Source of the DNA: a virus
Length of the DNA: 64,000 nt
IMG/VR virus record: IMGVR_UViG_3300014137_000003
Reading direction: 5' to 3' (one strand)
Part shown: positions 1 to 64,000 of the stretch, piece after piece
Layout of the letters: the number at the start of each line of letters is the position of its first letter
Position numbering within the stretch: position 1 is the stretch's first letter
The notes under the pieces: generated by a model
What the model was told of the DNA's origin: nothing
The model's input: the letters and a program-made list of their open reading frames with translations, nothing else
Databases searched by the model: none
Position numbers and translations under genes: made by a program

Positions 1-75
1 TATTGTGATTTTGTTGCAGGCTCTGATGAAGGCGAAGGAACTGGCGTAGAATCTGTCGAAGAGACTAAAGAGTAG
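1..75 (+). CDS. 3' end of an upstream CDS (acidic C-terminus)
   Basis: Frame 1 is open from the window edge to TAG 73-75 (..GSDEGEGTGVESVEETKE*). Confidence 0.4.
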   Translation, partial: YCDFVAGSDEGEGTGVESVEETKE

Positions 76-85
76 GAGGTAGCTA

Positions 86-1120
86 ATGTCAATATTTAGT
101 CCAGAACAACACTACCGTATCGATGGTAAGGGTGGTGTTGGTATCTTTGGGGATACCCATTATTCGGCTATCTTCCAGGGAGCTCATAAGAACTATCAAG
201 AAGAAAACCTTGACTCTATGGCTCGTATGATTGAAATCGTAAAAGAAGAGAAGTTTGATGCCGTAGTCTTGTTAGGGGACTTGATTGGGGTATCTGAACG
301 GAACATTCGTGACTTACGTTTCCTTTTGGAGGTTACTGTATGGTTGCAGACTCTAAATAACCTAACTAATGGAAATGTATTTGTAGTTAGGGGTAACCAT
401 GACATTGGAGACTTCCCTCAGTTTGAGTATTTCAAGGGTGTAGGGTTGATTAAGACCCCTACAGAAGTAGACCATTATGTAGATGATGTACTTATGGTTC
501 GTTATCATTTTGTGGGGTATGGCGAGGAGAAACGTCCTCTTCGTTATGAGGGGGTAGAAGATGGTGTCCATCAAATTGTGTTTGGTCACAACGATTATTC
601 TATCTCTGGGGTAACTAACTGGTACTATTCTAAGAATGGAGTCGAGATGTCAACTCTTGGTAACTTTGAGCATGTATCTTGGGTTATCAGTGGGCATATT
701 CATCACCCTAGCCCAGATATCTATTCTCAAACAATTGGTAGCAATGAGGTATTCTTATTCTACCCAGGAGCGGTAAGTCGTGTAAGCTCTAGTGAACAAT
801 ATAATGATTGTTTCTACTTCAAGCTTTTCTATAACGAGGACGAAGGTGGCTTTGACTATGAGATTAAAAACTTCGGTCTTAAGCCTGCTAGTGAAGTTTT
901 TCTACAATCTAAGCTAGATGAAGAGAACCAAGAAGCCTTAGAAGAAGAGCTTGAGCGTAAGGAGTCTAACAAGCGTTTAACGGAAATTCTGAACGAGGCT
1001 ATGGGGTACAGGATTGTAACTGGGGATATGATGAAACAGATTGATAGTTTCCCTCACGCATCAGATGAGGCGAAGTCCTTAGCTAAGCAGTATTTACAAA
1101 ATGCAATAGATATGGTATAA
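86..1120 (+). CDS. Calcineurin-like metallophosphoesterase, SbcD/Mre11-type nuclease
   Basis: AGGAGG RBS upstream. Ordered phosphoesterase motifs GDTH / LLGDL / RGNHD / GHND / GHIHH, then a charged coiled-coil C-terminus. Confidence 0.7.
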   Translation: MSIFSPEQHYRIDGKGGVGIFGDTHYSAIFQGAHKNYQEENLDSMARMIEIVKEEKFDAVVLLGDLIGVSERNIRDLRFLLEVTVWLQTLNNLTNGNVFVVRGNHDIGDFPQFEYFKGVGLIKTPTEVDHYVDDVLMVRYHFVGYGEEKRPLRYEGVEDGVHQIVFGHNDYSISGVTNWYYSKNGVEMSTLGNFEHVSWVISGHIHHPSPDIYSQTIGSNEVFLFYPGAVSRVSSSEQYNDCFYFKLFYNEDEGGFDYEIKNFGLKPASEVFLQSKLDEENQEALEEELERKESNKRLTEILNEAMGYRIVTGDMMKQIDSFPHASDEAKSLAKQYLQNAIDMV

Positions 1121-1121
1121 T
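1113..1121 (+). promoter_or_regulatory. Extended -10 element TGgTATAAT
   Basis: Sits at the end of the SbcD-like gene, ~50 nt before the next start, and is followed by AGTAT. Confidence 0.4.
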
Positions 1122-1170
1122 AGTATATAGAAATTGTTTGTGGGTATCCACTAGAAGAAGGAGAAGAGAT

Positions 1171-1944
1171 TTGACAGATTTAGTACAACGCATTAAGGCA
1201 GTCAATGCTGAAAGTGAAAAAGTAAATAAAAGTTCCGTAGAAGCTCAAGCTAAACGTAAGTTGCTTCTACAACAGATTTCCGAAAAGGTATCTGCCTTTG
1301 AGGAAATGTATGGTATTAGTTTTCCGAGTATTAACAACTTAGAGGAGTTTGGTGCTTTTCTAAAGGATTTGCTCGATACACAGGAATCTAAATTGCAAGA
1401 ACAAGTTGAACGAGCTGAAAAGGTTATTGGGTTGATTAACTCAGGTAATATCGAAGAGGCTCAACAACTCTTGGGGTATAAACCTAAAGAAGTTCACCCT
1501 CTAAATAATGAGAAAGTTGCAGAGGATGTAGTAGAAGAAGTTAAGGAGGTTGCGAAAGAGGTACTCGAAGAAGACCTCCCTACTGAAGAAGTTCCAACAA
1601 CCCCTCAAGAAGTTGAAGTCCTCGAAGACCTTGACGGTGGTACTGACGAAGAGGAAGTTCGAGAGGTAGTAAAACCTACTAAACGTCCTCGTAAGCGTTC
1701 GGTTGCTACTACAAACTTCGATATGAACGAAGGTGGGGTATCTTTGGATGACCTTGATAGTGTTGCAGGTGAAGAGGCTAATGACTTTGCCACTGACTCT
1801 ATTGTAGAAGAGGAAGTCACAGAAGTTAAACGTCCTATTCGTCGTCGACGTCCACGAATCGTTAATTCAGACGAAGAAACTAGCACAATTTCTACAAGTA
1901 CTGCACCTATTAAAACTGGTGGTGAATTTAACTTTGGGGATTAA
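1171..1944 (+). CDS. Hypothetical acidic coiled-coil protein
   Basis: ORF is open from 1138. Best start is TTG 1171, 8 nt after GAAGGAG. Very acidic with RRRRPR/KRPRKR basic patches; no domain recognised. Confidence 0.55.
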   Translation: MTDLVQRIKAVNAESEKVNKSSVEAQAKRKLLLQQISEKVSAFEEMYGISFPSINNLEEFGAFLKDLLDTQESKLQEQVERAEKVIGLINSGNIEEAQQLLGYKPKEVHPLNNEKVAEDVVEEVKEVAKEVLEEDLPTEEVPTTPQEVEVLEDLDGGTDEEEVREVVKPTKRPRKRSVATTNFDMNEGGVSLDDLDSVAGEEANDFATDSIVEEEVTEVKRPIRRRRPRIVNSDEETSTISTSTAPIKTGGEFNFGD

Positions 1945-1959
1945 GGGGGTATAGTATAA

Positions 1960-3102
1960 ATGGCACATTTTTTCCTAGATTACGATAATTTGGTTTATTT
2001 GTTGGACAATGCAACGTCTGTAACTTCTGACTCAGCCCTTAAGGATGCTGATAAGACTGTCTTCTTCCTTATTAAGGATGAGGGTGAAAGTATTGCAGTA
2101 GCTAAAAACTCCGACTTGTTCATTCGTGTTAAGTTTATTCCAGAGCTTGTAAAAGAGGCTGGAAATGTTCAGGTAAACTCATCAGAACTTAGCAAAATCT
2201 TGGGTACTTTCTCTAACTTGAGTAGGACTCGTGTTGAATCTATCGAGTTCAAAGTTCATAAATCTAAGGTACAGGTAATTGTTCATGAGTCTGCTCTTGA
2301 TGAAGATTACCAAGACTTTGCAGGGGATACCTCTTATAGTCTTGATAGTATCAACATTAAGGAGAAGACTCTCCAAGACATTAGCGTTGAGTTTGACGAT
2401 GAAAATGCAGTAGACGTTGACTCAATGGAATTGGATATTGTCCTTTCCACTTTGCTACCTATCATGGATAGCAAGAAAGGTCTTAACAACAACCAAATTC
2501 ACTTTGCTAGCGATCAAATCTTTGTAATGGATAACCGTTCTCAAATCTTCTATAAGAATATCCTACCTGAAGTATTCAGTAATTCATCATTCCGTTACAC
2601 TTCTGTAGCTTATATGCGTAAGCTTATTCAAACGTCTAACCACTTGCGTGTAGTAATTAGTGGTAACAAGTTTGCTATCCGTTCTGAGAGTGGTGAGGTT
2701 GAAGCGTATATCAACCAACTAGGGGTACGTTTCAACTATAAACCAACGCTTGAGAAAATCACCAAAGAAAATGGTATCATTTTGGACCGTGCGTTCCTTA
2801 AGGATATTATCCGACGCCTTTCAATTATGGGTAGTGACCCTAAAGTCTCTATTCAAGAAGACGGTGTTCATATCACTACAGAAAGTTTCTCTCGTGTAAT
2901 TCCTATTAGTAATTCTAAAGGTAATGTGGAAGGTATGGAGTTTAAGGTTAACTCTTCATTGCTTGCATCTATGATTATTGGAGATGACTCAGTAATGAGT
3001 AATAACTTGTTCCTTTATCTCGAACCTGTGAAACCTCGTGGTATTCAGTTAACTATCTCGGACGATAGTGGAGCGTTCTTGTCTAATACTAAGGTATCTT
3101 AA
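1960..3102 (+). CDS. Hypothetical protein; weak sliding-clamp (DnaN-like) resemblance
   Basis: 380 aa, the size of a beta clamp. N-terminal pattern of alternating strands loosely resembles DnaN. No strict motif, so the function is a guess. Confidence 0.5.
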   Translation: MAHFFLDYDNLVYLLDNATSVTSDSALKDADKTVFFLIKDEGESIAVAKNSDLFIRVKFIPELVKEAGNVQVNSSELSKILGTFSNLSRTRVESIEFKVHKSKVQVIVHESALDEDYQDFAGDTSYSLDSINIKEKTLQDISVEFDDENAVDVDSMELDIVLSTLLPIMDSKKGLNNNQIHFASDQIFVMDNRSQIFYKNILPEVFSNSSFRYTSVAYMRKLIQTSNHLRVVISGNKFAIRSESGEVEAYINQLGVRFNYKPTLEKITKENGIILDRAFLKDIIRRLSIMGSDPKVSIQEDGVHITTESFSRVIPISNSKGNVEGMEFKVNSSLLASMIIGDDSVMSNNLFLYLEPVKPRGIQLTISDDSGAFLSNTKVS

Positions 3103-3131
3103 CTATCTGATTTAGTAGAAAGGAAATCTTA

Positions 3132-3824
3132 ATGGGGGTATATGCAACAACCATCACTTCGCTAAAGCGTGACTTAGTCGAAAAGGGGCGATTAGAGTCT
3201 CGTTTAGAGAAGCGACGTGAAGAAATTAAAGAGCAAAAACAAGAGTATGAGGACTTGGTGGCAGCTTCTAAGCTTATCTCAGCAGTAGCTGACAAACAGT
3301 CTTTGGATACTCTCGACTATATTACTGGTGTTATCAATAAAACTCTAGGAGAGTTGTTTAAGTCTGACACTCGACGTATCTTCTTGAAGAAACAGATGCA
3401 CGCAGGTCGATACGCTCACCTTAAGGTTCTACTTACAGATGCTGATGGTACTGAGTATGACATGATGTTGCAGTCTGGTACAGGTTTGCGACAAGTTATT
3501 TCATTCTTGTTCTGTATCTGCTTAATTCAAATTTCAGGTGGTCGTAAGCTATTCATTCAGGACGAGCTCTTAGGGGGTACTCACGGAGCAGCGAAAGAAG
3601 TGCTTAAGCAAATCATTAAAATCTTCGCTCAAGACTTCCAGTTTATCATGATTGAGTACGGCTTTGATGACCTAGGTAAAATCTATAGCGTAGAGAAACC
3701 TAATAAGTATGCTAATGTTTATGACCTTAGTGGTAAGGAATACGACCCGAAAGCAGTATTCTTGTTTACGGATGGTATAAGTTCTGCTGAAGGCAATATT
3801 GATTTAGCTGAAGTAGAAGAATAG
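3132..3824 (+). CDS. SMC/Rad50/SbcC-like ATPase C-terminal lobe (no Walker A)
   Basis: N-terminal coiled coil, then a signature-like QSGTG, Walker B LFIQDE and GGTH. No P-loop anywhere in the ORF. Confidence 0.4.
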   Translation: MGVYATTITSLKRDLVEKGRLESRLEKRREEIKEQKQEYEDLVAASKLISAVADKQSLDTLDYITGVINKTLGELFKSDTRRIFLKKQMHAGRYAHLKVLLTDADGTEYDMMLQSGTGLRQVISFLFCICLIQISGGRKLFIQDELLGGTHGAAKEVLKQIIKIFAQDFQFIMIEYGFDDLGKIYSVEKPNKYANVYDLSGKEYDPKAVFLFTDGISSAEGNIDLAEVEE

Positions 3825-3834
3825 GTTGAAAATT

Positions 3835-3856
3835 GGCTCCATTAGGAGTCTTTTTC
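3835..3856 (+). terminator. Rho-independent terminator
   Basis: GGCTCC-ATTA-GGAGTC stem-loop and T5. Confidence 0.6.
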
Positions 3857-3933
3857 TTTGTAAGGGGTAGATTCGAATATTGTATTTTCTGTAGAGTTTA
3901 TATATTATTTCCCGTAAGGAGGGTACTAATTTT

Positions 3934-5466
3934 ATGTCTTATGTTTATGATAAAGTAGTTACTTCATTAGGTGGCAAACCCTTAGTAAGTAGTACCAAAG
4001 AAGGTATAACTGTAAAGGGTTGGTCGCCTAATATGTTTAAGAGGGTAGCCATCTTGACGGATGGTATTGTAGTAGAGTATCATGGTAGTGTCTCTCGTAG
4101 TCGTGTTATACCTTTTAATATAGAAGATGTTAGTAAGGATTTAGCCCAAGGAGCTAAGTATAAGAACCCACTTCGTCCTCTTTTTGAGTTCAAGGCTTTG
4201 TCTTGTTTGGAAGAGTTATTAGTTTCTAGCTCTTTAGTAACTGATAAGATGGTAAATAACTTTATTTCCACTATCTCTGATACGCACAGGCTTAGGCGAG
4301 TAGGGGTACTCCCTATGGAAGTTAAGACTTCCGACATTTCTTCTCTTATTGAAAAGTGTAATGCTCAGGAAGGTGGCAAACATTTACTTCTTTCTGATTT
4401 TATAAATGGTAGCACTAAGATTTCAACTCACAATGAAGACTACTACACAAAATACTATCTACGTCCTACATTGTATGAGTTAGATAAGCCAGGTGGTAGT
4501 TTACGGAAGTATTTTGATAATGTAAAAGCTGAAGTCCTTTCTAAAAGAACTGAAAGCAACAAAGTTTCTCTAGTAAATTCTTACATTGAATACGATAAAA
4601 AGAATATTCGCTTTTGGAATAGTGTTGTTGATTTCTTAAACAATAAAGAAAATCCTACAAAGTATCCTAAGCTTTATACAACTTTGAAGGCTCATTCTGT
4701 TGCAAATAGTGGTTGTTATCTTGAGGGGCTTAAGGACTACTTTAGCTCACGTGGTACTAGCGACCCAATCTATAAGGTCTATAAAATCTTGGGGTATCTA
4801 GACACTAAGGGTTCTAGTAAACCTAACTCTGAGGCTAAAGGTTTCTTAAGAAAGATGGAATCTGTTGCAAATAATTCTTACACTTCTGTCTTAGAAGTAA
4901 TTAAGAAAGACAGCAATGGTTTATTAGGCAATCTTAAGTTACCTAAAGACTCTAGTCGCACTTACATAGTGATGTCAGTACTTGAGATTTTGAATTCCGA
5001 AACTGTCGGTACTGACAACAAAAAGGTCAAATCAGAATTCCGAGACTCTGAAGTAGAAGATGATGCAACTAAAGTTGCTAACGAAGAGTTGAAAGCTAGT
5101 ATCAAGAATTCTTTACCCGAGAGCCTAATGGTAGGGTTGTTTGACTTATGGGAGTCTCTACAAGATAGTTATAAGGAAACAGCAGGTATGCTCTTAACGG
5201 CAAAAGAAAGAGATTTCGATAAGAGGTTCTCTGAAAAGTCTTTGAGTGAGTTAGGTTTGCAACGTCATGCTGAAACCCTATCTCTATTGGGGTATTGTGG
5301 GGGTAGTGATTCCCTAGAAGGCTTGGTTGACTTATCGTTTACCGATGCTTTAAGCAGTCTCTGTCATATGGTAACGAGGGGTAGCTTAGCTGAGTTGCGT
5401 GCTGAGCCTTGGAAGAATCTTTCAGACACTGACAAATGTAGTTATATTATTGGGAGGATTAACTAG
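3934..5466 (+). CDS. Hypothetical protein
   Basis: 510-aa ORF with AAGGAGG RBS. Its stop overlaps the GTG start of the next gene (translational coupling). Confidence 0.75.
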   Translation: MSYVYDKVVTSLGGKPLVSSTKEGITVKGWSPNMFKRVAILTDGIVVEYHGSVSRSRVIPFNIEDVSKDLAQGAKYKNPLRPLFEFKALSCLEELLVSSSLVTDKMVNNFISTISDTHRLRRVGVLPMEVKTSDISSLIEKCNAQEGGKHLLLSDFINGSTKISTHNEDYYTKYYLRPTLYELDKPGGSLRKYFDNVKAEVLSKRTESNKVSLVNSYIEYDKKNIRFWNSVVDFLNNKENPTKYPKLYTTLKAHSVANSGCYLEGLKDYFSSRGTSDPIYKVYKILGYLDTKGSSKPNSEAKGFLRKMESVANNSYTSVLEVIKKDSNGLLGNLKLPKDSSRTYIVMSVLEILNSETVGTDNKKVKSEFRDSEVEDDATKVANEELKASIKNSLPESLMVGLFDLWESLQDSYKETAGMLLTAKERDFDKRFSEKSLSELGLQRHAETLSLLGYCGGSDSLEGLVDLSFTDALSSLCHMVTRGSLAELRAEPWKNLSDTDKCSYIIGRIN

Positions 5467-8400
5467 TGGCATATATTAAAGAAGTCCTTAGTGGCATTAA
5501 ACAATTAAATTCGCCTAACGAGGTCAAATCTATCGTAGTAGGTAAGGATTTTGTTTATCTACGAAAACACAAAGACGATGACCCTCAACCCAGTTTATTT
5601 ATACCGTTTGACCCTAGTTTGGTAGGTAGTGACGACCCTTTATTCTTCATGGACGAGAGGACCTATGGTACTGCCGAGGAGCTCTTTGTTTATGAGGGGT
5701 ATTCGCATTCTCCGATTATTGAGAGCTATATGCATAAGGCTACTGAAGAAAGGGCACGTCTATCTACTTTAATTATTGGTAGTAAAGAAGAGATTGATAC
5801 TTGTGCTAGTGGGGTAGATGCAGGGGCTAGTATAGAGGACTTAGGTTATTCTTATGCTAGATCGATTGTAGATTTCTCTCATATCTATCCTTTACAGCCC
5901 GAGCATTACTCTTGGGATGCCGTTGAGGGTCTTGAGTACTTTAGGGGAGTAGAGGAGCTTGTCGCCAACACGTATGGTACTGCTGAGGGTGAAGATGATT
6001 CTAGGGGTACTGAGGAAGTATCCGACGAGGACTTGGACGGTGTTGGGGGTACTAAAGAGCTAGATTCGGAAGAAGTAGAAGAAAGTACCCCTACAGCTGA
6101 TGATTATACCATCCAAGATGCCGTTGAGTACTATGCACCGCATATTGATACGGTAGTTTCTGATATTGTTTCTAACTACACAAAACTATTTAAAGCGGGG
6201 TATCAACTTAAGAGACCTGTTGGTGTTCTTGGTGAGCAGGGTGACTCGGGTAAACTTATGACTTTGAGTGGTAGTTCACAGACCTTTACGAAACCTAACC
6301 CAGTTATTCGTGCTTTATATCAGCTTACGGTTGCTGAATATAATTTGACGATACTTCCTTATCGTTCGGTTGACCATATCGCATCTATCATCGTAAACGG
6401 GGTAACTCCTGATGGGGCAACTATTTCTCCAGATACTCGATTGTACTTCCCTTATAAGATGCTAGAGTTTGCTTACGGTAGGAAGACACCTAAAGCAACT
6501 GAGGGTGGTAAAACTAACTATCCTAAGCACTCTGAAAAGTTGAACTGGGACGCTTATGCTAGTGAGGTAGACGAGAACTTACGTCAGGTTACTAGGGGTA
6601 TCGTTGCTAAAATTTTAGGAAACTTTGAAGACGTAGATTATTTTGATGCTAAGGTTGAGTCTAGTATTACTGAATCCTTAACTCGCTTTAAGGATGTGTT
6701 TACTACTTGTATTCTTGTAGGCGAGTTTCCTCTTATCAAAGGTTTACCATCCTTGTTAAAAGTTAGAACTCTTTTACCTTTTGAATTACATAATAATCAT
6801 AACGTAGCAACCGAGGCTATGAGGGTAGGTATTTCTTCTTTGGGAACCGATCCGTTTGAGGGTATTCCTATTCATGATGGGGTATATCACATGTACACCC
6901 ATGAGTATAATCACTCTTTAGCTAACAGTAAGCCAATGTATGCCTATCATGCAGCTAAATCTCTTAAAGAGTCAGGACACGAAGTAAATTATAAGAATAT
7001 GATTATCGGTCTTGGCTTGGATGATTCTATCTTGCAGAATGGTAGTGGTAATGTTAACCTCGTACCTAATATGAGCCACTTCTTAGTAGCAGGCTCTAGG
7101 GCAGGTAAGGGTGTTGACAGTATGGCAAAACTAGCAGCAGCACTTAAGTCAGGTAAACCTGTCTTTTACTTAGATAATAAGCCCGATATTGGTGCAGTTC
7201 TGTTAGATATTGAACCTAATGCCTTTGTTGTAAATGGTCAGTTGGTTACATCATCTGTCGATGGTGGTACTAATATTGGTGGTCACTTTATGGGTAGCTC
7301 AGCATTAGCTAATGTTAACCCTCAAGGTGTTCCGTCTTACTTATACAATTCTAGTGATGCCCTATTTAGGGGTAGGTCTTACAGTCAGTTGGGGGCAGTG
7401 TTCTACGCAAGAGCTTTGCAGTTGATTATGCTTATTACTTACTTTAGGACTCTAGACGATATTTCAGCTAAGATAGACTTAGGTGATAAGTCTAATGGTA
7501 TCGTTGCTTTCTTCGATGAGTTTAACGTAACACAGGATTCAGGTCTTGGACCTTTAATGCAAAAGATTTACTTCAACTATGCTAGAACAGATTATGCTGA
7601 GGCTGAGCGTAACGCCCAAGAGACTGGTAAGAAAAACTCTGTAAGGAAACCTAGTCAAAATGCCTATTGGGGTACTGCCTTTACTGAGTCCTTAAAGAAT
7701 ACGGCTATGATGTTAGCTGATGGTACTAAAGCAGGTTACATGAACGGGGAAGCAGCAGCGTCTGATATTTTTATTGTAGGTCAGGACTTACCAGATGTTA
7801 TTGAGTCTGCAGAAGATTTCGATGACTTCTTCCCAACTCACCGTGGTAAGAACACAGAACGTGCACAGTTTGCTAGTGGTAAAGGTAGTGGTAAGACTCA
7901 ACCTCTCGTTCCTTTAGTATCACCAGGTGGAGCTGATATCTTTGTGGGGTATAACCTTAAGCACTCAAATTACTTGAATCAGTCTCGTGGTTTCGCAAAA
8001 GACAAACTAGACAAAGATGCTCGTTTATTTGCTTATATTCCTACTTATAATAGGGGTACTAAGAAACAAATTGAAAGTGGTAACGAAGAGTTCGCTAGAA
8101 ATGTTCCTACTTATTATAAACCTCTCTTACTTTTAGCTGATGCTGATATGGATAAGTATTTTGTTAAGAATGCTATGTCCTATGCTATTGAGTCGGGTAT
8201 TGACGCTGAGTCTATTATCTTAGACAATGCTCAAGAGGATGAACAAGGTAACCCAATAAAATTTGAAAAACGTCAGTTTAGCGATAATAAGGGGCATAAG
8301 TATACAACAGAATATAGAATTCACCCAGCAGTAGGTTTTAAAGATTATTTAAATTATATTGGTATGGATGATTCTAGTATCTCTAGTTCCTTAAAAGCAG

Positions 8401-9812
8401 CAAGTAATATGGCTCAGCGTGTTGTATCTGCTCTAGGTTATGAGGGTACTTGGAGGGACTTCGTACAGGATTTGCGTCCAGAGTATATGCTCCATGCAAA
8501 TAATGTATTAGAATCCCTTAGAACTGGTAAACGTTTATCGGATTTGAATGCTAAAACATTCTCGGAGTTTAGGGAGGGGTATCCAGAAGCCTTCACAGTT
8601 TCCGATATTTCTCGATTAGGAGAGGAGACTGGTGAGTCTGATGTATCCTATGAAGATATTGACTTTGCAAGTTTAGGTAAAGCAGTCTATGCTAATTCTG
8701 AAAATGCATCAGCGGATGAAGTAGAGGAAATCTTCAAACAAGATGGCTTATTGGATGACATTGACCTAGGTAATGAGCATGATATTTATGATAATGCTCA
8801 AAGTGTTCAGTTCTCTCAAGAGGATCGCCTTAAGGATTTAACCATTTCGGATATTCAAAACCTTACTCCTAACGAGCAAAAAGCTATCTATGATATGCTT
8901 ATTGAAGGTTTAAAGAACAAGCCCGATATTGAAAATCCTAATGACGAACAACTAGGTTATGGTAAGCTAGGGGTAGCCTATGATAACTATGGTAGAGCTT
9001 ACAAGATTGACACATCTCAAGTAGATAAGACTTCTTCGGTTTATGATGATGTTATTCTAGACGATAATATCTCTAAACTAGACGGAAGTGTACATGAGGT
9101 TTCTTATCAGGCTCTAGTTAAAACTATAACAGAAAAGGCAGTAGCAGTAGCCAAAACTGGTGGTGGTTTTAAGACTATATCTGTTCTTGGTGGTGCTTTA
9201 GTTATCAATGAGGTAATGATTGGTCTCAAAATCCCTGAGAACCTTTTAGGTGGCTTACCAAGTAATGTAGCTGATGACATTAGAAGTGGTAGACTAGCTA
9301 AGTACTTTAATTGGAGGCTATTGCGTAGAAGTGGAGTAGTTACTTTGAAGGTAGATTCCTCTAGGTTTGTCTTTACAGAAATCTCAGAGGGTATGGGGTA
9401 TTCTAAGAACTTTAATGTTCAACAGTTATTTGAAGACTTACCAAGACTTCAAAAGTTTGTAGTAGGAAGCGAAGAATACACTAGAGCACGTGTTAATTCT
9501 ATTGCAAGAAACCAGGAAGAAGACCCCTTCTACCAACCTCGTAGGGCAGAGCAAGCTTACAGACTCTCTCAAGCTTGGTTAGGTAGTAAGAGGTTGGCAT
9601 CTTGGCAACGTGCTAATGATGTTTGGAAACGTAAAGACTTGGGTACTTTCCGTAAAGTCTTAAGTACGGTAGGTAATACAACTCTTGCAGGTGCTAGTGG
9701 GGCTACGGAAGCTACTGGTTGGGCTGGACGCAAACTCTTTAGAAGCGTAGGTCGTGCAGCTAGTGAGTTTAAGTCTATGCTTGATGACTCCAAGAACTTA
9801 GGAAAGAAATAG
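5466..9812 (+). CDS. Giant (1448 aa) P-loop ATPase, FtsK/HerA-like core
   Basis: GTG start after GGGAGG. SHFLVAGSRAGKGVDSMAKLAAALKSGKPVFYLDNKPD parallels the FtsK Walker A region (hhhAGxxGxGK...hhhDpK). Walker B is IVAFFDEF. Flanking regions of ~530 aa and ~700 aa are unassigned. Confidence 0.55.
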   Translation: MAYIKEVLSGIKQLNSPNEVKSIVVGKDFVYLRKHKDDDPQPSLFIPFDPSLVGSDDPLFFMDERTYGTAEELFVYEGYSHSPIIESYMHKATEERARLSTLIIGSKEEIDTCASGVDAGASIEDLGYSYARSIVDFSHIYPLQPEHYSWDAVEGLEYFRGVEELVANTYGTAEGEDDSRGTEEVSDEDLDGVGGTKELDSEEVEESTPTADDYTIQDAVEYYAPHIDTVVSDIVSNYTKLFKAGYQLKRPVGVLGEQGDSGKLMTLSGSSQTFTKPNPVIRALYQLTVAEYNLTILPYRSVDHIASIIVNGVTPDGATISPDTRLYFPYKMLEFAYGRKTPKATEGGKTNYPKHSEKLNWDAYASEVDENLRQVTRGIVAKILGNFEDVDYFDAKVESSITESLTRFKDVFTTCILVGEFPLIKGLPSLLKVRTLLPFELHNNHNVATEAMRVGISSLGTDPFEGIPIHDGVYHMYTHEYNHSLANSKPMYAYHAAKSLKESGHEVNYKNMIIGLGLDDSILQNGSGNVNLVPNMSHFLVAGSRAGKGVDSMAKLAAALKSGKPVFYLDNKPDIGAVLLDIEPNAFVVNGQLVTSSVDGGTNIGGHFMGSSALANVNPQGVPSYLYNSSDALFRGRSYSQLGAVFYARALQLIMLITYFRTLDDISAKIDLGDKSNGIVAFFDEFNVTQDSGLGPLMQKIYFNYARTDYAEAERNAQETGKKNSVRKPSQNAYWGTAFTESLKNTAMMLADGTKAGYMNGEAAASDIFIVGQDLPDVIESAEDFDDFFPTHRGKNTERAQFASGKGSGKTQPLVPLVSPGGADIFVGYNLKHSNYLNQSRGFAKDKLDKDARLFAYIPTYNRGTKKQIESGNEEFARNVPTYYKPLLLLADADMDKYFVKNAMSYAIESGIDAESIILDNAQEDEQGNPIKFEKRQFSDNKGHKYTTEYRIHPAVGFKDYLNYIGMDDSSISSSLKAASNMAQRVVSALGYEGTWRDFVQDLRPEYMLHANNVLESLRTGKRLSDLNAKTFSEFREGYPEAFTVSDISRLGEETGESDVSYEDIDFASLGKAVYANSENASADEVEEIFKQDGLLDDIDLGNEHDIYDNAQSVQFSQEDRLKDLTISDIQNLTPNEQKAIYDMLIEGLKNKPDIENPNDEQLGYGKLGVAYDNYGRAYKIDTSQVDKTSSVYDDVILDDNISKLDGSVHEVSYQALVKTITEKAVAVAKTGGGFKTISVLGGALVINEVMIGLKIPENLLGGLPSNVADDIRSGRLAKYFNWRLLRRSGVVTLKVDSSRFVFTEISEGMGYSKNFNVQQLFEDLPRLQKFVVGSEEYTRARVNSIARNQEEDPFYQPRRAEQAYRLSQAWLGSKRLASWQRANDVWKRKDLGTFRKVLSTVGNTTLAGASGATEATGWAGRKLFRSVGRAASEFKSMLDDSKNLGKK

Positions 9813-9821
9813 GTAAACAGT

Positions 9822-9866
9822 TTGCTTATTTCTTAAGTTTTGGGTAAAATAGTATTATAAAAATTA
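9822..9866 (+). promoter_or_regulatory. Sigma-A-like promoter (TTGCTT-17-TAAAAT) plus conserved downstream block
   Basis: -35 at 9822-27, -10 at 9845-50. The 22 nt TAAAATAGTATTATAAAAATTA are identical to 46615-46636. Confidence 0.6.
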
Positions 9867-9888
9867 GTTAGAAAGTTGGTATTTCGAG

Positions 9889-10131
9889 ATGGCTACGAGT
9901 AACCCATATCGAGTATTAGGTGTTAGTCCTAGTACGTCTTACGAAGAGGCTAAGCGTATCTATCGTAGGAAGGTTAAGAACCTCCACCCCGATTTAGGGG
10001 GCGACGCTAAGTTGATGATGGAAGTCAAGGAGGCTTGGGATTATCTCAATGCTAATCGAGATACTATGCTTGGTCAAACTAGCTCAGTCGGGGTAACCCA
10101 CAAATCACTTTTTGAAATTTTAGATAAATAG
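9889..10131 (+). CDS. J-domain-only (DnaJ-like) co-chaperone
   Basis: NPYRVLGVSPSTSYEEAKRIYRRKVKNLHPDLGGD with an intact HPD tripeptide. 80 aa, with no Zn-finger or C-terminal DnaJ domains. Confidence 0.85.
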   Translation: MATSNPYRVLGVSPSTSYEEAKRIYRRKVKNLHPDLGGDAKLMMEVKEAWDYLNANRDTMLGQTSSVGVTHKSLFEILDK

Positions 10132-10141
10132 GAGTAATAAA

Positions 10142-10603
10142 ATGGCAGTAAATTTCCCAGAAAACGTAACTTTGGTTAAATCACCTATGGTGAAAATGAA
10201 GTGGCAAGCAAATCGCTTTGTAACACAAAACGGTTTCTTCCTACACGGTGCAGTTATTGAGTATAAGCACCCAGAAACTGGCAACCTTACAGGGGTAGCT
10301 TTCCCAGGAAACGGTAAAGCAGTTGTATTCTCAAATCCAGATGGTACAAACAAGACTGGACGTCAAGTAATGACTATCGTTAACAAGATTGCAAAGGAAA
10401 ACAAAGACCTTGTAGCTCAAGGTGATTTCCCAACAACCTTTATCACAGACTATCAAGAAGCCTTTGAAATCTATGATAACGGTCATCGTTCCGATAACTT
10501 CCTCCCAGAGTACTGGTCTGCAGACTTGACTGATGAAGATATTGCGGATATCGAAGCTCGCCTAGAAGATCTTAAATCTTTCGACGAACAGGAAGAAGTT
10601 TAA
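10142..10603 (+). CDS. Hypothetical protein with acidic C-terminal tail (possible SSB-like role, unproven)
   Basis: Strong RBS (TAGGAG) and a perfect terminator directly downstream. Tail is ..EDLKSFDEQEEV. No OB-fold motif recognised. Confidence 0.6.
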   Translation: MAVNFPENVTLVKSPMVKMKWQANRFVTQNGFFLHGAVIEYKHPETGNLTGVAFPGNGKAVVFSNPDGTNKTGRQVMTIVNKIAKENKDLVAQGDFPTTFITDYQEAFEIYDNGHRSDNFLPEYWSADLTDEDIADIEARLEDLKSFDEQEEV

Positions 10604-10609
10604 ATTTGA

Positions 10610-10636
10610 AAGGTTGGGTTTCCAACCTTTTCTTTT
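10610..10636 (+). terminator. Rho-independent terminator
   Basis: Perfect 8-bp stem AAGGTTGG/CCAACCTT and a T-rich run. Confidence 0.85.
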
Positions 10637-10654
10637 ACACTGGAGGGTGGTACT

Positions 10655-11101
10655 GTGGCATTAGTAAAAGTATATACGGTACAACCTTTGTGGGTAGCTT
10701 TGGCTATAATGAAAGGTAACTATGTACCGAAATTAGATAAAAGTTTTGCAGCTGAGCATGAATTATTTATGGATGCTTATTTGGACATGCGTAGTTCTTA
10801 TGTAAGGATGTGTGGAATTCCTTTCTTAGAAAATGAAACGGGCTTATGGGGGTATCCTTCTGCGAATATTATCGATAAGTCCAAATTAAAGCCTGACGAG
10901 GTTTTATGTGAGGTAACTATAAATGAAGATTTCTTACTCGAAAGCTCTTTCGATGTATGGGAATCTATTCTTGACGGTACTCGCAATGTGTATGTTCACA
11001 ATAGAGAATTATTCTTTCCAAAAGAAGGACTTAAACAGGTTTATTTCTCTTCTGCAATTGTTGAAAATCTAGAAATTATGAAAACTCCTATTTTTTATTA
11101 A
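10655..11101 (+). CDS. Hypothetical protein
   Basis: GTG start after GGAGGGTGG; 148-aa ORF followed by a terminator. Confidence 0.65.
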   Translation: MALVKVYTVQPLWVALAIMKGNYVPKLDKSFAAEHELFMDAYLDMRSSYVRMCGIPFLENETGLWGYPSANIIDKSKLKPDEVLCEVTINEDFLLESSFDVWESILDGTRNVYVHNRELFFPKEGLKQVYFSSAIVENLEIMKTPIFY

Positions 11102-11124
11102 CATATAAAATGGGGGTTAAATAG

Positions 11125-11150
11125 ACTAGCCTAAATAGGCTAGTTTTTTA
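11125..11150 (+). terminator. Rho-independent terminator
   Basis: CTAGCCT-AAAT-AGGCTAG stem-loop and T6. Confidence 0.85.
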
Positions 11151-11181
11151 GTTGAATAGGTTATATTTTTATCTAAGATTT

Positions 11182-11190
11182 TGGTATAAT
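11182..11190 (+). promoter_or_regulatory. Extended -10 element TGgTATAAT
   Basis: Follows the terminator at 11125 and precedes the gene at 11270. Confidence 0.55.
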
Positions 11191-11269
11191 ATGAGTATAT
11201 GAATCGTTGGTTTAGCTCTTATTTATAGGGGCTGAATTTTACTTATTCTAGTAGAGAGGAGTTTATTTA

Positions 11270-12343
11270 ATGGTAGAAAGTTTAGTCGACATTGCGTATC
11301 GACGTTTAAAAAAGAGAGAAGAATACGAATCTAGACATGGTAGTGGTAGTTATCGTCGTAAAGTATTGGAGCCCTTTTTAGGTAAGCACGTAGCCGTGCA
11401 GGGTTGGGTAGCAGCTATCTATATTGAGGGGGAGCTTTACCGTGTAACTTTGCGTGATGTTATCATTCAGGGAAGGGAATTAGACCACATTAACTTTAAT
11501 TTGTCTGGGGATAGCAAATATTTGCAAACAGTAATCGACGCATTACGTTGTCATGCTGTAATTAAAATGAAAGCAGGTATTAAAAGTTATCGTAGTGGGT
11601 CTAGAAGTACTTTTGGGCTTGCTGAGGTTACTTATGTTGAGTTATTTAGAAAAGGCGAAGAGGCACCTATTACTTGTGGTGTCACTCCTTACTTTACCAG
11701 TATGGGGTATAATCAAATCTTTAAGTGGAGGAACTTTCGTAGAGAGGGCTTTAGTTACTATAACTTGTGTGATGTAGTATTAATAGAAGAATCGTACTTG
11801 GGGTATCTTGAAAGATTACTATCTTGTAGTCAAGGGATTAGGATGCGACGTTATACTGAGGGTGAGTTAGCTATTGTAGGGGAGTATAAGTCTAAGAACC
11901 CTTATACACGCTCTCGTATTCTTCAAGAGTCCTTAGAAAATAAGGGTAATCTTGAGTACCTCTGTTATTTACAGTATGAGCGTTCTGTTGAGGAGCTTAG
12001 AGTGGGCTTGGATGTAGCAGATATACATTCTTTCTCATCATATCAATCTAAGCAATATGTGGAAATGCTTAGGACGTTAGGAGATTGGGTTCCTATTCCT
12101 ATGAAGAATGAAGTTTTCAACGATAAGACTGGTGTTCCTTTTGTGTTGAAGTTACGTCATCGAATGTCATACTCTATTATTTACCCTAGTATCTGTGAGG
12201 ATGCCTCTTATCTAAATAGTGTGGAGAACTTGAAGAAGTTGTTTGAGGACTTTAGAATCCCTAGTGGGGCACGTGTTAGCGTATATAACCCTGTCTTAAA
12301 TCGTTTTGCTGAAATCAATAGTGAGGTAGTTTTGAATGGTTAA
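11270..12343 (+). CDS. Hypothetical protein
   Basis: 357-aa ORF with GAGAGGAG RBS, downstream of an extended -10 promoter at 11182. Confidence 0.75.
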   Translation: MVESLVDIAYRRLKKREEYESRHGSGSYRRKVLEPFLGKHVAVQGWVAAIYIEGELYRVTLRDVIIQGRELDHINFNLSGDSKYLQTVIDALRCHAVIKMKAGIKSYRSGSRSTFGLAEVTYVELFRKGEEAPITCGVTPYFTSMGYNQIFKWRNFRREGFSYYNLCDVVLIEESYLGYLERLLSCSQGIRMRRYTEGELAIVGEYKSKNPYTRSRILQESLENKGNLEYLCYLQYERSVEELRVGLDVADIHSFSSYQSKQYVEMLRTLGDWVPIPMKNEVFNDKTGVPFVLKLRHRMSYSIIYPSICEDASYLNSVENLKKLFEDFRIPSGARVSVYNPVLNRFAEINSEVVLNG

Positions 12344-12344
12344 A

Positions 12345-12497
12345 ATGTTATATCCTATAAACAGTAAGGTTTCTAAAGATATTGTAACTGCTCGTTTTGT
12401 TGCAGAAGTGGATGGAAAGGTTCGTACAGTATCTGATATCTTTACTTTGGAACAGTGGAACAAATTATGCTCTGGGCAAACTGTTCAGATTGCATAG
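12345..12497 (+). CDS. Possible small ORF (50 aa)
   Basis: ATG 12345 to TAG 12495-97 fills the gap before smpB (MLYPINSKVSKDIVTARFVAEVDGK..). RBS is weak; the ORF is below the track cutoff. Confidence 0.3.
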   Translation: MLYPINSKVSKDIVTARFVAEVDGKVRTVSDIFTLEQWNKLCSGQTVQIA

Positions 12498-12524
12498 TTA
12501 TCTTTAGAAGTCTAGGAGAAGCTT

Positions 12525-12959
12525 ATGCTATTAGTTAAGAATAGGAAGGCTTATCATGATTACTCTGTACTCCGTACCTTGGAGTGTGGGGTTGTTTTGG
12601 TAGGTAGTGAAGTTAAATCGCTAAAGGCTCATCACGGAGTCCTCAAAGGTTCTTGGGGGTATATTTCTAACGAAGAAGTGTTCTTAAAGGGGGTACACAT
12701 TCCGAAATGGGGTACGTCTGTTTGGAACCATGAAGAAGAAAGAGACCGTAAATTACTCCTACATAAAAAGGAAATTAAGGGTTTAGCGAAAGACTTGTCT
12801 CTTGGCGATGGGTTAACTCTTGTACCTTTAGAGCTTAAAGTTGTAAAAGGTCGAATAAAGTGCACTCTTGGCTTGTGTAAAGGTAAGAAAAACTATGATA
12901 AGCGTCAAGCTCTGAAAGAAAGAGACATCAAACGTAGTCTAGAAAGGTTAGTTAGGTAG
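12525..12959 (+). CDS. smpB: SsrA-binding protein SmpB (trans-translation factor)
   Basis: NRKAYHDY, GSEVKSLK, RDRKLLLHKKEI, LVPLEL and KGKKNYDKRQALKERD are collinear with bacterial SmpB. AGGAG RBS. Confidence 0.9.
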   Translation: MLLVKNRKAYHDYSVLRTLECGVVLVGSEVKSLKAHHGVLKGSWGYISNEEVFLKGVHIPKWGTSVWNHEEERDRKLLLHKKEIKGLAKDLSLGDGLTLVPLELKVVKGRIKCTLGLCKGKKNYDKRQALKERDIKRSLERLVR

Positions 12960-12963
12960 TCTT

Positions 12964-13587
12964 ATGGCAGAGTTTCGTAGATATAATTATTCTAAAAAGA
13001 GACCAGGAAGTGATAATCCTATTAACCCTGACTTAGTACCTTATTTATCTTGTGTGGATACTCCTTTTACCCTTATTGGGGTATCTGTAAGAAACATTCT
13101 TTCTAGCACAGAATATAGTGCTATGGTTAGAGATTGTAAAAAAAGGGCTAGAAACAACTGTGAACTTTGTGGTAGGTATGTAGCTCGTACCAAAGAGGAT
13201 TTTATCCATTCACAAGAGCTTTATGATAAAGACCTATCTAAAGGCATTTTCAAGTATAAAGGTTTAATTGGTTTATGTAAAGATTGCTTTTATATGTTTA
13301 ATCCATATATAATGAACTTGGACTTAGAAAACCTTGTTATTAAGCCTAAGTATGTGTATAGGTTACGGCAGACTAGGGAATCGATGCTTTCCTCTTTTGG
13401 TTTTAGGGGTGTAGATTTGCCTAGGAAGAAGGTGTTTGTCTTTGAATATAGGGGGTATCAATATATAAATGATTCTATACCCTCTATTTTAGATAGGGCT
13501 TTGGGGGCAGGTGTTAGGGTTCTCCCCATGCGAAAAGACTTTATGGCAATACACCCAGACTTATATTATCATAAGCCTTTATCTTAG
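12964..13587 (+). CDS. Hypothetical Cys-rich (putative zinc-binding) protein
   Basis: CELCGRYV ... CKDCF cysteine pairs; 207 aa. Confidence 0.65.
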   Translation: MAEFRRYNYSKKRPGSDNPINPDLVPYLSCVDTPFTLIGVSVRNILSSTEYSAMVRDCKKRARNNCELCGRYVARTKEDFIHSQELYDKDLSKGIFKYKGLIGLCKDCFYMFNPYIMNLDLENLVIKPKYVYRLRQTRESMLSSFGFRGVDLPRKKVFVFEYRGYQYINDSIPSILDRALGAGVRVLPMRKDFMAIHPDLYYHKPLS

Positions 13588-13662
13588 TTTAAGTCCCTTT
13601 TACTTTTATAGAAGCTTTTAGTAAAATATACTTATAAAATATTTCGTAGGAGGTTTTAGTTA

Positions 13663-13941
13663 ATGGTAACTAAAAAGGATATTGTTTCCGAAGTATCGGC
13701 AGAGCTTGGTATTACGAAGGTGGAAGCTAATCGAACTTTTGATACAATCTTTAAGACAATTATGGATTACGTTTCTGATGGTGAAAAGGTACAAATCAAG
13801 GATTTCGGTAATTGGGAAGCTCGTTATCGTTCTGCTCGTAATGGTCGAAACCCACAAAATGGGGCACCGATTCGTATTGAAGAACGTCTTACTCCTGTAT
13901 TTAAGCCAGGAAAAGCCTTTAAAGAACAAGTTAATAAGTAG
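13663..13941 (+). CDS. hup: HU/IHF-family histone-like DNA-binding protein
   Basis: ..VQIKDFGNWEARYRSARNGRNPQNGAPIRIEERLTPVFKPGKAFK matches the HU arm (GFG.F..R.R.ARxGRNPxTG..I.I....P.FK.GK). AGGAGG RBS. Confidence 0.9.
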   Translation: MVTKKDIVSEVSAELGITKVEANRTFDTIFKTIMDYVSDGEKVQIKDFGNWEARYRSARNGRNPQNGAPIRIEERLTPVFKPGKAFKEQVNK

Positions 13942-13985
13942 ATCATTTGTATGCAGCTGACTAGGTAACTGCCTAGTCCTTATAT

Positions 13986-14057
13986 GCCCTCATAGTATAA
14001 CGGAGAGTACACAGGTTTCCTAAACCTATGATGGGGGTTCGATTCCCTCTGAGGGCA
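13986..14057 (+). tRNA. tRNA-Arg (anticodon CCU, reads AGG)
   Basis: Manual cloverleaf, 72 nt, no encoded CCA. Acceptor GCCCTCA/TGAGGGC; D-arm GTAT..GTAC with GG loop; anticodon stem AGGT/ACCT with loop TT-CCT-AA; T-arm GGGGG-TTCGATT-CCCTC; discriminator A. Confidence 0.8.
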
Positions 14058-14121
14058 TTCTACTAGTTAAGGCTAGTGGAAGACTGACTTTCTGCTGAAG
14101 TCGATGGTAACTCCTTAGTAT

Positions 14122-14147
14122 CCAGTGCAGAGGTGCACTGGTTTTTT
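14122..14147 (+). terminator. Rho-independent terminator after tRNA
   Basis: 8-bp stem CCAGTGCA/TGCACTGG, GAGG loop, T6 run. Confidence 0.8.
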
Positions 14148-14260
14148 AGTTTAATTATACAGAAATTATTTTATATCTTTAGGTATTAACTATTTAGGAG
14201 GTAGGTTTTATACTTAGTGTAATCTCTTGTAGTTTAGTATTAGATTGTTATTATTTCTTT

Positions 14261-14413
14261 TTAGGAATTACTTTAGTATCTTAGTATAATCTATCTTATT
14301 CTTGTTTACTTTTTAGTAGTTCTTTCCTATTAGATTTCTTTTCTTTCTATATTAAATCCTTTTGTATTCTCCTTATATATTACTAGCCTATTTAGGAATT
14401 GCTTTATTATCTT
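14261..14413. repeat. Two copies of a 22-bp direct repeat TTAGGAATT(A/G)CTTTA(G/T)TATCTT
   Basis: Copies at 14261-14282 and 14392-14413, 20/22 identical, in non-coding DNA. Confidence 0.7.
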
Positions 14414-14655
14414 TGTGGTAATTGGGTGTACTTTTGGTAGGATTTGTGGTATTATGGTTAGTGATTTAGATGTGGTATTTTATGTGGTAATCTCGTCCGT
14501 CTTGGGTGGGGGTATCTATTTTAAATCCGTTTTAGGGCTTGTTTGGGGCGTTTTAGCGAATAAAAATATGGGGGTAGGGGGTGTATGTCCTTGCTTGCGT
14601 ATTGTGGTTTTGTGGCTCGAAAATAGCGTGTATTTGTGGGTTTATTGTGGGTTAT
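14410..14655 (+). repeat. GT-skewed, C-poor block with at least 8 (T/A)TGTGG(T/G) boxes
   Basis: TTGTGGTA 14413, TTGTGGTA 14444, ATGTGGTA 14470, ATGTGGTA 14482, TTGTGGTT 14602, TTGTGGCT 14610, TTGTGGGT 14634, TTGTGGGT 14645 (approximate starts). Confidence 0.65.
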
Positions 14656-14719
14656 TATTGCTTATTAATCTACTATATCTATTTGTACTTAGTTGAATAT
14701 AGGAATTAGGAGTCAAAAT

Positions 14720-15337
14720 ATGGCTAACTTTTTTAGAACCTTAGATACTTCTATTAAAGATTGCTCTAGTAGTGGAGATGTTGCATCTTTGGCTATCCTA
14801 GAACGATTGAAGATGTATTTAAGTACTGGTAACTTTAGCTCTTATAGTAGGGCAAAGGAACTTATTTCTGTTAATGGCTTATCGTGGAAGGAAGCTAGTT
14901 ATGTACTAAAAATAAAGCCCGACACGGTGAAACGTGCAAGATATGCTTTGTCGGAAGAGGTTTGGAATATTGTAGGAAAAGACTTTTTCGACCGTCTTAA
15001 GGAAGGGGACTTAGCTTATTGTGATTCTATCGTTGAGTCTCTCCACGTGGAGGAGATTGTTTCCCCTATCCCTTTAGATGTTTCTAAGCTTATTAGGTCT
15101 TTGGCTAGTGAGGAAGACCTTAATAGTATAGGTAGCGTAACCGAGTTGTCTGCCTATTCGAAGGAGTTGGACTTTCTAGTTGGGATTAGCGAACCTATGG
15201 TTAGGGCAAAGGTATCTAACCTAGATATTGGTAGGCTCTTAGCATTACTAGGCATTTTGGATGGAAGCCTTGGTAATCCTCATATTAGGGTGGCGATTAA
15301 CGAACATATTCTAGGGAAAGCAGGAGATTTATTATGA
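14720..15337 (+). CDS. Putative transcription regulator with sigma-70 region-4-like HTH
   Basis: ATG 14720 after AGGAG (the track ORF starts 27 nt earlier). GLSWKEASYVLKIKPDTVKRARYAL resembles region 4.2 (LSxxEIAxxLgIsxgTVKsRlxRA). Confidence 0.4.
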   Translation: MANFFRTLDTSIKDCSSSGDVASLAILERLKMYLSTGNFSSYSRAKELISVNGLSWKEASYVLKIKPDTVKRARYALSEEVWNIVGKDFFDRLKEGDLAYCDSIVESLHVEEIVSPIPLDVSKLIRSLASEEDLNSIGSVTELSAYSKELDFLVGISEPMVRAKVSNLDIGRLLALLGILDGSLGNPHIRVAINEHILGKAGDLL

Positions 15338-16548
15338 TTCATATTAGTGAACTATATAAAAAGGATTATTTTGAGACTGTAAGTGAATATCGTTTCGCTT
15401 TATCATTTGCTATGGAGTGTGCTAGACGTGGCGATATCCTCTCGGTAGATGGGGTACGCAGTCAGGCAGACTTGAATTCTCGTGTGCATGCAGGCTACAA
15501 AAATTATCTAATGGATAATAATTTAGTTGTAGGATTTAGTAGCAAAGAAGAAGACATCTACCCTTACGAAGAACAGAATTACTCTTTCCTTAGTAAAGAT
15601 AATCTTTTTGAAGACAACGGTGAGTATCTCTATTGGGATATGGACTGGGGCTTGGAAGTGTTAGGTAGACTCTTCTATAAGCACGCAGGGGTAGGTGATA
15701 TTCCTTACTTGTTGGAGTTCCTAGTAGCTCGTCATCTCTACGATGTCCTAACTGGGAAAGAAACTCGCAAACTCTATATTAAGTTAACTATGCAACTATC
15801 TTCTACTTTCTCTAGCTATTTGGACTTGGTTTCTCTTTATAATTCTTGTCCTAACCTAGCAGAGTATGTAGAGATTGTACTGCATGAGCGTTCTTCTGTA
15901 GACCTTAAACTTTCCTTATTTAAGTATGATTCTAATAACTTAGGATTTAATAAGGAGTATACGGTGGAGGAGAAAATGAACTTCTTACAACTAAATAGGT
16001 TTACCGAAGGTATGGTACTTATTCTCTTTGATAGAAAGGGTATTAACACTTCTAATGACTTGGGAAGTATCGAGATGGCTCATTTAGTTCGTCTTGATGA
16101 AGTTGTAGACGGTAAGCTTTACCTAACCCAGTTAAGGGGTACTCGAACCTATGAGGAGACTGCTAAAGACTTCCTCATGATTCCCGAAAAGAACCGTGCA
16201 CTTTATTATGACTTATTAGATAAGTCTGATTCTGTCCATGGTTCTATGGTAGTAGACTTACGAGAGTGTGGGGTAGGAAGTCGATTTTACCGTGAGAAAC
16301 ACTTGTTAGATTCTATCTCAACTACGGATATGGTTCGTAAGTTAGTTTCTAACAATGGGAAAATCTTTGAACAAGAGATGACTGAAGCTGAAGCTATCTT
16401 CTATACCCTTATGCAAAACGACGCTCCTATAGACGCTGATTTATATAGAGATTATTATTTTGGTGGCGGAGAAGCTATTTGGGATTCCCTAGACCATGAT
16501 GGTTTTAACTCTCCTTATGACTTTATTAAGGATGAGCTTAATTTCTAG
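15334..16548 (+). CDS. Hypothetical protein
   Basis: 404-aa ORF with a 4-nt ATGA overlap with the upstream gene. Confidence 0.75.
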   Translation: MIHISELYKKDYFETVSEYRFALSFAMECARRGDILSVDGVRSQADLNSRVHAGYKNYLMDNNLVVGFSSKEEDIYPYEEQNYSFLSKDNLFEDNGEYLYWDMDWGLEVLGRLFYKHAGVGDIPYLLEFLVARHLYDVLTGKETRKLYIKLTMQLSSTFSSYLDLVSLYNSCPNLAEYVEIVLHERSSVDLKLSLFKYDSNNLGFNKEYTVEEKMNFLQLNRFTEGMVLILFDRKGINTSNDLGSIEMAHLVRLDEVVDGKLYLTQLRGTRTYEETAKDFLMIPEKNRALYYDLLDKSDSVHGSMVVDLRECGVGSRFYREKHLLDSISTTDMVRKLVSNNGKIFEQEMTEAEAIFYTLMQNDAPIDADLYRDYYFGGGEAIWDSLDHDGFNSPYDFIKDELNF

Positions 16549-16559
16549 TTTAAGTTTAG

Positions 16560-16716
16560 ATTTCCGAATACTTTATTAGGTTTTCCGAAAATATTTTTAG
16601 TTTTCTGAAATATAGGTTATGTTTTCCGAAAGTTATTTTATGTTTTCCGAAAGTTGGTTTATACTTTCTGATTTTTAGTTCCAGTAGGCTGAAAGTTTGT
16701 ATTCAGTCTTCCGAAA
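16560..16716 (+). repeat. Phased array of 7 TTTTCCGAAA boxes (iteron/operator-like)
   Basis: Boxes start at 16560, 16581, 16601, 16622, 16643, 16664 and 16707 (spacing 21, 20, 21, 21, 21, 43). The core TTC-C-GAA is a near-palindrome. Confidence 0.8.
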
Positions 16717-16750
16717 CTAATTAGTTAGAATTATGAAAGAATGGTGAGTT

Positions 16751-18889
16751 ATGGCAGATTTATTAAAAGACCTAGAAAACTTTACTTCGAATTTGGAAGA
16801 GGTAAAACCAAAGAAGGAAGTAGTTGGTACAGGTTATGTAAAGAAAAAGGACACTGCTAGTGAGCGGTTCCTAGAACGTGTCACGGAAAAGGGGTACGAC
16901 TTAACTGAGCTTGAAGGAGCCCTTAAGACTTGGGGCAACCAGTTGGTTCTATCTTGTGCAGGAAGTGGTAAAACTACTTTTACAGTAATGAAAATTTTGT
17001 ATGGAACTCGTACTGGTAAGTTAACTCAAAAGGTAGAAGTTAATGGAAATACTGTACGAACTATGGCACGGATTTGGGTTTCTACCTTTTTGAATAGTGG
17101 TGCTAGGGAGTTGGAGTACGAAGTAGCCAAGTGGAATAAGAAAATGGGGTATGTTGATACTTCTAAATCAATAAAGTTTTCCACTATCCATGCAGAGTTT
17201 AAGTCTGTATTGAATGCTTGTGGTATTAGCACTAGCTTTATCGATGCTAAGGCTAACACTACTGCTCTACGCAACATCGTAAAACGATTTGGAGTAAGAG
17301 CTAATGGTAAGTTCCTTAATTCTGAACAGTTGTCTGATTTAGAGGGTGCATTGACTTATACTCGTAATAAACTTGATGGTAAACGTTATACCCACCAAGT
17401 TTATACTGACCTAGGTCTTACCTCAATTGAGATTGATGCTATTCTAAATGATTGGTATAAGGCACGTAAGGCAGCTGGCAAAATGGACTTTGAGGACTTG
17501 CAAGATATCCTCTATAACAAGTTGTTTGTAGAGGAAGACCAGAACATTATTGATTGTGTTTCAGACCGTTATGACTTCTTGTTTATTGACGAATTCCAAG
17601 ATACTTCCCAAAAGCAGTATGCTATCTTAAAAGTTTATATGCAGTATGCTAAGCAAACGGTAGTTGTAGGTGATGACGACCAAACTATCTACTCTTGGAG
17701 GGGTAGTGACCATAAGATTATTACTGAGACATTTATTAATGACTTTAGTCCTAAAATCTCTAAGCTCTCTACTAACTATCGATGCCCAGCAAATATTGTA
17801 AACGCTATTGTTCCTAGTATTGAACGCAATACTGAACGTTTAGAGAAGTCTATTAAGGCAAGCAAAGAAGGTGGGGAGGTTCGTCTTGGGGTATTCCCAT
17901 CTTACAATGCTATGGTTAAGAAATTGAATGAATTGGTTTATCAAGATATTTCAGACCGTATGAATGTAGCTATTATCTGTCGTGAGAATAGTGATGGGTT
18001 GTTGCCAGCTATGATGCTAGATAGGGATGGAAGGTTCTCTTTTAGTATTAGTGGGGAGGGTATGTCCCTAAACTCTTACATGGTTCAGCAAGCTAAGAAT
18101 GTTGTACGTTTGGTTAGCGAGAAAGCTACAAATGGTGTTGCATCTGCTCTTAAACAACTAACTTACTCTACTTGGGAAGTTGATTCTCTTATGTCAGCAC
18201 TTAAGAATAGTGGGGAAAGTATTTGGAATGTTCCTATGGACGAAGTTTCTTATTCTTGTCCTAGTCTATCAGGTATTCTCTCTGAGTGGAGAAATGTTTA
18301 CAGGGGTGTAACAGAAGGTAAGATGTCTGAAATGGGTTTGTTGGAATATCTTCTTTCTTACTATCATAACTTTGTTTATGAGAAGGAAAACACTTACAAC
18401 ATGAGAATGCGTTCTATCCTATCTTCTTTTGTAGTGCTTGTTAGGTCTGATGGTTTTGAATCTGCGTCTGAGTTCCTTTATGAGCTGAACGAAATGAATT
18501 TACGTTTACAAAGCCGAGTGAAGCTGAATAACGTAGATATTCGGATTGTTACTGTACACGAATTTAAAGGTAAGGAAGTAGATTCGGGGTATCTTTGGAA
18601 TGACTCTGTTGATGTCTTTCCTCATAAAAAGGCTGAAACTCAAGAAGAGCTTGAAGAAGAAAGGCGTAACCACTATATTGGTTGTACACGTCCTAAGAAA
18701 CGTTTGACCCTTATGACTATCCAAGGTAAGGAGGGTATGTTTATCTCGGAGATGGACTTATCTAACGCAATCCGTGTAGATAGTGTTTCTGGTATTAAAG
18801 GTTCATTAAAAGGTAAAGAAGATAGCGAAGAAGCTAGGAATAGACGTAGGCTTTTGGGAGAGTCAGCGGGTGTAGGTTTTGAAGAATAA
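16751..18889 (+). CDS. UvrD/Rep/PcrA-family SF1 DNA helicase
   Basis: Motif I CAGSGKTT, II FIDEFQDTS, III VVGDDDQTIYSWRGS, IV NYRCP, V VHEFKGKEVD, VI ERRNHYIGCTRPKKRL. Confidence 0.9.
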   Translation: MADLLKDLENFTSNLEEVKPKKEVVGTGYVKKKDTASERFLERVTEKGYDLTELEGALKTWGNQLVLSCAGSGKTTFTVMKILYGTRTGKLTQKVEVNGNTVRTMARIWVSTFLNSGARELEYEVAKWNKKMGYVDTSKSIKFSTIHAEFKSVLNACGISTSFIDAKANTTALRNIVKRFGVRANGKFLNSEQLSDLEGALTYTRNKLDGKRYTHQVYTDLGLTSIEIDAILNDWYKARKAAGKMDFEDLQDILYNKLFVEEDQNIIDCVSDRYDFLFIDEFQDTSQKQYAILKVYMQYAKQTVVVGDDDQTIYSWRGSDHKIITETFINDFSPKISKLSTNYRCPANIVNAIVPSIERNTERLEKSIKASKEGGEVRLGVFPSYNAMVKKLNELVYQDISDRMNVAIICRENSDGLLPAMMLDRDGRFSFSISGEGMSLNSYMVQQAKNVVRLVSEKATNGVASALKQLTYSTWEVDSLMSALKNSGESIWNVPMDEVSYSCPSLSGILSEWRNVYRGVTEGKMSEMGLLEYLLSYYHNFVYEKENTYNMRMRSILSSFVVLVRSDGFESASEFLYELNEMNLRLQSRVKLNNVDIRIVTVHEFKGKEVDSGYLWNDSVDVFPHKKAETQEELEEERRNHYIGCTRPKKRLTLMTIQGKEGMFISEMDLSNAIRVDSVSGIKGSLKGKEDSEEARNRRRLLGESAGVGFEE

Positions 18890-18893
18890 TTAG

Positions 18894-18957
18894 TTTTCCG
18901 AAAGTATTTTTTAGGTTTCCGATTTCGAATTTTAGAAGTCCGAAGCCTTTTCGACTA
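18894..18957 (+). repeat. Second phased array of TTCCGA-type boxes
   Basis: TTTTCCGAAA 18894, GTTTCCGATT 18915, AAGTCCGAAG 18936 (21-bp phasing), plus TTTCGAAT 18923 and TTTTCGAC 18948. Confidence 0.65.
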
Positions 18958-19023
18958 TAAGTAGGATTGTTTTTATGTTTATTTTATGTTAAGATGCTAG
19001 TATTGAAAGTATGAGGTTTAGTT

Positions 19024-19908
19024 ATGTACTTTAAAGGAAGTCGTGTAACTTTAGAATCTATTAGTTCTCAGTTTAGGGGGTATTCCTTGGACATACAGGA
19101 CGAGGTTCGTTCTATGGTTATGGATAACTTAGATTTGTCTAAGTGGATAGACGTTTGTAAGGATAACCCTTACCGTCTATATCAGATTAGGTTAGGAAGT
19201 AAGGAGGGATTGGACCCTCGGTTCTTCACTATCCTAGATGGTTCTGTAATTTATAGGATTCGTAGCTTGGCAGCTACTGGTTTTAATGTGGGAGAGTTGC
19301 TCTCTTATGTAGGTGTGGGCTTTACTAAGGAGCAGTGGTTTTATATTATCTCTTGGGCAGAGCGTGGCTTGTTAGACTTTAGGTTAGCCCTTGTAAGGAC
19401 TCCTTTCTCTATGTGGGGTTTCATTGATAAGGGTCTTAGGAATAACTTGCCTATGTGGTTGTTCACTAGTGGTAAGAAATACAGTGACACCTTTATGCAT
19501 AGTGTTCTTACTTTGATGTCTAATGGGCAGTCTGCCGAGACATTCTTAAATTATCCGTGGAATGATAAAACATTAAAATTATTGGCAGAATTCTCTTACC
19601 GTAGATGGTTTAATAATATAGTAGGCTTGGTAGATTATTTTATCCCTTACGATTTTTTAGTCTCTGTAGGGGAGTTAGCTAAAGAAGGTTTAATTGATAA
19701 AGATTTATTTAAGACTGGTTATGATGGAGATACTGGAAGCTGTTATTATCTATATCAGTCATATCATTTAGAAGCTATCTTGCGTTGTGTCATGCAGGGG
19801 TATGATTATAGCAAGTTAAAGGATTATAACCTTTCAGGTTCAGAGGTAGACACTATCTTGAAAGAGATAGAGTTAAACTCTAAGCGTTCTTTCCGAGGTA
19901 GATTGTAA
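19024..19908 (+). CDS. Hypothetical protein
   Basis: 294-aa ORF with a GAGG RBS, downstream of a TGtTAAGAT -10-like element. Confidence 0.7.
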   Translation: MYFKGSRVTLESISSQFRGYSLDIQDEVRSMVMDNLDLSKWIDVCKDNPYRLYQIRLGSKEGLDPRFFTILDGSVIYRIRSLAATGFNVGELLSYVGVGFTKEQWFYIISWAERGLLDFRLALVRTPFSMWGFIDKGLRNNLPMWLFTSGKKYSDTFMHSVLTLMSNGQSAETFLNYPWNDKTLKLLAEFSYRRWFNNIVGLVDYFIPYDFLVSVGELAKEGLIDKDLFKTGYDGDTGSCYYLYQSYHLEAILRCVMQGYDYSKLKDYNLSGSEVDTILKEIELNSKRSFRGRL

Positions 19909-19935
19909 AAATATTAGGAGATAGGGGTACTTATT

Positions 19936-20184
19936 TTGAAGGAGAAAGACTTTATAAAATCTTTAAAGGAAGTATGTGATGCATTCGAGCATTCTAAATC
20001 TCTATTAAATTCTTTATTAGATAATTTTGATGAAATGCAACTTGAGATGCAGTATTCTCTCCCTTACTCCGAAGATGAGTATGGTATAGTTATTTCAGAA
20101 TATGCTACTTATTCGGTAGATTGCCCTCATAAATTAAAGGAAATTGTTTCTGCCATGAAGGTAGATGGTTTATTGGAGGATTAG
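19936..20184 (+). CDS. Hypothetical small acidic protein
   Basis: 82-aa ORF, TTG start after AGGAGATAGGGG. Confidence 0.55.
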   Translation: MKEKDFIKSLKEVCDAFEHSKSLLNSLLDNFDEMQLEMQYSLPYSEDEYGIVISEYATYSVDCPHKLKEIVSAMKVDGLLED

Positions 20185-20185
20185 T

Positions 20186-21721
20186 ATGTCTTATTTAGAG
20201 AAGCCCCTTAAAGGAATAGACTTTTTTATAGATACTGTTCAAGATTTGAAAAGTATGAAGAAAGAAGATAGACCCCCTGTCTTGGTATATGGAGACCCTG
20301 ACATTGATGGTCTTGTTTCTATGCGTGAATTCTTACTTTTCCTGGAGAAGGAGTTAGAAGATGAGTCAATTCCTTACTATGTAAATAATAATCGCTCTCA
20401 TGGGTTCTTTATCCCTCCCGAGAAGCTTAAGGGGTACTATGTTTTCTGTGTAGATTTCTCTATCGAACAGGATAAGATGGATGAACTTGTAGCTAATGGG
20501 GTTAATATTGTTTCTGTTGATCACCATGAGTGTCAAGAGTCCTTTATTTCTTCTTATGAATATGAAGAAGAGGAAATTAAAGGGGTTATCACAGACTCCG
20601 ACGGTGCTTTTGGTTTTGTTATAAACAACCAGTATCCTTTTGAAGACCCCGAATGGACCTTTCAGTCAGGTATGGGTGTTCTTTATCATTGTATTGGTGA
20701 GTATTATAGACAGGTGTATGACAGTACAGAGTACCTAGACAACAAGACTACACGTGCTTTGGTTGGTCTTACGTTGTTATCCGATGTTCGAAATATTGAA
20801 ATGCCAGAAGCTAGGCAATTCCTTGATGCCTTGTACACTCATCCAAATGAAGGGTATATCGGTTATTTAATTGAGTCCGTTCTTAGTAAGGATTATACCT
20901 TTGGTTTACCTTGCATGGATAGGAACTTTGTAGATTACACTTTCTCGCCCAAGGTAAACTCTCTGTTTAGGTTTAATCGAAAGGACTTGGCTTGTGCGTT
21001 TATCTTGGGGTATGGATATCCTTTAGAAGACTACCAGACACTTCAAAGGGAGTTTGTAGAGTATTTGGAGGGTAATATAACTAAGAAAGAGTACCCAAAT
21101 ATTACTTTTATCGAGATACCATCAACTGGTTTATCCGAAGAGGAGAAGTCTTATGTAACTAATTTTGTAGGTTTATTAGCTAGTAGGTATGTTAGTTCTA
21201 GTAATGTAGTTATTGCCTACTATTCAGATGATGGTGTTTATGGAAGGGCTTCCTTTAGGGGTAGCATCCAAAGTATCGATTTCCGAAGAGAGCTTAATAA
21301 ACTAGGTCTTGACGGAAGAGGTCACGCTAGTGCTTATGGTATTTTAAACTTTCAGCCTAGTGAACAACTCTTTGAGTCTTTAAGTAAAAGGTGTACAGAG
21401 TTGTTTGCGGATGTAAAAGAGGGGGTAATCTTTAGGGATGTACCTCACTTGTCTCTATGGATAAAAACTCCATCTAAGGGGTATAGAACCTCAAAAGAGA
21501 ATTGCTACTTATTAAATCATCATCGTATTTATTTGCATTATACTGGTGATTTTTCACGTATTGAGAAGAAACGTGGAAATGATAGATACTCAATTTACTC
21601 TGTTGATGGTATTGAGGTTAAGTGTTTCAACAATGAGTTAACTTTTGAGAACGGTCTTATTTTGCCCATGCTAGAAAAGGGTAGACCTGTTCTGCAACTA
21701 GCTCGGTTTATCGATGAGTAG
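20186..21721 (+). CDS. DHH-family phosphoesterase, RecJ-like exonuclease
   Basis: ATG 20186 after GGAGGA. VLVYGDPDIDGLVS (DHH motifs I/II), VSVDHHE (motif III), GRGHASAYG (DHHA1 GGGH-like). Confidence 0.75.
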   Translation: MSYLEKPLKGIDFFIDTVQDLKSMKKEDRPPVLVYGDPDIDGLVSMREFLLFLEKELEDESIPYYVNNNRSHGFFIPPEKLKGYYVFCVDFSIEQDKMDELVANGVNIVSVDHHECQESFISSYEYEEEEIKGVITDSDGAFGFVINNQYPFEDPEWTFQSGMGVLYHCIGEYYRQVYDSTEYLDNKTTRALVGLTLLSDVRNIEMPEARQFLDALYTHPNEGYIGYLIESVLSKDYTFGLPCMDRNFVDYTFSPKVNSLFRFNRKDLACAFILGYGYPLEDYQTLQREFVEYLEGNITKKEYPNITFIEIPSTGLSEEEKSYVTNFVGLLASRYVSSSNVVIAYYSDDGVYGRASFRGSIQSIDFRRELNKLGLDGRGHASAYGILNFQPSEQLFESLSKRCTELFADVKEGVIFRDVPHLSLWIKTPSKGYRTSKENCYLLNHHRIYLHYTGDFSRIEKKRGNDRYSIYSVDGIEVKCFNNELTFENGLILPMLEKGRPVLQLARFIDE

Positions 21722-21847
21722 CCCTTTGTTAGATTTATTTATATCTGCTCTAGTAATCTCCGAATATAGGAATTTTAAGTTAGGTAAATATGTTTTTAGA
21801 GTAGTTACTACTAAAACTTAAGTTCCTTTTACTTAAAGTTCAGGGTT

Positions 21848-21856
21848 TGTTATAAT
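21848..21856 (+). promoter_or_regulatory. Extended -10 element TGtTATAAT followed by AGTAGTAT
   Basis: Intergenic, 34 nt upstream of ATG 21890. Confidence 0.55.
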
Positions 21857-21889
21857 AGTAGTATCAAAAATATTAGTAGGAGAAAAAAG

Positions 21890-22087
21890 ATGGAGTATCC
21901 AGAACTACAACACCAATTTTATGTGACTTTCCCAGAATTTGTAATGAAGATTGTTTTGGCATTCATTGTGTTTGCTATTATTAAGAGGTTGCTTGAGAGT
22001 AAACGATTTGTTCGAATTCTTTGTCGTTTTGTGCTACTTATTCCAGTTCTACTAGTAGCTATTATTATTCACGTAACGAAACACTAA
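21890..22087 (+). CDS. Small membrane protein (2 predicted TM helices)
   Basis: Hydrophobic stretches FVMKIVLAFIVFAII and ILCRFVLLIPVLLVAIIIHV. AGGAG RBS and a terminator downstream. Confidence 0.65.
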   Translation: MEYPELQHQFYVTFPEFVMKIVLAFIVFAIIKRLLESKRFVRILCRFVLLIPVLLVAIIIHVTKH

Positions 22088-22097
22088 TCCAGTTAAA

Positions 22098-22130
22098 GGT
22101 TCCAGGGCTTAAAGTCACTGGACCTTTTTT
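22098..22130 (+). terminator. Rho-independent terminator
   Basis: GGTTCCAG..CTGGACC stem (one bulge) followed by T6. Confidence 0.65.
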
Positions 22131-22138
22131 AGCTATTT

Positions 22139-22147
22139 TGGTAAAAT
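22139..22147 (+). promoter_or_regulatory. Extended -10 element TGgTAAAAT
   Basis: Lies directly after the terminator and upstream of the actin-like cassette. Confidence 0.5.
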
Positions 22148-22235
22148 AGAAGTTAAAGAGTTTATATTTTGATTTCTGAGAGTTAGAGTATAGACTTCTA
22201 AAAGTAGTAGTATCTACATAATGGAGGAATTAATT

Positions 22236-23393
22236 ATGCGTGAAGTAAATGCAACCCTTATTGTCGACTTAGGTAATAGCGAGACAAGGGTTATGGTTCA
22301 GTCAGGTCTTGGTAGGAACGGTTTGGTACGCCAGCGTATGTCTTTGGTAAGCAATAAATATGCGTCCTTACGAGAGGGGTACGAAGTTCCAGAAACTTAC
22401 ACAGAAGAGAACTCATCTATTCTAAGAACTAAGGATGGAGAGTTGTTTGCAAATGGATTGCTTGTAGAACGTGAGTTTTCGGTAGCACCTTTACGTCCAA
22501 CAAACTTGGAGAAAAAGCACGAAAGTAAGGTAACTATGATTACAATTCAACGTGCTTTCTTAGAGGGGTATAAATTGCTCTCTCAAATGTACCGAACATC
22601 TATGTCAAACCTTGACGTTACTTGGAAGGTAGTTTATTTGCTACCACCAAATGATATTTCTGAGGGTGCTAAGGTACTGTACGAAAAGATTGTAGGTCTT
22701 AAAACTCTTGAGTTTGTATTGCCTGAGTTTTCTGTTGATTTAAAAATCGAGGGTGCTAAAGTTTACCCAGAAGGGTTTGCAGCCTATATTGGAACTCTTA
22801 TGCGTAAAGGTAAAACTATCAATGAAGAGTTTAAAGGTTTGCTTGAATCAACAACCCTTATTGTTGACATCGGTGCAGGAACTACGGACTTCTTCGTGGT
22901 AGAGGGGATGGACACCATTGACTCTACTAAATCAACAATTCAAATTGGGGGTAACAACGTAACAGCATCTCTACGTCAACGAATGGCGAGTGCAGGTCTT
23001 AGTCTAACTGATAAGGTTATTGAGAAAGGTGTTCGCACTGGATATGTGAAAGATGGTGCTAAAACAATCAAAGTTGTTAAGGCTTTGGTGGCAGCAAAAC
23101 AGGACACTGCAAGCGTTCTTTTGGGTTCCATTATCTCTTATTTGGAAAGTGCTAACTATAACATTCGTACCATTGAAAATCTCCTTGTAGTTGGAGGTGG
23201 TAGTATCCCTAGTGATATCGAGGGTGTTAAGTCTCTGTCTGAGTATGTAGTAGAACGCTTAAAAGATTTTGCTCCTAACATTCAGTTGGTAAACTTGCCT
23301 AAAGAATATAAAGGTGAAGATACTACTGGTGGGGAGTTGAATCCTCGATTGTTAAACATTCTAGGTGCAGGGGTACTAGCAGAAATGGGGTAA
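22236..23393 (+). CDS. Actin-like ATPase (ParM/Alp family)
   Basis: ATG 22236 after GGAGG. Phosphate-1 LIVDLGNSETR, phosphate-2 LIVDIGAGTTDF, adenosine motif LLVVGGGS. Confidence 0.75.
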   Translation: MREVNATLIVDLGNSETRVMVQSGLGRNGLVRQRMSLVSNKYASLREGYEVPETYTEENSSILRTKDGELFANGLLVEREFSVAPLRPTNLEKKHESKVTMITIQRAFLEGYKLLSQMYRTSMSNLDVTWKVVYLLPPNDISEGAKVLYEKIVGLKTLEFVLPEFSVDLKIEGAKVYPEGFAAYIGTLMRKGKTINEEFKGLLESTTLIVDIGAGTTDFFVVEGMDTIDSTKSTIQIGGNNVTASLRQRMASAGLSLTDKVIEKGVRTGYVKDGAKTIKVVKALVAAKQDTASVLLGSIISYLESANYNIRTIENLLVVGGGSIPSDIEGVKSLSEYVVERLKDFAPNIQLVNLPKEYKGEDTTGGELNPRLLNILGAGVLAEMG

Positions 23394-23396
23394 TTT

Positions 23397-25100
23397 ATGT
23401 CATTAGTTGTAATTACTGGTGGACTTAGTAGGGAACAGTTATCTTTTATTGAGGAAGCCGTAAACCAATCGTTTGGTACAGGGGTAGTTACAATAAAAGA
23501 GTATTCTCTAGACGATATTTCCTTGGTAAAAGAATTACGCTTGGGTATTAAGGACTCAAGTGTGATTTCTGTATATCTTGGTAGTTTTTCTAGTGTTAAG
23601 GCACTTGAAAAGTCTCGTTCTATGCTAGAGAATTCGGGCAAGTTCTTGGAGGTCTTGTCTACAGAAGCTCTTGTAGAATACCTCAACAAAGAATATGGGG
23701 TATCTATTGAATATACTCCAGAACCTAGCACTGAGGTTGTTGTTGAGACTGCTCCTAGTATTGATGTTGAAGAAATTGAATCTTTTCGACGTTTACTTAA
23801 GGCTAAGGATGGCACTATTGAAGCTTTGGAGTTGCAGATTGCAGAACAGAAAGAATATTACGAAAAGCTCCTTTCGGGTATTGCTGAGTCTAATAAGGAC
23901 TCTCAAGTTTCTGAGGAAGATTTGTCTGAACTTCAACAACAGATTTCTTCTCTTACTGCAGACAATGAGGCTCTTTCTAAAACTAACAAAACCCTGAAAT
24001 ACGATATAGAAGTTATAAAAGAACAGAAGTCTGAACTTTCTTCTAAGTTTAATAGTGCGGATGCGTTATCTCGTAGTCAGAAAGACCTTATTAAAGAGCT
24101 TAAAGGTAAACTTGCTGATGCTAAAAGTAATCAAGTTGATGTCACCTCATATAAAGAAAGGATTTCTGAGTTAGAGTCTGAGTTGGGAACTTCTAAGGCT
24201 AGGGTTTCTGACTTGAACACCAAGGTTTCTGACTTGCAAGGCTCTGTGGGTGAGAAGGATTCTCGTATTACCGAATTGGAAGGTATTGTAGATAAGAAAG
24301 ACTCTCGTATTGCCGAGTTGGAAGCCAAAGTGGGTAGATTGACTTCTGACCTTGAAGACGAACGAAGAAATGTTACTACTCTTAATAAGCGTTTGATATC
24401 AGGTGGAAGTATGGAACCCCAAGTTATTGAAAAGGAAAACTCTTTCGACTTACCTCAAAGCCTTGAACAGCAGGTATGGGGTAGTTTGTGGGATAGTTCT
24501 CGTATTGGTTTCAAGAATATTACTTTTTTGTTTGCAGGTACTGGCGATTCCCATCGTGAAGCTTATCTCTATGCAGAGAAGAAGTTGTCTTCTACGCCTA
24601 GAGGGGGTATCTTCTATGATTTATCTACAGAGTCTGTTGCCGACTATCGTTTTGGTGTAAGGCGTGGTCATGAAGTAAGTAAATGGTATAAAGACTCTAA
24701 CGAAAACTTGAAGAGTTACTTATCTAAAACTAAGTACCCAGATGTTTATGTGTTAGGTACGTTTAGGGGTAGTCTTAATGAAATGTCTCATTTCACTCTT
24801 GACTTGTATAGTAGGTTAAGTTATTTAGATTCCTTGAATGTAAGTGTTGTAGTTTATGGAGGAGACATTAGTTCTTACTTCGGCAGGAACTTGATGTCGT
24901 CTGCTTTGTATGGTAGTCGTGTAGAAGTAGTTTGTAGGAGTTTAGGGACTTCTGCTAGGTCTATGTATTTTCATTCTCAGTTGGTAGGTGGTTCTTCTAA
25001 GGCTAGATATTACCTAGTCGGTAATTTGGATGATATGTCTAGGAAAGTATTTAAAGTAGCTCGGAGGGATGGCTTTAGTTGGGAGGTGCTAGATGCCTAA
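23397..25100 (+). CDS. Long coiled-coil protein, putative partner of the actin-like ATPase
   Basis: Globular N-domain of ~120 aa, ~200-aa heptad-rich region with repeats (KDSRITELEGIVDKKDSRIAELEAKV), and a globular C-domain. Confidence 0.6.
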   Translation: MSLVVITGGLSREQLSFIEEAVNQSFGTGVVTIKEYSLDDISLVKELRLGIKDSSVISVYLGSFSSVKALEKSRSMLENSGKFLEVLSTEALVEYLNKEYGVSIEYTPEPSTEVVVETAPSIDVEEIESFRRLLKAKDGTIEALELQIAEQKEYYEKLLSGIAESNKDSQVSEEDLSELQQQISSLTADNEALSKTNKTLKYDIEVIKEQKSELSSKFNSADALSRSQKDLIKELKGKLADAKSNQVDVTSYKERISELESELGTSKARVSDLNTKVSDLQGSVGEKDSRITELEGIVDKKDSRIAELEAKVGRLTSDLEDERRNVTTLNKRLISGGSMEPQVIEKENSFDLPQSLEQQVWGSLWDSSRIGFKNITFLFAGTGDSHREAYLYAEKKLSSTPRGGIFYDLSTESVADYRFGVRRGHEVSKWYKDSNENLKSYLSKTKYPDVYVLGTFRGSLNEMSHFTLDLYSRLSYLDSLNVSVVVYGGDISSYFGRNLMSSALYGSRVEVVCRSLGTSARSMYFHSQLVGGSSKARYYLVGNLDDMSRKVFKVARRDGFSWEVLDA

Positions 25101-25791
25101 GGTTGGTATTATGGCAGATGTGTCATCGGAGGTTTTTGAGGACGTAGTATCACCGGCAAAGTCTGAGAAACGTTTCAATAAGCTAGTCTCTAACTTGCTA
25201 GAGACTTACCACTCTAATGATACAGTGCGTGCAATTGTTGATGGAAAAGCAGAAGAAAGCCATATCCAAGGTCTTTCATTTCTACAAGAACAACTAGCCC
25301 AAGCAACTAACTCGGTAAATACTATGGGTATTTATGGCGATTCTTTGCAGATGTCTTTGGATTCTGCAAAAGAGGAGTTCTCCGATGTAGCTGACACCGA
25401 GAAGAAGGGCAGTGGGGTATCTACGGATAGTGCTGATTTCGAGTTGTTCAAGAAGGAAATCTTAGAGTCACAACAGTCATTTATGGATAGAATGGAATCT
25501 ATGCTATCCTCTGTATTAGGTGGCTCTAATAATGTAACTCCTAATCAAACTGTATCTAAGCCTTTAGAGGATGTAGTTAAGGAAGTTACCCCTAAGGAGA
25601 CTACTTCTAAGAAAGAAGACTCCTTTGCACCTATTGTAAGTTTGCCTAGTACCTTAGGAGGAGACTCAGAAGAAGAATCTTCAAACCTTTTCGAGGTAGT
25701 AGAAGACGATAGTAGCTCTGCTGATGTTAGTGGTACAGACGTCTTAGCAAGTTTAGTAGGTGACAGCAATAGTTTTAGTTTTGGAGGATAG
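25093..25791 (+). CDS. Hypothetical acidic Ser-rich protein
   Basis: 232-aa ORF overlapping the upstream stop by 8 nt. Confidence 0.6.
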   Translation: MPKVGIMADVSSEVFEDVVSPAKSEKRFNKLVSNLLETYHSNDTVRAIVDGKAEESHIQGLSFLQEQLAQATNSVNTMGIYGDSLQMSLDSAKEEFSDVADTEKKGSGVSTDSADFELFKKEILESQQSFMDRMESMLSSVLGGSNNVTPNQTVSKPLEDVVKEVTPKETTSKKEDSFAPIVSLPSTLGGDSEEESSNLFEVVEDDSSSADVSGTDVLASLVGDSNSFSFGG

Positions 25792-25796
25792 AATGA

Positions 25797-27320
25797 ATGG
25801 GTAAGCTCAGTAAAGGTGAACAGCCTACTGGTTTTGTAAAATATAAACAAAAGGTTACTAAGGCAGGTTTCCTTAAGAAGTTTGGCTATCTCCTAGTAGG
25901 AGTAGGGGTATCTTCTGCCTTGGCAGGTGCAGGTATTGTATTCTATAAGACGCAAGTCCAGTACCCAAGTGCTATAAAGGTAGAAGAAAAGAACACTGGT
26001 AGGTATGCCTTAAGCGTTTATCAAAAATATTTGAATGACTACGCTACTAAAGGTTTAGAAAAAACCACAGGCTCTAAATACTTATCTAGCGAAGGTAAAC
26101 TACAGAATGGTAATGACGCTAGGGTTGGTTTCATTAAGTCTGTACTTTCTACTGTTAAGTATGAACCTATGAAAACCAACAAACTGAATAAGTATGGTTC
26201 TGATTACTATGTGTATGGTAGTAAAAATAAGACTGTAAAGGGAGAGTCTTTAGTTAACTTTGGTGAAGCCGTTAAGGTTTCTTATATTGATTACTCTAAA
26301 CTAAATTTCGATGCTAGGGTAGTTAATGACATGATAACTGAAGCAGGAATCAAGCAAACAGACAAGGATTTCGTAGATAAAATTACTGATTTGTTTGCTA
26401 CCTATATTAGTAACAATGTAGATAAGCTACCTATCAAAACGGAATCTAGGGTAGTTACTTTAGACAAGGACGGTAAGGGCTTTAAAGTTAATTCTGAAGA
26501 AGACGAGTACTTAGACAAGTTATTATTCTCTAGTAAGGATTTCTATGACGCCTTAGATAGATTTAGTCTTCTTGCTCAACAAGGTAGCGAAGTTGAATCT
26601 AAAGAACATAAGGACTGGTCTTCTAAGAGTGTGGAAGAACGTGCTAATTATACGGAACCTTATAAGTGGGAGAAGTATAGGTTTATTGGAAAATCTTGGG
26701 TAGGTTTCTACAACATACTAAAGGAAAATAAGCAAGACGCTGACTCTTATGTGTTCCCCAAAGGAGGGGGTACCCTTGATGACCCAGCGGACTTAAACAC
26801 TCCTATCTTAACAAGTGTAATTGTTAAGGGCGAGGACGGTAAAGACAAAGAAATCCCTATCAAGGTTAGTTTGCTTAAGGTTTCTTATGGTAGTGATGCT
26901 ATTAAGGACATTATGAAGGCAGATATCCGAAATCGTGGCTTGGATCCAAATTCTAGTACGAAGTACATTTATACTAAGTGGCGTATTGAGAATCTATCTT
27001 CAGAGTCTATAAGGGTAGACTCTAATAGTGCCTTAGCCGATAAGGAAGGTAATGTTTCTGCTAAGACTGGGGTTATGTATGGTTTAGATGATTATGCTGA
27101 CCTTAAGCCTTACCAGTACACGGAGTTAGAGGACTGGTACTCATCAACAGAGTTAACCGAGAAATATCTTGTATGGGGTAAGGACTTTGATAAGCGTGTT
27201 CCTTTAGTTTGGTTTAAGGCACTTAGGGGTACTGGAGACAAAGTAAAAGTTCCTAACGACCCTATTGAGACTAAGGACATTTCTTCAGTTAAGAACGAGG
27301 AAGGTAAAGAAAAGGATTAA
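25797..27320 (+). CDS. Membrane-anchored (N-terminal TM) extracytoplasmic protein
   Basis: Basic N-terminus, then the FGYLLVGVGVSSALAGAGIVFY helix and a ~450-aa soluble domain. Terminator downstream. Confidence 0.65.
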   Translation: MGKLSKGEQPTGFVKYKQKVTKAGFLKKFGYLLVGVGVSSALAGAGIVFYKTQVQYPSAIKVEEKNTGRYALSVYQKYLNDYATKGLEKTTGSKYLSSEGKLQNGNDARVGFIKSVLSTVKYEPMKTNKLNKYGSDYYVYGSKNKTVKGESLVNFGEAVKVSYIDYSKLNFDARVVNDMITEAGIKQTDKDFVDKITDLFATYISNNVDKLPIKTESRVVTLDKDGKGFKVNSEEDEYLDKLLFSSKDFYDALDRFSLLAQQGSEVESKEHKDWSSKSVEERANYTEPYKWEKYRFIGKSWVGFYNILKENKQDADSYVFPKGGGTLDDPADLNTPILTSVIVKGEDGKDKEIPIKVSLLKVSYGSDAIKDIMKADIRNRGLDPNSSTKYIYTKWRIENLSSESIRVDSNSALADKEGNVSAKTGVMYGLDDYADLKPYQYTELEDWYSSTELTEKYLVWGKDFDKRVPLVWFKALRGTGDKVKVPNDPIETKDISSVKNEEGKEKD

Positions 27321-27334
27321 ATATCTAGTGAAAG

Positions 27335-27358
27335 GCAACCCAGTGTGGTTGCTTTTTT
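27335..27358 (+). terminator. Rho-independent terminator
   Basis: GCAACC/GGTTGC stem and T6. Confidence 0.8.
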
Positions 27359-27407
27359 ATTATCCATGGTGTAGAATATTAGTAGTTATTAGAAAAGGAG
27401 TTAACTT

Positions 27408-28181
27408 ATGTACACGCCAGAAATTTTATTATCAGAATTGCAATCTGCTAACCCAACGCAAAAAGCTATAGATATTGCAAGTATTTTATTCTTAGTAACT
27501 TCCTATACGTACAGGAACTCAGAGTCTCCTTGCGTACAACCAGATAACTATGGAGACATGCAAGACTTTTCTTACATTTCTTTCGACAGAAAACTTCGTA
27601 TTAGAGAAGTCTTTACAAAAGAAGGCAATCGTGTTTTAGTGTTCTCATATTTCAATCCTTTATATGAGAAACATGAAGTGGCTTCTATCAAGTTCAAAGG
27701 GTTTCCTATAGAAGACCGCTATACTCTACCTTTCTCTTACTTATATCAAAAGGAATTACAGATTTGGGAAGATAACGGTCTAGTTCCTTATGCAGATATT
27801 TCAGATATGCTTCGTAAAGCTCCATGTACTCCTAACCAACCAACCTTGCGTAGTGGTGCAGTTGTTTCAGATAAATTCTATAACCGCATTGTATCAGTGG
27901 GTCAGTTAGCAAATATCTTAGGTCATATGCTTGGGGAGTGGGGAGACTTTTACGATATCTCTTCAACAGTTTCGTATATAGAGAAGATGTACGACGACCG
28001 CATTTCTGTTTATGACCTTAAATTGGGAGAATGTGGTGTTATGCCAACATTACCTACTATCGGTGGGGGGGGGGGACAGAAGGTGCAATTGATACAGAGA
28101 CCCTCCCTCATGTTATTGCTTCTTCGAAGCACATTCACTACACCGAAGATGGTAGGTCTGTGGAAATGCTTTGGGACTTAG
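27408..28181 (+). CDS. Hypothetical protein interrupted by a G11 tract; alternative C-terminus ends at 28198
   Basis: After G11 (28065-28075) the annotated frame gives a low-complexity tail (QKVQLIQRPSLMLLLLRS..). The -1 frame gives TEGAIDTETLPHVIASSKHIHYTEDGRSVEMLWDLEPKEG*. Confidence 0.6.
   Translation: MYTPEILLSELQSANPTQKAIDIASILFLVTSYTYRNSESPCVQPDNYGDMQDFSYISFDRKLRIREVFTKEGNRVLVFSYFNPLYEKHEVASIKFKGFPIEDRYTLPFSYLYQKELQIWEDNGLVPYADISDMLRKAPCTPNQPTLRSGAVVSDKFYNRIVSVGQLANILGHMLGEWGDFYDISSTVSYIEKMYDDRISVYDLKLGECGVMPTLPTIGGGGGQKVQLIQRPSLMLLLLRSTFTTPKMVGLWKCFGT
28065..28075 (+). repeat. Homopolymeric G11 tract inside a CDS
   Basis: Direct count gives G at 28065-28075. This is the only long G/C homopolymer I saw in the window. 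Confidence 0.9.
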
Positions 28182-28223
28182 AACCGAAGGAGGGCTAGGC
28201 TATATAGTAATGTATTGAAGTAG

Positions 28224-28247
28224 GGCAACCAGTTAGGTTGCCTTTTT
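28224..28247 (+). terminator. Rho-independent terminator
   Basis: GGCAACC/GGTTGCC stem and T5. Confidence 0.8.
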
Positions 28248-28257
28248 ACTATCATTT

Positions 28258-28266
28258 TGCTAAAAT
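28258..28266 (+). promoter_or_regulatory. Extended -10 element TGcTAAAAT followed by ATTAGTAT
   Basis: Lies after the terminator at 28224, 29 nt upstream of ATG 28295. Confidence 0.55.
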
Positions 28267-28294
28267 ATTAGTATAAATATTCGAGGTATATGAA

Positions 28295-29590
28295 ATGAGT
28301 AAAGAATATAAATTAGACCAGTTGAAGAAAGACAAAGTATATAATGAAACACTTTTGTCTCTATGGTCAGGTAGTGCAACTTATCAAGATTTACTGGCGA
28401 CTGCTATGCCAACTATGGGGTATGAGTTACGTCAGCATAATGATTGCTTTATGGATTTGGGACAGAACGAAAAAGAGTCCAATAAAGTAATCCAGTTACA
28501 CGGTAAAAACCAGTCTTTGGTGCTTTGGTACGCTGAGGGGTATGAGGGTGCTGAATATCTTATTTCTATTTTGGTTACTAAGGAGGGAACTACTCTAGAC
28601 TTTAGTCTCTATAATCATGAAAATAAGAAGTTAATGAAGTATCTAGAAGAGTTAACAACCAAAGAATTATACAATGCAGGGGATTCTGTTTTTGATAAGT
28701 TAGCTGAACTAATTACTTCAGAACGTTCTCCTTTGGAAGAGAAGATTGGGTTATTCGATTACACTCTTAATAGTTCTGATTTCCTTAGGATTTTAGGAAT
28801 TCTTAAGAATGACCCTGAAAATACAACTACTGAAATTGAACTGGCTGTAGTTGATATTTATGAACTCTTAAAGGGTGAAAGCAACAAAGAAATTTGTATC
28901 CCCGTAAATGTAGAAGAGGGTGAACCAGAGATTAGTCCTTATCTTCCTAAACTAACTTCTTTTGTTAACCAGTCAGAATCTTTTAGGTACAAAGAACAAG
29001 TTCACTGGTTTGTAAAGCATTATAATGACTCATACTCAGATGGTACTCGTATTATCTTATCTAAAGATTTAAAAGATATTGAAGTCTATGACGATAAGGG
29101 ATTATGTTATCGTGTACCAATTCAAAAAGAAGGAAGTGATTATGACTTCTCTAATACTTTAGGGTTTATTGTTCCTTTAGCAGAGCATGCAAATGAGTTG
29201 TACTCTAGGTTGGGTGACCTTGAAGGGGTTAAATTTATCGATGCTGAAGTACTACCAGATAAAGTTAAACTTTCTTTTGAGAAAACAACTGACTGGAGAT
29301 TTAATAAGAAGGTAACTGGAGCTCTTTACTTCGATTTAAGTCTTTCTCTCCATGGTTTCACTTTCCAAACAGAGCTAAAGGGCGGCTCTGTAACTCTACA
29401 GCTTAAAGATGGTGAAGTTTTAACCTTACCGTACCAACCTATGAAGTTTTCTAAAACTATTGATAGTTATGAAACTGAAGTAGCGGAAAATTTCAACAGG
29501 GGTATGGATTACATGGAAACTGTTACTCTTGAGGACTTACTCCGTAACAATAACCTATTAGCAGACACAGATAAGGGGTGGATGGATTGA
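28295..29590 (+). CDS. Hypothetical protein
   Basis: 431-aa ORF downstream of a TGcTAAAAT promoter. Confidence 0.75.
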   Translation: MSKEYKLDQLKKDKVYNETLLSLWSGSATYQDLLATAMPTMGYELRQHNDCFMDLGQNEKESNKVIQLHGKNQSLVLWYAEGYEGAEYLISILVTKEGTTLDFSLYNHENKKLMKYLEELTTKELYNAGDSVFDKLAELITSERSPLEEKIGLFDYTLNSSDFLRILGILKNDPENTTTEIELAVVDIYELLKGESNKEICIPVNVEEGEPEISPYLPKLTSFVNQSESFRYKEQVHWFVKHYNDSYSDGTRIILSKDLKDIEVYDDKGLCYRVPIQKEGSDYDFSNTLGFIVPLAEHANELYSRLGDLEGVKFIDAEVLPDKVKLSFEKTTDWRFNKKVTGALYFDLSLSLHGFTFQTELKGGSVTLQLKDGEVLTLPYQPMKFSKTIDSYETEVAENFNRGMDYMETVTLEDLLRNNNLLADTDKGWMD

Positions 29591-29835
29591 GTTCTATTAG
29601 ATTATTAGCAGACTTTTGGATTTTAATTATTTCTGTGATTGCTTTTATCTTACAATTTTATTGTTGGAGATACCTAATTAAATCTAGAAAAAACGACTTT
29701 TCGTATTCAGGTCACGATACTGTATGGTTTGAATGTTCTACTTCTAGCTTAATACGGTCTATACTAGGTATAGAAGTAGGGGTAGCTATCTTTGGTGTAT
29801 GTTTTCTATACTTGATGGTTAGGTATTTGCATTAA
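29578..29835 (+). CDS. Small membrane protein (start ambiguous: GTG 29578 or TTG 29587)
   Basis: Two hydrophobic helices (FWILIISVIAFILQFYCW; GIEVGVAIFGVCFLYLMV). Confidence 0.55.
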   Translation: MDGLSSIRLLADFWILIISVIAFILQFYCWRYLIKSRKNDFSYSGHDTVWFECSTSSLIRSILGIEVGVAIFGVCFLYLMVRYLH

Positions 29836-29875
29836 ACTTGTAGTATAGAAGGTTTAAGAAAGAAGGATAAAACTT

Positions 29876-30169
29876 ATGAGAAAACGAAAAAGACCTAGAA
29901 ACAATATAGATTCAGTGGGTGTCGACATAGAGACTTTCGCCAATACTTATGTAGTAACTAGACCTAACGGTAAAGTTCGGGACTATCCTCAAAGTAGGGC
30001 TGTTACAGTTACACCAGGGTCTAAGCATGGTCGATACTATACCAATGGAAACGTGACTGCAACCTCTCTAGAAACTGACCTTAATCAGGTTATAATCCCA
30101 AGAAGCACGGCTTTCTCAAAGATAAAAAGAGTTGTAGCTTGGCTAGGAGGAGAACATCACCCTAGATGA
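29876..30169 (+). CDS. Hypothetical basic protein
   Basis: 97-aa ORF with GAAGGA RBS and a KRKRPR N-terminus. Confidence 0.55.
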   Translation: MRKRKRPRNNIDSVGVDIETFANTYVVTRPNGKVRDYPQSRAVTVTPGSKHGRYYTNGNVTATSLETDLNQVIIPRSTAFSKIKRVVAWLGGEHHPR

Positions 30170-30259
30170 AGAGGTTGAATTTGACCTAGGTAACGGCATT
30201 GATTTAGTGAAGTAGGTATATTTATTTTGATTCTTGTTAGAGTAGTTTCTTCATGAGCC

Positions 30260-30288
30260 TTGCTTTCGACCTTTGCATTCGGTATAAT
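30260..30288 (+). promoter_or_regulatory. Sigma-A-like promoter TTGCTT-17-TATAAT
   Basis: Hand-measured 17-nt spacer, upstream of the gene at 30315. Confidence 0.6.
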
Positions 30289-30314
30289 AATTATAGTCTC
30301 TTTTAGGGGGTTTT

Positions 30315-30644
30315 ATGTATAGTGCTTTAAATGAGAAGCATCTAAATTACTTAAGGAGTAAGGAGGGTGCTTATTATGAAACATGCCTTGCTCTAGCAAC
30401 TAAGTTAGCTAAAAGCAGGGAAATTAAGGTAGTTGACCTCTATGGAGTTCAGCTATCGATTAGGGGTATAAATGATGATATCGTTATCTTGTATAATACT
30501 AGCAGAAATTCTGTAAAGATTTATAAGTATGTAGGTGGATCTTACAAACTAGTCGAAGAAGGAATTAAGCTTAGCTTCAACTTAGGGGTATCTACCTTGA
30601 GTGAGGAGTTATTAAAATTAGACAGGGTTTGGGAAGTTAAATAA
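30315..30644 (+). CDS. Hypothetical protein
   Basis: 109-aa ORF with a sigma-A-like promoter at 30260-30288. Confidence 0.6.
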   Translation: MYSALNEKHLNYLRSKEGAYYETCLALATKLAKSREIKVVDLYGVQLSIRGINDDIVILYNTSRNSVKIYKYVGGSYKLVEEGIKLSFNLGVSTLSEELLKLDRVWEVK

Positions 30645-30663
30645 TGGAAGGAGCAATAAGTAT

Positions 30664-31548
30664 ATGTCATACTTAAACACTCCAGCAGATGAAGTTTCGA
30701 AAGAAGAAATCTTCGCCAATGAAGATAACTATCATCGCTGGAATTATTTATCGATTGAACCAGTTTCTACTGGTTACGAAGAGGATTTACCAGAAATCCA
30801 CAAATACACTAAAGAGATGTATGACTCTTTAGGGGATGGTACTGGTCGCAAGACAAAAGAACAGCAAGAGATGATTGAGAAGGTAAGGGCGATTTACCGT
30901 AAGAAAAATATCTTACCTATCAATTATTACTCGCTCTTAGGGGTGCAGCAAGAAATTCATAGATGTATTGGTTACGAGGCAACCTTTGACGGTGATACCG
31001 TTAATACAGGTGCAGGGGTTGGTACAGGACTTTGTAATTTCTTCTTCCCTAATCTGTATGATACGGCAAGTATTCAAGATGAGGATAAGAAGAAAGATGG
31101 TGCTGACACTCTTTACGGTAAGTTTATGAATGACAAGTACCTTGACAGGGCTATTCAGTTCTGCTTTGGGTATAAGGACGGGGATGCAGTTCCATCCTAC
31201 GTTATGGGTGGTCTTCGATTAGTAGGTTCGGCACCTAGTAATTTCCGTCCTATGAATGCACAGGCTATTTATGAGCGGTTCTGCCCAGAGAATGGGGTAA
31301 TCTTTGATACCTCTAGTGGCTTTGGTGGTCGCTTGGTAGGTGCGTTGACGTCTAAGAAGAATTTCACTTATGTAGGAACTGACCCTAACATGGAGTCTAT
31401 GTACAACACGCATCGAATAGCAGAAGCTATTGAGGGTGTTACTGGAAGAACTGGCTCTTACGAGTTGCATTGTTGTGGTTCTGAGCTTGATGACCTTATG
31501 GAAAAAGAGTCATGGGCTGATTTCCATTTCAGTTCGCCACCTTATTTT
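30664..31548 (+). CDS. DNA (N6-A/N4-C type) methyltransferase, exon 1
   Basis: Motif I DTSSGFGGRL and motif IV FSSPPYF. The ORF hits TAA 6 nt after motif IV, where homologous enzymes continue. Confidence 0.7.
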
Positions 31549-31979
31549 GAGTAATTGAGCTCCGTATCTCTGGTGACAGGGGTATGTCCTTACAAGCGTT
31601 AAACACTAGGAAGTCCTTAAAGCCCTACTGCTAAAACAGAGTTGGAAACGACAAATGGTAAAGTAGCGAAAGCGGAAAGAAGAGTAGGGATACCAATAAG
31701 CTGAAATAAAAGCTATAACTATTCTTGGTTATGGTGCTAAGTTGGTGTAAATAGGGTATTTAGTTACGAACCTCTAAGGCAAATTAGCTATGAGGCACGT
31801 TCATCGACTAGGTTCTTGGAAGGAACCGACCGGAAGGTCTTAATGTAGCCTAGCAAGTGCAGGCGAAAAATGCTTGGGCTTTGTTTATAAGCAAAGTTTA
31901 ACACATAGTCACGTCTTACATCGTAAGGGTGTAAGCTACTGAAATAGTAGGGTTAGGGGTAACGTCCTAGCAAAGATCG
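31549..31979 (+). ncRNA. ORF-less group I intron (boundaries inferred, +/- a few nt)
   Basis: R-like core GTTCATCGACTAGG (31799-31812) and S-like CATAGTC (31904-31910) can form P7 GACTA/TAGTC. GACC-GGAA-GGTC tetraloop hairpin. The preceding exon ends in T and the intron ends in G. Splicing restores SPPYF|LENYGE. Confidence 0.65.
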
Positions 31980-32333
31980 TTAGAAAATTATGGCGAACAT
32001 GATGCAAATAGAGCAAATCAATCACATGTCAAATTCTCAGGTTTAGAATCTTGGCTAGAGGGGTATGTTCGAGGGACTTGTAAAAACATCTACAAAGCTC
32101 TTAAGGGTGGTGCATTCAGTGCAGTAAATATCGCTGACTTCAACATGAAGGGTAGGGGTATGGTTTCCTTTGTAGATGAGTGGAAACGAATTGCGGAAGA
32201 AGAAGGGCTTGAATACTACACTAATATTTATCTAGGTGTAACAGCCCGAGCAGGTTCTTTGGAACAAGAACTTGGGGTAGCTAAGAAGGAAATCATTATG
32301 GTTTTTCGTTCGACTAAACCTGTGTGGGGTTAG
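31980..32333 (+). CDS. DNA methyltransferase, exon 2
   Basis: Frame is open from 31971. LENYGEHDANRANQSHVKFSGLESWLEGYV.. is the expected continuation after SPPYF (..LExY...qS...y..W..). The track ORF starts only at the internal Met 32145. Confidence 0.65.
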   Translation, partial: LENYGEHDANRANQSHVKFSGLESWLEGYVRGTCKNIYKALKGGAFSAVNIADFNMKGRGMVSFVDEWKRIAEEEGLEYYTNIYLGVTARAGSLEQELGVAKKEIIMVFRSTKPVWG

Positions 32334-32361
32334 TAGTAAGCTAATTAGAAATGGATAGTGT

Positions 32362-32646
32362 ATGAGTAAAGAAGTAACTTGGAAGGTATTTGAAGAGGAG
32401 AAAGCAAAACGCAAGTGGGTAGAAATTCAGTATCCACTTATCGGAACTCCTCTCTTTGAACATGCAACTGACTATATCGCTGAGCTAGAGAATGGTAGTC
32501 GAGTTATGGTACGCAAGAAAGATAACTATGTATATGACAATGGTTCGGGTAGTGTAGCTAACGATAAGCAGATATCAGAATTACGAAAGAAAGCAGCTGA
32601 GAAGTCAGAAATTAACCGTAAACGAAGAGATATGATTCTCTACTAG
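32362..32646 (+). CDS. Hypothetical protein
   Basis: 94-aa ORF. Confidence 0.55.
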   Translation: MSKEVTWKVFEEEKAKRKWVEIQYPLIGTPLFEHATDYIAELENGSRVMVRKKDNYVYDNGSGSVANDKQISELRKKAAEKSEINRKRRDMILY

Positions 32647-32657
32647 GAGGTAGGGTT

Positions 32658-33017
32658 ATGCTAGATGTAAGTAGGTTAGACGATAAAAGTTATGTTGGTA
32701 ACTATATTAGAAAATCTCTCGAAGAAGTGTTAAAGTGGACAACTTTAAAGTGTGATTGGCGTAATGTAGATATCGAGATCCCTTATAATCTAGTTTTATC
32801 TTCGGCAAGCCTACCTTGGGGGTATCGTTACAGATTGTACGATATTCCGAAGGGTACTATGACTTTGGTTAACATAGCAGAACCACAAGGTTTAGAGGAA
32901 GTGTTAATTTCTCTTATCTCTAATTTCTGTACTACGAGGTGGGGTAACTTAGTGGATGGTAGAGCTACTCTGTATCATTTTGTACCCCAGGCTAAAAAAG
33001 CATACAACAGGAGTTAG
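32658..33017 (+). CDS. Hypothetical protein
   Basis: 119-aa ORF with GGAGG RBS. Confidence 0.6.
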   Translation: MLDVSRLDDKSYVGNYIRKSLEEVLKWTTLKCDWRNVDIEIPYNLVLSSASLPWGYRYRLYDIPKGTMTLVNIAEPQGLEEVLISLISNFCTTRWGNLVDGRATLYHFVPQAKKAYNRS

Positions 33018-33056
33018 TAGGGTATCTTACTAACTTTTATTTTGAGGTATTAAATT

Positions 33057-33290
33057 ATGACATATAATGCTAAAGTATCGGAGGCTCATCAGTTAATCTC
33101 TTCTATGTTGATTTTGGATAGTAGAGAGGTGTTAGAGACTCCACATGGAATGGTAGCTAGATGGGTAGTAAATGAAACTTTATTCTATCTTGAAGCTATG
33201 TTAAATTATGGTTCTTGGCAGAATGCAGGTTTCAATGAACCTTGTTCTGAGGTTAAGACGTTTGCTCGGAGGTACGGGGTAGTTCTATGA
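33057..33290 (+). CDS. Hypothetical protein
   Basis: 77-aa ORF with GAGG RBS. Confidence 0.5.
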   Translation: MTYNAKVSEAHQLISSMLILDSREVLETPHGMVARWVVNETLFYLEAMLNYGSWQNAGFNEPCSEVKTFARRYGVVL

Positions 33291-33601
33291 CAGAGGTAAG
33301 CGAAAAGATTTCCCAACTAAAAGAGCTAAAAAGGTATTTAGCTCTCAAATATGACGATGAGGTATCGGTACATCTTAGCTATACAGCTTTCGATAGGGGA
33401 GGGGCATTCGGTGCTTGTTTGCTTGTCTCCTATAAGTGGAATTCTTTCAAGATAAAACTTGTTGGGGATGGCTCTGTTATCTACAGTTATAATTACTTAA
33501 ATAACCCGATTAGGTTTGTCTCTATTAGTGGAGTCTCTGTAGTAGAGTTTTGCAAGAAATTAAAATACGAATTACATCGTAGGTATAAAAAATTACATTA
33601 G
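33287..33601 (+). CDS. Hypothetical protein
   Basis: 104-aa ORF with an ATGA overlap with the upstream gene. Confidence 0.55.
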   Translation: MTEVSEKISQLKELKRYLALKYDDEVSVHLSYTAFDRGGAFGACLLVSYKWNSFKIKLVGDGSVIYSYNYLNNPIRFVSISGVSVVEFCKKLKYELHRRYKKLH

Positions 33602-33617
33602 TTAGGTGGTAGTAGTA

Positions 33618-34358
33618 ATGAGTTATGTTTTAAGTGAAAGAGACTTTAAAGTCTATTCGCAAGACTTTGCTCCCGTAGGATCTGTTAGTAGGACTTTGGG
33701 TGCAAATATAGGAGCCGTGTGGAGAGAGTTGTTATCTTTGGGTGATGACACTGTACACCGTGTCTCTGGGTTTGTATCTAGGGGTAGTAATGTCTATGCT
33801 TTAGTTTCGGATACTTATAAGGATGGTTTCAACCTTATAAACTGGGTAAAGGGGCACATCGATTTCAAACCTAAGGTATCTATCACTCCTATTAACTATT
33901 CTTTAGTTTTTGGTGAGGGTAGCTTACCTCGTGATATTGAAGAAATTCTAGAAGAGATTAACTCTGTTAGGTCTTTGTCACCGTCTTCTAGTCAGGTAAA
34001 CTCACCTTCTGAAGAAGTAGGTATCGCTTATGACGATGTTGCAACTTCTATCATCACTGAAGATTACTATTCTATTAGGGGTAGTGGTTTTGAGTTCTCA
34101 GTCTTTGATGAAGACAAAGAGTACATTATGGGACGTGGTTCTAACTGTGACTTTATTATCTCAGGTGTAGGGGTATCAAGACATCACTTGAAGTTCAAAT
34201 ATGAAGATGGTAGCTTGCAAGTGTTTGACTTAAACTCTACAAATGGTACTCGTGTAAACGGAAAACGAATTTATAGTGGCTCATGGGTAAACGTTGCTGA
34301 TGGTAGCACTATCAAGGTTGGTAGAGTTAACATGAGTGTAAATCTAAGGGAGGAATAG
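33618..34358 (+). CDS. FHA-domain protein
   Basis: ATG 33618 after AGGTGG. C-terminal GRGSNCDFIISGVGVSRHHLKFKYEDGSLQVFDLNSTNGTRVNGKRI is a canonical FHA signature (GR...SR.H....D..S.NGT.VNG). Confidence 0.85.
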   Translation: MSYVLSERDFKVYSQDFAPVGSVSRTLGANIGAVWRELLSLGDDTVHRVSGFVSRGSNVYALVSDTYKDGFNLINWVKGHIDFKPKVSITPINYSLVFGEGSLPRDIEEILEEINSVRSLSPSSSQVNSPSEEVGIAYDDVATSIITEDYYSIRGSGFEFSVFDEDKEYIMGRGSNCDFIISGVGVSRHHLKFKYEDGSLQVFDLNSTNGTRVNGKRIYSGSWVNVADGSTIKVGRVNMSVNLREE

Positions 34359-34362
34359 TATT

Positions 34363-35037
34363 TTGGAGATACAAGGATTTACAGACATTGGTGTCCGTTA
34401 TAAAAATAATCAAGATACTTATCTTGTAATGAGGCTCAATATAGATGGTATTGAGTCTTGTCTACTTTTATTATGTGACGGTATGGGTGGTCTTGAGGAC
34501 GGTAGCTTTGCTAGTCAGAGCGTTGTAAAAGCTATTCGAGATTTGTGCGTTGAAGGTAACTTATCTAAGGAAAGTGTACGAGAAGCAATAAATAATGTTA
34601 ACTCTATGCTCTTAGATAAGTATGGTAGTGTAGGTAAGCAGTGTGGGACGACTTGTTCTGTCTTAGTTCTTTCTGAGGGGACTTATTGGGGGTATCATAT
34701 CGGTGATTCTCGTCTTTATCATTTTAGAGATAAAAACTACAAAATCTTGACAGAAGACCACACAGCCCTAAATATGAAACGTAAGCGTGGAGAGGTTATC
34801 ACTCCAGAGATTGAAAGACGTTATCGTTCTACTTTGTCGAGGTGTGTTGGGGTAGTTAAGAATCCTCGGTTAGATTACCTTGAGGGTAGTTACTCTGAGG
34901 GAGATACTTTTGTTGCTTGCTCTGATGGTTTTTGGCACTATTGGGATATGTCTTTAGACAACTTAGAAAATTCTATTGAATTGGTAAAATCTAAAGGCGA
35001 ACGAGATAACATTTCGGTAGTGAGCGTGGAGGTTTAG
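34363..35037 (+). CDS. PP2C-family Ser/Thr phosphatase
   Basis: TTG start after GGGAGG. Motifs RYKNNQD, LLCDGMGG, GTTCSVL, IGDSRLY, LTEDHT, ACSDGFW, DNISVV. Confidence 0.9.
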   Translation: MEIQGFTDIGVRYKNNQDTYLVMRLNIDGIESCLLLLCDGMGGLEDGSFASQSVVKAIRDLCVEGNLSKESVREAINNVNSMLLDKYGSVGKQCGTTCSVLVLSEGTYWGYHIGDSRLYHFRDKNYKILTEDHTALNMKRKRGEVITPEIERRYRSTLSRCVGVVKNPRLDYLEGSYSEGDTFVACSDGFWHYWDMSLDNLENSIELVKSKGERDNISVVSVEV

Positions 35038-35038
35038 T

Positions 35039-37006
35039 GTGAAAGTTAATGATATTGTATTAAACAAGTATATTATCACAAAGATTATTTCAGGAGATGG
35101 AACTAATCGTAGGGGTATGTCAAACCTTTACAAAGCTAGGGATAAGGACTTAGGTATTTATTGGGCTATCAAGGAAATCATAAAGAATTCTGATGGTACT
35201 ATTTCACTTCAACAGAGGTCTCTTATTCGAGAAGCACAGATTATGCGGAAGCTCCAGCATCCTTCTATTCCTAGGATTGTTTCTATTGAGCAATTAGATG
35301 ACAGGGTTCTAATTATAATGGACTGGGCTGATGGTAGGTCTGTTGGTGAGTGGATTCGCTCTAGTGGAGCCATGCCTTTGCAACGAGGTTTGAATATCAT
35401 AAAAACTGTCTGTGGAGTAGTGGGGTATTTGCATAGTCGTCCTACTCCTATCTTTTACAGGGATATGAAACCTGAGAACATTATGTATGACCCATCTTCT
35501 AAGAGGGTAATGTTATTGGACTTTGGTATTTCTGTTGAGGTAGATTTCAGTAAACCTATCTCGGACAGGGTAGGAACTAAGGGGTACTACGATAAGTATT
35601 CTATTGCCCCAACAAAACGTGAGCTAGCTAATGGGGTAGGACCTAGGTACTTTGATTTACGTTCTGATATCTACTCTCTAGGTTGGACGATGTTCGAGAT
35701 CTTTACTGGAGTTAGCCCATATAACTATATTTTGCTTAAGTCTAGGAAAGTTGAGACAGTTATCTTATCTTTGCTTGAGAGTCGCTTACCAGAATTTGAA
35801 GATGAAGACTCTGAAAACCCAGAACTAAAAGAAAAGACGTGGTCTAAGTTTAGTGGTAGTTTAAGTAAATCTCTTCGTCACTCTTTAGAAGAGTTGGTTA
35901 CTGGAGGAGATATTGATGTATTTATCTCTAAAGCTATCAAAATTATTAAATCTGAGGTTTCTATTTTTGTCCCAGATGAAAATATAGTTAATCACTGTAT
36001 GACTGGGTTAGATAAAGAGTTACAAAAAGCCATTCACTCTCTTGGGAATACTTACATAGCCACAAGAGATGTAAGGGAGTACGCTAAGAATATCCCTCAA
36101 TCTTTGGCTGATGTAATTATAAAAGCTACTGAACCTGAACCAATAGACAGATTTCAATCCATCGAAGAATTACAAATTGCTCTTGAAGACCTAGAAAAGG
36201 TAGACAAGGGTTACAACAAACTTCTAAAACGAAGGGTAAACCAAGTAATCACTCTAGGAGTTTTGGGTATTGGCTTATGTTTAGGTTCTATTGCCCCTTA
36301 CATGGCTTATGAACAAGGGTTAAAGAACCAGTACCAGGTCTTAGTTGCGAATGCAAGTAAGTCAGGTAGTTTCTCGGACTACTTAAAGGTTATTGAGTAT
36401 GACCCTAAGGAGATTGACCCTTACTTTGGTTTGATTGACTCTATTAAAGCAGATGGGGTGTTCACCAAAGACGAAGAGAGTACAATGCTAGACTTAATTA
36501 ACCCTAACCTCCCTACCTTAGAAAAGAGTAAGAGGTACAAGGAGTTAGCTTTCGAGATTGGTCGTTTATACTGGTTGTACTATGACGGTGGTAAATCAGA
36601 GGAAATTGCAAGTAGGTGGTTTAAAGACGCCAAGGGTTACAATCAGTTAGCTGATGTTTTCTATTCTATTGGTTCTTTCCCTACGGCAGTTGTTAAATCT
36701 GCTAACGAAGGTTCTGATGCAGGAATGTATAAGAAACAATGGGAAATCTTAAACTCTGTAACTGGTCAATCAGAGTTAACAAGTTTACAGATAGCAAAAG
36801 CTCAGCTTTACTTGGTAGATACCTATACTAGTAGGCTAAGGTCTGATGGGGTATCTAAGGAAGATGTTCTATCTAAGCTTTCTGAAATTTCTAGTTTAGT
36901 TAATAGCTCTTCTAGTGGTGATTCTCGTCAATCTCGTCTAGCTAATGAGCTTAAAAAATCTCTTCCAGAGGTTTTAGAAAAGGTTGAGGTGGCTTACAGT
37001 GTTTAG
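35039..37006 (+). CDS. Hanks-type receptor Ser/Thr protein kinase (one TM, extracytoplasmic C-domain, no PASTA)
   Basis: GTG start after GGAGG. Motifs WAIKEI (VAIK), YRDMKPENIM (HRD-KPxN), LLDFGIS (DFG), DIYSLGWTMFEIFTG. TM helix VITLGVLGIGLCLGSIAPYMAY near aa 400. Confidence 0.85.
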   Translation: MKVNDIVLNKYIITKIISGDGTNRRGMSNLYKARDKDLGIYWAIKEIIKNSDGTISLQQRSLIREAQIMRKLQHPSIPRIVSIEQLDDRVLIIMDWADGRSVGEWIRSSGAMPLQRGLNIIKTVCGVVGYLHSRPTPIFYRDMKPENIMYDPSSKRVMLLDFGISVEVDFSKPISDRVGTKGYYDKYSIAPTKRELANGVGPRYFDLRSDIYSLGWTMFEIFTGVSPYNYILLKSRKVETVILSLLESRLPEFEDEDSENPELKEKTWSKFSGSLSKSLRHSLEELVTGGDIDVFISKAIKIIKSEVSIFVPDENIVNHCMTGLDKELQKAIHSLGNTYIATRDVREYAKNIPQSLADVIIKATEPEPIDRFQSIEELQIALEDLEKVDKGYNKLLKRRVNQVITLGVLGIGLCLGSIAPYMAYEQGLKNQYQVLVANASKSGSFSDYLKVIEYDPKEIDPYFGLIDSIKADGVFTKDEESTMLDLINPNLPTLEKSKRYKELAFEIGRLYWLYYDGGKSEEIASRWFKDAKGYNQLADVFYSIGSFPTAVVKSANEGSDAGMYKKQWEILNSVTGQSELTSLQIAKAQLYLVDTYTSRLRSDGVSKEDVLSKLSEISSLVNSSSSGDSRQSRLANELKKSLPEVLEKVEVAYSV

Positions 37007-37424
37007 TTTATTTATTGTAATGTTGGTGAGTGGTTTACTACTTTTAGTCTTATCTGCAGTTCTTTATGTTGTATGGAATATTCCAGATGCAGTAGATGAG
37101 CTAAGTGGTAAAAAACGTAAAAGGCAGATAGAAAAACTACAAAAGGCAAGTATGGCAATTGGGGCTACTGGTGTTGTAGCTAGTACAACTCAGATGTTTA
37201 AGGATAGTGAGGAAGAAGAAGAGATTACAAATCTTATTCAAAATGCTCGTAATTCTTACACTGGTGAAGTACATTCTGATACTGACCCTTTAGAGGAAGA
37301 AGCTACTGGTATCATTCCTGAAGAACCTGTAGAAGAGTCCGTTGCTACGTTTTCCGAATCTGGTACTGTTGATAAGTTCGAGAATATTGTTATCTTGGAA
37401 GAGATAACTAATTTGGAGGTTTAA
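36999..37424 (+). CDS. Small membrane protein with acidic cytoplasmic tail
   Basis: GTG 36999, 6 nt after GAGGTGG. One N-terminal TM helix, then KKRKRQ (positive-inside) and an acidic tail with DTDPL / EEATGII. Confidence 0.6.
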   Translation: MFSLFIVMLVSGLLLLVLSAVLYVVWNIPDAVDELSGKKRKRQIEKLQKASMAIGATGVVASTTQMFKDSEEEEEITNLIQNARNSYTGEVHSDTDPLEEEATGIIPEEPVEESVATFSESGTVDKFENIVILEEITNLEV

Positions 37425-37425
37425 T

Positions 37426-40398
37426 GTGAATAAGAGAACTAAAAATAGTTTAACGACAGGTCTTTTATTAAGTACTGCCGTACTAGGGGTATATGCATCT
37501 AAGGGGTATGTATCTGCCGACGAGTTAACTAATAACCCCTCTACTTCGGTTGTTTCAGGTGCGACTCCTAGTACAGGGGTAGCATCGGTGGAAGTACCTA
37601 AGGTAGCTTCAACGGTGGAGGCAACTCCTACAGTTGAGGTAGCACCTAAGGCTGAGGTTACCCCTACAACAGGGGTAGCTCCTACTAATAATGTAGCTCC
37701 CACAGCTCCTACAGCTCCTACAGTTTCCGAAGCTCCTACAAACAAGGTAACTTCTCCAGCTGAGGCAGCTCCTACAACTGAGGTGAAACCTAGCGTAGCT
37801 GAAACTCCCAAGGCAGAAGAAAAACCTAAAGCTGAGACTCCTAAAGCAGAAGAAAAACCTAAAGAAAAGGTAATTACTAACGCTGAGGAGAAACCTAGCA
37901 TTGGCAAAGCTCCTAAATCTGAGGACGGCTCAACTTCAAAAGATGAAGAAAAACCTAACACTGGTGAGACACCTAAATCTGAGGAAACTCCAAAGGCGTC
38001 TACACCTACATTTAACTTCACCTTAGGTGGAAGGGATGAGTCTGTAACGGATACTCCTAGTAAGCTTGACTTAGGTGAGGAGGTTTCTTTCGAGAATAAC
38101 ACAAAACATACGGATGTCACTTATAAACAAGTTACATCTAATGGTGTTACTTTCGATTTAACAAAGAACAAAGTTAAACCTATCACTTCTAAGCTTATCG
38201 CAGTGTATAAAGACGATAAAGGTGAAGAACAGGAAGTCCAAGTTGCTGAAATTACTGGTACTAAGGTTTATAACCTAGATCTATCCTATAGTAACACAGG
38301 TAACTCAGTGACTTATACTTTTGATGTAAACCAACTATTGGAAAAAGACTCTTATCAGTCTAAGTATAAAGTCTTGGTAGATGGGGTAGAAGTTCAGGAC
38401 TTTGACTCTACAGAAGATGAAATCACTGGTACTCTTAATTTAATTAATAAATTAAGCGAAGGTACTCACACAGTTGAGATTGCAGGTCAATCGAAGTTTG
38501 GGGTAGTTGTTTCGGGTAAAGATACTGTTATTGTCCCTAAAGAGTTTGTTCCAAACCCATCTCCAGCACCTCTTCCTAATAGCGATAAGCAACCAGGAAC
38601 TGCGACTGGTGGGGATGTACCTTACAACCCAGTACCAGGGTATGACAACACTAACACCAACCCTAAAGTAAACCCTACGGTTACTCCTACAGTTAATCCT
38701 ACGGTTACTCCTGCAGGTGGTGGAGATGCTCCAGTAGTTAATCCGGATAGAGGTAACACTGGTGGGTTGACTCCAACTCCTAGTCCTATTCCTAGCCCAA
38801 GCAAGGATAACAATCCTTATGAAGTACCTACTGCTCCTCAACCAGCTCCAGTTAAAGAGCCAGTTAGGGGTGTTGAGGACGTAAGAGTTGGTGGAGTTTC
38901 TATTTATGGGGACGCTCCTAAACCTAGTGGGGTAGCTACTAATGGTGACACTACTACATTCACAGACCCTAAAAAAGTAGACATTAGGGTAAATCTTGAT
39001 ACGTCAGTAATTGATAGCTCTCGTACAGTACTTAAGCTTGTAGGTCGTGAGCAGGGTGAGATTGGTGCTAGTCAGTTTGTAGAGTTGAAAGACGGTGCTT
39101 ATAAGATTAAAGGTGTCGCAAAAGACGACTTCTACACTCTTACCATTAAAGCCTATGACAAAAACGGTAATTTGGTTACTGACACAGTTGAAACGTTCTC
39201 TGTGAACAAGGGAGGTTCTAAGTACTCTATCTCCAACAAAGGTCTTGCAGGTTCATCTGTTAAAAACCTCAATTCTAATCTTAAGATTGAGGAAACTAAC
39301 GTAGATAAAATCAAATCAGATAAAACTACTATTAAGGTATTCCTAGATGGTAAGCTTGTTGAGTTACCTAAAGATGCAATTAAAGTATCTAGGTCTGGTG
39401 GAGTTTCAGGTAAATGGAAGTACACTTACTCAATCAACAAGAATAAGTTTAAGGCTGAAGGGGTATACACTATTGAGGTTTATTCTGAATCTGAAACTGG
39501 TGTAAACTACAATTCAACTAAGAAAACTCTTCAATTTACGGTTGATAGGACTCCAGCGGAAATTTCTATTAGTGGTGTCCGTGATGGTGGTAGGTATAAG
39601 GCATCTAGCAAACGTATCACTATTGATATTCGTGATATCTCTGAGTTAAAATCTGTTAAAGCATTCTTGAATGGTAAAGAAGTAGAACTTGAATACGATT
39701 CAGAGACTGGTCTTTACTACTATGAAATGAAATCTAGTGGTAAGGGTAAAAATGAATTTGTTGTTGAGGTAGAAGATGCAGCAGGTAACGTATCTACTGA
39801 AACTGTTAAAGGTTTCTACTTAAGTGAAGATTTGGCTTTCTCTATCTTTAACGATGACAACTTGTACTGGCTACTAGGGGGTATCGCAGCAGCAACTGGT
39901 GGATTCTTAGGATTCTTGGCTCTACGTCGTAAACGTAAACTTGATGAAGAAGACCGCTTGGCTCTAGAACAGGCTGAGTTACTTGCAGCAAGTGCCTCAT
40001 CTAGTGGTTCTGAGACAGTAGGTGAATCTCCAGAGTCTTCTGATGAACGCTTTAACGTAGATGATATTCTACCAGCGGGTGAAGAAATTTTGTCTGTCTC
40101 TACTGAAGAAGTTCAAGATACTGATTTGGAAGGTTCTCAAGACGTTGAAGCAACTGATGTTCTTCCAGAAGATGAAGAGTTCTCAGAAGATAATGAAGCA
40201 ACAGATGTTATCCCAGAAGACGACGAGGACTCAGAAGATAACGAAGCTACTGACGTTATTGAAGACGACGAAGAATCTGAAGACAACCAAGAAACAGATG
40301 TTATCGAAGACTCTTCTGACGAAGACGAGTTAAAAACTGATGTTATTGATGAAGACTCTTCTGAAGATAACGAACCTACTGATATTGTAGAAGATTAA
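37426..40398 (+). CDS. Large surface protein: signal peptide, PT-rich region, Ig-like repeats, C-terminal TM anchor, acidic repeat tail
   Basis: GTG start after GGAGG. Signal MNKRTKNSLTTGLLLSTAVLGVYASKGYVSA|DE. Repeats AEEKPKAETPK and NPTVTP. TM helix LLGGIAAATGGFLGFLAL followed by RRKRK. About 7 copies of x-T-D-V-(I/L) in an E/D-rich tail. No LPXTG motif. Confidence 0.75.
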   Translation: MNKRTKNSLTTGLLLSTAVLGVYASKGYVSADELTNNPSTSVVSGATPSTGVASVEVPKVASTVEATPTVEVAPKAEVTPTTGVAPTNNVAPTAPTAPTVSEAPTNKVTSPAEAAPTTEVKPSVAETPKAEEKPKAETPKAEEKPKEKVITNAEEKPSIGKAPKSEDGSTSKDEEKPNTGETPKSEETPKASTPTFNFTLGGRDESVTDTPSKLDLGEEVSFENNTKHTDVTYKQVTSNGVTFDLTKNKVKPITSKLIAVYKDDKGEEQEVQVAEITGTKVYNLDLSYSNTGNSVTYTFDVNQLLEKDSYQSKYKVLVDGVEVQDFDSTEDEITGTLNLINKLSEGTHTVEIAGQSKFGVVVSGKDTVIVPKEFVPNPSPAPLPNSDKQPGTATGGDVPYNPVPGYDNTNTNPKVNPTVTPTVNPTVTPAGGGDAPVVNPDRGNTGGLTPTPSPIPSPSKDNNPYEVPTAPQPAPVKEPVRGVEDVRVGGVSIYGDAPKPSGVATNGDTTTFTDPKKVDIRVNLDTSVIDSSRTVLKLVGREQGEIGASQFVELKDGAYKIKGVAKDDFYTLTIKAYDKNGNLVTDTVETFSVNKGGSKYSISNKGLAGSSVKNLNSNLKIEETNVDKIKSDKTTIKVFLDGKLVELPKDAIKVSRSGGVSGKWKYTYSINKNKFKAEGVYTIEVYSESETGVNYNSTKKTLQFTVDRTPAEISISGVRDGGRYKASSKRITIDIRDISELKSVKAFLNGKEVELEYDSETGLYYYEMKSSGKGKNEFVVEVEDAAGNVSTETVKGFYLSEDLAFSIFNDDNLYWLLGGIAAATGGFLGFLALRRKRKLDEEDRLALEQAELLAASASSSGSETVGESPESSDERFNVDDILPAGEEILSVSTEEVQDTDLEGSQDVEATDVLPEDEEFSEDNEATDVIPEDDEDSEDNEATDVIEDDEESEDNQETDVIEDSSDEDELKTDVIDEDSSEDNEPTDIVED

Positions 40399-40402
40399 TT
40401 AA

Positions 40403-40430
40403 GATAGCCCTTAATTGGGTTATCTTTTTT
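40403..40430 (+). terminator. Rho-independent terminator
   Basis: GATAGCCC/GGGTTATC stem (one G-T pair) and T7. Confidence 0.75.
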
Positions 40431-40529
40431 TATTTGCCACAAAGAGTGGAGGGGGTATAAGTTCTATTTAATTATCTTTGAGATTATTATATACTAGGTA
40501 TAGAAAAACTTTTGGAGGTATTTTGGTTT

Positions 40530-41552
40530 ATGGAAAAGAATAAGCCTAAGAAGAAGGTAGTTGATGTTGTTATTGATTCTTTCTTAAAGCGTGTTCAAGA
40601 GAAGGGTGTTATGCCTTGGCAGGACCCTCATACGTTCGGTATTGCTATCAACTGGGTATCTAAGAAGATGTATCGTGGTCTTAACCGTATGATTCTCCCT
40701 AACGGAGAGTATATGACTAAGAACCAGTTAAACAAGTACAATGAAGAGCACGGTGAAGACTATAAATTCCAAAAGGGTATCGAATGGTTCCCAGTTGTAT
40801 TTTATTCTTTAAAACAGTACAAAATTAAAGCAGAGGATATTAACACTGAACTAGAAGGTAATACTTTGAAGGTTGGTCAAAGTTATGTCAATCTTAAAGG
40901 TAGGAAAATCACTAGAACTAAGACTGGGTATTTCAGCGAGTATATGATTATGAAGTATTCATTGGTTGCTGAAATTCATCACTTTAAGAACTCTAAGGGT
41001 GAGACGTTACCTCGTCGGATTGGTGATACTCTAGATTCTGACTTAATGCTTTCAAAAGAAGAACCCCAAAAGGTTATTGACAGTTATGTTAAACGTTCAG
41101 GCGTTAAATTTGAAGAAATCAACGACGGTATGTCTTATTATAACCCAGTTAGGGATTTAGTGCATGTCAATGAGAGTTATAATTGGGCTAATGCCAAGTA
41201 TTCTGTTACCTTTCATGAATTAGCTCATTCTACTGGTCATGCTACTCGCCTAGACCGTATCGGGGTAACTTCCTCCGATGGATTTGCAGGTGCTAAGTAT
41301 TCAGTAGAAGAGTGTATCGCTGAGATGACTGCAGCTCTCTTGTGTCAGGAGACTGGTATTAGTGATTTCGTTACATCGGGTACTTTAAGTGAAACTAACT
41401 CTTTAGCTTATGTACAGCATTGGTCTAAGGCAATTAAAGACTTTGGTAGCAAGTTCCCTAGTATCTGTCGTCAGGCAGAGCAAGCTTATCTCTACATTCT
41501 TGGAGAAGATGAGGATAGCCAAGTTGGTGGAAGTTCTGTTACAGAAAGATAG
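40530..41552 (+). CDS. ardC: ArdC-like antirestriction protein (ssDNA-binding N-domain plus HExxH metalloprotease domain)
   Basis: ATG 40530 after TGGAGG. GVMPWQ...MYRGLNRMIL matches the ArdC N-domain (G..PW....Y.G.N..L). FHELAHSTGHATRLDR is the zincin motif. Confidence 0.75.
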   Translation: MEKNKPKKKVVDVVIDSFLKRVQEKGVMPWQDPHTFGIAINWVSKKMYRGLNRMILPNGEYMTKNQLNKYNEEHGEDYKFQKGIEWFPVVFYSLKQYKIKAEDINTELEGNTLKVGQSYVNLKGRKITRTKTGYFSEYMIMKYSLVAEIHHFKNSKGETLPRRIGDTLDSDLMLSKEEPQKVIDSYVKRSGVKFEEINDGMSYYNPVRDLVHVNESYNWANAKYSVTFHELAHSTGHATRLDRIGVTSSDGFAGAKYSVEECIAEMTAALLCQETGISDFVTSGTLSETNSLAYVQHWSKAIKDFGSKFPSICRQAEQAYLYILGEDEDSQVGGSSVTER

Positions 41553-41571
41553 AAAGATAAGGTGGAGTAAT

Positions 41572-41901
41572 ATGCAACAATTTGTTTTAATTCGTGTCAC
41601 AAAGAACACTAACGTATATGATGGTCTTTTGAGGGAAGGTGACTTTATTCTCGGACCATCTTCAACTATTAGTGTATTGGTTAATCACTCCAGTTCTTGG
41701 AACTCAAATCAGATGGACTGTAAAGCAGCAACAGTTGAAGAACTTAAAAACTGTCGTGCAGGTCACATAAGGTTCCATCTTTTCGAGAGTGCAAATCTAG
41801 CAGGCTTTAGACGTATCCTAGTAAGCAAGGAGTCTGCTCTTGAGTTTATCAAAAAGTATGGTATTAACTTATCATCGCAAAAGTATTACGAGAAACCCTA
41901 G
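41572..41901 (+). CDS. Hypothetical protein
   Basis: ATG 41572 after AAGGTGGAG. The track ORF from 41410 overlaps ardC out of frame and is an artefactual extension. Confidence 0.6.
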   Translation: MQQFVLIRVTKNTNVYDGLLREGDFILGPSSTISVLVNHSSSWNSNQMDCKAATVEELKNCRAGHIRFHLFESANLAGFRRILVSKESALEFIKKYGINLSSQKYYEKP

Positions 41902-41940
41902 TTAGGGGTACCTAACTCTGCAATAAATTAGTTAGTTCAG

Positions 41941-41994
41941 AATTTTGCTTATTTTTACCACTATCTAAAGTAGTGGTAAGGAGTAGGCAAAATT
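41941..41994 (+). terminator. Composite stem-loop (terminator or structured RNA)
   Basis: Outer stem AATTTTGC/GCAAAATT encloses inner stem TACCACTA/TAGTGGTA, followed by TTTT. Confidence 0.45.
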
Positions 41995-42136
41995 TTTTGG
42001 TAGAATAGTTTGTAATTTTTGTATAATTATTGTAAAATTTATATATATAGTTTAGGTAGCTTGCTAGTTGGTTTAGTTATTTATATAGTAATAATTTTTA
42101 TTAGTCTTACTAATTATATGAGAAAGGAACTTAATA

Positions 42137-42556
42137 ATGAATAGAATTCGTAATTTACAAACAATGTATGCACATGGACCAATGCTCTATGAAACAAATA
42201 AAATCCTATTAAAGCCTAGTTCAAACTGTAAGGTTGTAAAAGTAAAGACTGATAGAGTTTGTGCTGAGTGTGGTTCCGAAGTACCTAAAGGTAGTTCTTG
42301 TTATACCTTAAACCTGAGGGGTATGGGTAGACATTGGGTTTGTTTCTCTTGCATACCAGCCCCAGATGTCGAGGAAACTCGTGAAATTGGAGAGAGACAA
42401 GGTATGGGTACTGATACTCAGTTAGTCTTATTCTCTGAGGATACGGACAGTTGGGGACGGCATAAGCAGTTTGGTGAACTTACCTCTGAGGAGGTAGATG
42501 ATTTCTACGATAACCGTGAAAAAGCTATTTGGGCAAGTATGCCAAACGAGTATTAA
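42137..42556 (+). CDS. Hypothetical zinc-ribbon protein
   Basis: CAECGSE..(x27)..CFSC four-Cys arrangement; AGGAA RBS. Confidence 0.6.
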   Translation: MNRIRNLQTMYAHGPMLYETNKILLKPSSNCKVVKVKTDRVCAECGSEVPKGSSCYTLNLRGMGRHWVCFSCIPAPDVEETREIGERQGMGTDTQLVLFSEDTDSWGRHKQFGELTSEEVDDFYDNREKAIWASMPNEY

Positions 42557-42568
42557 GGAGGTGTAGGT

Positions 42569-43057
42569 TTGTTTTCATTAAAAGATACAGAAACAAATGT
42601 AGAATATACTTTTGAAGACAATGTGGCTTTAAGGGAACAGTATATGTTAGGTTTGTTATTGCCTATTAGGGGTAGAGAGACCTTTAAGGTAGTAGTGCGA
42701 AAGACTTCTTGTTTTGATTATTCTATGGTTAATAAGATACTTAATCGAATCGGTTCTCCAACTAAATACTATAAATACTACAAGTCTGGCGATGTTCACG
42801 TTCTTGAAGGGTTCACTGATGAGAATGAGTATAGACTCTATAAGAAGGAAGAATTACGTCAAAATGTCTTCAATGCCTTCTTTTTTGTAATTGCATTTAT
42901 TGTCATTTACCTATTCCAGAGGTATGTATTTGATATACAAAGTCTTTTGTTAGCTAGTTTCTATTGGTTTCTTGTTTTAGGGTGTGTTATGTTTGTTTTA
43001 TCTTTACTCCCAGATAAACCTAAGAATATTGTCATCTTAGATTGTGATAAGTTATAA
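42569..43057 (+). CDS. Membrane protein, paralog family C (copy 1)
   Basis: TTG start after GGAGGTG. Shares ALREQYMLGLLLPIRG.E.FKVVVR, RIGSP.KYYKYY and VLEGFTDE.EY plus 2 C-terminal TM helices with 43129..43674. Confidence 0.65.
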   Translation: MFSLKDTETNVEYTFEDNVALREQYMLGLLLPIRGRETFKVVVRKTSCFDYSMVNKILNRIGSPTKYYKYYKSGDVHVLEGFTDENEYRLYKKEELRQNVFNAFFFVIAFIVIYLFQRYVFDIQSLLLASFYWFLVLGCVMFVLSLLPDKPKNIVILDCDKL

Positions 43058-43128
43058 GGGGTATCTCTTTGGAAGAGATAGGATTATTGAAGCAAGCATG
43101 CCAGATGATTATTAAGGAGTAAAGTATT

Positions 43129-43674
43129 ATGATTTCATTTAAGGATTTATTTTGGGAAAAATGGTGTAAGTTTCTAGAAAGGGAGCGTTTAAAGTCTGAG
43201 AAAAGTAAACGTGACTTTGAGGAGACTCTCGCTCTAAGAGAGCAGTATATGCTAGGTCTGTTATTGCCTATTAGGGGTAAAGAGTCCTTTAAAGTAGTAG
43301 TTAGAGACCCTTTCAACTTTGACTATTCTATGGTTAAGGAGTTACTCCATCGTATTGGCTCCCCTGCTAAGTATTACAAATACTATGAGTATGACAGTGT
43401 TTGTGTCCTTGAGGGTTTTACTGACGAGAAAGAGTATAAGTCCTACAAGAGAGCAGAGCTGTATCAACTTGCATCAATGGTATTTTTCTATGTAGTTTTA
43501 TTTATTATTGTCTATATATTCCAAAGGTATGTGTATGGAATATATGGTATTTTTATAGCCAGCCTTTATTTGTCAGTCTCAGCTTATCTTGTTGTAGGAA
43601 TTGGTGTATTTGTTTTATCTTTATTTCCTAGTGAATCAGGGAACAAATCTCTCATAGGGTATGATATATTATGA
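43129..43674 (+). CDS. Membrane protein, paralog family C (copy 2)
   Basis: Same conserved blocks and TM layout as 42569..43057. Confidence 0.65.
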   Translation: MISFKDLFWEKWCKFLERERLKSEKSKRDFEETLALREQYMLGLLLPIRGKESFKVVVRDPFNFDYSMVKELLHRIGSPAKYYKYYEYDSVCVLEGFTDEKEYKSYKRAELYQLASMVFFYVVLFIIVYIFQRYVYGIYGIFIASLYLSVSAYLVVGIGVFVLSLFPSESGNKSLIGYDIL

Positions 43675-44096
43675 GTCCTCAAGTAATAGAGTTTTTGACT
43701 GCTCTTAAAATGTTCGATGGTTTCGTTGTAACGGAAGACTATAAGGTTTATCATCGTGATAATTTCTTAATGTCTTTCGATTCTGACGGCTCCATCTTTT
43801 TGTCTTATAGGTTATCTTGCGATCAGGCTTATCGTAATTATACTCAACTTATCAGAGACCAGATTAAAACTAATTCACTAGGTAATTTCTCCTTATGTGA
43901 TAGCTATCCTGTCAGTGGTAAGTATATAATGATTTCTGAGATGTATTATGCTAACTTATTGGCTAATTACGAGGGGTATCGCATTGAGTGCAAGGAGTAT
44001 CCTCATGATTTAGCTAGTTTGTCTGCAGCGTTGGATATCTGTCTAGGGGTAAAATGGCAGATAACTTATCAGTTAGTTGAGAGTATTCTTAAGTAA
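43671..44096 (+). CDS. Hypothetical protein
   Basis: 141-aa ORF with an ATGA overlap. Confidence 0.6.
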   Translation: MSPQVIEFLTALKMFDGFVVTEDYKVYHRDNFLMSFDSDGSIFLSYRLSCDQAYRNYTQLIRDQIKTNSLGNFSLCDSYPVSGKYIMISEMYYANLLANYEGYRIECKEYPHDLASLSAALDICLGVKWQITYQLVESILK

Positions 44097-44108
44097 GGAG
44101 TTTTAGTT

Positions 44109-44465
44109 ATGGCATTGTATTCTTATATTGTTTGTGAGAAGCGTTATCAAGAGAGTAACTCTCCTATAATTCCTCTAAAGAAAGGCTTACAAAATAACTT
44201 AGGTGTATATTTTAGCTTAGAAACGGCGTATGAACAACTTAAAGGGTATGCTAACAGTCTAAGGATTGAAGAAGTACCACTTATGATTAGGTCTTTAGAG
44301 GAGTTAAGTCAAGAATTTTATGAAAATAAGTATGTTACTAACTTCATTCTTTTAGTTGCTCAAGAGAATCAGGTAAGTTTTGTTCCGTCTGAGCCCAGCA
44401 TTAAAATTTATAATAAGGTAGACTATTATATTCAGGTAATAGTTCCTAATCAAATTATCTATTAG
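44109..44465 (+). CDS. Hypothetical protein
   Basis: 118-aa ORF with AAGGAG RBS. Confidence 0.6.
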   Translation: MALYSYIVCEKRYQESNSPIIPLKKGLQNNLGVYFSLETAYEQLKGYANSLRIEEVPLMIRSLEELSQEFYENKYVTNFILLVAQENQVSFVPSEPSIKIYNKVDYYIQVIVPNQIIY

Positions 44466-44714
44466 TAGTTACCCTCATCCTATATACTCTGGTATGGTTG
44501 AGGGTATTTCTTTTATATAATGTATCTTTGAGAGATGTTTTGCCTATTGGGGTATTTAAGAGTTGTTCTACTTACAATTAAATAAGGGTACTATTTTTAT
44601 AGCTACCTAGAACTAAGGGTGTGTCCTTTAGTTGTGGGTATCTATAAGATATTTTTGTTACCTGAGGCAATTAACCAACTAACTAAACAACTATCAGGTA
44701 GAAAGATATATAAA

Positions 44715-45758
44715 ATGACTAATTTTATAACTGTAAGCAGTCAAGGTGGTTCATCAAAGACTGTAGTGAATGTAAATTCACTTAATCGTGTTTCTTACCA
44801 CCTTAGTAAGTCAGCTCGTGAAGTAGTTGAATGTTATCTTAACTACGGAGTGTTGGGGTTATTTAAAGGAAATGATTTTTATTCTGTTTTAGACGTTAAT
44901 GGTTCCAATATTAACACTTTAGACTCCATTGATGAAGTAGAGGACAAATTAAATGGAGTAGTAGGTAGTGGTCACGGTATGTTTTATATCCCTAATGCTG
45001 TGTTAAAGTCAAATGAGGAAGTCTTATCTAGACCTTACATGTTAGCTAGTTACATGAGCGAGTTTGCACATTTTGTTTACAAAGATAAGGTATTTCGAGG
45101 ACCAGATAAAGACGTAAGTTTGGCTTGGACAGACGAGATGCTTAATTCGTTAATTTCTCATTATAGAGATTATGCAAAAGAGATACCAGAAGATTTTGTT
45201 TACGAGTTTTCTTGTCCTTTAGATTATTTTCCAACAGATCGTGTTGAATTTATCAAAGGAAAGCCTTGTATAGGTATTCCTTTAAAGATTGCTAAGAATC
45301 TAAAAATTGGAACAGATTTCGGAATATCACTTATAACAGACTTATCTAGCTTTGATTTGAAGTATATAACTGCTAAGAGGTGTGTATCTCCTAGTCGTGT
45401 ATCTGATGAAGGGAAGGGTAGTGTAGTAGGTGTAAGTGATTATAATAGTGTTCTAGTTGACATTTCTTTCCCGTTTAAAGTAATACTAACTGTAGAATTC
45501 CTTATTAAGTATATGGTAATTATTTTAAAGGAAGCTTGTGGAGTAGACTATGCAGAGAAGTTTTTAGATGGTTTGTTCACTGTTCTTTGTGATGTTGAGA
45601 CTGGTGGGCTATTTGATTGTTTGTCTAGCAGTCAGGCAGCGGACTACCTTGAAGTTAAAAACAAGTCTACTGTAAGTGCTGATTCTTATACGGTTAAGGG
45701 CGATTACGCTTATGTACCCCTAAAGGTAAATTTGGGAGGTAGTTATGGCAAACTATAA
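44715..45758 (+). CDS. Hypothetical protein (start uncertain: ATG 44715 or GTG 44619)
   Basis: Long ORF. The first 32 codons of the track version are hydrophobic or odd and lack an RBS. Confidence 0.6.
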   Translation: MTNFITVSSQGGSSKTVVNVNSLNRVSYHLSKSAREVVECYLNYGVLGLFKGNDFYSVLDVNGSNINTLDSIDEVEDKLNGVVGSGHGMFYIPNAVLKSNEEVLSRPYMLASYMSEFAHFVYKDKVFRGPDKDVSLAWTDEMLNSLISHYRDYAKEIPEDFVYEFSCPLDYFPTDRVEFIKGKPCIGIPLKIAKNLKIGTDFGISLITDLSSFDLKYITAKRCVSPSRVSDEGKGSVVGVSDYNSVLVDISFPFKVILTVEFLIKYMVIILKEACGVDYAEKFLDGLFTVLCDVETGGLFDCLSSSQAADYLEVKNKSTVSADSYTVKGDYAYVPLKVNLGGSYGKL

Positions 45759-46539
45759 GTCCTCAACAAACCAAGTAGGGGTATCTGTTATAGGCTCTTT
45801 ATTTTCTACTACAGATTATTCTCTATTTAAGAAAATGAAAGGTAATCGTAGCGTAAGCTCTAACTCCAACCTAGAAGAAGAAATCAAGGAAATGGGACAG
45901 CTTTCTCCCGTTTTGGTAAATAGTCGGTATGAAATTATTGATGGTCAGCATCGTGTAGAAGTGTTAAAGAAACTTAACATGCCAGTTATCTTTATTATTT
46001 CTGACCATATTGTTCCTCGTACTGTAATATCTATTAACTCTACTCAACGTAATTGGAAAGATGAAGATTACCTCAACTTCCATAAAGAGAGGGGCATCGG
46101 TTCTTATATTAGGTTTGCTAAAATCTATAGCCAGTATAAGGATTATGTAGCTCTAACTGTTTTGATTGATATGGTATGCAGTGATAAACAAGTCTTTAAG
46201 CGGGGAGACATGGTAATTAAGGATGAAGTAACTCTACTTGCTAAGTTATCATTCTTGAAAGAGTTTGCTCTTAAAACCGAAGTACATAAGCTTAGGCAGA
46301 CCTTGCAGATTGCTTTACTTCGTTTTATATCTATCGAGGGTATTAGTAAGACACGTCTTATTGACAAGTTTATCGCTTTAGGTATGCCTAGGAAGATGCA
46401 CCTCTTTAGGAACAGGGAACAAGCTTTTGAGGTTTTGGTAGTAGAGGTTTATAACCATAAGCTGAAACCTAGCAGCTCAAATTATATTCCGTACTACTAT
46501 AGTAGTACAAAAACTTTAATTGTTGGTGTTAAGGAGTAG
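45745..46539 (+). CDS. ParB N-terminal-domain (ParB-like nuclease/DGQHR) protein
   Basis: GQLSPVLVNSRYEIIDGQHRVEVLKKLNMPV matches the ParB/Srx fold box. GGGAGG RBS. Confidence 0.6.
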   Translation: MANYKSSTNQVGVSVIGSLFSTTDYSLFKKMKGNRSVSSNSNLEEEIKEMGQLSPVLVNSRYEIIDGQHRVEVLKKLNMPVIFIISDHIVPRTVISINSTQRNWKDEDYLNFHKERGIGSYIRFAKIYSQYKDYVALTVLIDMVCSDKQVFKRGDMVIKDEVTLLAKLSFLKEFALKTEVHKLRQTLQIALLRFISIEGISKTRLIDKFIALGMPRKMHLFRNREQAFEVLVVEVYNHKLKPSSSNYIPYYYSSTKTLIVGVKE

Positions 46540-46572
46540 AACCAAACTATCTTAAGGATAGTAAATAAAGAA

Positions 46573-46602
46573 ATAGCTTGTCTAAGTAGACTGGCTATTT
46601 TT
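46573..46602 (+). terminator. Rho-independent terminator
   Basis: ATAGCTTGTCT..AGACTGGCTAT long stem and T5. Confidence 0.65.
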
Positions 46603-46611
46603 ATATAGCTT

Positions 46612-46636
46612 TGCTAAAATAGTATTATAAAAATTA
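46612..46636 (+). promoter_or_regulatory. Extended -10 TGcTAAAAT plus conserved downstream block
   Basis: 22-nt identity with 9845-9866. Precedes the family A tandem array. Confidence 0.6.
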
Positions 46637-46650
46637 AAGGTTTAAAATTT

Positions 46651-47046
46651 ATGGAAAATAGTACACTACAAAACTATCTAAAGGAAGGTCGCATTACTGC
46701 TCTTGAGCGAGGTTTGTGCTTAGAAGAATCTCTAGGGTTTGCTGATGGGCATTTTGAGTTTAGTGAGTTAGATTGGTCTGATGAACCTAATGGTCAAACT
46801 GCCTTAGAACAATATCGTAAGTTCGTAGGGATTGCTTGGTCTTATTCATCCCTAGTAGGGGTAGTTTTTAAGGAAAAACAATCCGTTACACATACTACAA
46901 CTATTGTATTCTATAATGATTTTTACCGAGTTCAGGTAGAATCTTTCGATATGGAAGAAGAATCAAAACACAACAACTCAGGGGTATTCAAGGAGTATGT
47001 TGATGCTCTTACGTTTGCTTATAGTGTAGTAAAAGGAGAAGATTAG
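46651..47046 (+). CDS. Paralog family A protein (copy 1)
   Basis: ~130 aa. Shares the N-terminal ..S.LQ.(H/Y)L.. box, the central hhhYxxxY(F/Y)xVQV strand and C-terminal Y..AL.(F/Y).Y with four other ORFs. Confidence 0.65.
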   Translation: MENSTLQNYLKEGRITALERGLCLEESLGFADGHFEFSELDWSDEPNGQTALEQYRKFVGIAWSYSSLVGVVFKEKQSVTHTTTIVFYNDFYRVQVESFDMEEESKHNNSGVFKEYVDALTFAYSVVKGED

Positions 47047-47047
47047 T

Positions 47048-47437
47048 ATGGAACAGTTTAAAAATAGTCCTATAAAGGCTCATTTACATGGTCAACAAAA
47101 GCAGTGGTTGTCTGGTCTTGAAGTCAAATTACAGTTGGGTATAAGTCAAGGATTTTATTTTGCTAAATATTTCCAAAAGTATGTGCAATGGAAGTCTGAA
47201 GAAGATTTCGATAAATTCTTATCTTATTGTAAGACTGCTCCAGTTGTTTGCAGTACTCTAGATATGTCAGAAGTTTCCTACCGTATTGGGATTGTATTCT
47301 ATGGGGGAGACTACTTTGTTTACCTAAGAAAGATTGCTCAAGGAGGGAATATCACTAAATACACCCTCTCAACTAAGACTTATGGAGAGGCTCTTGAGTG
47401 GCTGAACGAGATGATTTTTAATCAAGGGGAAGATTAG
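47048..47437 (+). CDS. Paralog family A protein (copy 2, most divergent)
   Basis: Same length and layout (IVFYGGDYFVYL, YGEALEWLN). Starts 2 nt after the upstream stop. Confidence 0.6.
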   Translation: MEQFKNSPIKAHLHGQQKQWLSGLEVKLQLGISQGFYFAKYFQKYVQWKSEEDFDKFLSYCKTAPVVCSTLDMSEVSYRIGIVFYGGDYFVYLRKIAQGGNITKYTLSTKTYGEALEWLNEMIFNQGED

Positions 47438-47438
47438 T

Positions 47439-47828
47439 ATGGAACAAGAAATCAAAGTATGTTCTCTTCAACAACACTTGGATAGAGGGCGTATTCCATT
47501 TTACGAAGATGCTCTAAATCTTAAGGCAACCATAGGTTTTCCTTATGAAGAGTTTGAACGTTTAACTTATATGAGCGATTTCCGATATTTGGATTACAAC
47601 GAGTTTGTTGAGTATGGAAGAGAAGCAGCCACTGTTAGTGGCGAATATTATAATAAGGAAAGAGAGATAGACTTTGACATTACTATCATTCTTTATGATG
47701 ATATGTACTTTACGCAAGTAGGGGAGAACGGAAAAGAAGATACTTACCAGTGGTGTAGCTCATTTCAAAATTACCTCTCTGCTTTAGAGTACTTGTATGG
47801 AGTGGCTGTTAAGGGGTATATAGTATGA
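47439..47828 (+). CDS. Paralog family A protein (copy 3)
   Basis: CSLQQHL, LNLKATIGFPY, ILYDDMYFTQV, YLSALEYLY. Confidence 0.65.
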   Translation: MEQEIKVCSLQQHLDRGRIPFYEDALNLKATIGFPYEEFERLTYMSDFRYLDYNEFVEYGREAATVSGEYYNKEREIDFDITIILYDDMYFTQVGENGKEDTYQWCSSFQNYLSALEYLYGVAVKGYIV

Positions 47829-48205
47829 ACCAAGAAAATAATGTAAGTTCTTTGCAAGAACATTTGAAGGGTGCTGATATTTCTGTTTGGGAGACTGCCT
47901 TAAATCTTAAAGCAACCAAAGGTTTTCCTTACTTTGACTATAGGTACTCGAAATTTGATTGGGAGTACGAGATAGACTATAATAACTTTATTGACTTTGG
48001 TCGTACAGCTAACTCCCTCGGAGGTAGTTATTATGATAGTCGTAAAGGTGTTAGGTACGATACTACTATTATGCTATATAATGGCAAGTATTATGTACAG
48101 GTTGATAAAAAGGAGGATGGGGGTTGCACTGAGTTCTATTATGATCATTATTCAGACTATCGAACAGCTTTGAATTATGCTTATAGAATAGTATTTAACG
48201 ATTAG
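47825..48205 (+). CDS. Paralog family A protein (copy 4)
   Basis: SSLQEHL, LNLKATKGFPY, MLYNGKYYVQV, YRTALNYAY. ATGA overlap with copy 3. Confidence 0.65.
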   Translation: MNQENNVSSLQEHLKGADISVWETALNLKATKGFPYFDYRYSKFDWEYEIDYNNFIDFGRTANSLGGSYYDSRKGVRYDTTIMLYNGKYYVQVDKKEDGGCTEFYYDHYSDYRTALNYAYRIVFND

Positions 48206-48226
48206 TGGAATATAAGCAACAAAGAA

Positions 48227-48250
48227 AGTCCCTTAAAGGGGCTTTTATTT
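48227..48250 (+). terminator. Rho-independent terminator
   Basis: AGTCCC-TTAAA-GGGGCT stem-loop and a T-rich run. Near-identical to the one at 53683. Confidence 0.7.
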
Positions 48251-48358
48251 ATTTTGTGAATAGGGTATAATAAAATAGAAATATTTATTTTTTGCTTATG
48301 GGGGTATCTTCCTTACCCCTAGTAGTAAACTTTATAAAAGAAAGGCTAACTGTATAGA

Positions 48359-49678
48359 ATGATTAAACTAAGAGATTATCAACAAGAAATTTTCAACAGA
48401 GTTCTCGAACATGGCAAAGAAAACTCTATTATCCAACTTGCATCGGGTGCAGGTAAGTCTTATATTATTGCAAAATTGGCTGAGTTATATAAGGCTCAGG
48501 GTTTGGATGTAGTAGTTTTAGTTCCTTGGATAGTTGTTCGCTACCAGATTGTCGAATTATTAGAAGAGCATGGTATCAATGTACCTGTTTCATCTGCTAA
48601 TCTTGTAAATAGAAATAAGAATAAAATTAAAAACATTGATGTTTTCCTTATCGATGAGGCTCATCACTCTTCTGCAGACAGCTATCAAGAGGTCTTTAAG
48701 GCTTTCCCTGATGCTCAGCGTGTGGGTTTCTCAGCAACGCCTATGCGTAATGATGTTAAAGATTTGATTGGGGTATATCAAAACTTAATTCAGTCTGATG
48801 TTACTACAAAAGACTTGATTGACCGTGGTTATCTATCTAAGTTTGTTTACTATGCTCCTAGCAACTCCGATATTGCTAGCCATTCTATCTCAAAAGACAA
48901 GTTAAACGTAGGTAGTGGCTATTCTATTGACCGTGGAACTGTTCCTCTTACACGTACAGTTTATGGCGATGTGGTAGATACTTGGCTTAAGTATGGTAAA
49001 AATTATCAAACTGTCTTATTTGCTCCAGATGTTGAAACTTCTAAAAAGTATGCCCAGTTATTTGGGAAGAGGGGTATCCTAGCTGAAAGCATTGACTCTT
49101 CGATGACCTCAAAAGAAGTTGCTAGCATTATAGACCGTTATCGTAAGGGTGAGATTAAAATCCTCTGCAATTATAACATGATTTCAGAAGGTTTTGATAT
49201 GAAGGAGTGTGACTGCGTAATACTAACTTCAACTACTTTCTCTTATCCGATGTTTTACCAGCGTGCTTATCGAGCTCTCCGTAAGAATGGTAATAGACAT
49301 GCAATTGTTATCGACCATGGTGACAATGTTTTCGTTCACGGTATGCTAGATGACATCAAATACTATTCTCTTACTGAATCTGAAGAACGCAAACAAAGAG
49401 AGGAGCGTGAAAAGGTATTTGATAGAGCGGGTTCCGACTGGGCATTCGATGAGATTTTGGGCGTTGAGTTAGAAGAGGTCTATCGATATGGCAAAGGTTA
49501 CGACTCCAAGTACGATAAACTCGTAGATAAGGCTAACTCTCTAGCTAACATGGAAGGTTTCATGCTATTAGTTCAGGTACAGACTGAGTTGAAGATTGTA
49601 TCTGCACCAGGTCAGCCTGCTTGGGCTTATGCCTATGCCTTGTCTAAGGGGTATGAAGGCATCCCAGTTATGGAGTAG
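48359..49678 (+). CDS. SF2 DEAH-box helicase (type III restriction Res-subunit-like)
   Basis: LRDYQQE, motif I ASGAGKSY, II LIDEAHHS, III FSATP, V ISEGFDM, VI QRAYRALR. Confidence 0.85.
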   Translation: MIKLRDYQQEIFNRVLEHGKENSIIQLASGAGKSYIIAKLAELYKAQGLDVVVLVPWIVVRYQIVELLEEHGINVPVSSANLVNRNKNKIKNIDVFLIDEAHHSSADSYQEVFKAFPDAQRVGFSATPMRNDVKDLIGVYQNLIQSDVTTKDLIDRGYLSKFVYYAPSNSDIASHSISKDKLNVGSGYSIDRGTVPLTRTVYGDVVDTWLKYGKNYQTVLFAPDVETSKKYAQLFGKRGILAESIDSSMTSKEVASIIDRYRKGEIKILCNYNMISEGFDMKECDCVILTSTTFSYPMFYQRAYRALRKNGNRHAIVIDHGDNVFVHGMLDDIKYYSLTESEERKQREEREKVFDRAGSDWAFDEILGVELEEVYRYGKGYDSKYDKLVDKANSLANMEGFMLLVQVQTELKIVSAPGQPAWAYAYALSKGYEGIPVME

Positions 49679-49688
49679 GGGGTATTAG

Positions 49689-50462
49689 ATGGGTATTCAT
49701 ATTAAAAGCACCAAGGAGGTTTTTATTACACCTTCTCTACCTAGTTCTTTCCCTTATGTAAAAGTTATAAATGGTTCTTTGTTTATTCGAATAAATGATC
49801 ACCGTACTCCTTATATTTCTTTAGAAAATTATCTAAGTGTTATGGAGTCTCACGGTGTAGTTGTAAAAACTACAGAAGAGTTGTCCTCAGCGTTAGGGGT
49901 ATCTATGATAGAAGTGGCGGATAATGTATTTCTAATAAATGGTTCTTTGCATAAGATATTCTCTTTGAAGACACTTTTAAGTGCGATAAATATAAGTAGA
50001 AGTTTTGCTTTAAAGTGTAAGGAAAATCATTTTTTGTATTATGATGTATTCAAAGACTTATTCAGAGATTACGCAAGGTCTAAAAGGTCTAAAAGGTCTG
50101 GAGCTAAAAAACCTGTAAAAGATTTTAATGGTAGGGTTTTCCCATCACAGACTGCTATGTTAGAGTTCTATGGTATTCCTTCAGGAACTTTTAATTCAAG
50201 AATGAGAAGTGGGTTTTCTTTAAAAGATTCTTTAACTTTACCTCAACTAAAGAAATCTAATAAAGTTAAGTGCAAAGACCATAAAGGTCGGGTTTTTTCT
50301 TCCATAAATGCTATGGCAGACTTCTATGGTATCGCCCCTCAAACTCTAAGGTACAGGTTAAAGAAAGGACTTTTTATAAAAGATGCTCTAACTAAACCTA
50401 TACAGGTCGAAATGGCTAGAAATAAAGGAGGTAGGCGTGTCTCTAGTAGGGAATCAAAATAA
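49689..50462 (+). CDS. Paralog family B protein with 2 HTH-like ~42-aa repeats
   Basis: N-domain FITPSLPSSFPYVKV..PYISLENYLSVMESHGVVVKTTEELS. Repeats KDFNGRVFPSQTAMLEFYGIPSGTFNSRMRSGFSLKDSLT and KDHKGRVFSSINAMADFYGIAPQTLRYRLKKG. Confidence 0.6.
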   Translation: MGIHIKSTKEVFITPSLPSSFPYVKVINGSLFIRINDHRTPYISLENYLSVMESHGVVVKTTEELSSALGVSMIEVADNVFLINGSLHKIFSLKTLLSAINISRSFALKCKENHFLYYDVFKDLFRDYARSKRSKRSGAKKPVKDFNGRVFPSQTAMLEFYGIPSGTFNSRMRSGFSLKDSLTLPQLKKSNKVKCKDHKGRVFSSINAMADFYGIAPQTLRYRLKKGLFIKDALTKPIQVEMARNKGGRRVSSRESK

Positions 50463-50534
50463 GGTAATCTACTAGAATGAAGTTAACTAGCAGTGGTTGC
50501 CTCTTATAGAGGGTCTAGTTTAAGGGGGTATTAA

Positions 50535-51104
50535 ATGGGTATTCTTTTCCGTAAGACTAGAGAGGTTTTTATTACTCCGACTTTGCCTAGTTCTTTTCCT
50601 TATGTGAAGGTTAAGGGTGATTCTTTGTTTATCGTAGTCGAAGGAAAGTCTCACCCCTACATCTCCTTAGAAAATTATTTAAGTGTTACGGAGTCTTACG
50701 GTGTAGTTGTTAGGACTACCGAAGAGCTATCAAAGGCTATAGGGGTATCTTTATTAGAGGTAGAGGACAATCTTTATTTACTTAATGGGAAGTTGTTTTC
50801 TATATACTCCTTATCTACACTATTAAGTGCTTTAGGTGTCCGTATCGGAACTGTAAATACTCAAAGGAAAAACTATGCTTTATACTACGATCTGTTTAAA
50901 GATTACTTTTCCAAAGGAAAGTTCCTTACTCAGAGAAAAGAGGGAATAGTAAAGGACTTCGAAGGAAGAGTTTTTAGCAGTATTTCTGAGATGTGTAGGT
51001 TTCACGGTATCAGCCTACAGACTTACTATCTAAGGAAAGAAAGAGGTCTGAAAGGGAAAGACTTATTTAGGAAAGGAAGGTTTAATCGTGGCACTAGTCG
51101 ATAA
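50535..51104 (+). CDS. Paralog family B protein with 1 HTH-like repeat
   Basis: N-domain nearly collinear with 49689 (FITPTLPSSFPYVKV, PYISLENYLSVTESYGVVVRTTEELS). One KDFEGRVFSSISEMCRFHGISLQTYYLRKERG repeat. Confidence 0.6.
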   Translation: MGILFRKTREVFITPTLPSSFPYVKVKGDSLFIVVEGKSHPYISLENYLSVTESYGVVVRTTEELSKAIGVSLLEVEDNLYLLNGKLFSIYSLSTLLSALGVRIGTVNTQRKNYALYYDLFKDYFSKGKFLTQRKEGIVKDFEGRVFSSISEMCRFHGISLQTYYLRKERGLKGKDLFRKGRFNRGTSR

Positions 51105-52083
51105 TATAAATAAGGTTATCTATTGGGACGAGGTAAACTGGCAGTGGTTTCCCTATATTAAGATTGAAGGTGAGAAGTTAAAAGTAAGGGATTTCAACCA
51201 AGGTATTAACATGTATAAAGATGTGCATTCCAGAGAAGAAATTATAGATCTTTTGTCAGAGGAGGGGTATCTGTTCTCTTCACTAAGTAGTTTAGGTGTA
51301 ACTGAGATTTCTAAGGGGTGTTACTTATATAATGGGACGATTTATAGAAAGATTGGAGAAGGTTCATTTAAGAATTTTTCTCAATTTCTATCTATGGTTA
51401 CGGGGTGGTCATTGGGTTATATTTATAAACAACTTAAGGGTTTAGGTGTAGTTTCTAAACAGTGGATAGAGGAATTAAACTCAAAAAAATCTAAGATTAC
51501 ATTTCAAGGAAAAGTTTATAATAGTTATTCGGAGTTTACTAAAGAATATGGACTTTCAAAGGCATATCTACATTCTAAACTGGATAAAGGTTTTAGCTTA
51601 GAGGAGATTGTTACTAATTATAAAAGCCCTAGAATGTCAATGAAGGATCATTTAGGGAATAAATTTAGCTCGGTAAATGAAATGGTAAAACATTGGGATA
51701 TCTCTTATTCTGCCTACAAAAGGCGTCTAGATAGGGGGTGGTCTTTAGAGAAGACTTTAACCACTCCTGTTAAAAAGAAGACTATAGTTAAAGAGTGCGT
51801 AGACTTTAAAGGTAATGTTTTTCCATCTATAAAAAGTATGGCTGAGAATTATGAAGTTCCATATTCTACCTTGTATAAACTTATAACTGGGGGTATGACT
51901 CCAGAAGAGGCTTTAGAATATTTATTATCTAAACGGGAAGTTACTGACCACTTAGGCAACTCTTTTACATCATATAATAAAATGGCAAAATTTTACGGAA
52001 TAAAGTCAGGAACCCTAAGCACACGTCTAAAGCGTGGTTGGACTTTAGAAGAGGCACTAACAGGTAAAAGAAAAGAGAGGTAA
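51088..52083 (+). CDS. Paralog family B protein with 4 HTH-like repeats
   Basis: GTG start after AGGAAGG. Four repeats, e.g. KDHLGNKFSSVNEMVKHWDISYSAYKRRLDRGWSLEKTLT and TDHLGNSFTSYNKMAKFYGIKSGTLSTRLKRGWTLEEALT. Confidence 0.6.
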   Translation: MALVDNINKVIYWDEVNWQWFPYIKIEGEKLKVRDFNQGINMYKDVHSREEIIDLLSEEGYLFSSLSSLGVTEISKGCYLYNGTIYRKIGEGSFKNFSQFLSMVTGWSLGYIYKQLKGLGVVSKQWIEELNSKKSKITFQGKVYNSYSEFTKEYGLSKAYLHSKLDKGFSLEEIVTNYKSPRMSMKDHLGNKFSSVNEMVKHWDISYSAYKRRLDRGWSLEKTLTTPVKKKTIVKECVDFKGNVFPSIKSMAENYEVPYSTLYKLITGGMTPEEALEYLLSKREVTDHLGNSFTSYNKMAKFYGIKSGTLSTRLKRGWTLEEALTGKRKER

Positions 52084-52095
52084 TAGTATATTTAA

Positions 52096-53682
52096 ATGGC
52101 GTTAAGGGATATAAAAAGAAAAATAGCTTATTGGGATGGTGTAAATATAACTTTCTTGCCGAATGTTACTCTAGGACCAAGGGGTAGTGGCTTGATGTAT
52201 AAGGGTAAGTTTTTCAAAGGAAAATTAGAGGAGTTAGTTCCACTAGTTGAGAAGGAGTACAAGTTAGTTACTTTTGATTCCTTGGGTCTAGATATAATGG
52301 AGGTAAAATCTAAGTGCTTTGTAGTAAAAGTTTTAGGGCAGTACCGTATAATTGAGACAGGAGCTCTAATTACTTTTATGTTAAACTATCTAACATTCTA
52401 TGGACGGGGTATTTCCCTAGAGTCTATTTCTACAAAGTATAGGGTAAATGACGTCCTTTCTATGACTTTACAGGACTTCATTAATTTCCCTCGCAAAGAG
52501 GAATTACTTCTAGGACTATCATCTGAGTTTGTTTTATATAACGGAGTTGTTTACCCTAGTTTAGATTACTTACAAAACCATCTTAAATTACAAGACTCTG
52601 ATATCTTTAAACTTTGTTGTAGTGGTTCAATTAAGGGTGAAGATCTCTTTAAGTTATCTGCCCCTTATGGCTCAGAGGAATTACAATCGGTAAGAAAGGT
52701 TGGCTCTAACCTTGTATTAGATTTCTCTGACGGTTCTTCTCCTTATATTGCACCAGAGTTATTCGAACTTTTTATGAGAAATGCAATACCTTTTAAACCC
52801 AGCTATGATTTAGGGAAAGGTGATCTAGGTATAAGGGATATAAATACGCTCTATACTGATTTTTACCTAAATAATTTTACTTTGAGAAAACATATTACAA
52901 AAACCAGAGGTTCTATATATGTAACTAAGAAGTACGAATCTTCTATATCTAACTATGTATCCTACTTCAAGGTAACAGGGAATGGTGAAATACTGTCTAG
53001 AATTTGTTTGTATTGTTATTATGAAGGTTTGTCTACTCTTTACAAATTAGGAATAAGTCAAGCAAAAGCTAAGTTAGTTTCCTTAGAAGGTTATTCTCTT
53101 TTTGAGAGTTTAGGAGAACGATTTAAAGAACATGTTAGAAGGTTTTCTGATTTATCTTATTCTGTTTCTCCTACTGTCAATCTAGAAAGGAAGAAAGTAC
53201 GTTTCTTAGGTAAGTCGTTCACAACTAACGTTTCTTTAGATAGTTACCTAAAAGAGATAGAAAATTTTCTTAAAGATACTCAAGAGTTTCTTACTGTGGT
53301 TAGATTTTTAGGGTTTACACTTCCTAGCAAAGATGTTTTCGTTAGCTTATACAGGAAGTCACAAGAAGGTAGGGTAATTTACAAAGACCATTTAGGTAAA
53401 GAGTTTATGCGTTTAGCAGATATGGCTGATGCGTGGGGTATCTCTGTTTTTGCTTTAAAATATAGACTTGGTAGAGGGTGGGATGTTGAGCGTGCTTTAA
53501 CTCAGCAAGAACCTAAGTCGTTATCTTTTCTTGGTGAGGAAATTAGAGATCACTTAGGAAATCAATATAAGTCTTTTAATGCTATGTGTAAAGCCTATGA
53601 TTTAAATCCCTCTACTGTTAAAGCTAGACTTAAAGGCGGAATGCCTTTAGAAGAAGCACTAACAAAAAGACCACGAAAGTAA
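52096..53682 (+). CDS. Paralog family B protein, long form, with 2 C-terminal HTH-like repeats
   Basis: N-terminus MALRDIKRKIAYWDGVN parallels MALVDNINKVIYWDEVN of 51088. Repeats KDHLGKEFMRLADMADAWGISVFALKYRLGRGWDVERALT and RDHLGNQYKSFNAMCKAYDLNPSTVKARLKGGMPLEEALT. Confidence 0.6.
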   Translation: MALRDIKRKIAYWDGVNITFLPNVTLGPRGSGLMYKGKFFKGKLEELVPLVEKEYKLVTFDSLGLDIMEVKSKCFVVKVLGQYRIIETGALITFMLNYLTFYGRGISLESISTKYRVNDVLSMTLQDFINFPRKEELLLGLSSEFVLYNGVVYPSLDYLQNHLKLQDSDIFKLCCSGSIKGEDLFKLSAPYGSEELQSVRKVGSNLVLDFSDGSSPYIAPELFELFMRNAIPFKPSYDLGKGDLGIRDINTLYTDFYLNNFTLRKHITKTRGSIYVTKKYESSISNYVSYFKVTGNGEILSRICLYCYYEGLSTLYKLGISQAKAKLVSLEGYSLFESLGERFKEHVRRFSDLSYSVSPTVNLERKKVRFLGKSFTTNVSLDSYLKEIENFLKDTQEFLTVVRFLGFTLPSKDVFVSLYRKSQEGRVIYKDHLGKEFMRLADMADAWGISVFALKYRLGRGWDVERALTQQEPKSLSFLGEEIRDHLGNQYKSFNAMCKAYDLNPSTVKARLKGGMPLEEALTKRPRK

Positions 53683-53712
53683 AGTCCCTTAAGGGGGCTT
53701 TATTTCTTTTTA
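53683..53712 (+). terminator. Rho-independent terminator
   Basis: AGTCCC-TTAAG-GGGGCT stem-loop and a T-rich run. Confidence 0.7.
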
Positions 53713-53718
53713 TCTCTA

Positions 53719-53727
53719 TGGTATAAT
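53719..53727 (+). promoter_or_regulatory. Extended -10 element TGgTATAAT
   Basis: Lies after the terminator at 53683, 35 nt before ATG 53762. Confidence 0.55.
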
Positions 53728-53761
53728 ATAGACATATTAAAATTACTAGGTGGAGGTCTTT

Positions 53762-54907
53762 ATGAATCCAGAATTACTTAAAGAATTGTCTAAATATGCT
53801 AAAGATTTGATATTAGGCTTAGATTTTGACAGATTAGATAAAATGAGGTATGTTTTCAATTTTACAGACGAAGACTTTAAAAAGCTAATATTGGATACTT
53901 ACGCTATCACAAATCAAGAAGGGGTATCTCTAAAAGAACAACAAAATTCAACAAAAGAAGAGGTATCTTCAAAAGAACAAAAACAAAAATCAACAAATTC
54001 AAAACCAATATACCTACTAAGTCGCAAAGTTTTAGGTGCAAACCTAATAAACACTGAAACTAATGAGAAGGGGGTTTACTTAAAAGAGTATTTCTTCTTC
54101 CAAAATGACTTTGAAGACGGTGACCTAGTTACCTTAGAGTATGGTAGTGATAATTCTCCAGTACTTACAAAGGTGGGTAAGGGTGAATCTACTGCGGCTA
54201 ATAGATTAGGGGTATTCCCTAAGGGTATTGTTAAAAAGTCTATCTTAGACGGCACTTATTATGTAGAGGACAACATAAACGGTGAATTGTTAGGGGAATA
54301 TAATTCAACTGAACGTCGATATGTTATTGGAGATTCTTTACCTATTTTGGGTTCTGTAGCACCTAAAGAGGGTGATACGGTTGACTTAGCTTGGGAGTTA
54401 GGTAAACCTGCTACAATTCTTCAAAGACAGTGGTACTCTAGTGAAGAACTCCCAGAAAAAGCTGAGCCAAAAGCTCCTAAGAAAAAGAAATCAACTCAAA
54501 AAGAAAAAGAAGAGGACTCTACGTCTGTAACTCTTGACTATGACTTAGAAGGTAAGAAAATAGGTCTTGTTCTTGGTGATGGTATGCGTAGTGGTTTGAT
54601 GTCTTTCCTTGTTGTAGAACATGGAGGAGTACCAGTCACTCTAGACGCTCACCGCTATCAAGGTGATGAGTCTGCATATAAACATAAGCTAAAAGATTGC
54701 GATGCAGTGGTAGTGGCTAAGGATTATGTAAGACATGCAGTAACTAAGGCTCTTAGAAATGTAACTAAAGAACTCGGAATTGGTTATGCTATGGCAAATG
54801 GGGTAGGCTTTGCCCAGGTTGAAAAAGCAATCTATCGTGCAATCAATGGTTTACAGGTTGACGAGGTTGGTGCTAATATTGATTACCCATTGTTATCGTC
54901 TAAGTAA
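53762..54907 (+). CDS. Hypothetical protein (Lys-rich linker, globular C-domain)
   Basis: ATG 53762 after GGTGGAGG, with a TGgTATAAT promoter at 53719. No secure domain call. Confidence 0.65.
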   Translation: MNPELLKELSKYAKDLILGLDFDRLDKMRYVFNFTDEDFKKLILDTYAITNQEGVSLKEQQNSTKEEVSSKEQKQKSTNSKPIYLLSRKVLGANLINTETNEKGVYLKEYFFFQNDFEDGDLVTLEYGSDNSPVLTKVGKGESTAANRLGVFPKGIVKKSILDGTYYVEDNINGELLGEYNSTERRYVIGDSLPILGSVAPKEGDTVDLAWELGKPATILQRQWYSSEELPEKAEPKAPKKKKSTQKEKEEDSTSVTLDYDLEGKKIGLVLGDGMRSGLMSFLVVEHGGVPVTLDAHRYQGDESAYKHKLKDCDAVVVAKDYVRHAVTKALRNVTKELGIGYAMANGVGFAQVEKAIYRAINGLQVDEVGANIDYPLLSSK

Positions 54908-55012
54908 TTTTCTTACTCATTAAGAAGTTAAAGGATAGTGCTTAAGTGTACTGGCTTTTCTGTTTATAATAGGGTATGGTAGTAGTATAGTTATTAGGAA
55001 GGAATTATAGAA

Positions 55013-55318
55013 ATGTCATTTGTTTTAGGTAATAATAGCCATTACTTGTCTGTTGGTGATTATCTTGTTTACGATAGCTTAGAAGCATTAGATACTGGTG
55101 CTTATAGCGAGGGTCTTGGTAAGGTAATCGTTGACGGTAATGAGGATGTGCTAGTACCTTTAGAGTTGAAGGACTTGGCAGGCGTTGAGTATGCGACGAA
55201 AGAAAGTCCTCTATCCTTTATGGGTGATGGTTCGCTTACGATGGGGTATGGCAACCCTTGGTATGAAGTATATAAAGACAATGAAACTGGATATTACATT
55301 GTAGAGAGGGTTAAATAA
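55013..55318 (+). CDS. Hypothetical protein
   Basis: 101-aa ORF with AGGAAGGA RBS. Confidence 0.6.
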   Translation: MSFVLGNNSHYLSVGDYLVYDSLEALDTGAYSEGLGKVIVDGNEDVLVPLELKDLAGVEYATKESPLSFMGDGSLTMGYGNPWYEVYKDNETGYYIVERVK

Positions 55319-55695
55319 TGGGTGAACAAATTAAAAATAGCTCATTCCAACAACATCTTATGGGTGGTAGTGTGGAGCTTTTGGAGTCTAAGCTAGGTAT
55401 AAAGGCTTGTGAAGGTTTCCCTCAGTCTTGGGAAATGAAAGAAAAATTTCCTTGGGATAGCGATGAGGACTTTAATGAGTTTGTATCTTATTGTAAGGAT
55501 GCTAACACTTTGTCTAGCAATATGGGTCACATCCGAAAGGCAACAAGTTGGCGATCTTACGTTGTATTTTACAAAGGAAAATATTATGTTCAAGTAAATA
55601 CATGTTGGAAACAGGCAAGGAAACATGTCAGTACTGCTTTGTATGACAATTATCTTGATGCTTTACTCTTTATTGAAGAGAAAGTATTTGCTTAA
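55318..55695 (+). CDS. Paralog family A protein (copy 5, dispersed)
   Basis: SSFQQHL, LGIKACEGFP, VVFYKGKYYVQV, YLDALLFIE. Lies 7 kb from the tandem array. Confidence 0.65.
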   Translation: MGEQIKNSSFQQHLMGGSVELLESKLGIKACEGFPQSWEMKEKFPWDSDEDFNEFVSYCKDANTLSSNMGHIRKATSWRSYVVFYKGKYYVQVNTCWKQARKHVSTALYDNYLDALLFIEEKVFA

Positions 55696-55751
55696 CCATC
55701 GTATTAAGAAGAATAAATAATGGTAGAAGAAAATAAACAAGGAGAAAGAAT

Positions 55752-56054
55752 ATGTCAAAAGAATTCAGTTACGAAATTATTGAAGAGATAGGCACTATTG
55801 GTAGTCCTACTGCTAGTGGTTGGTCAACACGCCTAAACCTTATCTCATGGAATGGGGGTACTCCTAAGCTAGATATCCGTTCTTGGAATGAGGATATGAC
55901 CCGAATGGGTAAGGGGGTTACTTTTAGTAAGGAAGACGCTAAAGATTTAGAAGTCTTGTTGAACTCTTATTTAGGACTTAGTGAAGATGACTTAGATCGT
56001 CCTCTTACAAATGAAGAAATGCTCGCTGAGTTGAAAGAGCAAGGAGGTATGTAA
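55752..56054 (+). CDS. PC4/YdbC-like ssDNA-binding protein
   Basis: GWSTRLNLISWNGGTPKLDIRSWNEDMTRMGKGVTFSKEDAKDL follows the bacterial YdbC/PC4-like pattern (W.k.lN.vSWNg..pK.DIR.W......mgKGitl..eE). Identified from memory of the family. Confidence 0.6.
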   Translation: MSKEFSYEIIEEIGTIGSPTASGWSTRLNLISWNGGTPKLDIRSWNEDMTRMGKGVTFSKEDAKDLEVLLNSYLGLSEDDLDRPLTNEEMLAELKEQGGM

Positions 56055-56527
56055 TGGCATCTAAAGTAGCATTTGGTTTTATTCCAGTACCAGTCGAAGA
56101 GACTACAAAAATTCTTACGGGGACTCCTTTGACTGAGTTACTGGCTAAGCATATTACAGATTTTGTTCAGTTATCTTCTTTTGCAGATGGGTTGAACTAC
56201 AGTTTCTTTGCAAATACCCCACTTAAGGAGTATGAAGTTCGAGATGCTCTTTGGGTATATAGTCTAGGTAAGAATAAACGCTTGGAAGAAGTAGATAAAA
56301 CTAAGTTTTATACTATTATCCCAGTAATTTTGAATCAAGGTAATATTAGCTTAAGTCTCCACCCAGTTAAACCTTTAAACCAGCTTACTTGGGGTGATGT
56401 TGACGAGTTGCTAACTCACATGAATTTCCTATCAAGTCGTAAGTTAAGTAAGTGGAAATCTAAATATGATATGCCAAAAGAGTGGGTGTTTGATGAACTA
56501 AATAACCCTATAGAGTCCTTTTTCTAG
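56054..56527 (+). CDS. Hypothetical protein
   Basis: 157-aa ORF with a TAATG stop/start overlap. Confidence 0.6.
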   Translation: MASKVAFGFIPVPVEETTKILTGTPLTELLAKHITDFVQLSSFADGLNYSFFANTPLKEYEVRDALWVYSLGKNKRLEEVDKTKFYTIIPVILNQGNISLSLHPVKPLNQLTWGDVDELLTHMNFLSSRKLSKWKSKYDMPKEWVFDELNNPIESFF

Positions 56528-56538
56528 GAGGGATTGTA

Positions 56539-57021
56539 ATGATTATCTTTGAATCCAGGAAAACGTCACATGTACCTTTAGTGGTTGTAAACAATGCCTT
56601 TAAATCATGGGGTATTCATTTCAATAATACCTCAGAAGAAAATCAAAAAATTTTCGAGACTGGTATTAACTCCTTAAAAGAAGAGTTGCTTAATTTAGAT
56701 AAGTCTAAGATGAAGGATGTTAGAGTTTACTTCTATAAACCCGAATCTTACTTTCACCCAACCTACTTAAAAACCTTAGCAAGTGCACTTTTAGAGTTAT
56801 CTAAGATTGGTGTCGAGGTTGTAATCGAGTCTAATAGTGGTAGTCTAGTCAACGAGTTTGGTTATCAGATTGAATTAGGTTGTGTTTCTAAAGATGGGTT
56901 TAAGGTTAGCTTAGAAGTAGAAAAAGATGGTAAACCCTATTTTCTTGATTTATACTATGATGATGAAGGTATCTTGAACGGTAAGAAGGGTTATAACTTC
57001 CCTATTGGTTACTTTAACTAG
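56539..57021 (+). CDS. Hypothetical protein
   Basis: 160-aa ORF with GGAGGGA RBS. Confidence 0.6.
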   Translation: MIIFESRKTSHVPLVVVNNAFKSWGIHFNNTSEENQKIFETGINSLKEELLNLDKSKMKDVRVYFYKPESYFHPTYLKTLASALLELSKIGVEVVIESNSGSLVNEFGYQIELGCVSKDGFKVSLEVEKDGKPYFLDLYYDDEGILNGKKGYNFPIGYFN

Positions 57022-57031
57022 GGGGTAGCCT

Positions 57032-57685
57032 ATGAAGAACAAATTCAAAATGTTTTTCGATAAGCACGGTACAGCTCTAGCATACTTAGCTATCTTTACA
57101 CTTATATTTGGATCTTTATTTAACCTTGGAGTTTTTGATAGTATTCACTATGTAAGACGTTCCCCAGCGGTTAACACCGTTACCTATAAAGACGACAGCA
57201 GCATTCACCCTATTTACGTTTCTTGGGTTTATGACGAAGGAAGGAATGCTGAGAAGCTTGCACCTAAACTTAAGTCTCTTGATACAAGCATTGAGGATGT
57301 ATGGAAGTTTAATTCACCCCTCTCTGCACATAGTGAATTTATTGCTACTCTTACTTATGGGAGGGTAAGAACTGCTCTAGGGGTATTTCCAAAATTGGGT
57401 GATAGGGGTTATCTCTACCTTTATAATGAAGAAGCTAACACTTATAAGGGGTATAGGGTAGCTTACTTTAAGTCCTTTAGCGATAAAGGGGACGTAGTTA
57501 AGAAATTTAAAACCAAGTATGGCAGTGCCTACGATTCCCTTCCTTGGAAGTACCGTGCAAAACGTTCTATGAAAGTAGTTCACTTGAAAGACGGCAGGGT
57601 AGAGGTTTATTTAAAAGAACGGTATTATTTAGAAAATCAGGATGAAGTCGATGAGGCTTACAAGAATATACCTAAAGAAGAATAG
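57032..57685 (+). CDS. N-terminally membrane-anchored protein, paralog family D
   Basis: TM helix ALAYLAIFTLIFGSLFNLGVF. The C-terminal end (..HLKDGRVEVYLKERYYLENQDEVDEAYKNIPKEE) parallels 59081..59839 (..YKDGTYMWKYKDNWKIENEDEIKSYISSAPKKED). Confidence 0.6.
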   Translation: MKNKFKMFFDKHGTALAYLAIFTLIFGSLFNLGVFDSIHYVRRSPAVNTVTYKDDSSIHPIYVSWVYDEGRNAEKLAPKLKSLDTSIEDVWKFNSPLSAHSEFIATLTYGRVRTALGVFPKLGDRGYLYLYNEEANTYKGYRVAYFKSFSDKGDVVKKFKTKYGSAYDSLPWKYRAKRSMKVVHLKDGRVEVYLKERYYLENQDEVDEAYKNIPKEE

Positions 57686-57692
57686 TAGTAGA

Positions 57693-57722
57693 AGAGGTGT
57701 AAAAGTATTGCACCTCTTTTTA
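57693..57722 (+). terminator. Rho-independent terminator
   Basis: AGAGGTG/CACCTCT stem and T5. Confidence 0.75.
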
Positions 57723-57749
57723 ATTTCTATTGCTTTTTGGTTGTTAAGG

Positions 57750-57758
57750 TGGTAAGAT
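57750..57758 (+). promoter_or_regulatory. Extended -10-like element TGgTAAGAT
   Basis: Lies after the terminator at 57693 and before ATG 57787. Confidence 0.4.
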
Positions 57759-57786
57759 TATATTATCAAAAATTTGAGGTATAATT

Positions 57787-58266
57787 ATGAAAGTAGATAG
57801 TAGTAAAGTTATGGTTGATTTTGAAACTACAAAACAAGTTGAATATTGGGAAGCCCAGCTAAAGAAAATAAAAGAGGAAGACTTTTATATAAGGAAATAT
57901 CTACGTTATTTTGAAGTTGAAGATTTCTCTAACTCCAACTTGCAATTATTAAAAAGCGGATTATTGATTGTTATAATATTTAACAATAAAATATTGTCGT
58001 GGTCTAACCATGGGGTATCTAAATATTGCATAAATATTGAGGATGCTGAGCAACTTTGCGATTGTGTGGGTATTTATTCAAATGGTGAAAACGGGGATTT
58101 TGCTCACTCTAAAGAGTTTTGGAGTTTCACTAAATCTAAATACTACTTAATGAGTCTTTTATTGACTTATTATAAAACGCCAGGCAAGTACCCTACGGAG
58201 TTAGCAGACAGTTTAAAGATGGCAATCAGTTTGATTGCTAACGCTGAAAACATCTTAAAGGGTTAG
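57787..58266 (+). CDS. Hypothetical protein
   Basis: 159-aa ORF with GAGG RBS. Confidence 0.6.
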   Translation: MKVDSSKVMVDFETTKQVEYWEAQLKKIKEEDFYIRKYLRYFEVEDFSNSNLQLLKSGLLIVIIFNNKILSWSNHGVSKYCINIEDAEQLCDCVGIYSNGENGDFAHSKEFWSFTKSKYYLMSLLLTYYKTPGKYPTELADSLKMAISLIANAENILKG

Positions 58267-58277
58267 GAGATTTATCT

Positions 58278-58403
58278 ATGAAGTACGCAGTGAAAGCTAA
58301 CAAAATCACAGTGCACGATGAAGATTATGATGAAACTGTGATTTTATCACTTTTCATCATAGTGATTAATTTAATCATGACGATTTTAATGTGTGTGGAC
58401 TAA
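58278..58403 (+). CDS. Small (41 aa) membrane peptide
   Basis: ATG 58278, 8 nt after AGGAG. MKYAVKANKITVHDEDYDETVILSLFIIVINLIMTILMCVD*. Below the track cutoff. Confidence 0.5.
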   Translation: MKYAVKANKITVHDEDYDETVILSLFIIVINLIMTILMCVD

Positions 58404-58415
58404 AGGAGTTAATGA

Positions 58416-58826
58416 ATGATAAGTAAAAATATTAAATTAGTTAAAGGAGTCCTCGATAGTTTAGTTGAGGACTCTAAGGGCTTGGTAGTCATGGACTTCG
58501 GTTGTGGTCGAGGGGTATTCGCAGAGTACCTAAAAGAGCTCGGTCATAAATATATAGGTGTTGATATTGACAGGGATGCCTTAGAAGGTTTGTCCGAGCG
58601 TGGTTTTACTACATATCATCCCGACAACTTACCTAAAGACTTAGCAGTTGATATTCTCTTGTTAGGTAATATGGGTGGCATTGAAACAGGTATGCACTTA
58701 ATTAATGCTCGTAAGTTACTTACTGACGAGGGTATCGTGTTTATGTGGGACTTCTCCCAGCAAGGTTTGCCGAGAGGTAAATCTCAAAGTACGGTTGCTA
58801 TGTCGGTTGTAGCTAAGGAGGGTTGA
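58416..58826 (+). CDS. Small class I SAM-dependent methyltransferase
   Basis: Motif I VVMDFGCGRGVFAEYL and post-I YIGVDID. Only 136 aa; substrate unknown. Confidence 0.65.
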   Translation: MISKNIKLVKGVLDSLVEDSKGLVVMDFGCGRGVFAEYLKELGHKYIGVDIDRDALEGLSERGFTTYHPDNLPKDLAVDILLLGNMGGIETGMHLINARKLLTDEGIVFMWDFSQQGLPRGKSQSTVAMSVVAKEG

Positions 58827-59115
58827 TATGTCTAAGAGAGATAAACTTCCTTGGTATAAGCGGTTATATATGTCTGTAGAGGGTAGCATGGAAGAGTCTT
58901 TTGGTGATTTTGCTCCCTTTTTCACTGCTATGTTCTTTATACTAGGTGCACTAGAGCTCTTTATTATAGCTTCTATTATAGTTTCAATGGTATGGGGTAC
59001 GGTATTTCAATCTAAACCTTTAGTAGACACACTCAAACCTAATATAGTAACTTATATAGAAAATTTTAAGGAGGGAGGATATGTCTAAGAGAGATAGACT
59101 TCCTTGGTATAAGCG
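58814..59115 (+). repeat. 49-bp direct repeat pair covering RBS and first ~12 codons of two adjacent genes
   Basis: 58814-58862 versus 59067-59115, 46/49 identical (TAAGGAGGG..GATATGTCTAAGAGAGATA.ACTTCCTTGGTATAAGCG). Confidence 0.8.
58828..59088 (+). CDS. Small membrane protein sharing its N-terminus with the next gene
   Basis: MSKRDKLPWYKRLY.. versus MSKRDRLPWYKRYW.. One TM helix. Confidence 0.6.
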   Translation: MSKRDKLPWYKRLYMSVEGSMEESFGDFAPFFTAMFFILGALELFIIASIIVSMVWGTVFQSKPLVDTLKPNIVTYIENFKEGGYV

Positions 59116-59839
59116 ATATTGGAAGTTTCTACAGAGTAGATTTGGCAGTGTTATTGCATTCTTTATGACGGTAGTAATTTTAGATGTTACTTTTATATTG
59201 CTTGTTATCTTGTGGTGTTTGTTATTCAACATCAGTTTAAAGGATAATATTAAGTCAAAGACTACATATACTGAGTCCTCTACTGTAGTTCCAGTATATA
59301 CTACTTATGATAAGGATAGCAAAGCCTTTCAAAGGGTAGTTACGGATTTAGAGTTTTATAGCACTAAACCAGAGAAAACAGAAGATACTCAAACTACAAA
59401 GGTAAAAACAATGTTTGGGACTGTTAGTTCTGAGGATACAACTTCATTGATAGACGGTAAGGACGCTGAATCTTTGTACTATCATAAAGGTACGAGTTTC
59501 AACCCATTAGATATGGTTGATTCTTTCTTTGGGAAGCTAAGCGAGAGTGTGGGTACTCTTATCCTTTACAACAAGTCAGAAAAAACTTACACTACTCATA
59601 CTGTGAGAGGAATTAAGTTTTCTCGTAACTCATCTAAGAATTCTGTAGTAGTCCACTACTCTAGAGACTACTCAGATTACCAAGGAGCTCCTAAACCTGT
59701 GTATTCTTATAGTCCTACGGTAAAGCTTACGGAATATAAGGATGGTACTTATATGTGGAAGTACAAAGATAATTGGAAGATTGAAAACGAAGATGAAATT
59801 AAGTCTTACATTTCTTCTGCTCCTAAAAAGGAAGACTAG
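59081..59839 (+). CDS. N-terminally membrane-anchored protein, paralog family D
   Basis: TM helix VIAFFMTVVILDVTFILLVILWCLLF. C-terminal domain is related to 57032..57685. Confidence 0.6.
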   Translation: MSKRDRLPWYKRYWKFLQSRFGSVIAFFMTVVILDVTFILLVILWCLLFNISLKDNIKSKTTYTESSTVVPVYTTYDKDSKAFQRVVTDLEFYSTKPEKTEDTQTTKVKTMFGTVSSEDTTSLIDGKDAESLYYHKGTSFNPLDMVDSFFGKLSESVGTLILYNKSEKTYTTHTVRGIKFSRNSSKNSVVVHYSRDYSDYQGAPKPVYSYSPTVKLTEYKDGTYMWKYKDNWKIENEDEIKSYISSAPKKED

Positions 59840-59861
59840 TTAAACTTTAGGAGGTTCTAGT

Positions 59862-60545
59862 ATGATTGACCAAAAATACTGCACAGAAGATATACCTATC
59901 TCCTTACAAGATATTGTGCATGCGTATAACACCTCATGTTCTAGGTTCTGTAATTATGCAGGTTATGTTCAGTTCCCTTATATTTTGACTTCTTCAACCC
60001 TATTAGGGGTACTACTAAAGAAGATACTTCTTAAAGTGAATGGTGGTTACGAAGACTCTCACGTTCCTAAGGACTTAGTACAGTCCTTATCTTCCCTAGG
60101 TGTAAGTATAAGAAGTTTTACCGAAGAAGAAATCTCTTTCTTAAAGTTAGATTTTTCTTCCCTTAAACCTGAGTGGTTTGACATTGAAAGTAGAGAAATC
60201 AGAGAAGACGTTGTCGATGGTATCTTTGAGTATTTCCTTAAACTGGCAATACGCTTAGGGGTAGAGGAGCCTAGTTGCTTAGAACAAGGCAAACTTCTTA
60301 GACGAGTTTTCCAAACACCTCAACTTAAGGAGGGTACTTACAGGGCTTTCATTTGGGAGCCAGGCTCCATAATAGTAATACTTCTAACTAAAGATGAGGA
60401 CTCCATTTATGTTGAATCTTCTGAAGCATTTACGAAGATACTCTTAGATGGAGAGTACGATTTCAACATTGGCTTTGACCATAGTGGTGGTATGGAGGCT
60501 GTGGAGCGTATGCTTAGGTGTGGGTGCGAAGAAGTTATCGTGTAA
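59862..60545 (+). CDS. Hypothetical protein
   Basis: 227-aa ORF with AGGAGG RBS. Confidence 0.65.
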   Translation: MIDQKYCTEDIPISLQDIVHAYNTSCSRFCNYAGYVQFPYILTSSTLLGVLLKKILLKVNGGYEDSHVPKDLVQSLSSLGVSIRSFTEEEISFLKLDFSSLKPEWFDIESREIREDVVDGIFEYFLKLAIRLGVEEPSCLEQGKLLRRVFQTPQLKEGTYRAFIWEPGSIIVILLTKDEDSIYVESSEAFTKILLDGEYDFNIGFDHSGGMEAVERMLRCGCEEVIV

Positions 60546-60596
60546 CTCTTTAGTGCAGTCACTAATTACCGAATGTTTTAAATAGAAAGGCTAAAA

Positions 60597-61928
60597 ATGA
60601 CATTTAATCCAAAAAGTAAAATGGACCGAGTCCTAATCGTGGACTTCAATCACATGGCTCACAACTTCTCCTATGGAGGGGTACGGCTAACTAAGCAGAT
60701 GGCAGTAGGTAATACTATTGAAACGGTAGATACAACTATTGCTAACGGTACTATCAAAAACATCTTTAACTGGTCACGTGGTGGTCAGGTTCCTACGGTA
60801 GTTTGTTTTGATAGACCTTGTCCTAGTAGGAAGGCTTACTTCATGACAGAGCAGTCTGAAGGAGTCGACGGTGAGTACAAAGGAAAACGTGAGTCTATGT
60901 CTCAGAGTATGTTTTCGGGTGTTGCTTTAGCTCAGGATTACCTTGAGCGAGGAGGGGTATCTTGCCTAGCCCTACATAACTGGGAGGCAGATGACCTAGT
61001 TTTCCTAGCAATCCAACAAGCTAAACGACAGTACCCTAATCATTACATTGATTTGGTAACTAATGATGCTGACATGTTACCTTTGGTAGACGAGCAGGTA
61101 TCGGTCTTCTTTAGAAGTAAGAAATTTACTTGGGCTACAGATAAGTTCTTAGAAAAGAATCGGTATATGCAGGTAACTCCAGAAAATTACCAAGAAGTTA
61201 TCGAAGGTCTTTCTAGTTTTAAGAACTTATATGTTCCTTACAATAGCTTACTCCTTTATAAGGTATTGCGTGGTGACGTTGCTGATGGTATTGTTTCTCC
61301 GTTCCCTAAGGGTACGATGACACCTAGACGTCTAGCTAGTATTGTATGGCAGTTGGAAAATGGGGTACTCGAAGAAGGTTTCTCATTAGCTTTTAGCGTT
61401 GGTTCTAATATTCCAGTTGGTATCAAAACTACTAAGCCAAAAGCAATTTATCTCTTCGAAGAGTCTGAATATGCCGATTTTATAGAGTCTGCGTTTAGGC
61501 ATAATAGTGATGGTAGTAGGGTAACGTATGATTTATCGAAATTATTTGTTTATACCCCTAACCAGAAGAGTTACCACTTGTTGGATGGTAGTGAGCTAAG
61601 CTTAAAAGAAGCTAAGGCTATCATGGACGATTTTAAATCCCAAGAAGGTTGGGAGAACAAGGAACGTCCTATTGAAATCAGGTATAACGACAACCCATTG
61701 CTAGACAAAATGGTTGAGGCTTTATCTCTTGTAGGCTTAACTGAAGAAGAGTGTGCTACTTTTAGAAAGCAATATAGGGGTATGAACTTAGCACAGGCTT
61801 TCCCTAACTTACCTCAGAATATTAAAAGGCTACCGAAGAAGCTTAATAGTATCAGTGGGTATGACGGAAGGGTGCTTAACTCGGTTGTTAATGTGTTGGG
61901 AATTAACTTAAATTCCCGTTACCTTTAG
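60597..61928 (+). CDS. 5'-3' exonuclease / flap endonuclease (PIN-like, Pol I N-terminal-domain family) with C-terminal extension
   Basis: VLIVDFNHMAH, VVCFDRP..RK..(x19)..YKGKRE, EADDLVFLA, LVTNDADMLPLV, LRGDVADGI (H3TH-like). Confidence 0.75.
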   Translation: MTFNPKSKMDRVLIVDFNHMAHNFSYGGVRLTKQMAVGNTIETVDTTIANGTIKNIFNWSRGGQVPTVVCFDRPCPSRKAYFMTEQSEGVDGEYKGKRESMSQSMFSGVALAQDYLERGGVSCLALHNWEADDLVFLAIQQAKRQYPNHYIDLVTNDADMLPLVDEQVSVFFRSKKFTWATDKFLEKNRYMQVTPENYQEVIEGLSSFKNLYVPYNSLLLYKVLRGDVADGIVSPFPKGTMTPRRLASIVWQLENGVLEEGFSLAFSVGSNIPVGIKTTKPKAIYLFEESEYADFIESAFRHNSDGSRVTYDLSKLFVYTPNQKSYHLLDGSELSLKEAKAIMDDFKSQEGWENKERPIEIRYNDNPLLDKMVEALSLVGLTEEECATFRKQYRGMNLAQAFPNLPQNIKRLPKKLNSISGYDGRVLNSVVNVLGINLNSRYL

Positions 61929-61937
61929 GTAAACAAT

Positions 61938-61960
61938 GAGGTCTTATGACCTCTTTTATT
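61938..61960 (+). terminator. Rho-independent terminator
   Basis: GAGGTC-TTAT-GACCTC stem-loop and a T-rich run. Confidence 0.8.
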
Positions 61961-62054
61961 TTTGTTTTCCGAATCTATCATCTCTTCTCTTAAATTGTTA
62001 TACTCTTTGTGTATTTCAAAAATACAGTTTTATATCTATATTTTGAGGTGACTT

Positions 62055-64000
62055 ATGAAAGAAATTAAGTTAGTTAGTAAACAAGGTTTCCGTATGTGGA
62101 AATCAGGTAAAATTTGGTTAACTTCTGGTGCCGTTGCAGGTGTGGCAGTAGTAGCCCTTGCAGGAGGTACTGTTAAAGCGGATGAAAATACTGCAGCAAC
62201 AACTTCGGGTGCACCGACAACTGCCGTAACTGCTCCAGCTCCTGCAGCAACAACTGCACCAGCAGCTCCGGTGGCAGCTACTACAACTCCAGCTCCAGCA
62301 GCAACAACTCCAGCTCCAGCAGCAACTGCTGAAACTCCTGCAGCTACAACAACTGCTCCAGCAACTTCAACTGCTCCATCTGAACCTACTGGCGTAGCCG
62401 TAACTGAGGGTTCTATTACAAATGATACTGCCACTGGTTTGGCAGCTAATAACCTTAAGGATGCAGCAGCAGGTCGTTCTGAAGAAGGAAAACAAGCTGA
62501 TTCTAACGCAGGTAAAGTTACTGGTGAAACATCAGTATCTATCGACCACAAAGAAGTAACTGACGCAGCTAAAAAGGCTGAAGGTGTTGGTGTAAAAGTG
62601 GTTCAAGACCCTACATCTGTAGCTCCTACAGCATCAAATGCATCACAAGCTGAAAAATCTAAAGGTTCAATCGTAGCTAAAGAGCATGCAAAAGCAGAAG
62701 AATTGAAATCAACTGCTACTGCACATTCAACTGCAGTGTCTAACTGGACAGCAGAAAAGAATTCTGTAGTTAAAGCAAATGAAGATTTGAATAATGCTCA
62801 CAAATCAGCAGTCGAAGCTTACAACAAATTTGTATCAACTTTAGATGCAGATACTGCAGCAGTAGTTGCAAAACACAAAGATGCTATCATCAAAACTACT
62901 GAAAAAGTACAAAACCTTGCTGACGGTTCTACCGTAGAGGGGTATCAAGCTTACATTAAATCACTCGCTGATCAACAAGCTTTGAACAAACAAGCTATTG
63001 CTGATTACTTGGCTAAAAAGGCAGAATTCGATGCAACTTCTGCTAAAGCTAAAGCAACTGTAGCAGAAAATGCTAGTCTTTCTGCTAGTGTAGTAGCTAA
63101 GAACAACAGCCTTTCTGCAAGTGTTGTAGCTAAAAACAACAGTCTTTCTGCAAGTGCAGTAGCAGAAACTGCTAGTCGTTCTAACTCTGCGAAAGCTGAA
63201 AACGAACGTTTGTCTCTATCAGCACAAAAAGCTACTGATGGTACTAACGCTACTGCATCAAACGCAGCTAAAAAAGTCAATGACGAAGCTAATGCCTACA
63301 ACAAATCTGTTATGGAAGCAGCAGGTCTTCAATGGACTGGTGATTACGCTAAAGATAGTGCCACTGTAGAAGCTTACAACTCTAAGAAATCAAAAGAAGC
63401 TAACTCTTCTGAAGACCCAGTATTTAACGGTGGTTACGACCGTAATCAAGCTCTTCCAGCAGCAGCTAACGGTTACACACCTAGCGGATCTTCAACTATG
63501 TTGAGCAAGGTTGAAGTTGCACCAGGTATTGAAGCCATCGCAACTGGTGACCTTACACAACACGGTGCTAAAGTTCACTTGCGTGGTGATAATGTTAACC
63601 CAGCTAAAATCGTTACAAAAGTAAACTGGGGTAACGTCGAACTTGAAGGTGATAACAAACGTACTTTCGTACCAGGTGACAACAATGACATTTGGGGTAA
63701 CACTTATGGATATGCAAGTGGTGGAGCTAATCGTTTCTACATTGTAAACCAACTTCAATGGTACAAGATTCCTAATGGTGCCACTACAATGGATGGTACA
63801 GTTCATGACCTTTGGGTAATGTTCCACAAAGATGCAACAGGTTTGCACCCAGCTTATCAAACTGGTGAAGTAGCCGTTTGGAACGCAAATGGTGCAGTTA
63901 ACGCCATTGACGGTGGTACAGAACACCTTAGCGACCGCCCAGGGGATGGTATTCGTGCAGTCTACTCTCTAGACACACCTGACAACCATGACCCAGAAGT
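62055..64000 (+). CDS. Cell-surface adhesin, antigen I/II-like (5' part; runs off the window)
   Basis: Not in the ORF track because there is no stop in the window. ATG 62055 after GAGGTG. KxYKxGKxW-type signal (GFRMWKSGKIWL). TAPA/TTPAPAA repeats; Ala-rich heptad region with 33-bp repeats (SLSASVVAKNN x3); then a lectin-like V-region-type segment (WGNVELEGDNKRTF..RFYIVNQLQWYKIPNG). Confidence 0.7.
   Translation, partial: MKEIKLVSKQGFRMWKSGKIWLTSGAVAGVAVVALAGGTVKADENTAATTSGAPTTAVTAPAPAATTAPAAPVAATTTPAPAATTPAPAATAETPAATTTAPATSTAPSEPTGVAVTEGSITNDTATGLAANNLKDAAAGRSEEGKQADSNAGKVTGETSVSIDHKEVTDAAKKAEGVGVKVVQDPTSVAPTASNASQAEKSKGSIVAKEHAKAEELKSTATAHSTAVSNWTAEKNSVVKANEDLNNAHKSAVEAYNKFVSTLDADTAAVVAKHKDAIIKTTEKVQNLADGSTVEGYQAYIKSLADQQALNKQAIADYLAKKAEFDATSAKAKATVAENASLSASVVAKNNSLSASVVAKNNSLSASAVAETASRSNSAKAENERLSLSAQKATDGTNATASNAAKKVNDEANAYNKSVMEAAGLQWTGDYAKDSATVEAYNSKKSKEANSSEDPVFNGGYDRNQALPAAANGYTPSGSSTMLSKVEVAPGIEAIATGDLTQHGAKVHLRGDNVNPAKIVTKVNWGNVELEGDNKRTFVPGDNNDIWGNTYGYASGGANRFYIVNQLQWYKIPNGATTMDGTVHDLWVMFHKDATGLHPAYQTGEVAVWNANGAVNAIDGGTEHLSDRPGDGIRAVYSLDTPDNHDPE

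What the first reader, a model, noticed from the sequence alone, without database searches (positions are those of the whole stretch)
16560..18957. Arrays of near-palindromic TTTTCCGAAA boxes phased every 21 bp on both flanks of the UvrD-like helicase gene
Seen: upstream boxes start at 16560, 16581, 16601, 16622, 16643 and 16664 (spacing 21/20/21/21/21) and at 16707. Downstream boxes start at 18894, 18915 and 18936 (21/21). Single copies sit before the adhesin gene (61965-61974) and, degenerate, at 21757-21766. The core TTC-C-GAA has dyad symmetry; the best copy, TTTTC-C-GAAAA, is an 11-bp palindrome.

Established: a spacing of two helical turns puts all sites on one DNA face, as in iteron origins and cooperative repressor or activator arrays.

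Inference: this may be an iteron-type origin bracketing its helicase, or operator arrays of an element-encoded dimeric regulator that nucleates a filament or loop between the two flanks.
Basis: partly seen in the sequence, partly recalled or inferred. Interest (0 to 1): 0.68.

Follow-up and report, generated by a model that had tools for sequence, protein, structure and literature searches.

The report
Phased protein-binding repeat arrays flanking helicase gene
The repeated TTTTCCGAAA boxes are real, and related giant mobile elements keep them every two turns of the DNA helix in front of a helicase gene, so they most likely form a docking track for one of the element's own DNA-binding proteins that controls its replication and segregation genes; this is a familiar kind of device in an almost unstudied element.

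Summary
The whole 202-bp leader of the PcrA/UvrD-like helicase gene (16549-16750) consists of nine 21-bp units. Three more units follow the gene, two precede the ParM-like gene, and one precedes the adhesin gene. Two intragenic pairs lie 43-44 bp apart.

All boxes are on the + strand. The real unit is directional and bipartite, TTAG-N6-YGAAA, not a palindrome.

Thirteen syntenic relatives (88% down to 35% helicase identity; several are contigs of about 135-225 kb) have repeated boxes in the same leader. Most show a clear 21-22-bp period. The 3' half of the box changes between lineages, which argues for an element-encoded binder rather than a host factor.

The best candidate binder is a conserved 205-aa protein with a GerE/LuxR-type HTH, encoded two genes upstream. 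Its recognition helix reads VKRxR only in the lineages that have TTCYGAA boxes.

I found no origin signature at the array: no AT-rich unwinding element, no DnaA-box cluster, no GC-skew or gene-strand switch, and no recognisable initiator.

My best reading is a cooperative operator or segregation-type scaffold. An iteron-type replication-control array is the main rival. It is a new variant of a known kind and of moderate interest.

The parts
16555..16740 (+). Main array: nine 21-bp units, each TTAG-N6-YGAAA. Six are strong (core starts 16560, 16581, 16601, 16622, 16643, 16707) and three are degenerate (16664, 16685, 16729). It fills the whole leader of the helicase gene.
   Evidence: Present in register in L012-L015, L142, L018 and L019.
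18889..18946 (+). Downstream array: three units (core starts 18894, 18915, 18936) between the helicase stop codon and the 294-aa gene.
   Evidence: Equivalent boxes occur in L012 (12146, 12167, 12189), L013 (12190) and L015 (12370, 12413).
22167..22204 (+). Two units (TTTTGATTTCTGAGAG and TATAGACTTCTAAAAG, 22 bp apart). They lie between an extended -10-like element (TGGTAAAAT, 22139-22147) and the SD of the ParM-like gene.
   Evidence: A box occupies the same position in L012, L013 and L015, and more weakly in L014.
61960..61975 (+). Single strong box (PWM 21.6 bits). It sits directly after a terminator-like hairpin and about 20 bp upstream of an extended -10-like TGTTATACT, before the AgI/II-type adhesin gene.
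1271..1331 (+). Intragenic pair of boxes, with TTCCGA at 1278 and 1322 (44 bp apart), inside ORF 1138-1944.
   Evidence: The two copies are in different reading frames, so this is not a peptide repeat. The pair is identical in L020 and L021.
4988..5047 (+). Intragenic pair of boxes, with TTCCGA at 4995 and 5038 (43 bp apart), inside ORF 3934-5466. A further box lies at 4329.
14720..15337 (+). Candidate binder: a 205-aa protein with a GerE/LuxR-type (sigma region 4-like) HTH at about residues 45-82 and a conserved C-terminal domain of unknown function.
   Evidence: It is syntenic with the array in all 13 relatives.
15334..16548 (+). A 404-aa conserved protein of unknown function. Its gene overlaps the end of the HTH gene, and its stop codon abuts the array.
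   Evidence: The AF2 model has pLDDT 90.4, with no significant PDB or BFVD match.
16751..18889 (+). PcrA/UvrD/Rep-type SF1 helicase gene flanked by the two arrays.
   Evidence: Pfam UvrD-helicase 9.6e-31 and UvrD_C 1.1e-19. phrog_1967. NCBIfam pcrA, uvrD and rep match far below their cut-offs.
22221..23393 (+). Actin-like (ParM-like) ATPase gene preceded by two boxes.
   Evidence: PF21522 3.7e-11. phrog_691 'partition protein' 4.4e-19. NCBIfam ParM 1.1e-8, far below cut-off.

Best explanation
The boxes are directional, bipartite binding sites (TTAG-N6-YGAAA). They repeat every 21 bp, two turns of B-DNA, so bound protein lines up on one face of the helix.

An element-encoded sequence-specific protein polymerises cooperatively over them. 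The most likely candidate is the 205-aa GerE/LuxR-type HTH protein encoded two genes upstream, possibly acting with the 404-aa protein next to it.

The long array covers the entire leader of the PcrA/UvrD-like helicase gene. Shorter versions sit in front of the 294-aa gene, the ParM-like gene and the adhesin gene. Pairs 43-44 bp apart sit inside two upstream genes.

The system therefore works like the repeat arrays of plasmid global regulators and centromere-binding proteins, such as omega of pSM19035 or ParR on parC. One protein reads a graded number of sites at several transcription units of the replication and segregation module and sets their expression by occlusion or roadblock. The large array may also serve as the handle for segregation.

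Shown: the sites, their phasing, their orientation, their recurrence in relatives, and their lineage-specific divergence.
Inferred: the identity of the binder, cooperativity, and the regulatory or segregation output.
For: 1. The leaders of most relatives are periodic. Lag 21, 22 or 42-43 is the top or near-top self-correlation in W, L012-L015, L017, L018, L019, L142, L143, L145 and L146. About half of these exceed the shuffle 95th percentile.
2. Strict TAG-N6-GAA is enriched 30-60-fold in the leaders of eight elements. All positions are congruent mod 21.
3. The 3' half-site is lineage-specific: TTCYGAAA, AACGGTAAA, TTTCCAAC, AWWTATAA, and in L145 a completely different box, ATGATGTCATTAT. The binder therefore co-evolves with the element.
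4. The HTH gene, the 404-aa gene, the array and the helicase gene are syntenic in all 13 relatives.
5. The HTH recognition helix is [TS]VKRxR in all six lineages with TTCYGAA boxes and differs wherever the boxes differ.
6. Boxes occur at several transcription units in promoter-proximal positions. Before the ParM-like gene they lie between an extended -10-like element and the SD, and a box recurs there in L012, L013 and L015, more weakly in L014. Before the adhesin gene the box abuts the -35 position of TGTTATACT. In several lineages a box lies directly 5' of the SD of the helicase gene (L014, L015, L019; a degenerate copy in L013) or of the gene that follows the helicase (L013, L015, L018).
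7. The intragenic pairs 43-44 bp apart are non-random (P = 1.5e-4) and in different reading frames. The same 43-bp 'strong-weak-strong' spacing recurs inside the arrays.
8. Precedent: pSM19035 omega binds arrays of 7-10 repeats at three promoters, and these arrays act as both operators and parS (PMC9499535).
Against: - No binding has been shown.
- The window's own HTH protein does not reach any Pfam threshold. Only 20 of 70 family members hit GerE at E < 0.1, and the structural model is mediocre (pLDDT 62.6).
- The match between recognition helix and box rests on very few independent changes and is confounded by phylogeny.
- No sigma-70-like promoter scoring at least 9 of 12 lies inside the helicase leader. 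What would be repressed there is therefore unclear, unless read-through from the upstream genes is blocked.
- Nine to eleven units are more than simple repression needs.
- Intragenic pairs are not explained by promoter control.
- The main array is 5.5 kb from the ParM-like gene, and no small ParR-like gene is present.
Confidence: 0.42

Rival explanations
1. Iteron-type replication origin or replication-control (inc/titration) array. An element-encoded initiator binds the phased direct repeats next to the helicase gene. It either opens DNA there or is titrated and handcuffed by the arrays on both flanks and by the scattered extra sites.
For: - Head-to-tail asymmetric repeats with a period of about 21 bp are the classical iteron format. 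V. cholerae ori2 has six 12-mers spaced by 10-11 bp, plus distant titration iterons (PMC6090056).
- The arrays sit in a replication-gene cluster: PcrA/UvrD-like helicase, RecJ-like exonuclease, HU, and a J-domain protein at 9889-10131. DnaK and DnaJ assist iteron initiators.
- A second cluster lies on the other side of the helicase gene, and scattered single or paired sites exist.
- Two conserved proteins of unknown function are encoded immediately upstream.
Against: - There is no AT-rich unwinding element beside the array. The only 40-bp window with at least 85% AT between 13.9 and 19.1 kb is at about 14120.
- There is no DnaA-box cluster.
- GC skew is positive on both sides, and every gene is on the + strand from -26 kb to +47 kb.
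- No Rep_3, RepA_N, DnaA-like or winged-helix initiator was detected.
- The 780-bp non-coding stretch at 13942-14719 looks more origin-like.
- Boxes before the adhesin and ParM-like genes fit regulation better.
Confidence: 0.27
2. The box is a promoter element (a -10 or start-site motif) for host sigma-A or an element-specific transcription factor, and the array is a run of tandem promoters. TTTAGA of one unit would act as a -35 for the TAGwwT of the next unit, 16-17 bp downstream.
For: - All boxes are co-oriented with the genes.
- The last unit lies directly 5' of the SD in many lineages.
- TAGAAT, TATACT and TATGTT resemble -10 hexamers, and a 21-bp period gives a 17-bp spacer (own reading).
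- The 205-aa protein has a sigma region 4-like HTH.
Against: - The element's evident promoters are host-type with an extended -10 (TGnTAnAAT) after terminators.
- The invariant G of TAG is atypical for a -10 hexamer.
- The hexamer frame shifts by one base between units.
- The consensus scan finds no promoter in the leader.
- Phasing is retained even where units have degenerated, which promoters do not require.
- The box occurs in only about 4 of the ~35 intergenic gaps of 60 bp or more in the window.
- The 205-aa protein lacks sigma region 2.
Confidence: 0.1
3. The boxes are sites for a host global regulator. The core resembles the Firmicute CodY box AATTTTCWGAAAATT, so host CodY would couple expression of the element's genes to nutrient status.
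For: TTTTCTGAAA equals the CodY core. Individual boxes match 11-12 of 15 consensus positions. This comparison is mine; the consensus is from memory and was not tested with a tool.
Against: - The centre is C in 24 of 37 boxes, and G at -3 is invariant. Neither fits the CodY consensus.
- The 3' half changes completely among related elements while the phasing stays. A conserved host factor would not drive that.
- The boxes are strictly oriented, whereas the CodY box is a palindrome.
Confidence: 0.05
4. RNA-level element: the repeats act in the intercistronic mRNA, as multi-site binding for an RNA-binding protein or as a structure controlling helicase translation.
For: There is no terminator after the 404-aa gene, so the leader is probably transcribed. 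The last unit abuts the SD.
Against: - The leader folds no better than shuffles (z = -1.6).
- There is no Rfam hit.
- A period of 21.0 and pairs at 43-44 match multiples of the B-DNA helical repeat.
- One box lies in a terminator-promoter gap (61960-61975).
Confidence: 0.04

Closest known systems
Omega (RHH ParB) heptad arrays of Streptococcus pyogenes plasmid pSM19035 / Inc18
   Same: One element-encoded protein reads arrays of 7-10 non-palindromic repeats at several transcription units for copy control and partition. The arrays act as both operators and centromeres. Array length and contiguity matter (PMC9499535). The host group is the same (streptococci).
   Different: Omega units are contiguous 7-bp heptads in mixed orientation. 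Here the units are bipartite, about 15 bp, spaced at 21 bp, and all in one orientation. No RHH protein or Walker-type ParA was found next to the array. The candidate binder is an HTH protein.
Iteron arrays of theta replicons (V. cholerae ori2/RctB; from memory, P1 incC/incA and F incB/incC flanking the rep gene)
   Same: Head-to-tail asymmetric repeats with a period of about 21-23 bp. A second cluster lies on the other side of a replication gene. Extra dispersed sites exist. A J-domain chaperone is encoded nearby (PMC6090056).
   Different: The flanked gene is an SF1 helicase, not the initiator. There is no DUE, no DnaA box, no skew switch and no recognisable Rep protein.
Type II partition centromeres (from memory: R1 parC 10 x 11 bp; pSK41 parC 4 x 20 bp) and TubR/tubC arrays
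   Same: Phased direct repeats are coated cooperatively by a small DNA-binding adaptor. An actin-like ATPase gene lies in the same module and has its own boxes.
   Different: The main array is 5.5 kb upstream of the ParM-like gene. The gene after the ParM-like gene encodes a 567-aa coiled-coil protein, not a ParR. The actin-like protein is only distantly ParM-like.
CodY box (AATTTTCWGAAAATT) and the left arm of difSL (ATCTTTCCGAAAAA...)
   Same: They share the TTTC-N-GAAA core (the CodY consensus is from memory; difSL is from PMC2965235).
   Different: The boxes are directional, carry an invariant 5' TTAG, repeat at 21 bp, and diverge with the element lineage. This is a resemblance of the core only.

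Membership tests
Iteron-type plasmid or phage origin | Tandem direct repeats of about 17-22 bp in helical phase | tested here: met
   Nine units at 21.0 bp in the window and up to eleven in L012. Most relatives show the same period.
Iteron-type plasmid or phage origin | An adjacent gene for a recognisable Rep initiator (Rep_3, RepA_N, winged-helix pair, DnaA-like) | tested here: not met
   The 205-aa and 404-aa proteins give no Pfam, PHROG or NCBIfam hit. Profile searches against PDB are non-significant. The confident 404-aa model has no PDB or BFVD fold match.
Iteron-type plasmid or phage origin | An adjacent AT-rich unwinding element and/or DnaA boxes | tested here: not met
   No 40-bp window with at least 85% AT lies next to either array. 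DnaA boxes with up to one mismatch are scattered and none is near the arrays.
Iteron-type plasmid or phage origin | Replication starts there (skew or strand switch, marker frequency, autonomous replication) | tested here: inconclusive
   There is no GC-skew inflection or gene-strand switch within -26 to +47 kb. This argues against a bidirectional origin but not against a unidirectional one. Origin activity cannot be tested with these tools.
Type II (ParMRC) partition locus | The centromere array lies immediately upstream of parM and contains its promoter | tested here: not met
   The main array precedes the helicase gene, 5.5 kb from the ParM-like gene. Only two units lie before the ParM-like gene.
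Type II (ParMRC) partition locus | A small ParR adaptor gene directly downstream of parM | tested here: not met
   The downstream gene encodes a 567-aa coiled-coil protein with SMC/Rad50-like coiled-coil hits only.
Type II (ParMRC) partition locus | A ParM-family actin-like ATPase | tested here: inconclusive
   PF21522 3.7e-11, phrog_691 4.4e-19, and NCBIfam ParM 34.8 bits against a cut-off of 417.
Omega/Inc18-type global regulator arrays | Arrays of at least four repeats at several promoters of replication and partition genes | tested here: met
   Nine, three, two and one units lie before four transcription units. The unit format differs: 21-bp spaced units, not contiguous heptads.
Omega/Inc18-type global regulator arrays | An RHH repressor/ParB with a Walker-type ParA partner | tested here: not met
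   No RHH or ParA-type ATPase was found among the proteins scanned around the arrays. A ParB-like gene lies 29 kb away at 45745-46539.
CodY regulon site | A 15-bp palindrome AATTTTCWGAAAATT that stays the same regardless of which element carries it | tested here: not met
   The centre is C in 24 of 37 boxes, G at -3 is invariant, and there is one orientation only. The 3' half diverges between related elements.
LuxR/GerE-type HTH regulators (candidate binder) | A GerE-type four-helix HTH domain above the family threshold | tested here: inconclusive
   The window protein has no hit. 20 of 70 family members hit PF00196 (best 4e-5). The family profile hits NarL, SsrB and RhlR HTH regions at E 0.03-0.1. 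Foldseek gives only weak FixJ, EL222 and VpsT matches.
Inocle giant extrachromosomal elements of oral Streptococcus | The InoC marker gene (replication-relaxation domain PF13814), VirB4/VirD4, and a circular replichore structure | not tested
   None of these lies in the window or in the fetched loci. The resemblance is by gene content only: an AgI/II-type adhesin, plasmid-type genes, and mostly unknown proteins (PMC12340149).

The most novel reading that the evidence does not exclude
The array is the assembly site of a previously undescribed replication-initiation module of giant Streptococcus-associated elements. A GerE-type HTH protein and a novel-fold 404-aa partner coat nine to eleven phased TTAG-N6-GAAA units and load the element's own PcrA/UvrD-like helicase for unidirectional replication. 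The flanking and dispersed boxes act as copy-control (handcuffing or titration) sites.
Probability: 0.15. Interest if true: 0.75.

Novelty: new variant of a known kind. Interest (0 to 1): 0.42.

Why it matters
The window belongs to a large family of about 180-260-kb elements. The helicase search returned more than 6,000 proteins at E <= 1e-10, and the closest ones lie on contigs of that size. An AgI/II-type adhesin gene hints at a Streptococcus host, but the host was not tested. Almost none of the element's proteins has a recognisable function.

The phased array, the conserved HTH and 404-aa gene pair beside it, and the small set of further boxes make up the first readable control circuit of this family. 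They give concrete reagents (one DNA fragment, two proteins) for finding how such elements regulate, replicate or segregate.

If the array proves to be the origin or the centromere, these elements could be engineered and maintained in culture. If it is an operator set, it defines the core regulon. The device itself, phased direct repeats coated by a cognate protein, is well known, so a specialist would find it useful rather than surprising.

Tried and rejected
1. DNA similarity of 15300-19100 to the INPHARED phage and PLSDB plasmid collections gave no match. The helicase protein has only 23-31% identical hits in known phages.

2. Exact scans for TTTTCCGAAA-N11-TTTTCCGAAA found 9 other viral contigs and more than 120 taxonomically scattered genome contigs.
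   - None shares a protein with the window.
   - I treat them as unrelated tandem repeats. L010, whose array lies beside an HTH_36 gene, is only a curiosity.
   - The genome scan did not identify the host.

3. The 205-aa protein as a sigma factor or a terminase small subunit: rejected. Its HTH is central, it has no sigma region 2, and the neighbouring 404-aa protein has no terminase fold.

4. Structure-based annotation of both neighbouring proteins gave no significant match.

5. RNA structure or RNA family in the leader: z = -1.6 and no Rfam hit.

6. Sigma-70 promoter and terminator scan of 14-23 kb: counts were no higher than in shuffles and nothing lay in the leader.

7. Search for tmRNA near the SmpB gene: ARAGORN and Rfam found only tRNA-Arg.

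8. The metagenome scan with a helicase profile added only five true relatives (L142-L146). The other 75 loci are generic UvrD genes.

9. difSL and CodY resemblances involve the core only.

10. A search for the pAD1 iteron consensus TAGTARRR, recalled from memory, found no paper, so I did not use it.
Full report
**Observation**

- Exact TTTTCCGAAA occurs four times in the 64-kb window. All four lie in the two intergenic gaps, 336 bp in total, that flank ORF 16751-18889.
- Tandem Repeats Finder calls a period-21 array at 16561-16662.
- Self-correlation of the 202-bp leader peaks at lags 21 and 42, above the 95th percentile of shuffles.
- A PWM built from 37 boxes of this element and four relatives gives 15 hits of at least 12 bits on the + strand and one on the - strand. 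Shuffled sequence gives 1.1.

**Anatomy**

Read in register, the upstream array is longer than reported. Nine units fill the leader from the stop codon of the preceding gene to the helicase Shine-Dalgarno sequence. Six units are strong and three are degenerate.

Three units follow the helicase gene.

The proposed degenerate copy at 21757 is not supported. A two-unit site lies instead at 22167-22204. It sits between a terminator plus an extended -10-like TGGTAAAAT and the ribosome-binding site of the ParM-like gene.

The single box at 61965 is strong. It lies between a terminator-like hairpin and an extended -10-like TGTTATACT before an AgI/II-type adhesin gene.

Two intragenic pairs, 1278/1322 and 4995/5038, lie 43-44 bp apart.
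- Random placement gives P = 1.5e-4.
- The members of each pair are in different reading frames, so these are DNA-level features.
- The same 43-bp 'strong-weak-strong' spacing recurs inside the arrays.

The motif is not a palindrome.
- Its consensus is TTTAG-w-TTTC-Y-GAAA.
- G at -3 is present in 34 of 37 boxes and has no symmetric counterpart.
- The centre is always C or T.
- Every copy has the orientation of the genes.

**Context**

All plausible genes in the window, and in the 10 kb upstream of it, are on the + strand. GC content is 37%.

The flanked gene is a PcrA/UvrD/Rep-type SF1 helicase.

Conserved neighbours, in order:
- a J-domain protein
- SmpB
- an HNH protein
- an HU homologue
- tRNA-Arg
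- a 780-bp non-coding stretch
- a 205-aa HTH protein
- a 404-aa protein
- the array
- the helicase
- a 294-aa protein
- a RecJ-like DHH exonuclease
- a 65-aa predicted membrane protein
- a ParM-like actin-like ATPase
- a 567-aa coiled-coil protein

Further on lie FHA, PP2C and Ser/Thr-kinase genes, an ArdC-like gene, a ParB-like gene, another helicase gene, a 5'-3' exonuclease gene and the adhesin gene. Most proteins match nothing.

No capsid or terminase gene was seen in the window. An IMG/VR contig of 180,840 bp with a 98% identical helicase is nevertheless filed as viral.

The gene content resembles the giant plasmid-like 'Inocle' elements of oral Streptococcus (PMC12340149). I could not test membership.

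**Comparative evidence**

The helicase search returned more than 6,000 proteins at E <= 1e-10. Its closest members lie on contigs of 150-260 kb. I fetched 13 syntenic relatives with 88% to 35% helicase identity.

All 13 keep the order HTH gene, 404-aa gene, short non-coding leader (about 65-330 bp), helicase gene.

- In L012-L015 and L142 the TTCYGAAA boxes are present and in phase. L012 has eleven units.
- In the 47-49% relatives L018 and L019 the TTCCGAAA core is mostly gone. TAGAA boxes still recur at 21-bp steps, with nine units in L018. The strict bipartite pattern TAG-N6-GAA is enriched 30-60-fold, and all positions are congruent mod 21.
- Other lineages carry different boxes:
  - L016: TTTAGAAC...
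  - L143: TTAG(A/T)TTTCCAAC
  - L146: (T/A)TAGAWWTATAA at 22 bp
  - L145 (48% GC): ATGATGTCATTAT, with lags of 43 and 21
- L144 has a short leader with only two boxes, and L016 shows weaker periodicity.

Most of the family therefore keeps an array with a two-turn period. The TTAG half is widespread, though L145 lacks it, and the other half drifts with lineage.

This pattern indicates a DNA-level site for a protein that co-evolves with the element. It argues against a host factor such as CodY, whose box the core resembles.

**Candidate binder**

The 205-aa protein belongs to a family of about 150 clusters at 50% identity, all about 200 aa long.
- 20 of 70 members hit Pfam GerE, with a best E-value of 4e-5.
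- The family profile aligns to the HTH of NarL, SsrB and RhlR at residues 45-82, with E-values of 0.03-0.1.
- Its recognition helix is [TS]VKRxR in all six lineages with TTCYGAA boxes and differs wherever the boxes differ. This is suggestive, but it is confounded by phylogeny.

The 404-aa protein gives a confident model (pLDDT 90.4) with no significant PDB or BFVD match.

**Tests of the origin reading**

- No AT-rich window lies beside either array, and there is no DnaA-box cluster.
- GC skew stays at +0.13 to +0.31 on both sides.
- There is no gene-strand switch within -26 to +47 kb.
- No recognisable initiator is encoded nearby.

The non-coding stretch at 13942-14719 has the only strongly AT-rich window in this region. 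It also has repeated GTGGTA boxes and a conserved GGGGTAGGGG element, so it looks more origin-like.

These results weaken the origin reading but do not exclude it. They leave a unidirectional origin or an inc-type control array possible. The unit format matches iterons such as V. cholerae ori2 (PMC6090056).

**Other readings**

- Tandem promoters. The co-orientation and -10-like hexamers favour this. Against it: the element's clear promoters are host-type with an extended -10, the scan finds none in the leader, and promoters have no need to keep phase.
- An RNA element. The leader folds no better than shuffles (z = -1.6) and there is no Rfam hit. Periods of 21 and 43-44 fit B-DNA.

**Conclusion**

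The arrays are genuine, widespread among relatives, directional and phased on one face of the helix. They are most likely coated by the element's own HTH protein.

Boxes sit at four transcription units in promoter-proximal positions, and unit numbers are graded (9, 3, 2, 1). I therefore favour a cooperative operator or segregation-type scaffold (0.42), in the manner of omega on pSM19035 (PMC9499535). An iteron-type replication or copy-control array comes second (0.27).

The kind of device is known. This version is new in three respects: its bipartite unit, its placement across the whole leader of a PcrA/UvrD-like helicase gene, and its uncharacterised protein partners.

Noticed in passing
window 13942-14719: A ~780-bp non-coding stretch upstream of the HTH gene, conserved in relatives. 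It holds tRNA-Arg (CCT) at 13985-14058, the only strongly AT-rich 40-bp window of the region (~14120), four GTGGTA boxes (14415, 14446, 14472, 14484; the same 31/26/12 spacing in L012) and a conserved G-rich element GGGGTAGGGGG (~14571). ORF 14415-14696 is probably spurious. This stretch could be an origin, a regulatory region or an unknown RNA.
   Followed up: partly
window 31555-32361: An 807-bp stretch without an ORF. By eye it looks more G+C-rich than its surroundings. It has no Rfam family at gathering threshold. It could be an unknown structured RNA or a decayed gene.
   Followed up: partly
window 12525-12959 and 9889-10131: The element encodes a full-length SmpB (Pfam 4.3e-47) and a J-domain-only protein. 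ARAGORN and Rfam found no tmRNA gene in the window.
   Followed up: partly
window 15334-16548: A 404-aa protein conserved across the family (34 clusters). Its AF2 model is confident (pLDDT 90.4), but it has no significant match in PDB or BFVD, so it may have a new fold.
   Followed up: yes
window 5466-9812: A 1448-aa protein conserved in all relatives (1357-1590 aa) with no Pfam or PHROG hit.
   Followed up: no
window 33606-37006: A contiguous signalling cassette on the element: an FHA-domain protein, a PP2C phosphatase and a Ser/Thr protein kinase.
   Followed up: no
window 62055-64000 and the element as a whole: An adhesin with an AgI/II (Adhesin P1) N-terminal domain, plus ArdC-like (40512), ParB-like (45745) and ParM-like genes, and no capsid or terminase gene in 64 kb. 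The element looks more like a giant plasmid (compare Inocles of oral Streptococcus, PMC12340149) than a phage, although IMG/VR lists a near-identical 180.8-kb contig as viral.
   Followed up: partly
L145:6189-6416: In a 48%-GC relative (35% helicase identity) the helicase leader carries four copies of a completely different box, ATGATGTCATTAT, again with self-correlation lags of 43 and 21 bp.
   Followed up: partly
L146:2482-2627 and 3873-3998: A 28%-GC relative has two arrays of (T/A)TAGAWWTATAA at about 22 bp. One lies after the 402-aa gene and one before the helicase gene. Two extra ~206-aa genes lie between them.
   Followed up: no
L010:2493-2600: An unrelated 29%-GC viral contig has five 21-bp units, GTGTATTTTTCCGAAAGTTAT, sharing 15 bases with the window's unit. 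They lie just 3' of a gene with two HTH_36 domains and near a YonO-like RdRP-family polymerase gene. No protein is shared with the window.
   Followed up: partly
window 16581-16591 and similar boxes: The box core resembles the left arm of Lactococcus/Streptococcus difSL (ATCTTTCCGAAAAA..., PMC2965235) and the CodY box. I judged both to be resemblances of the core only.
   Followed up: partly
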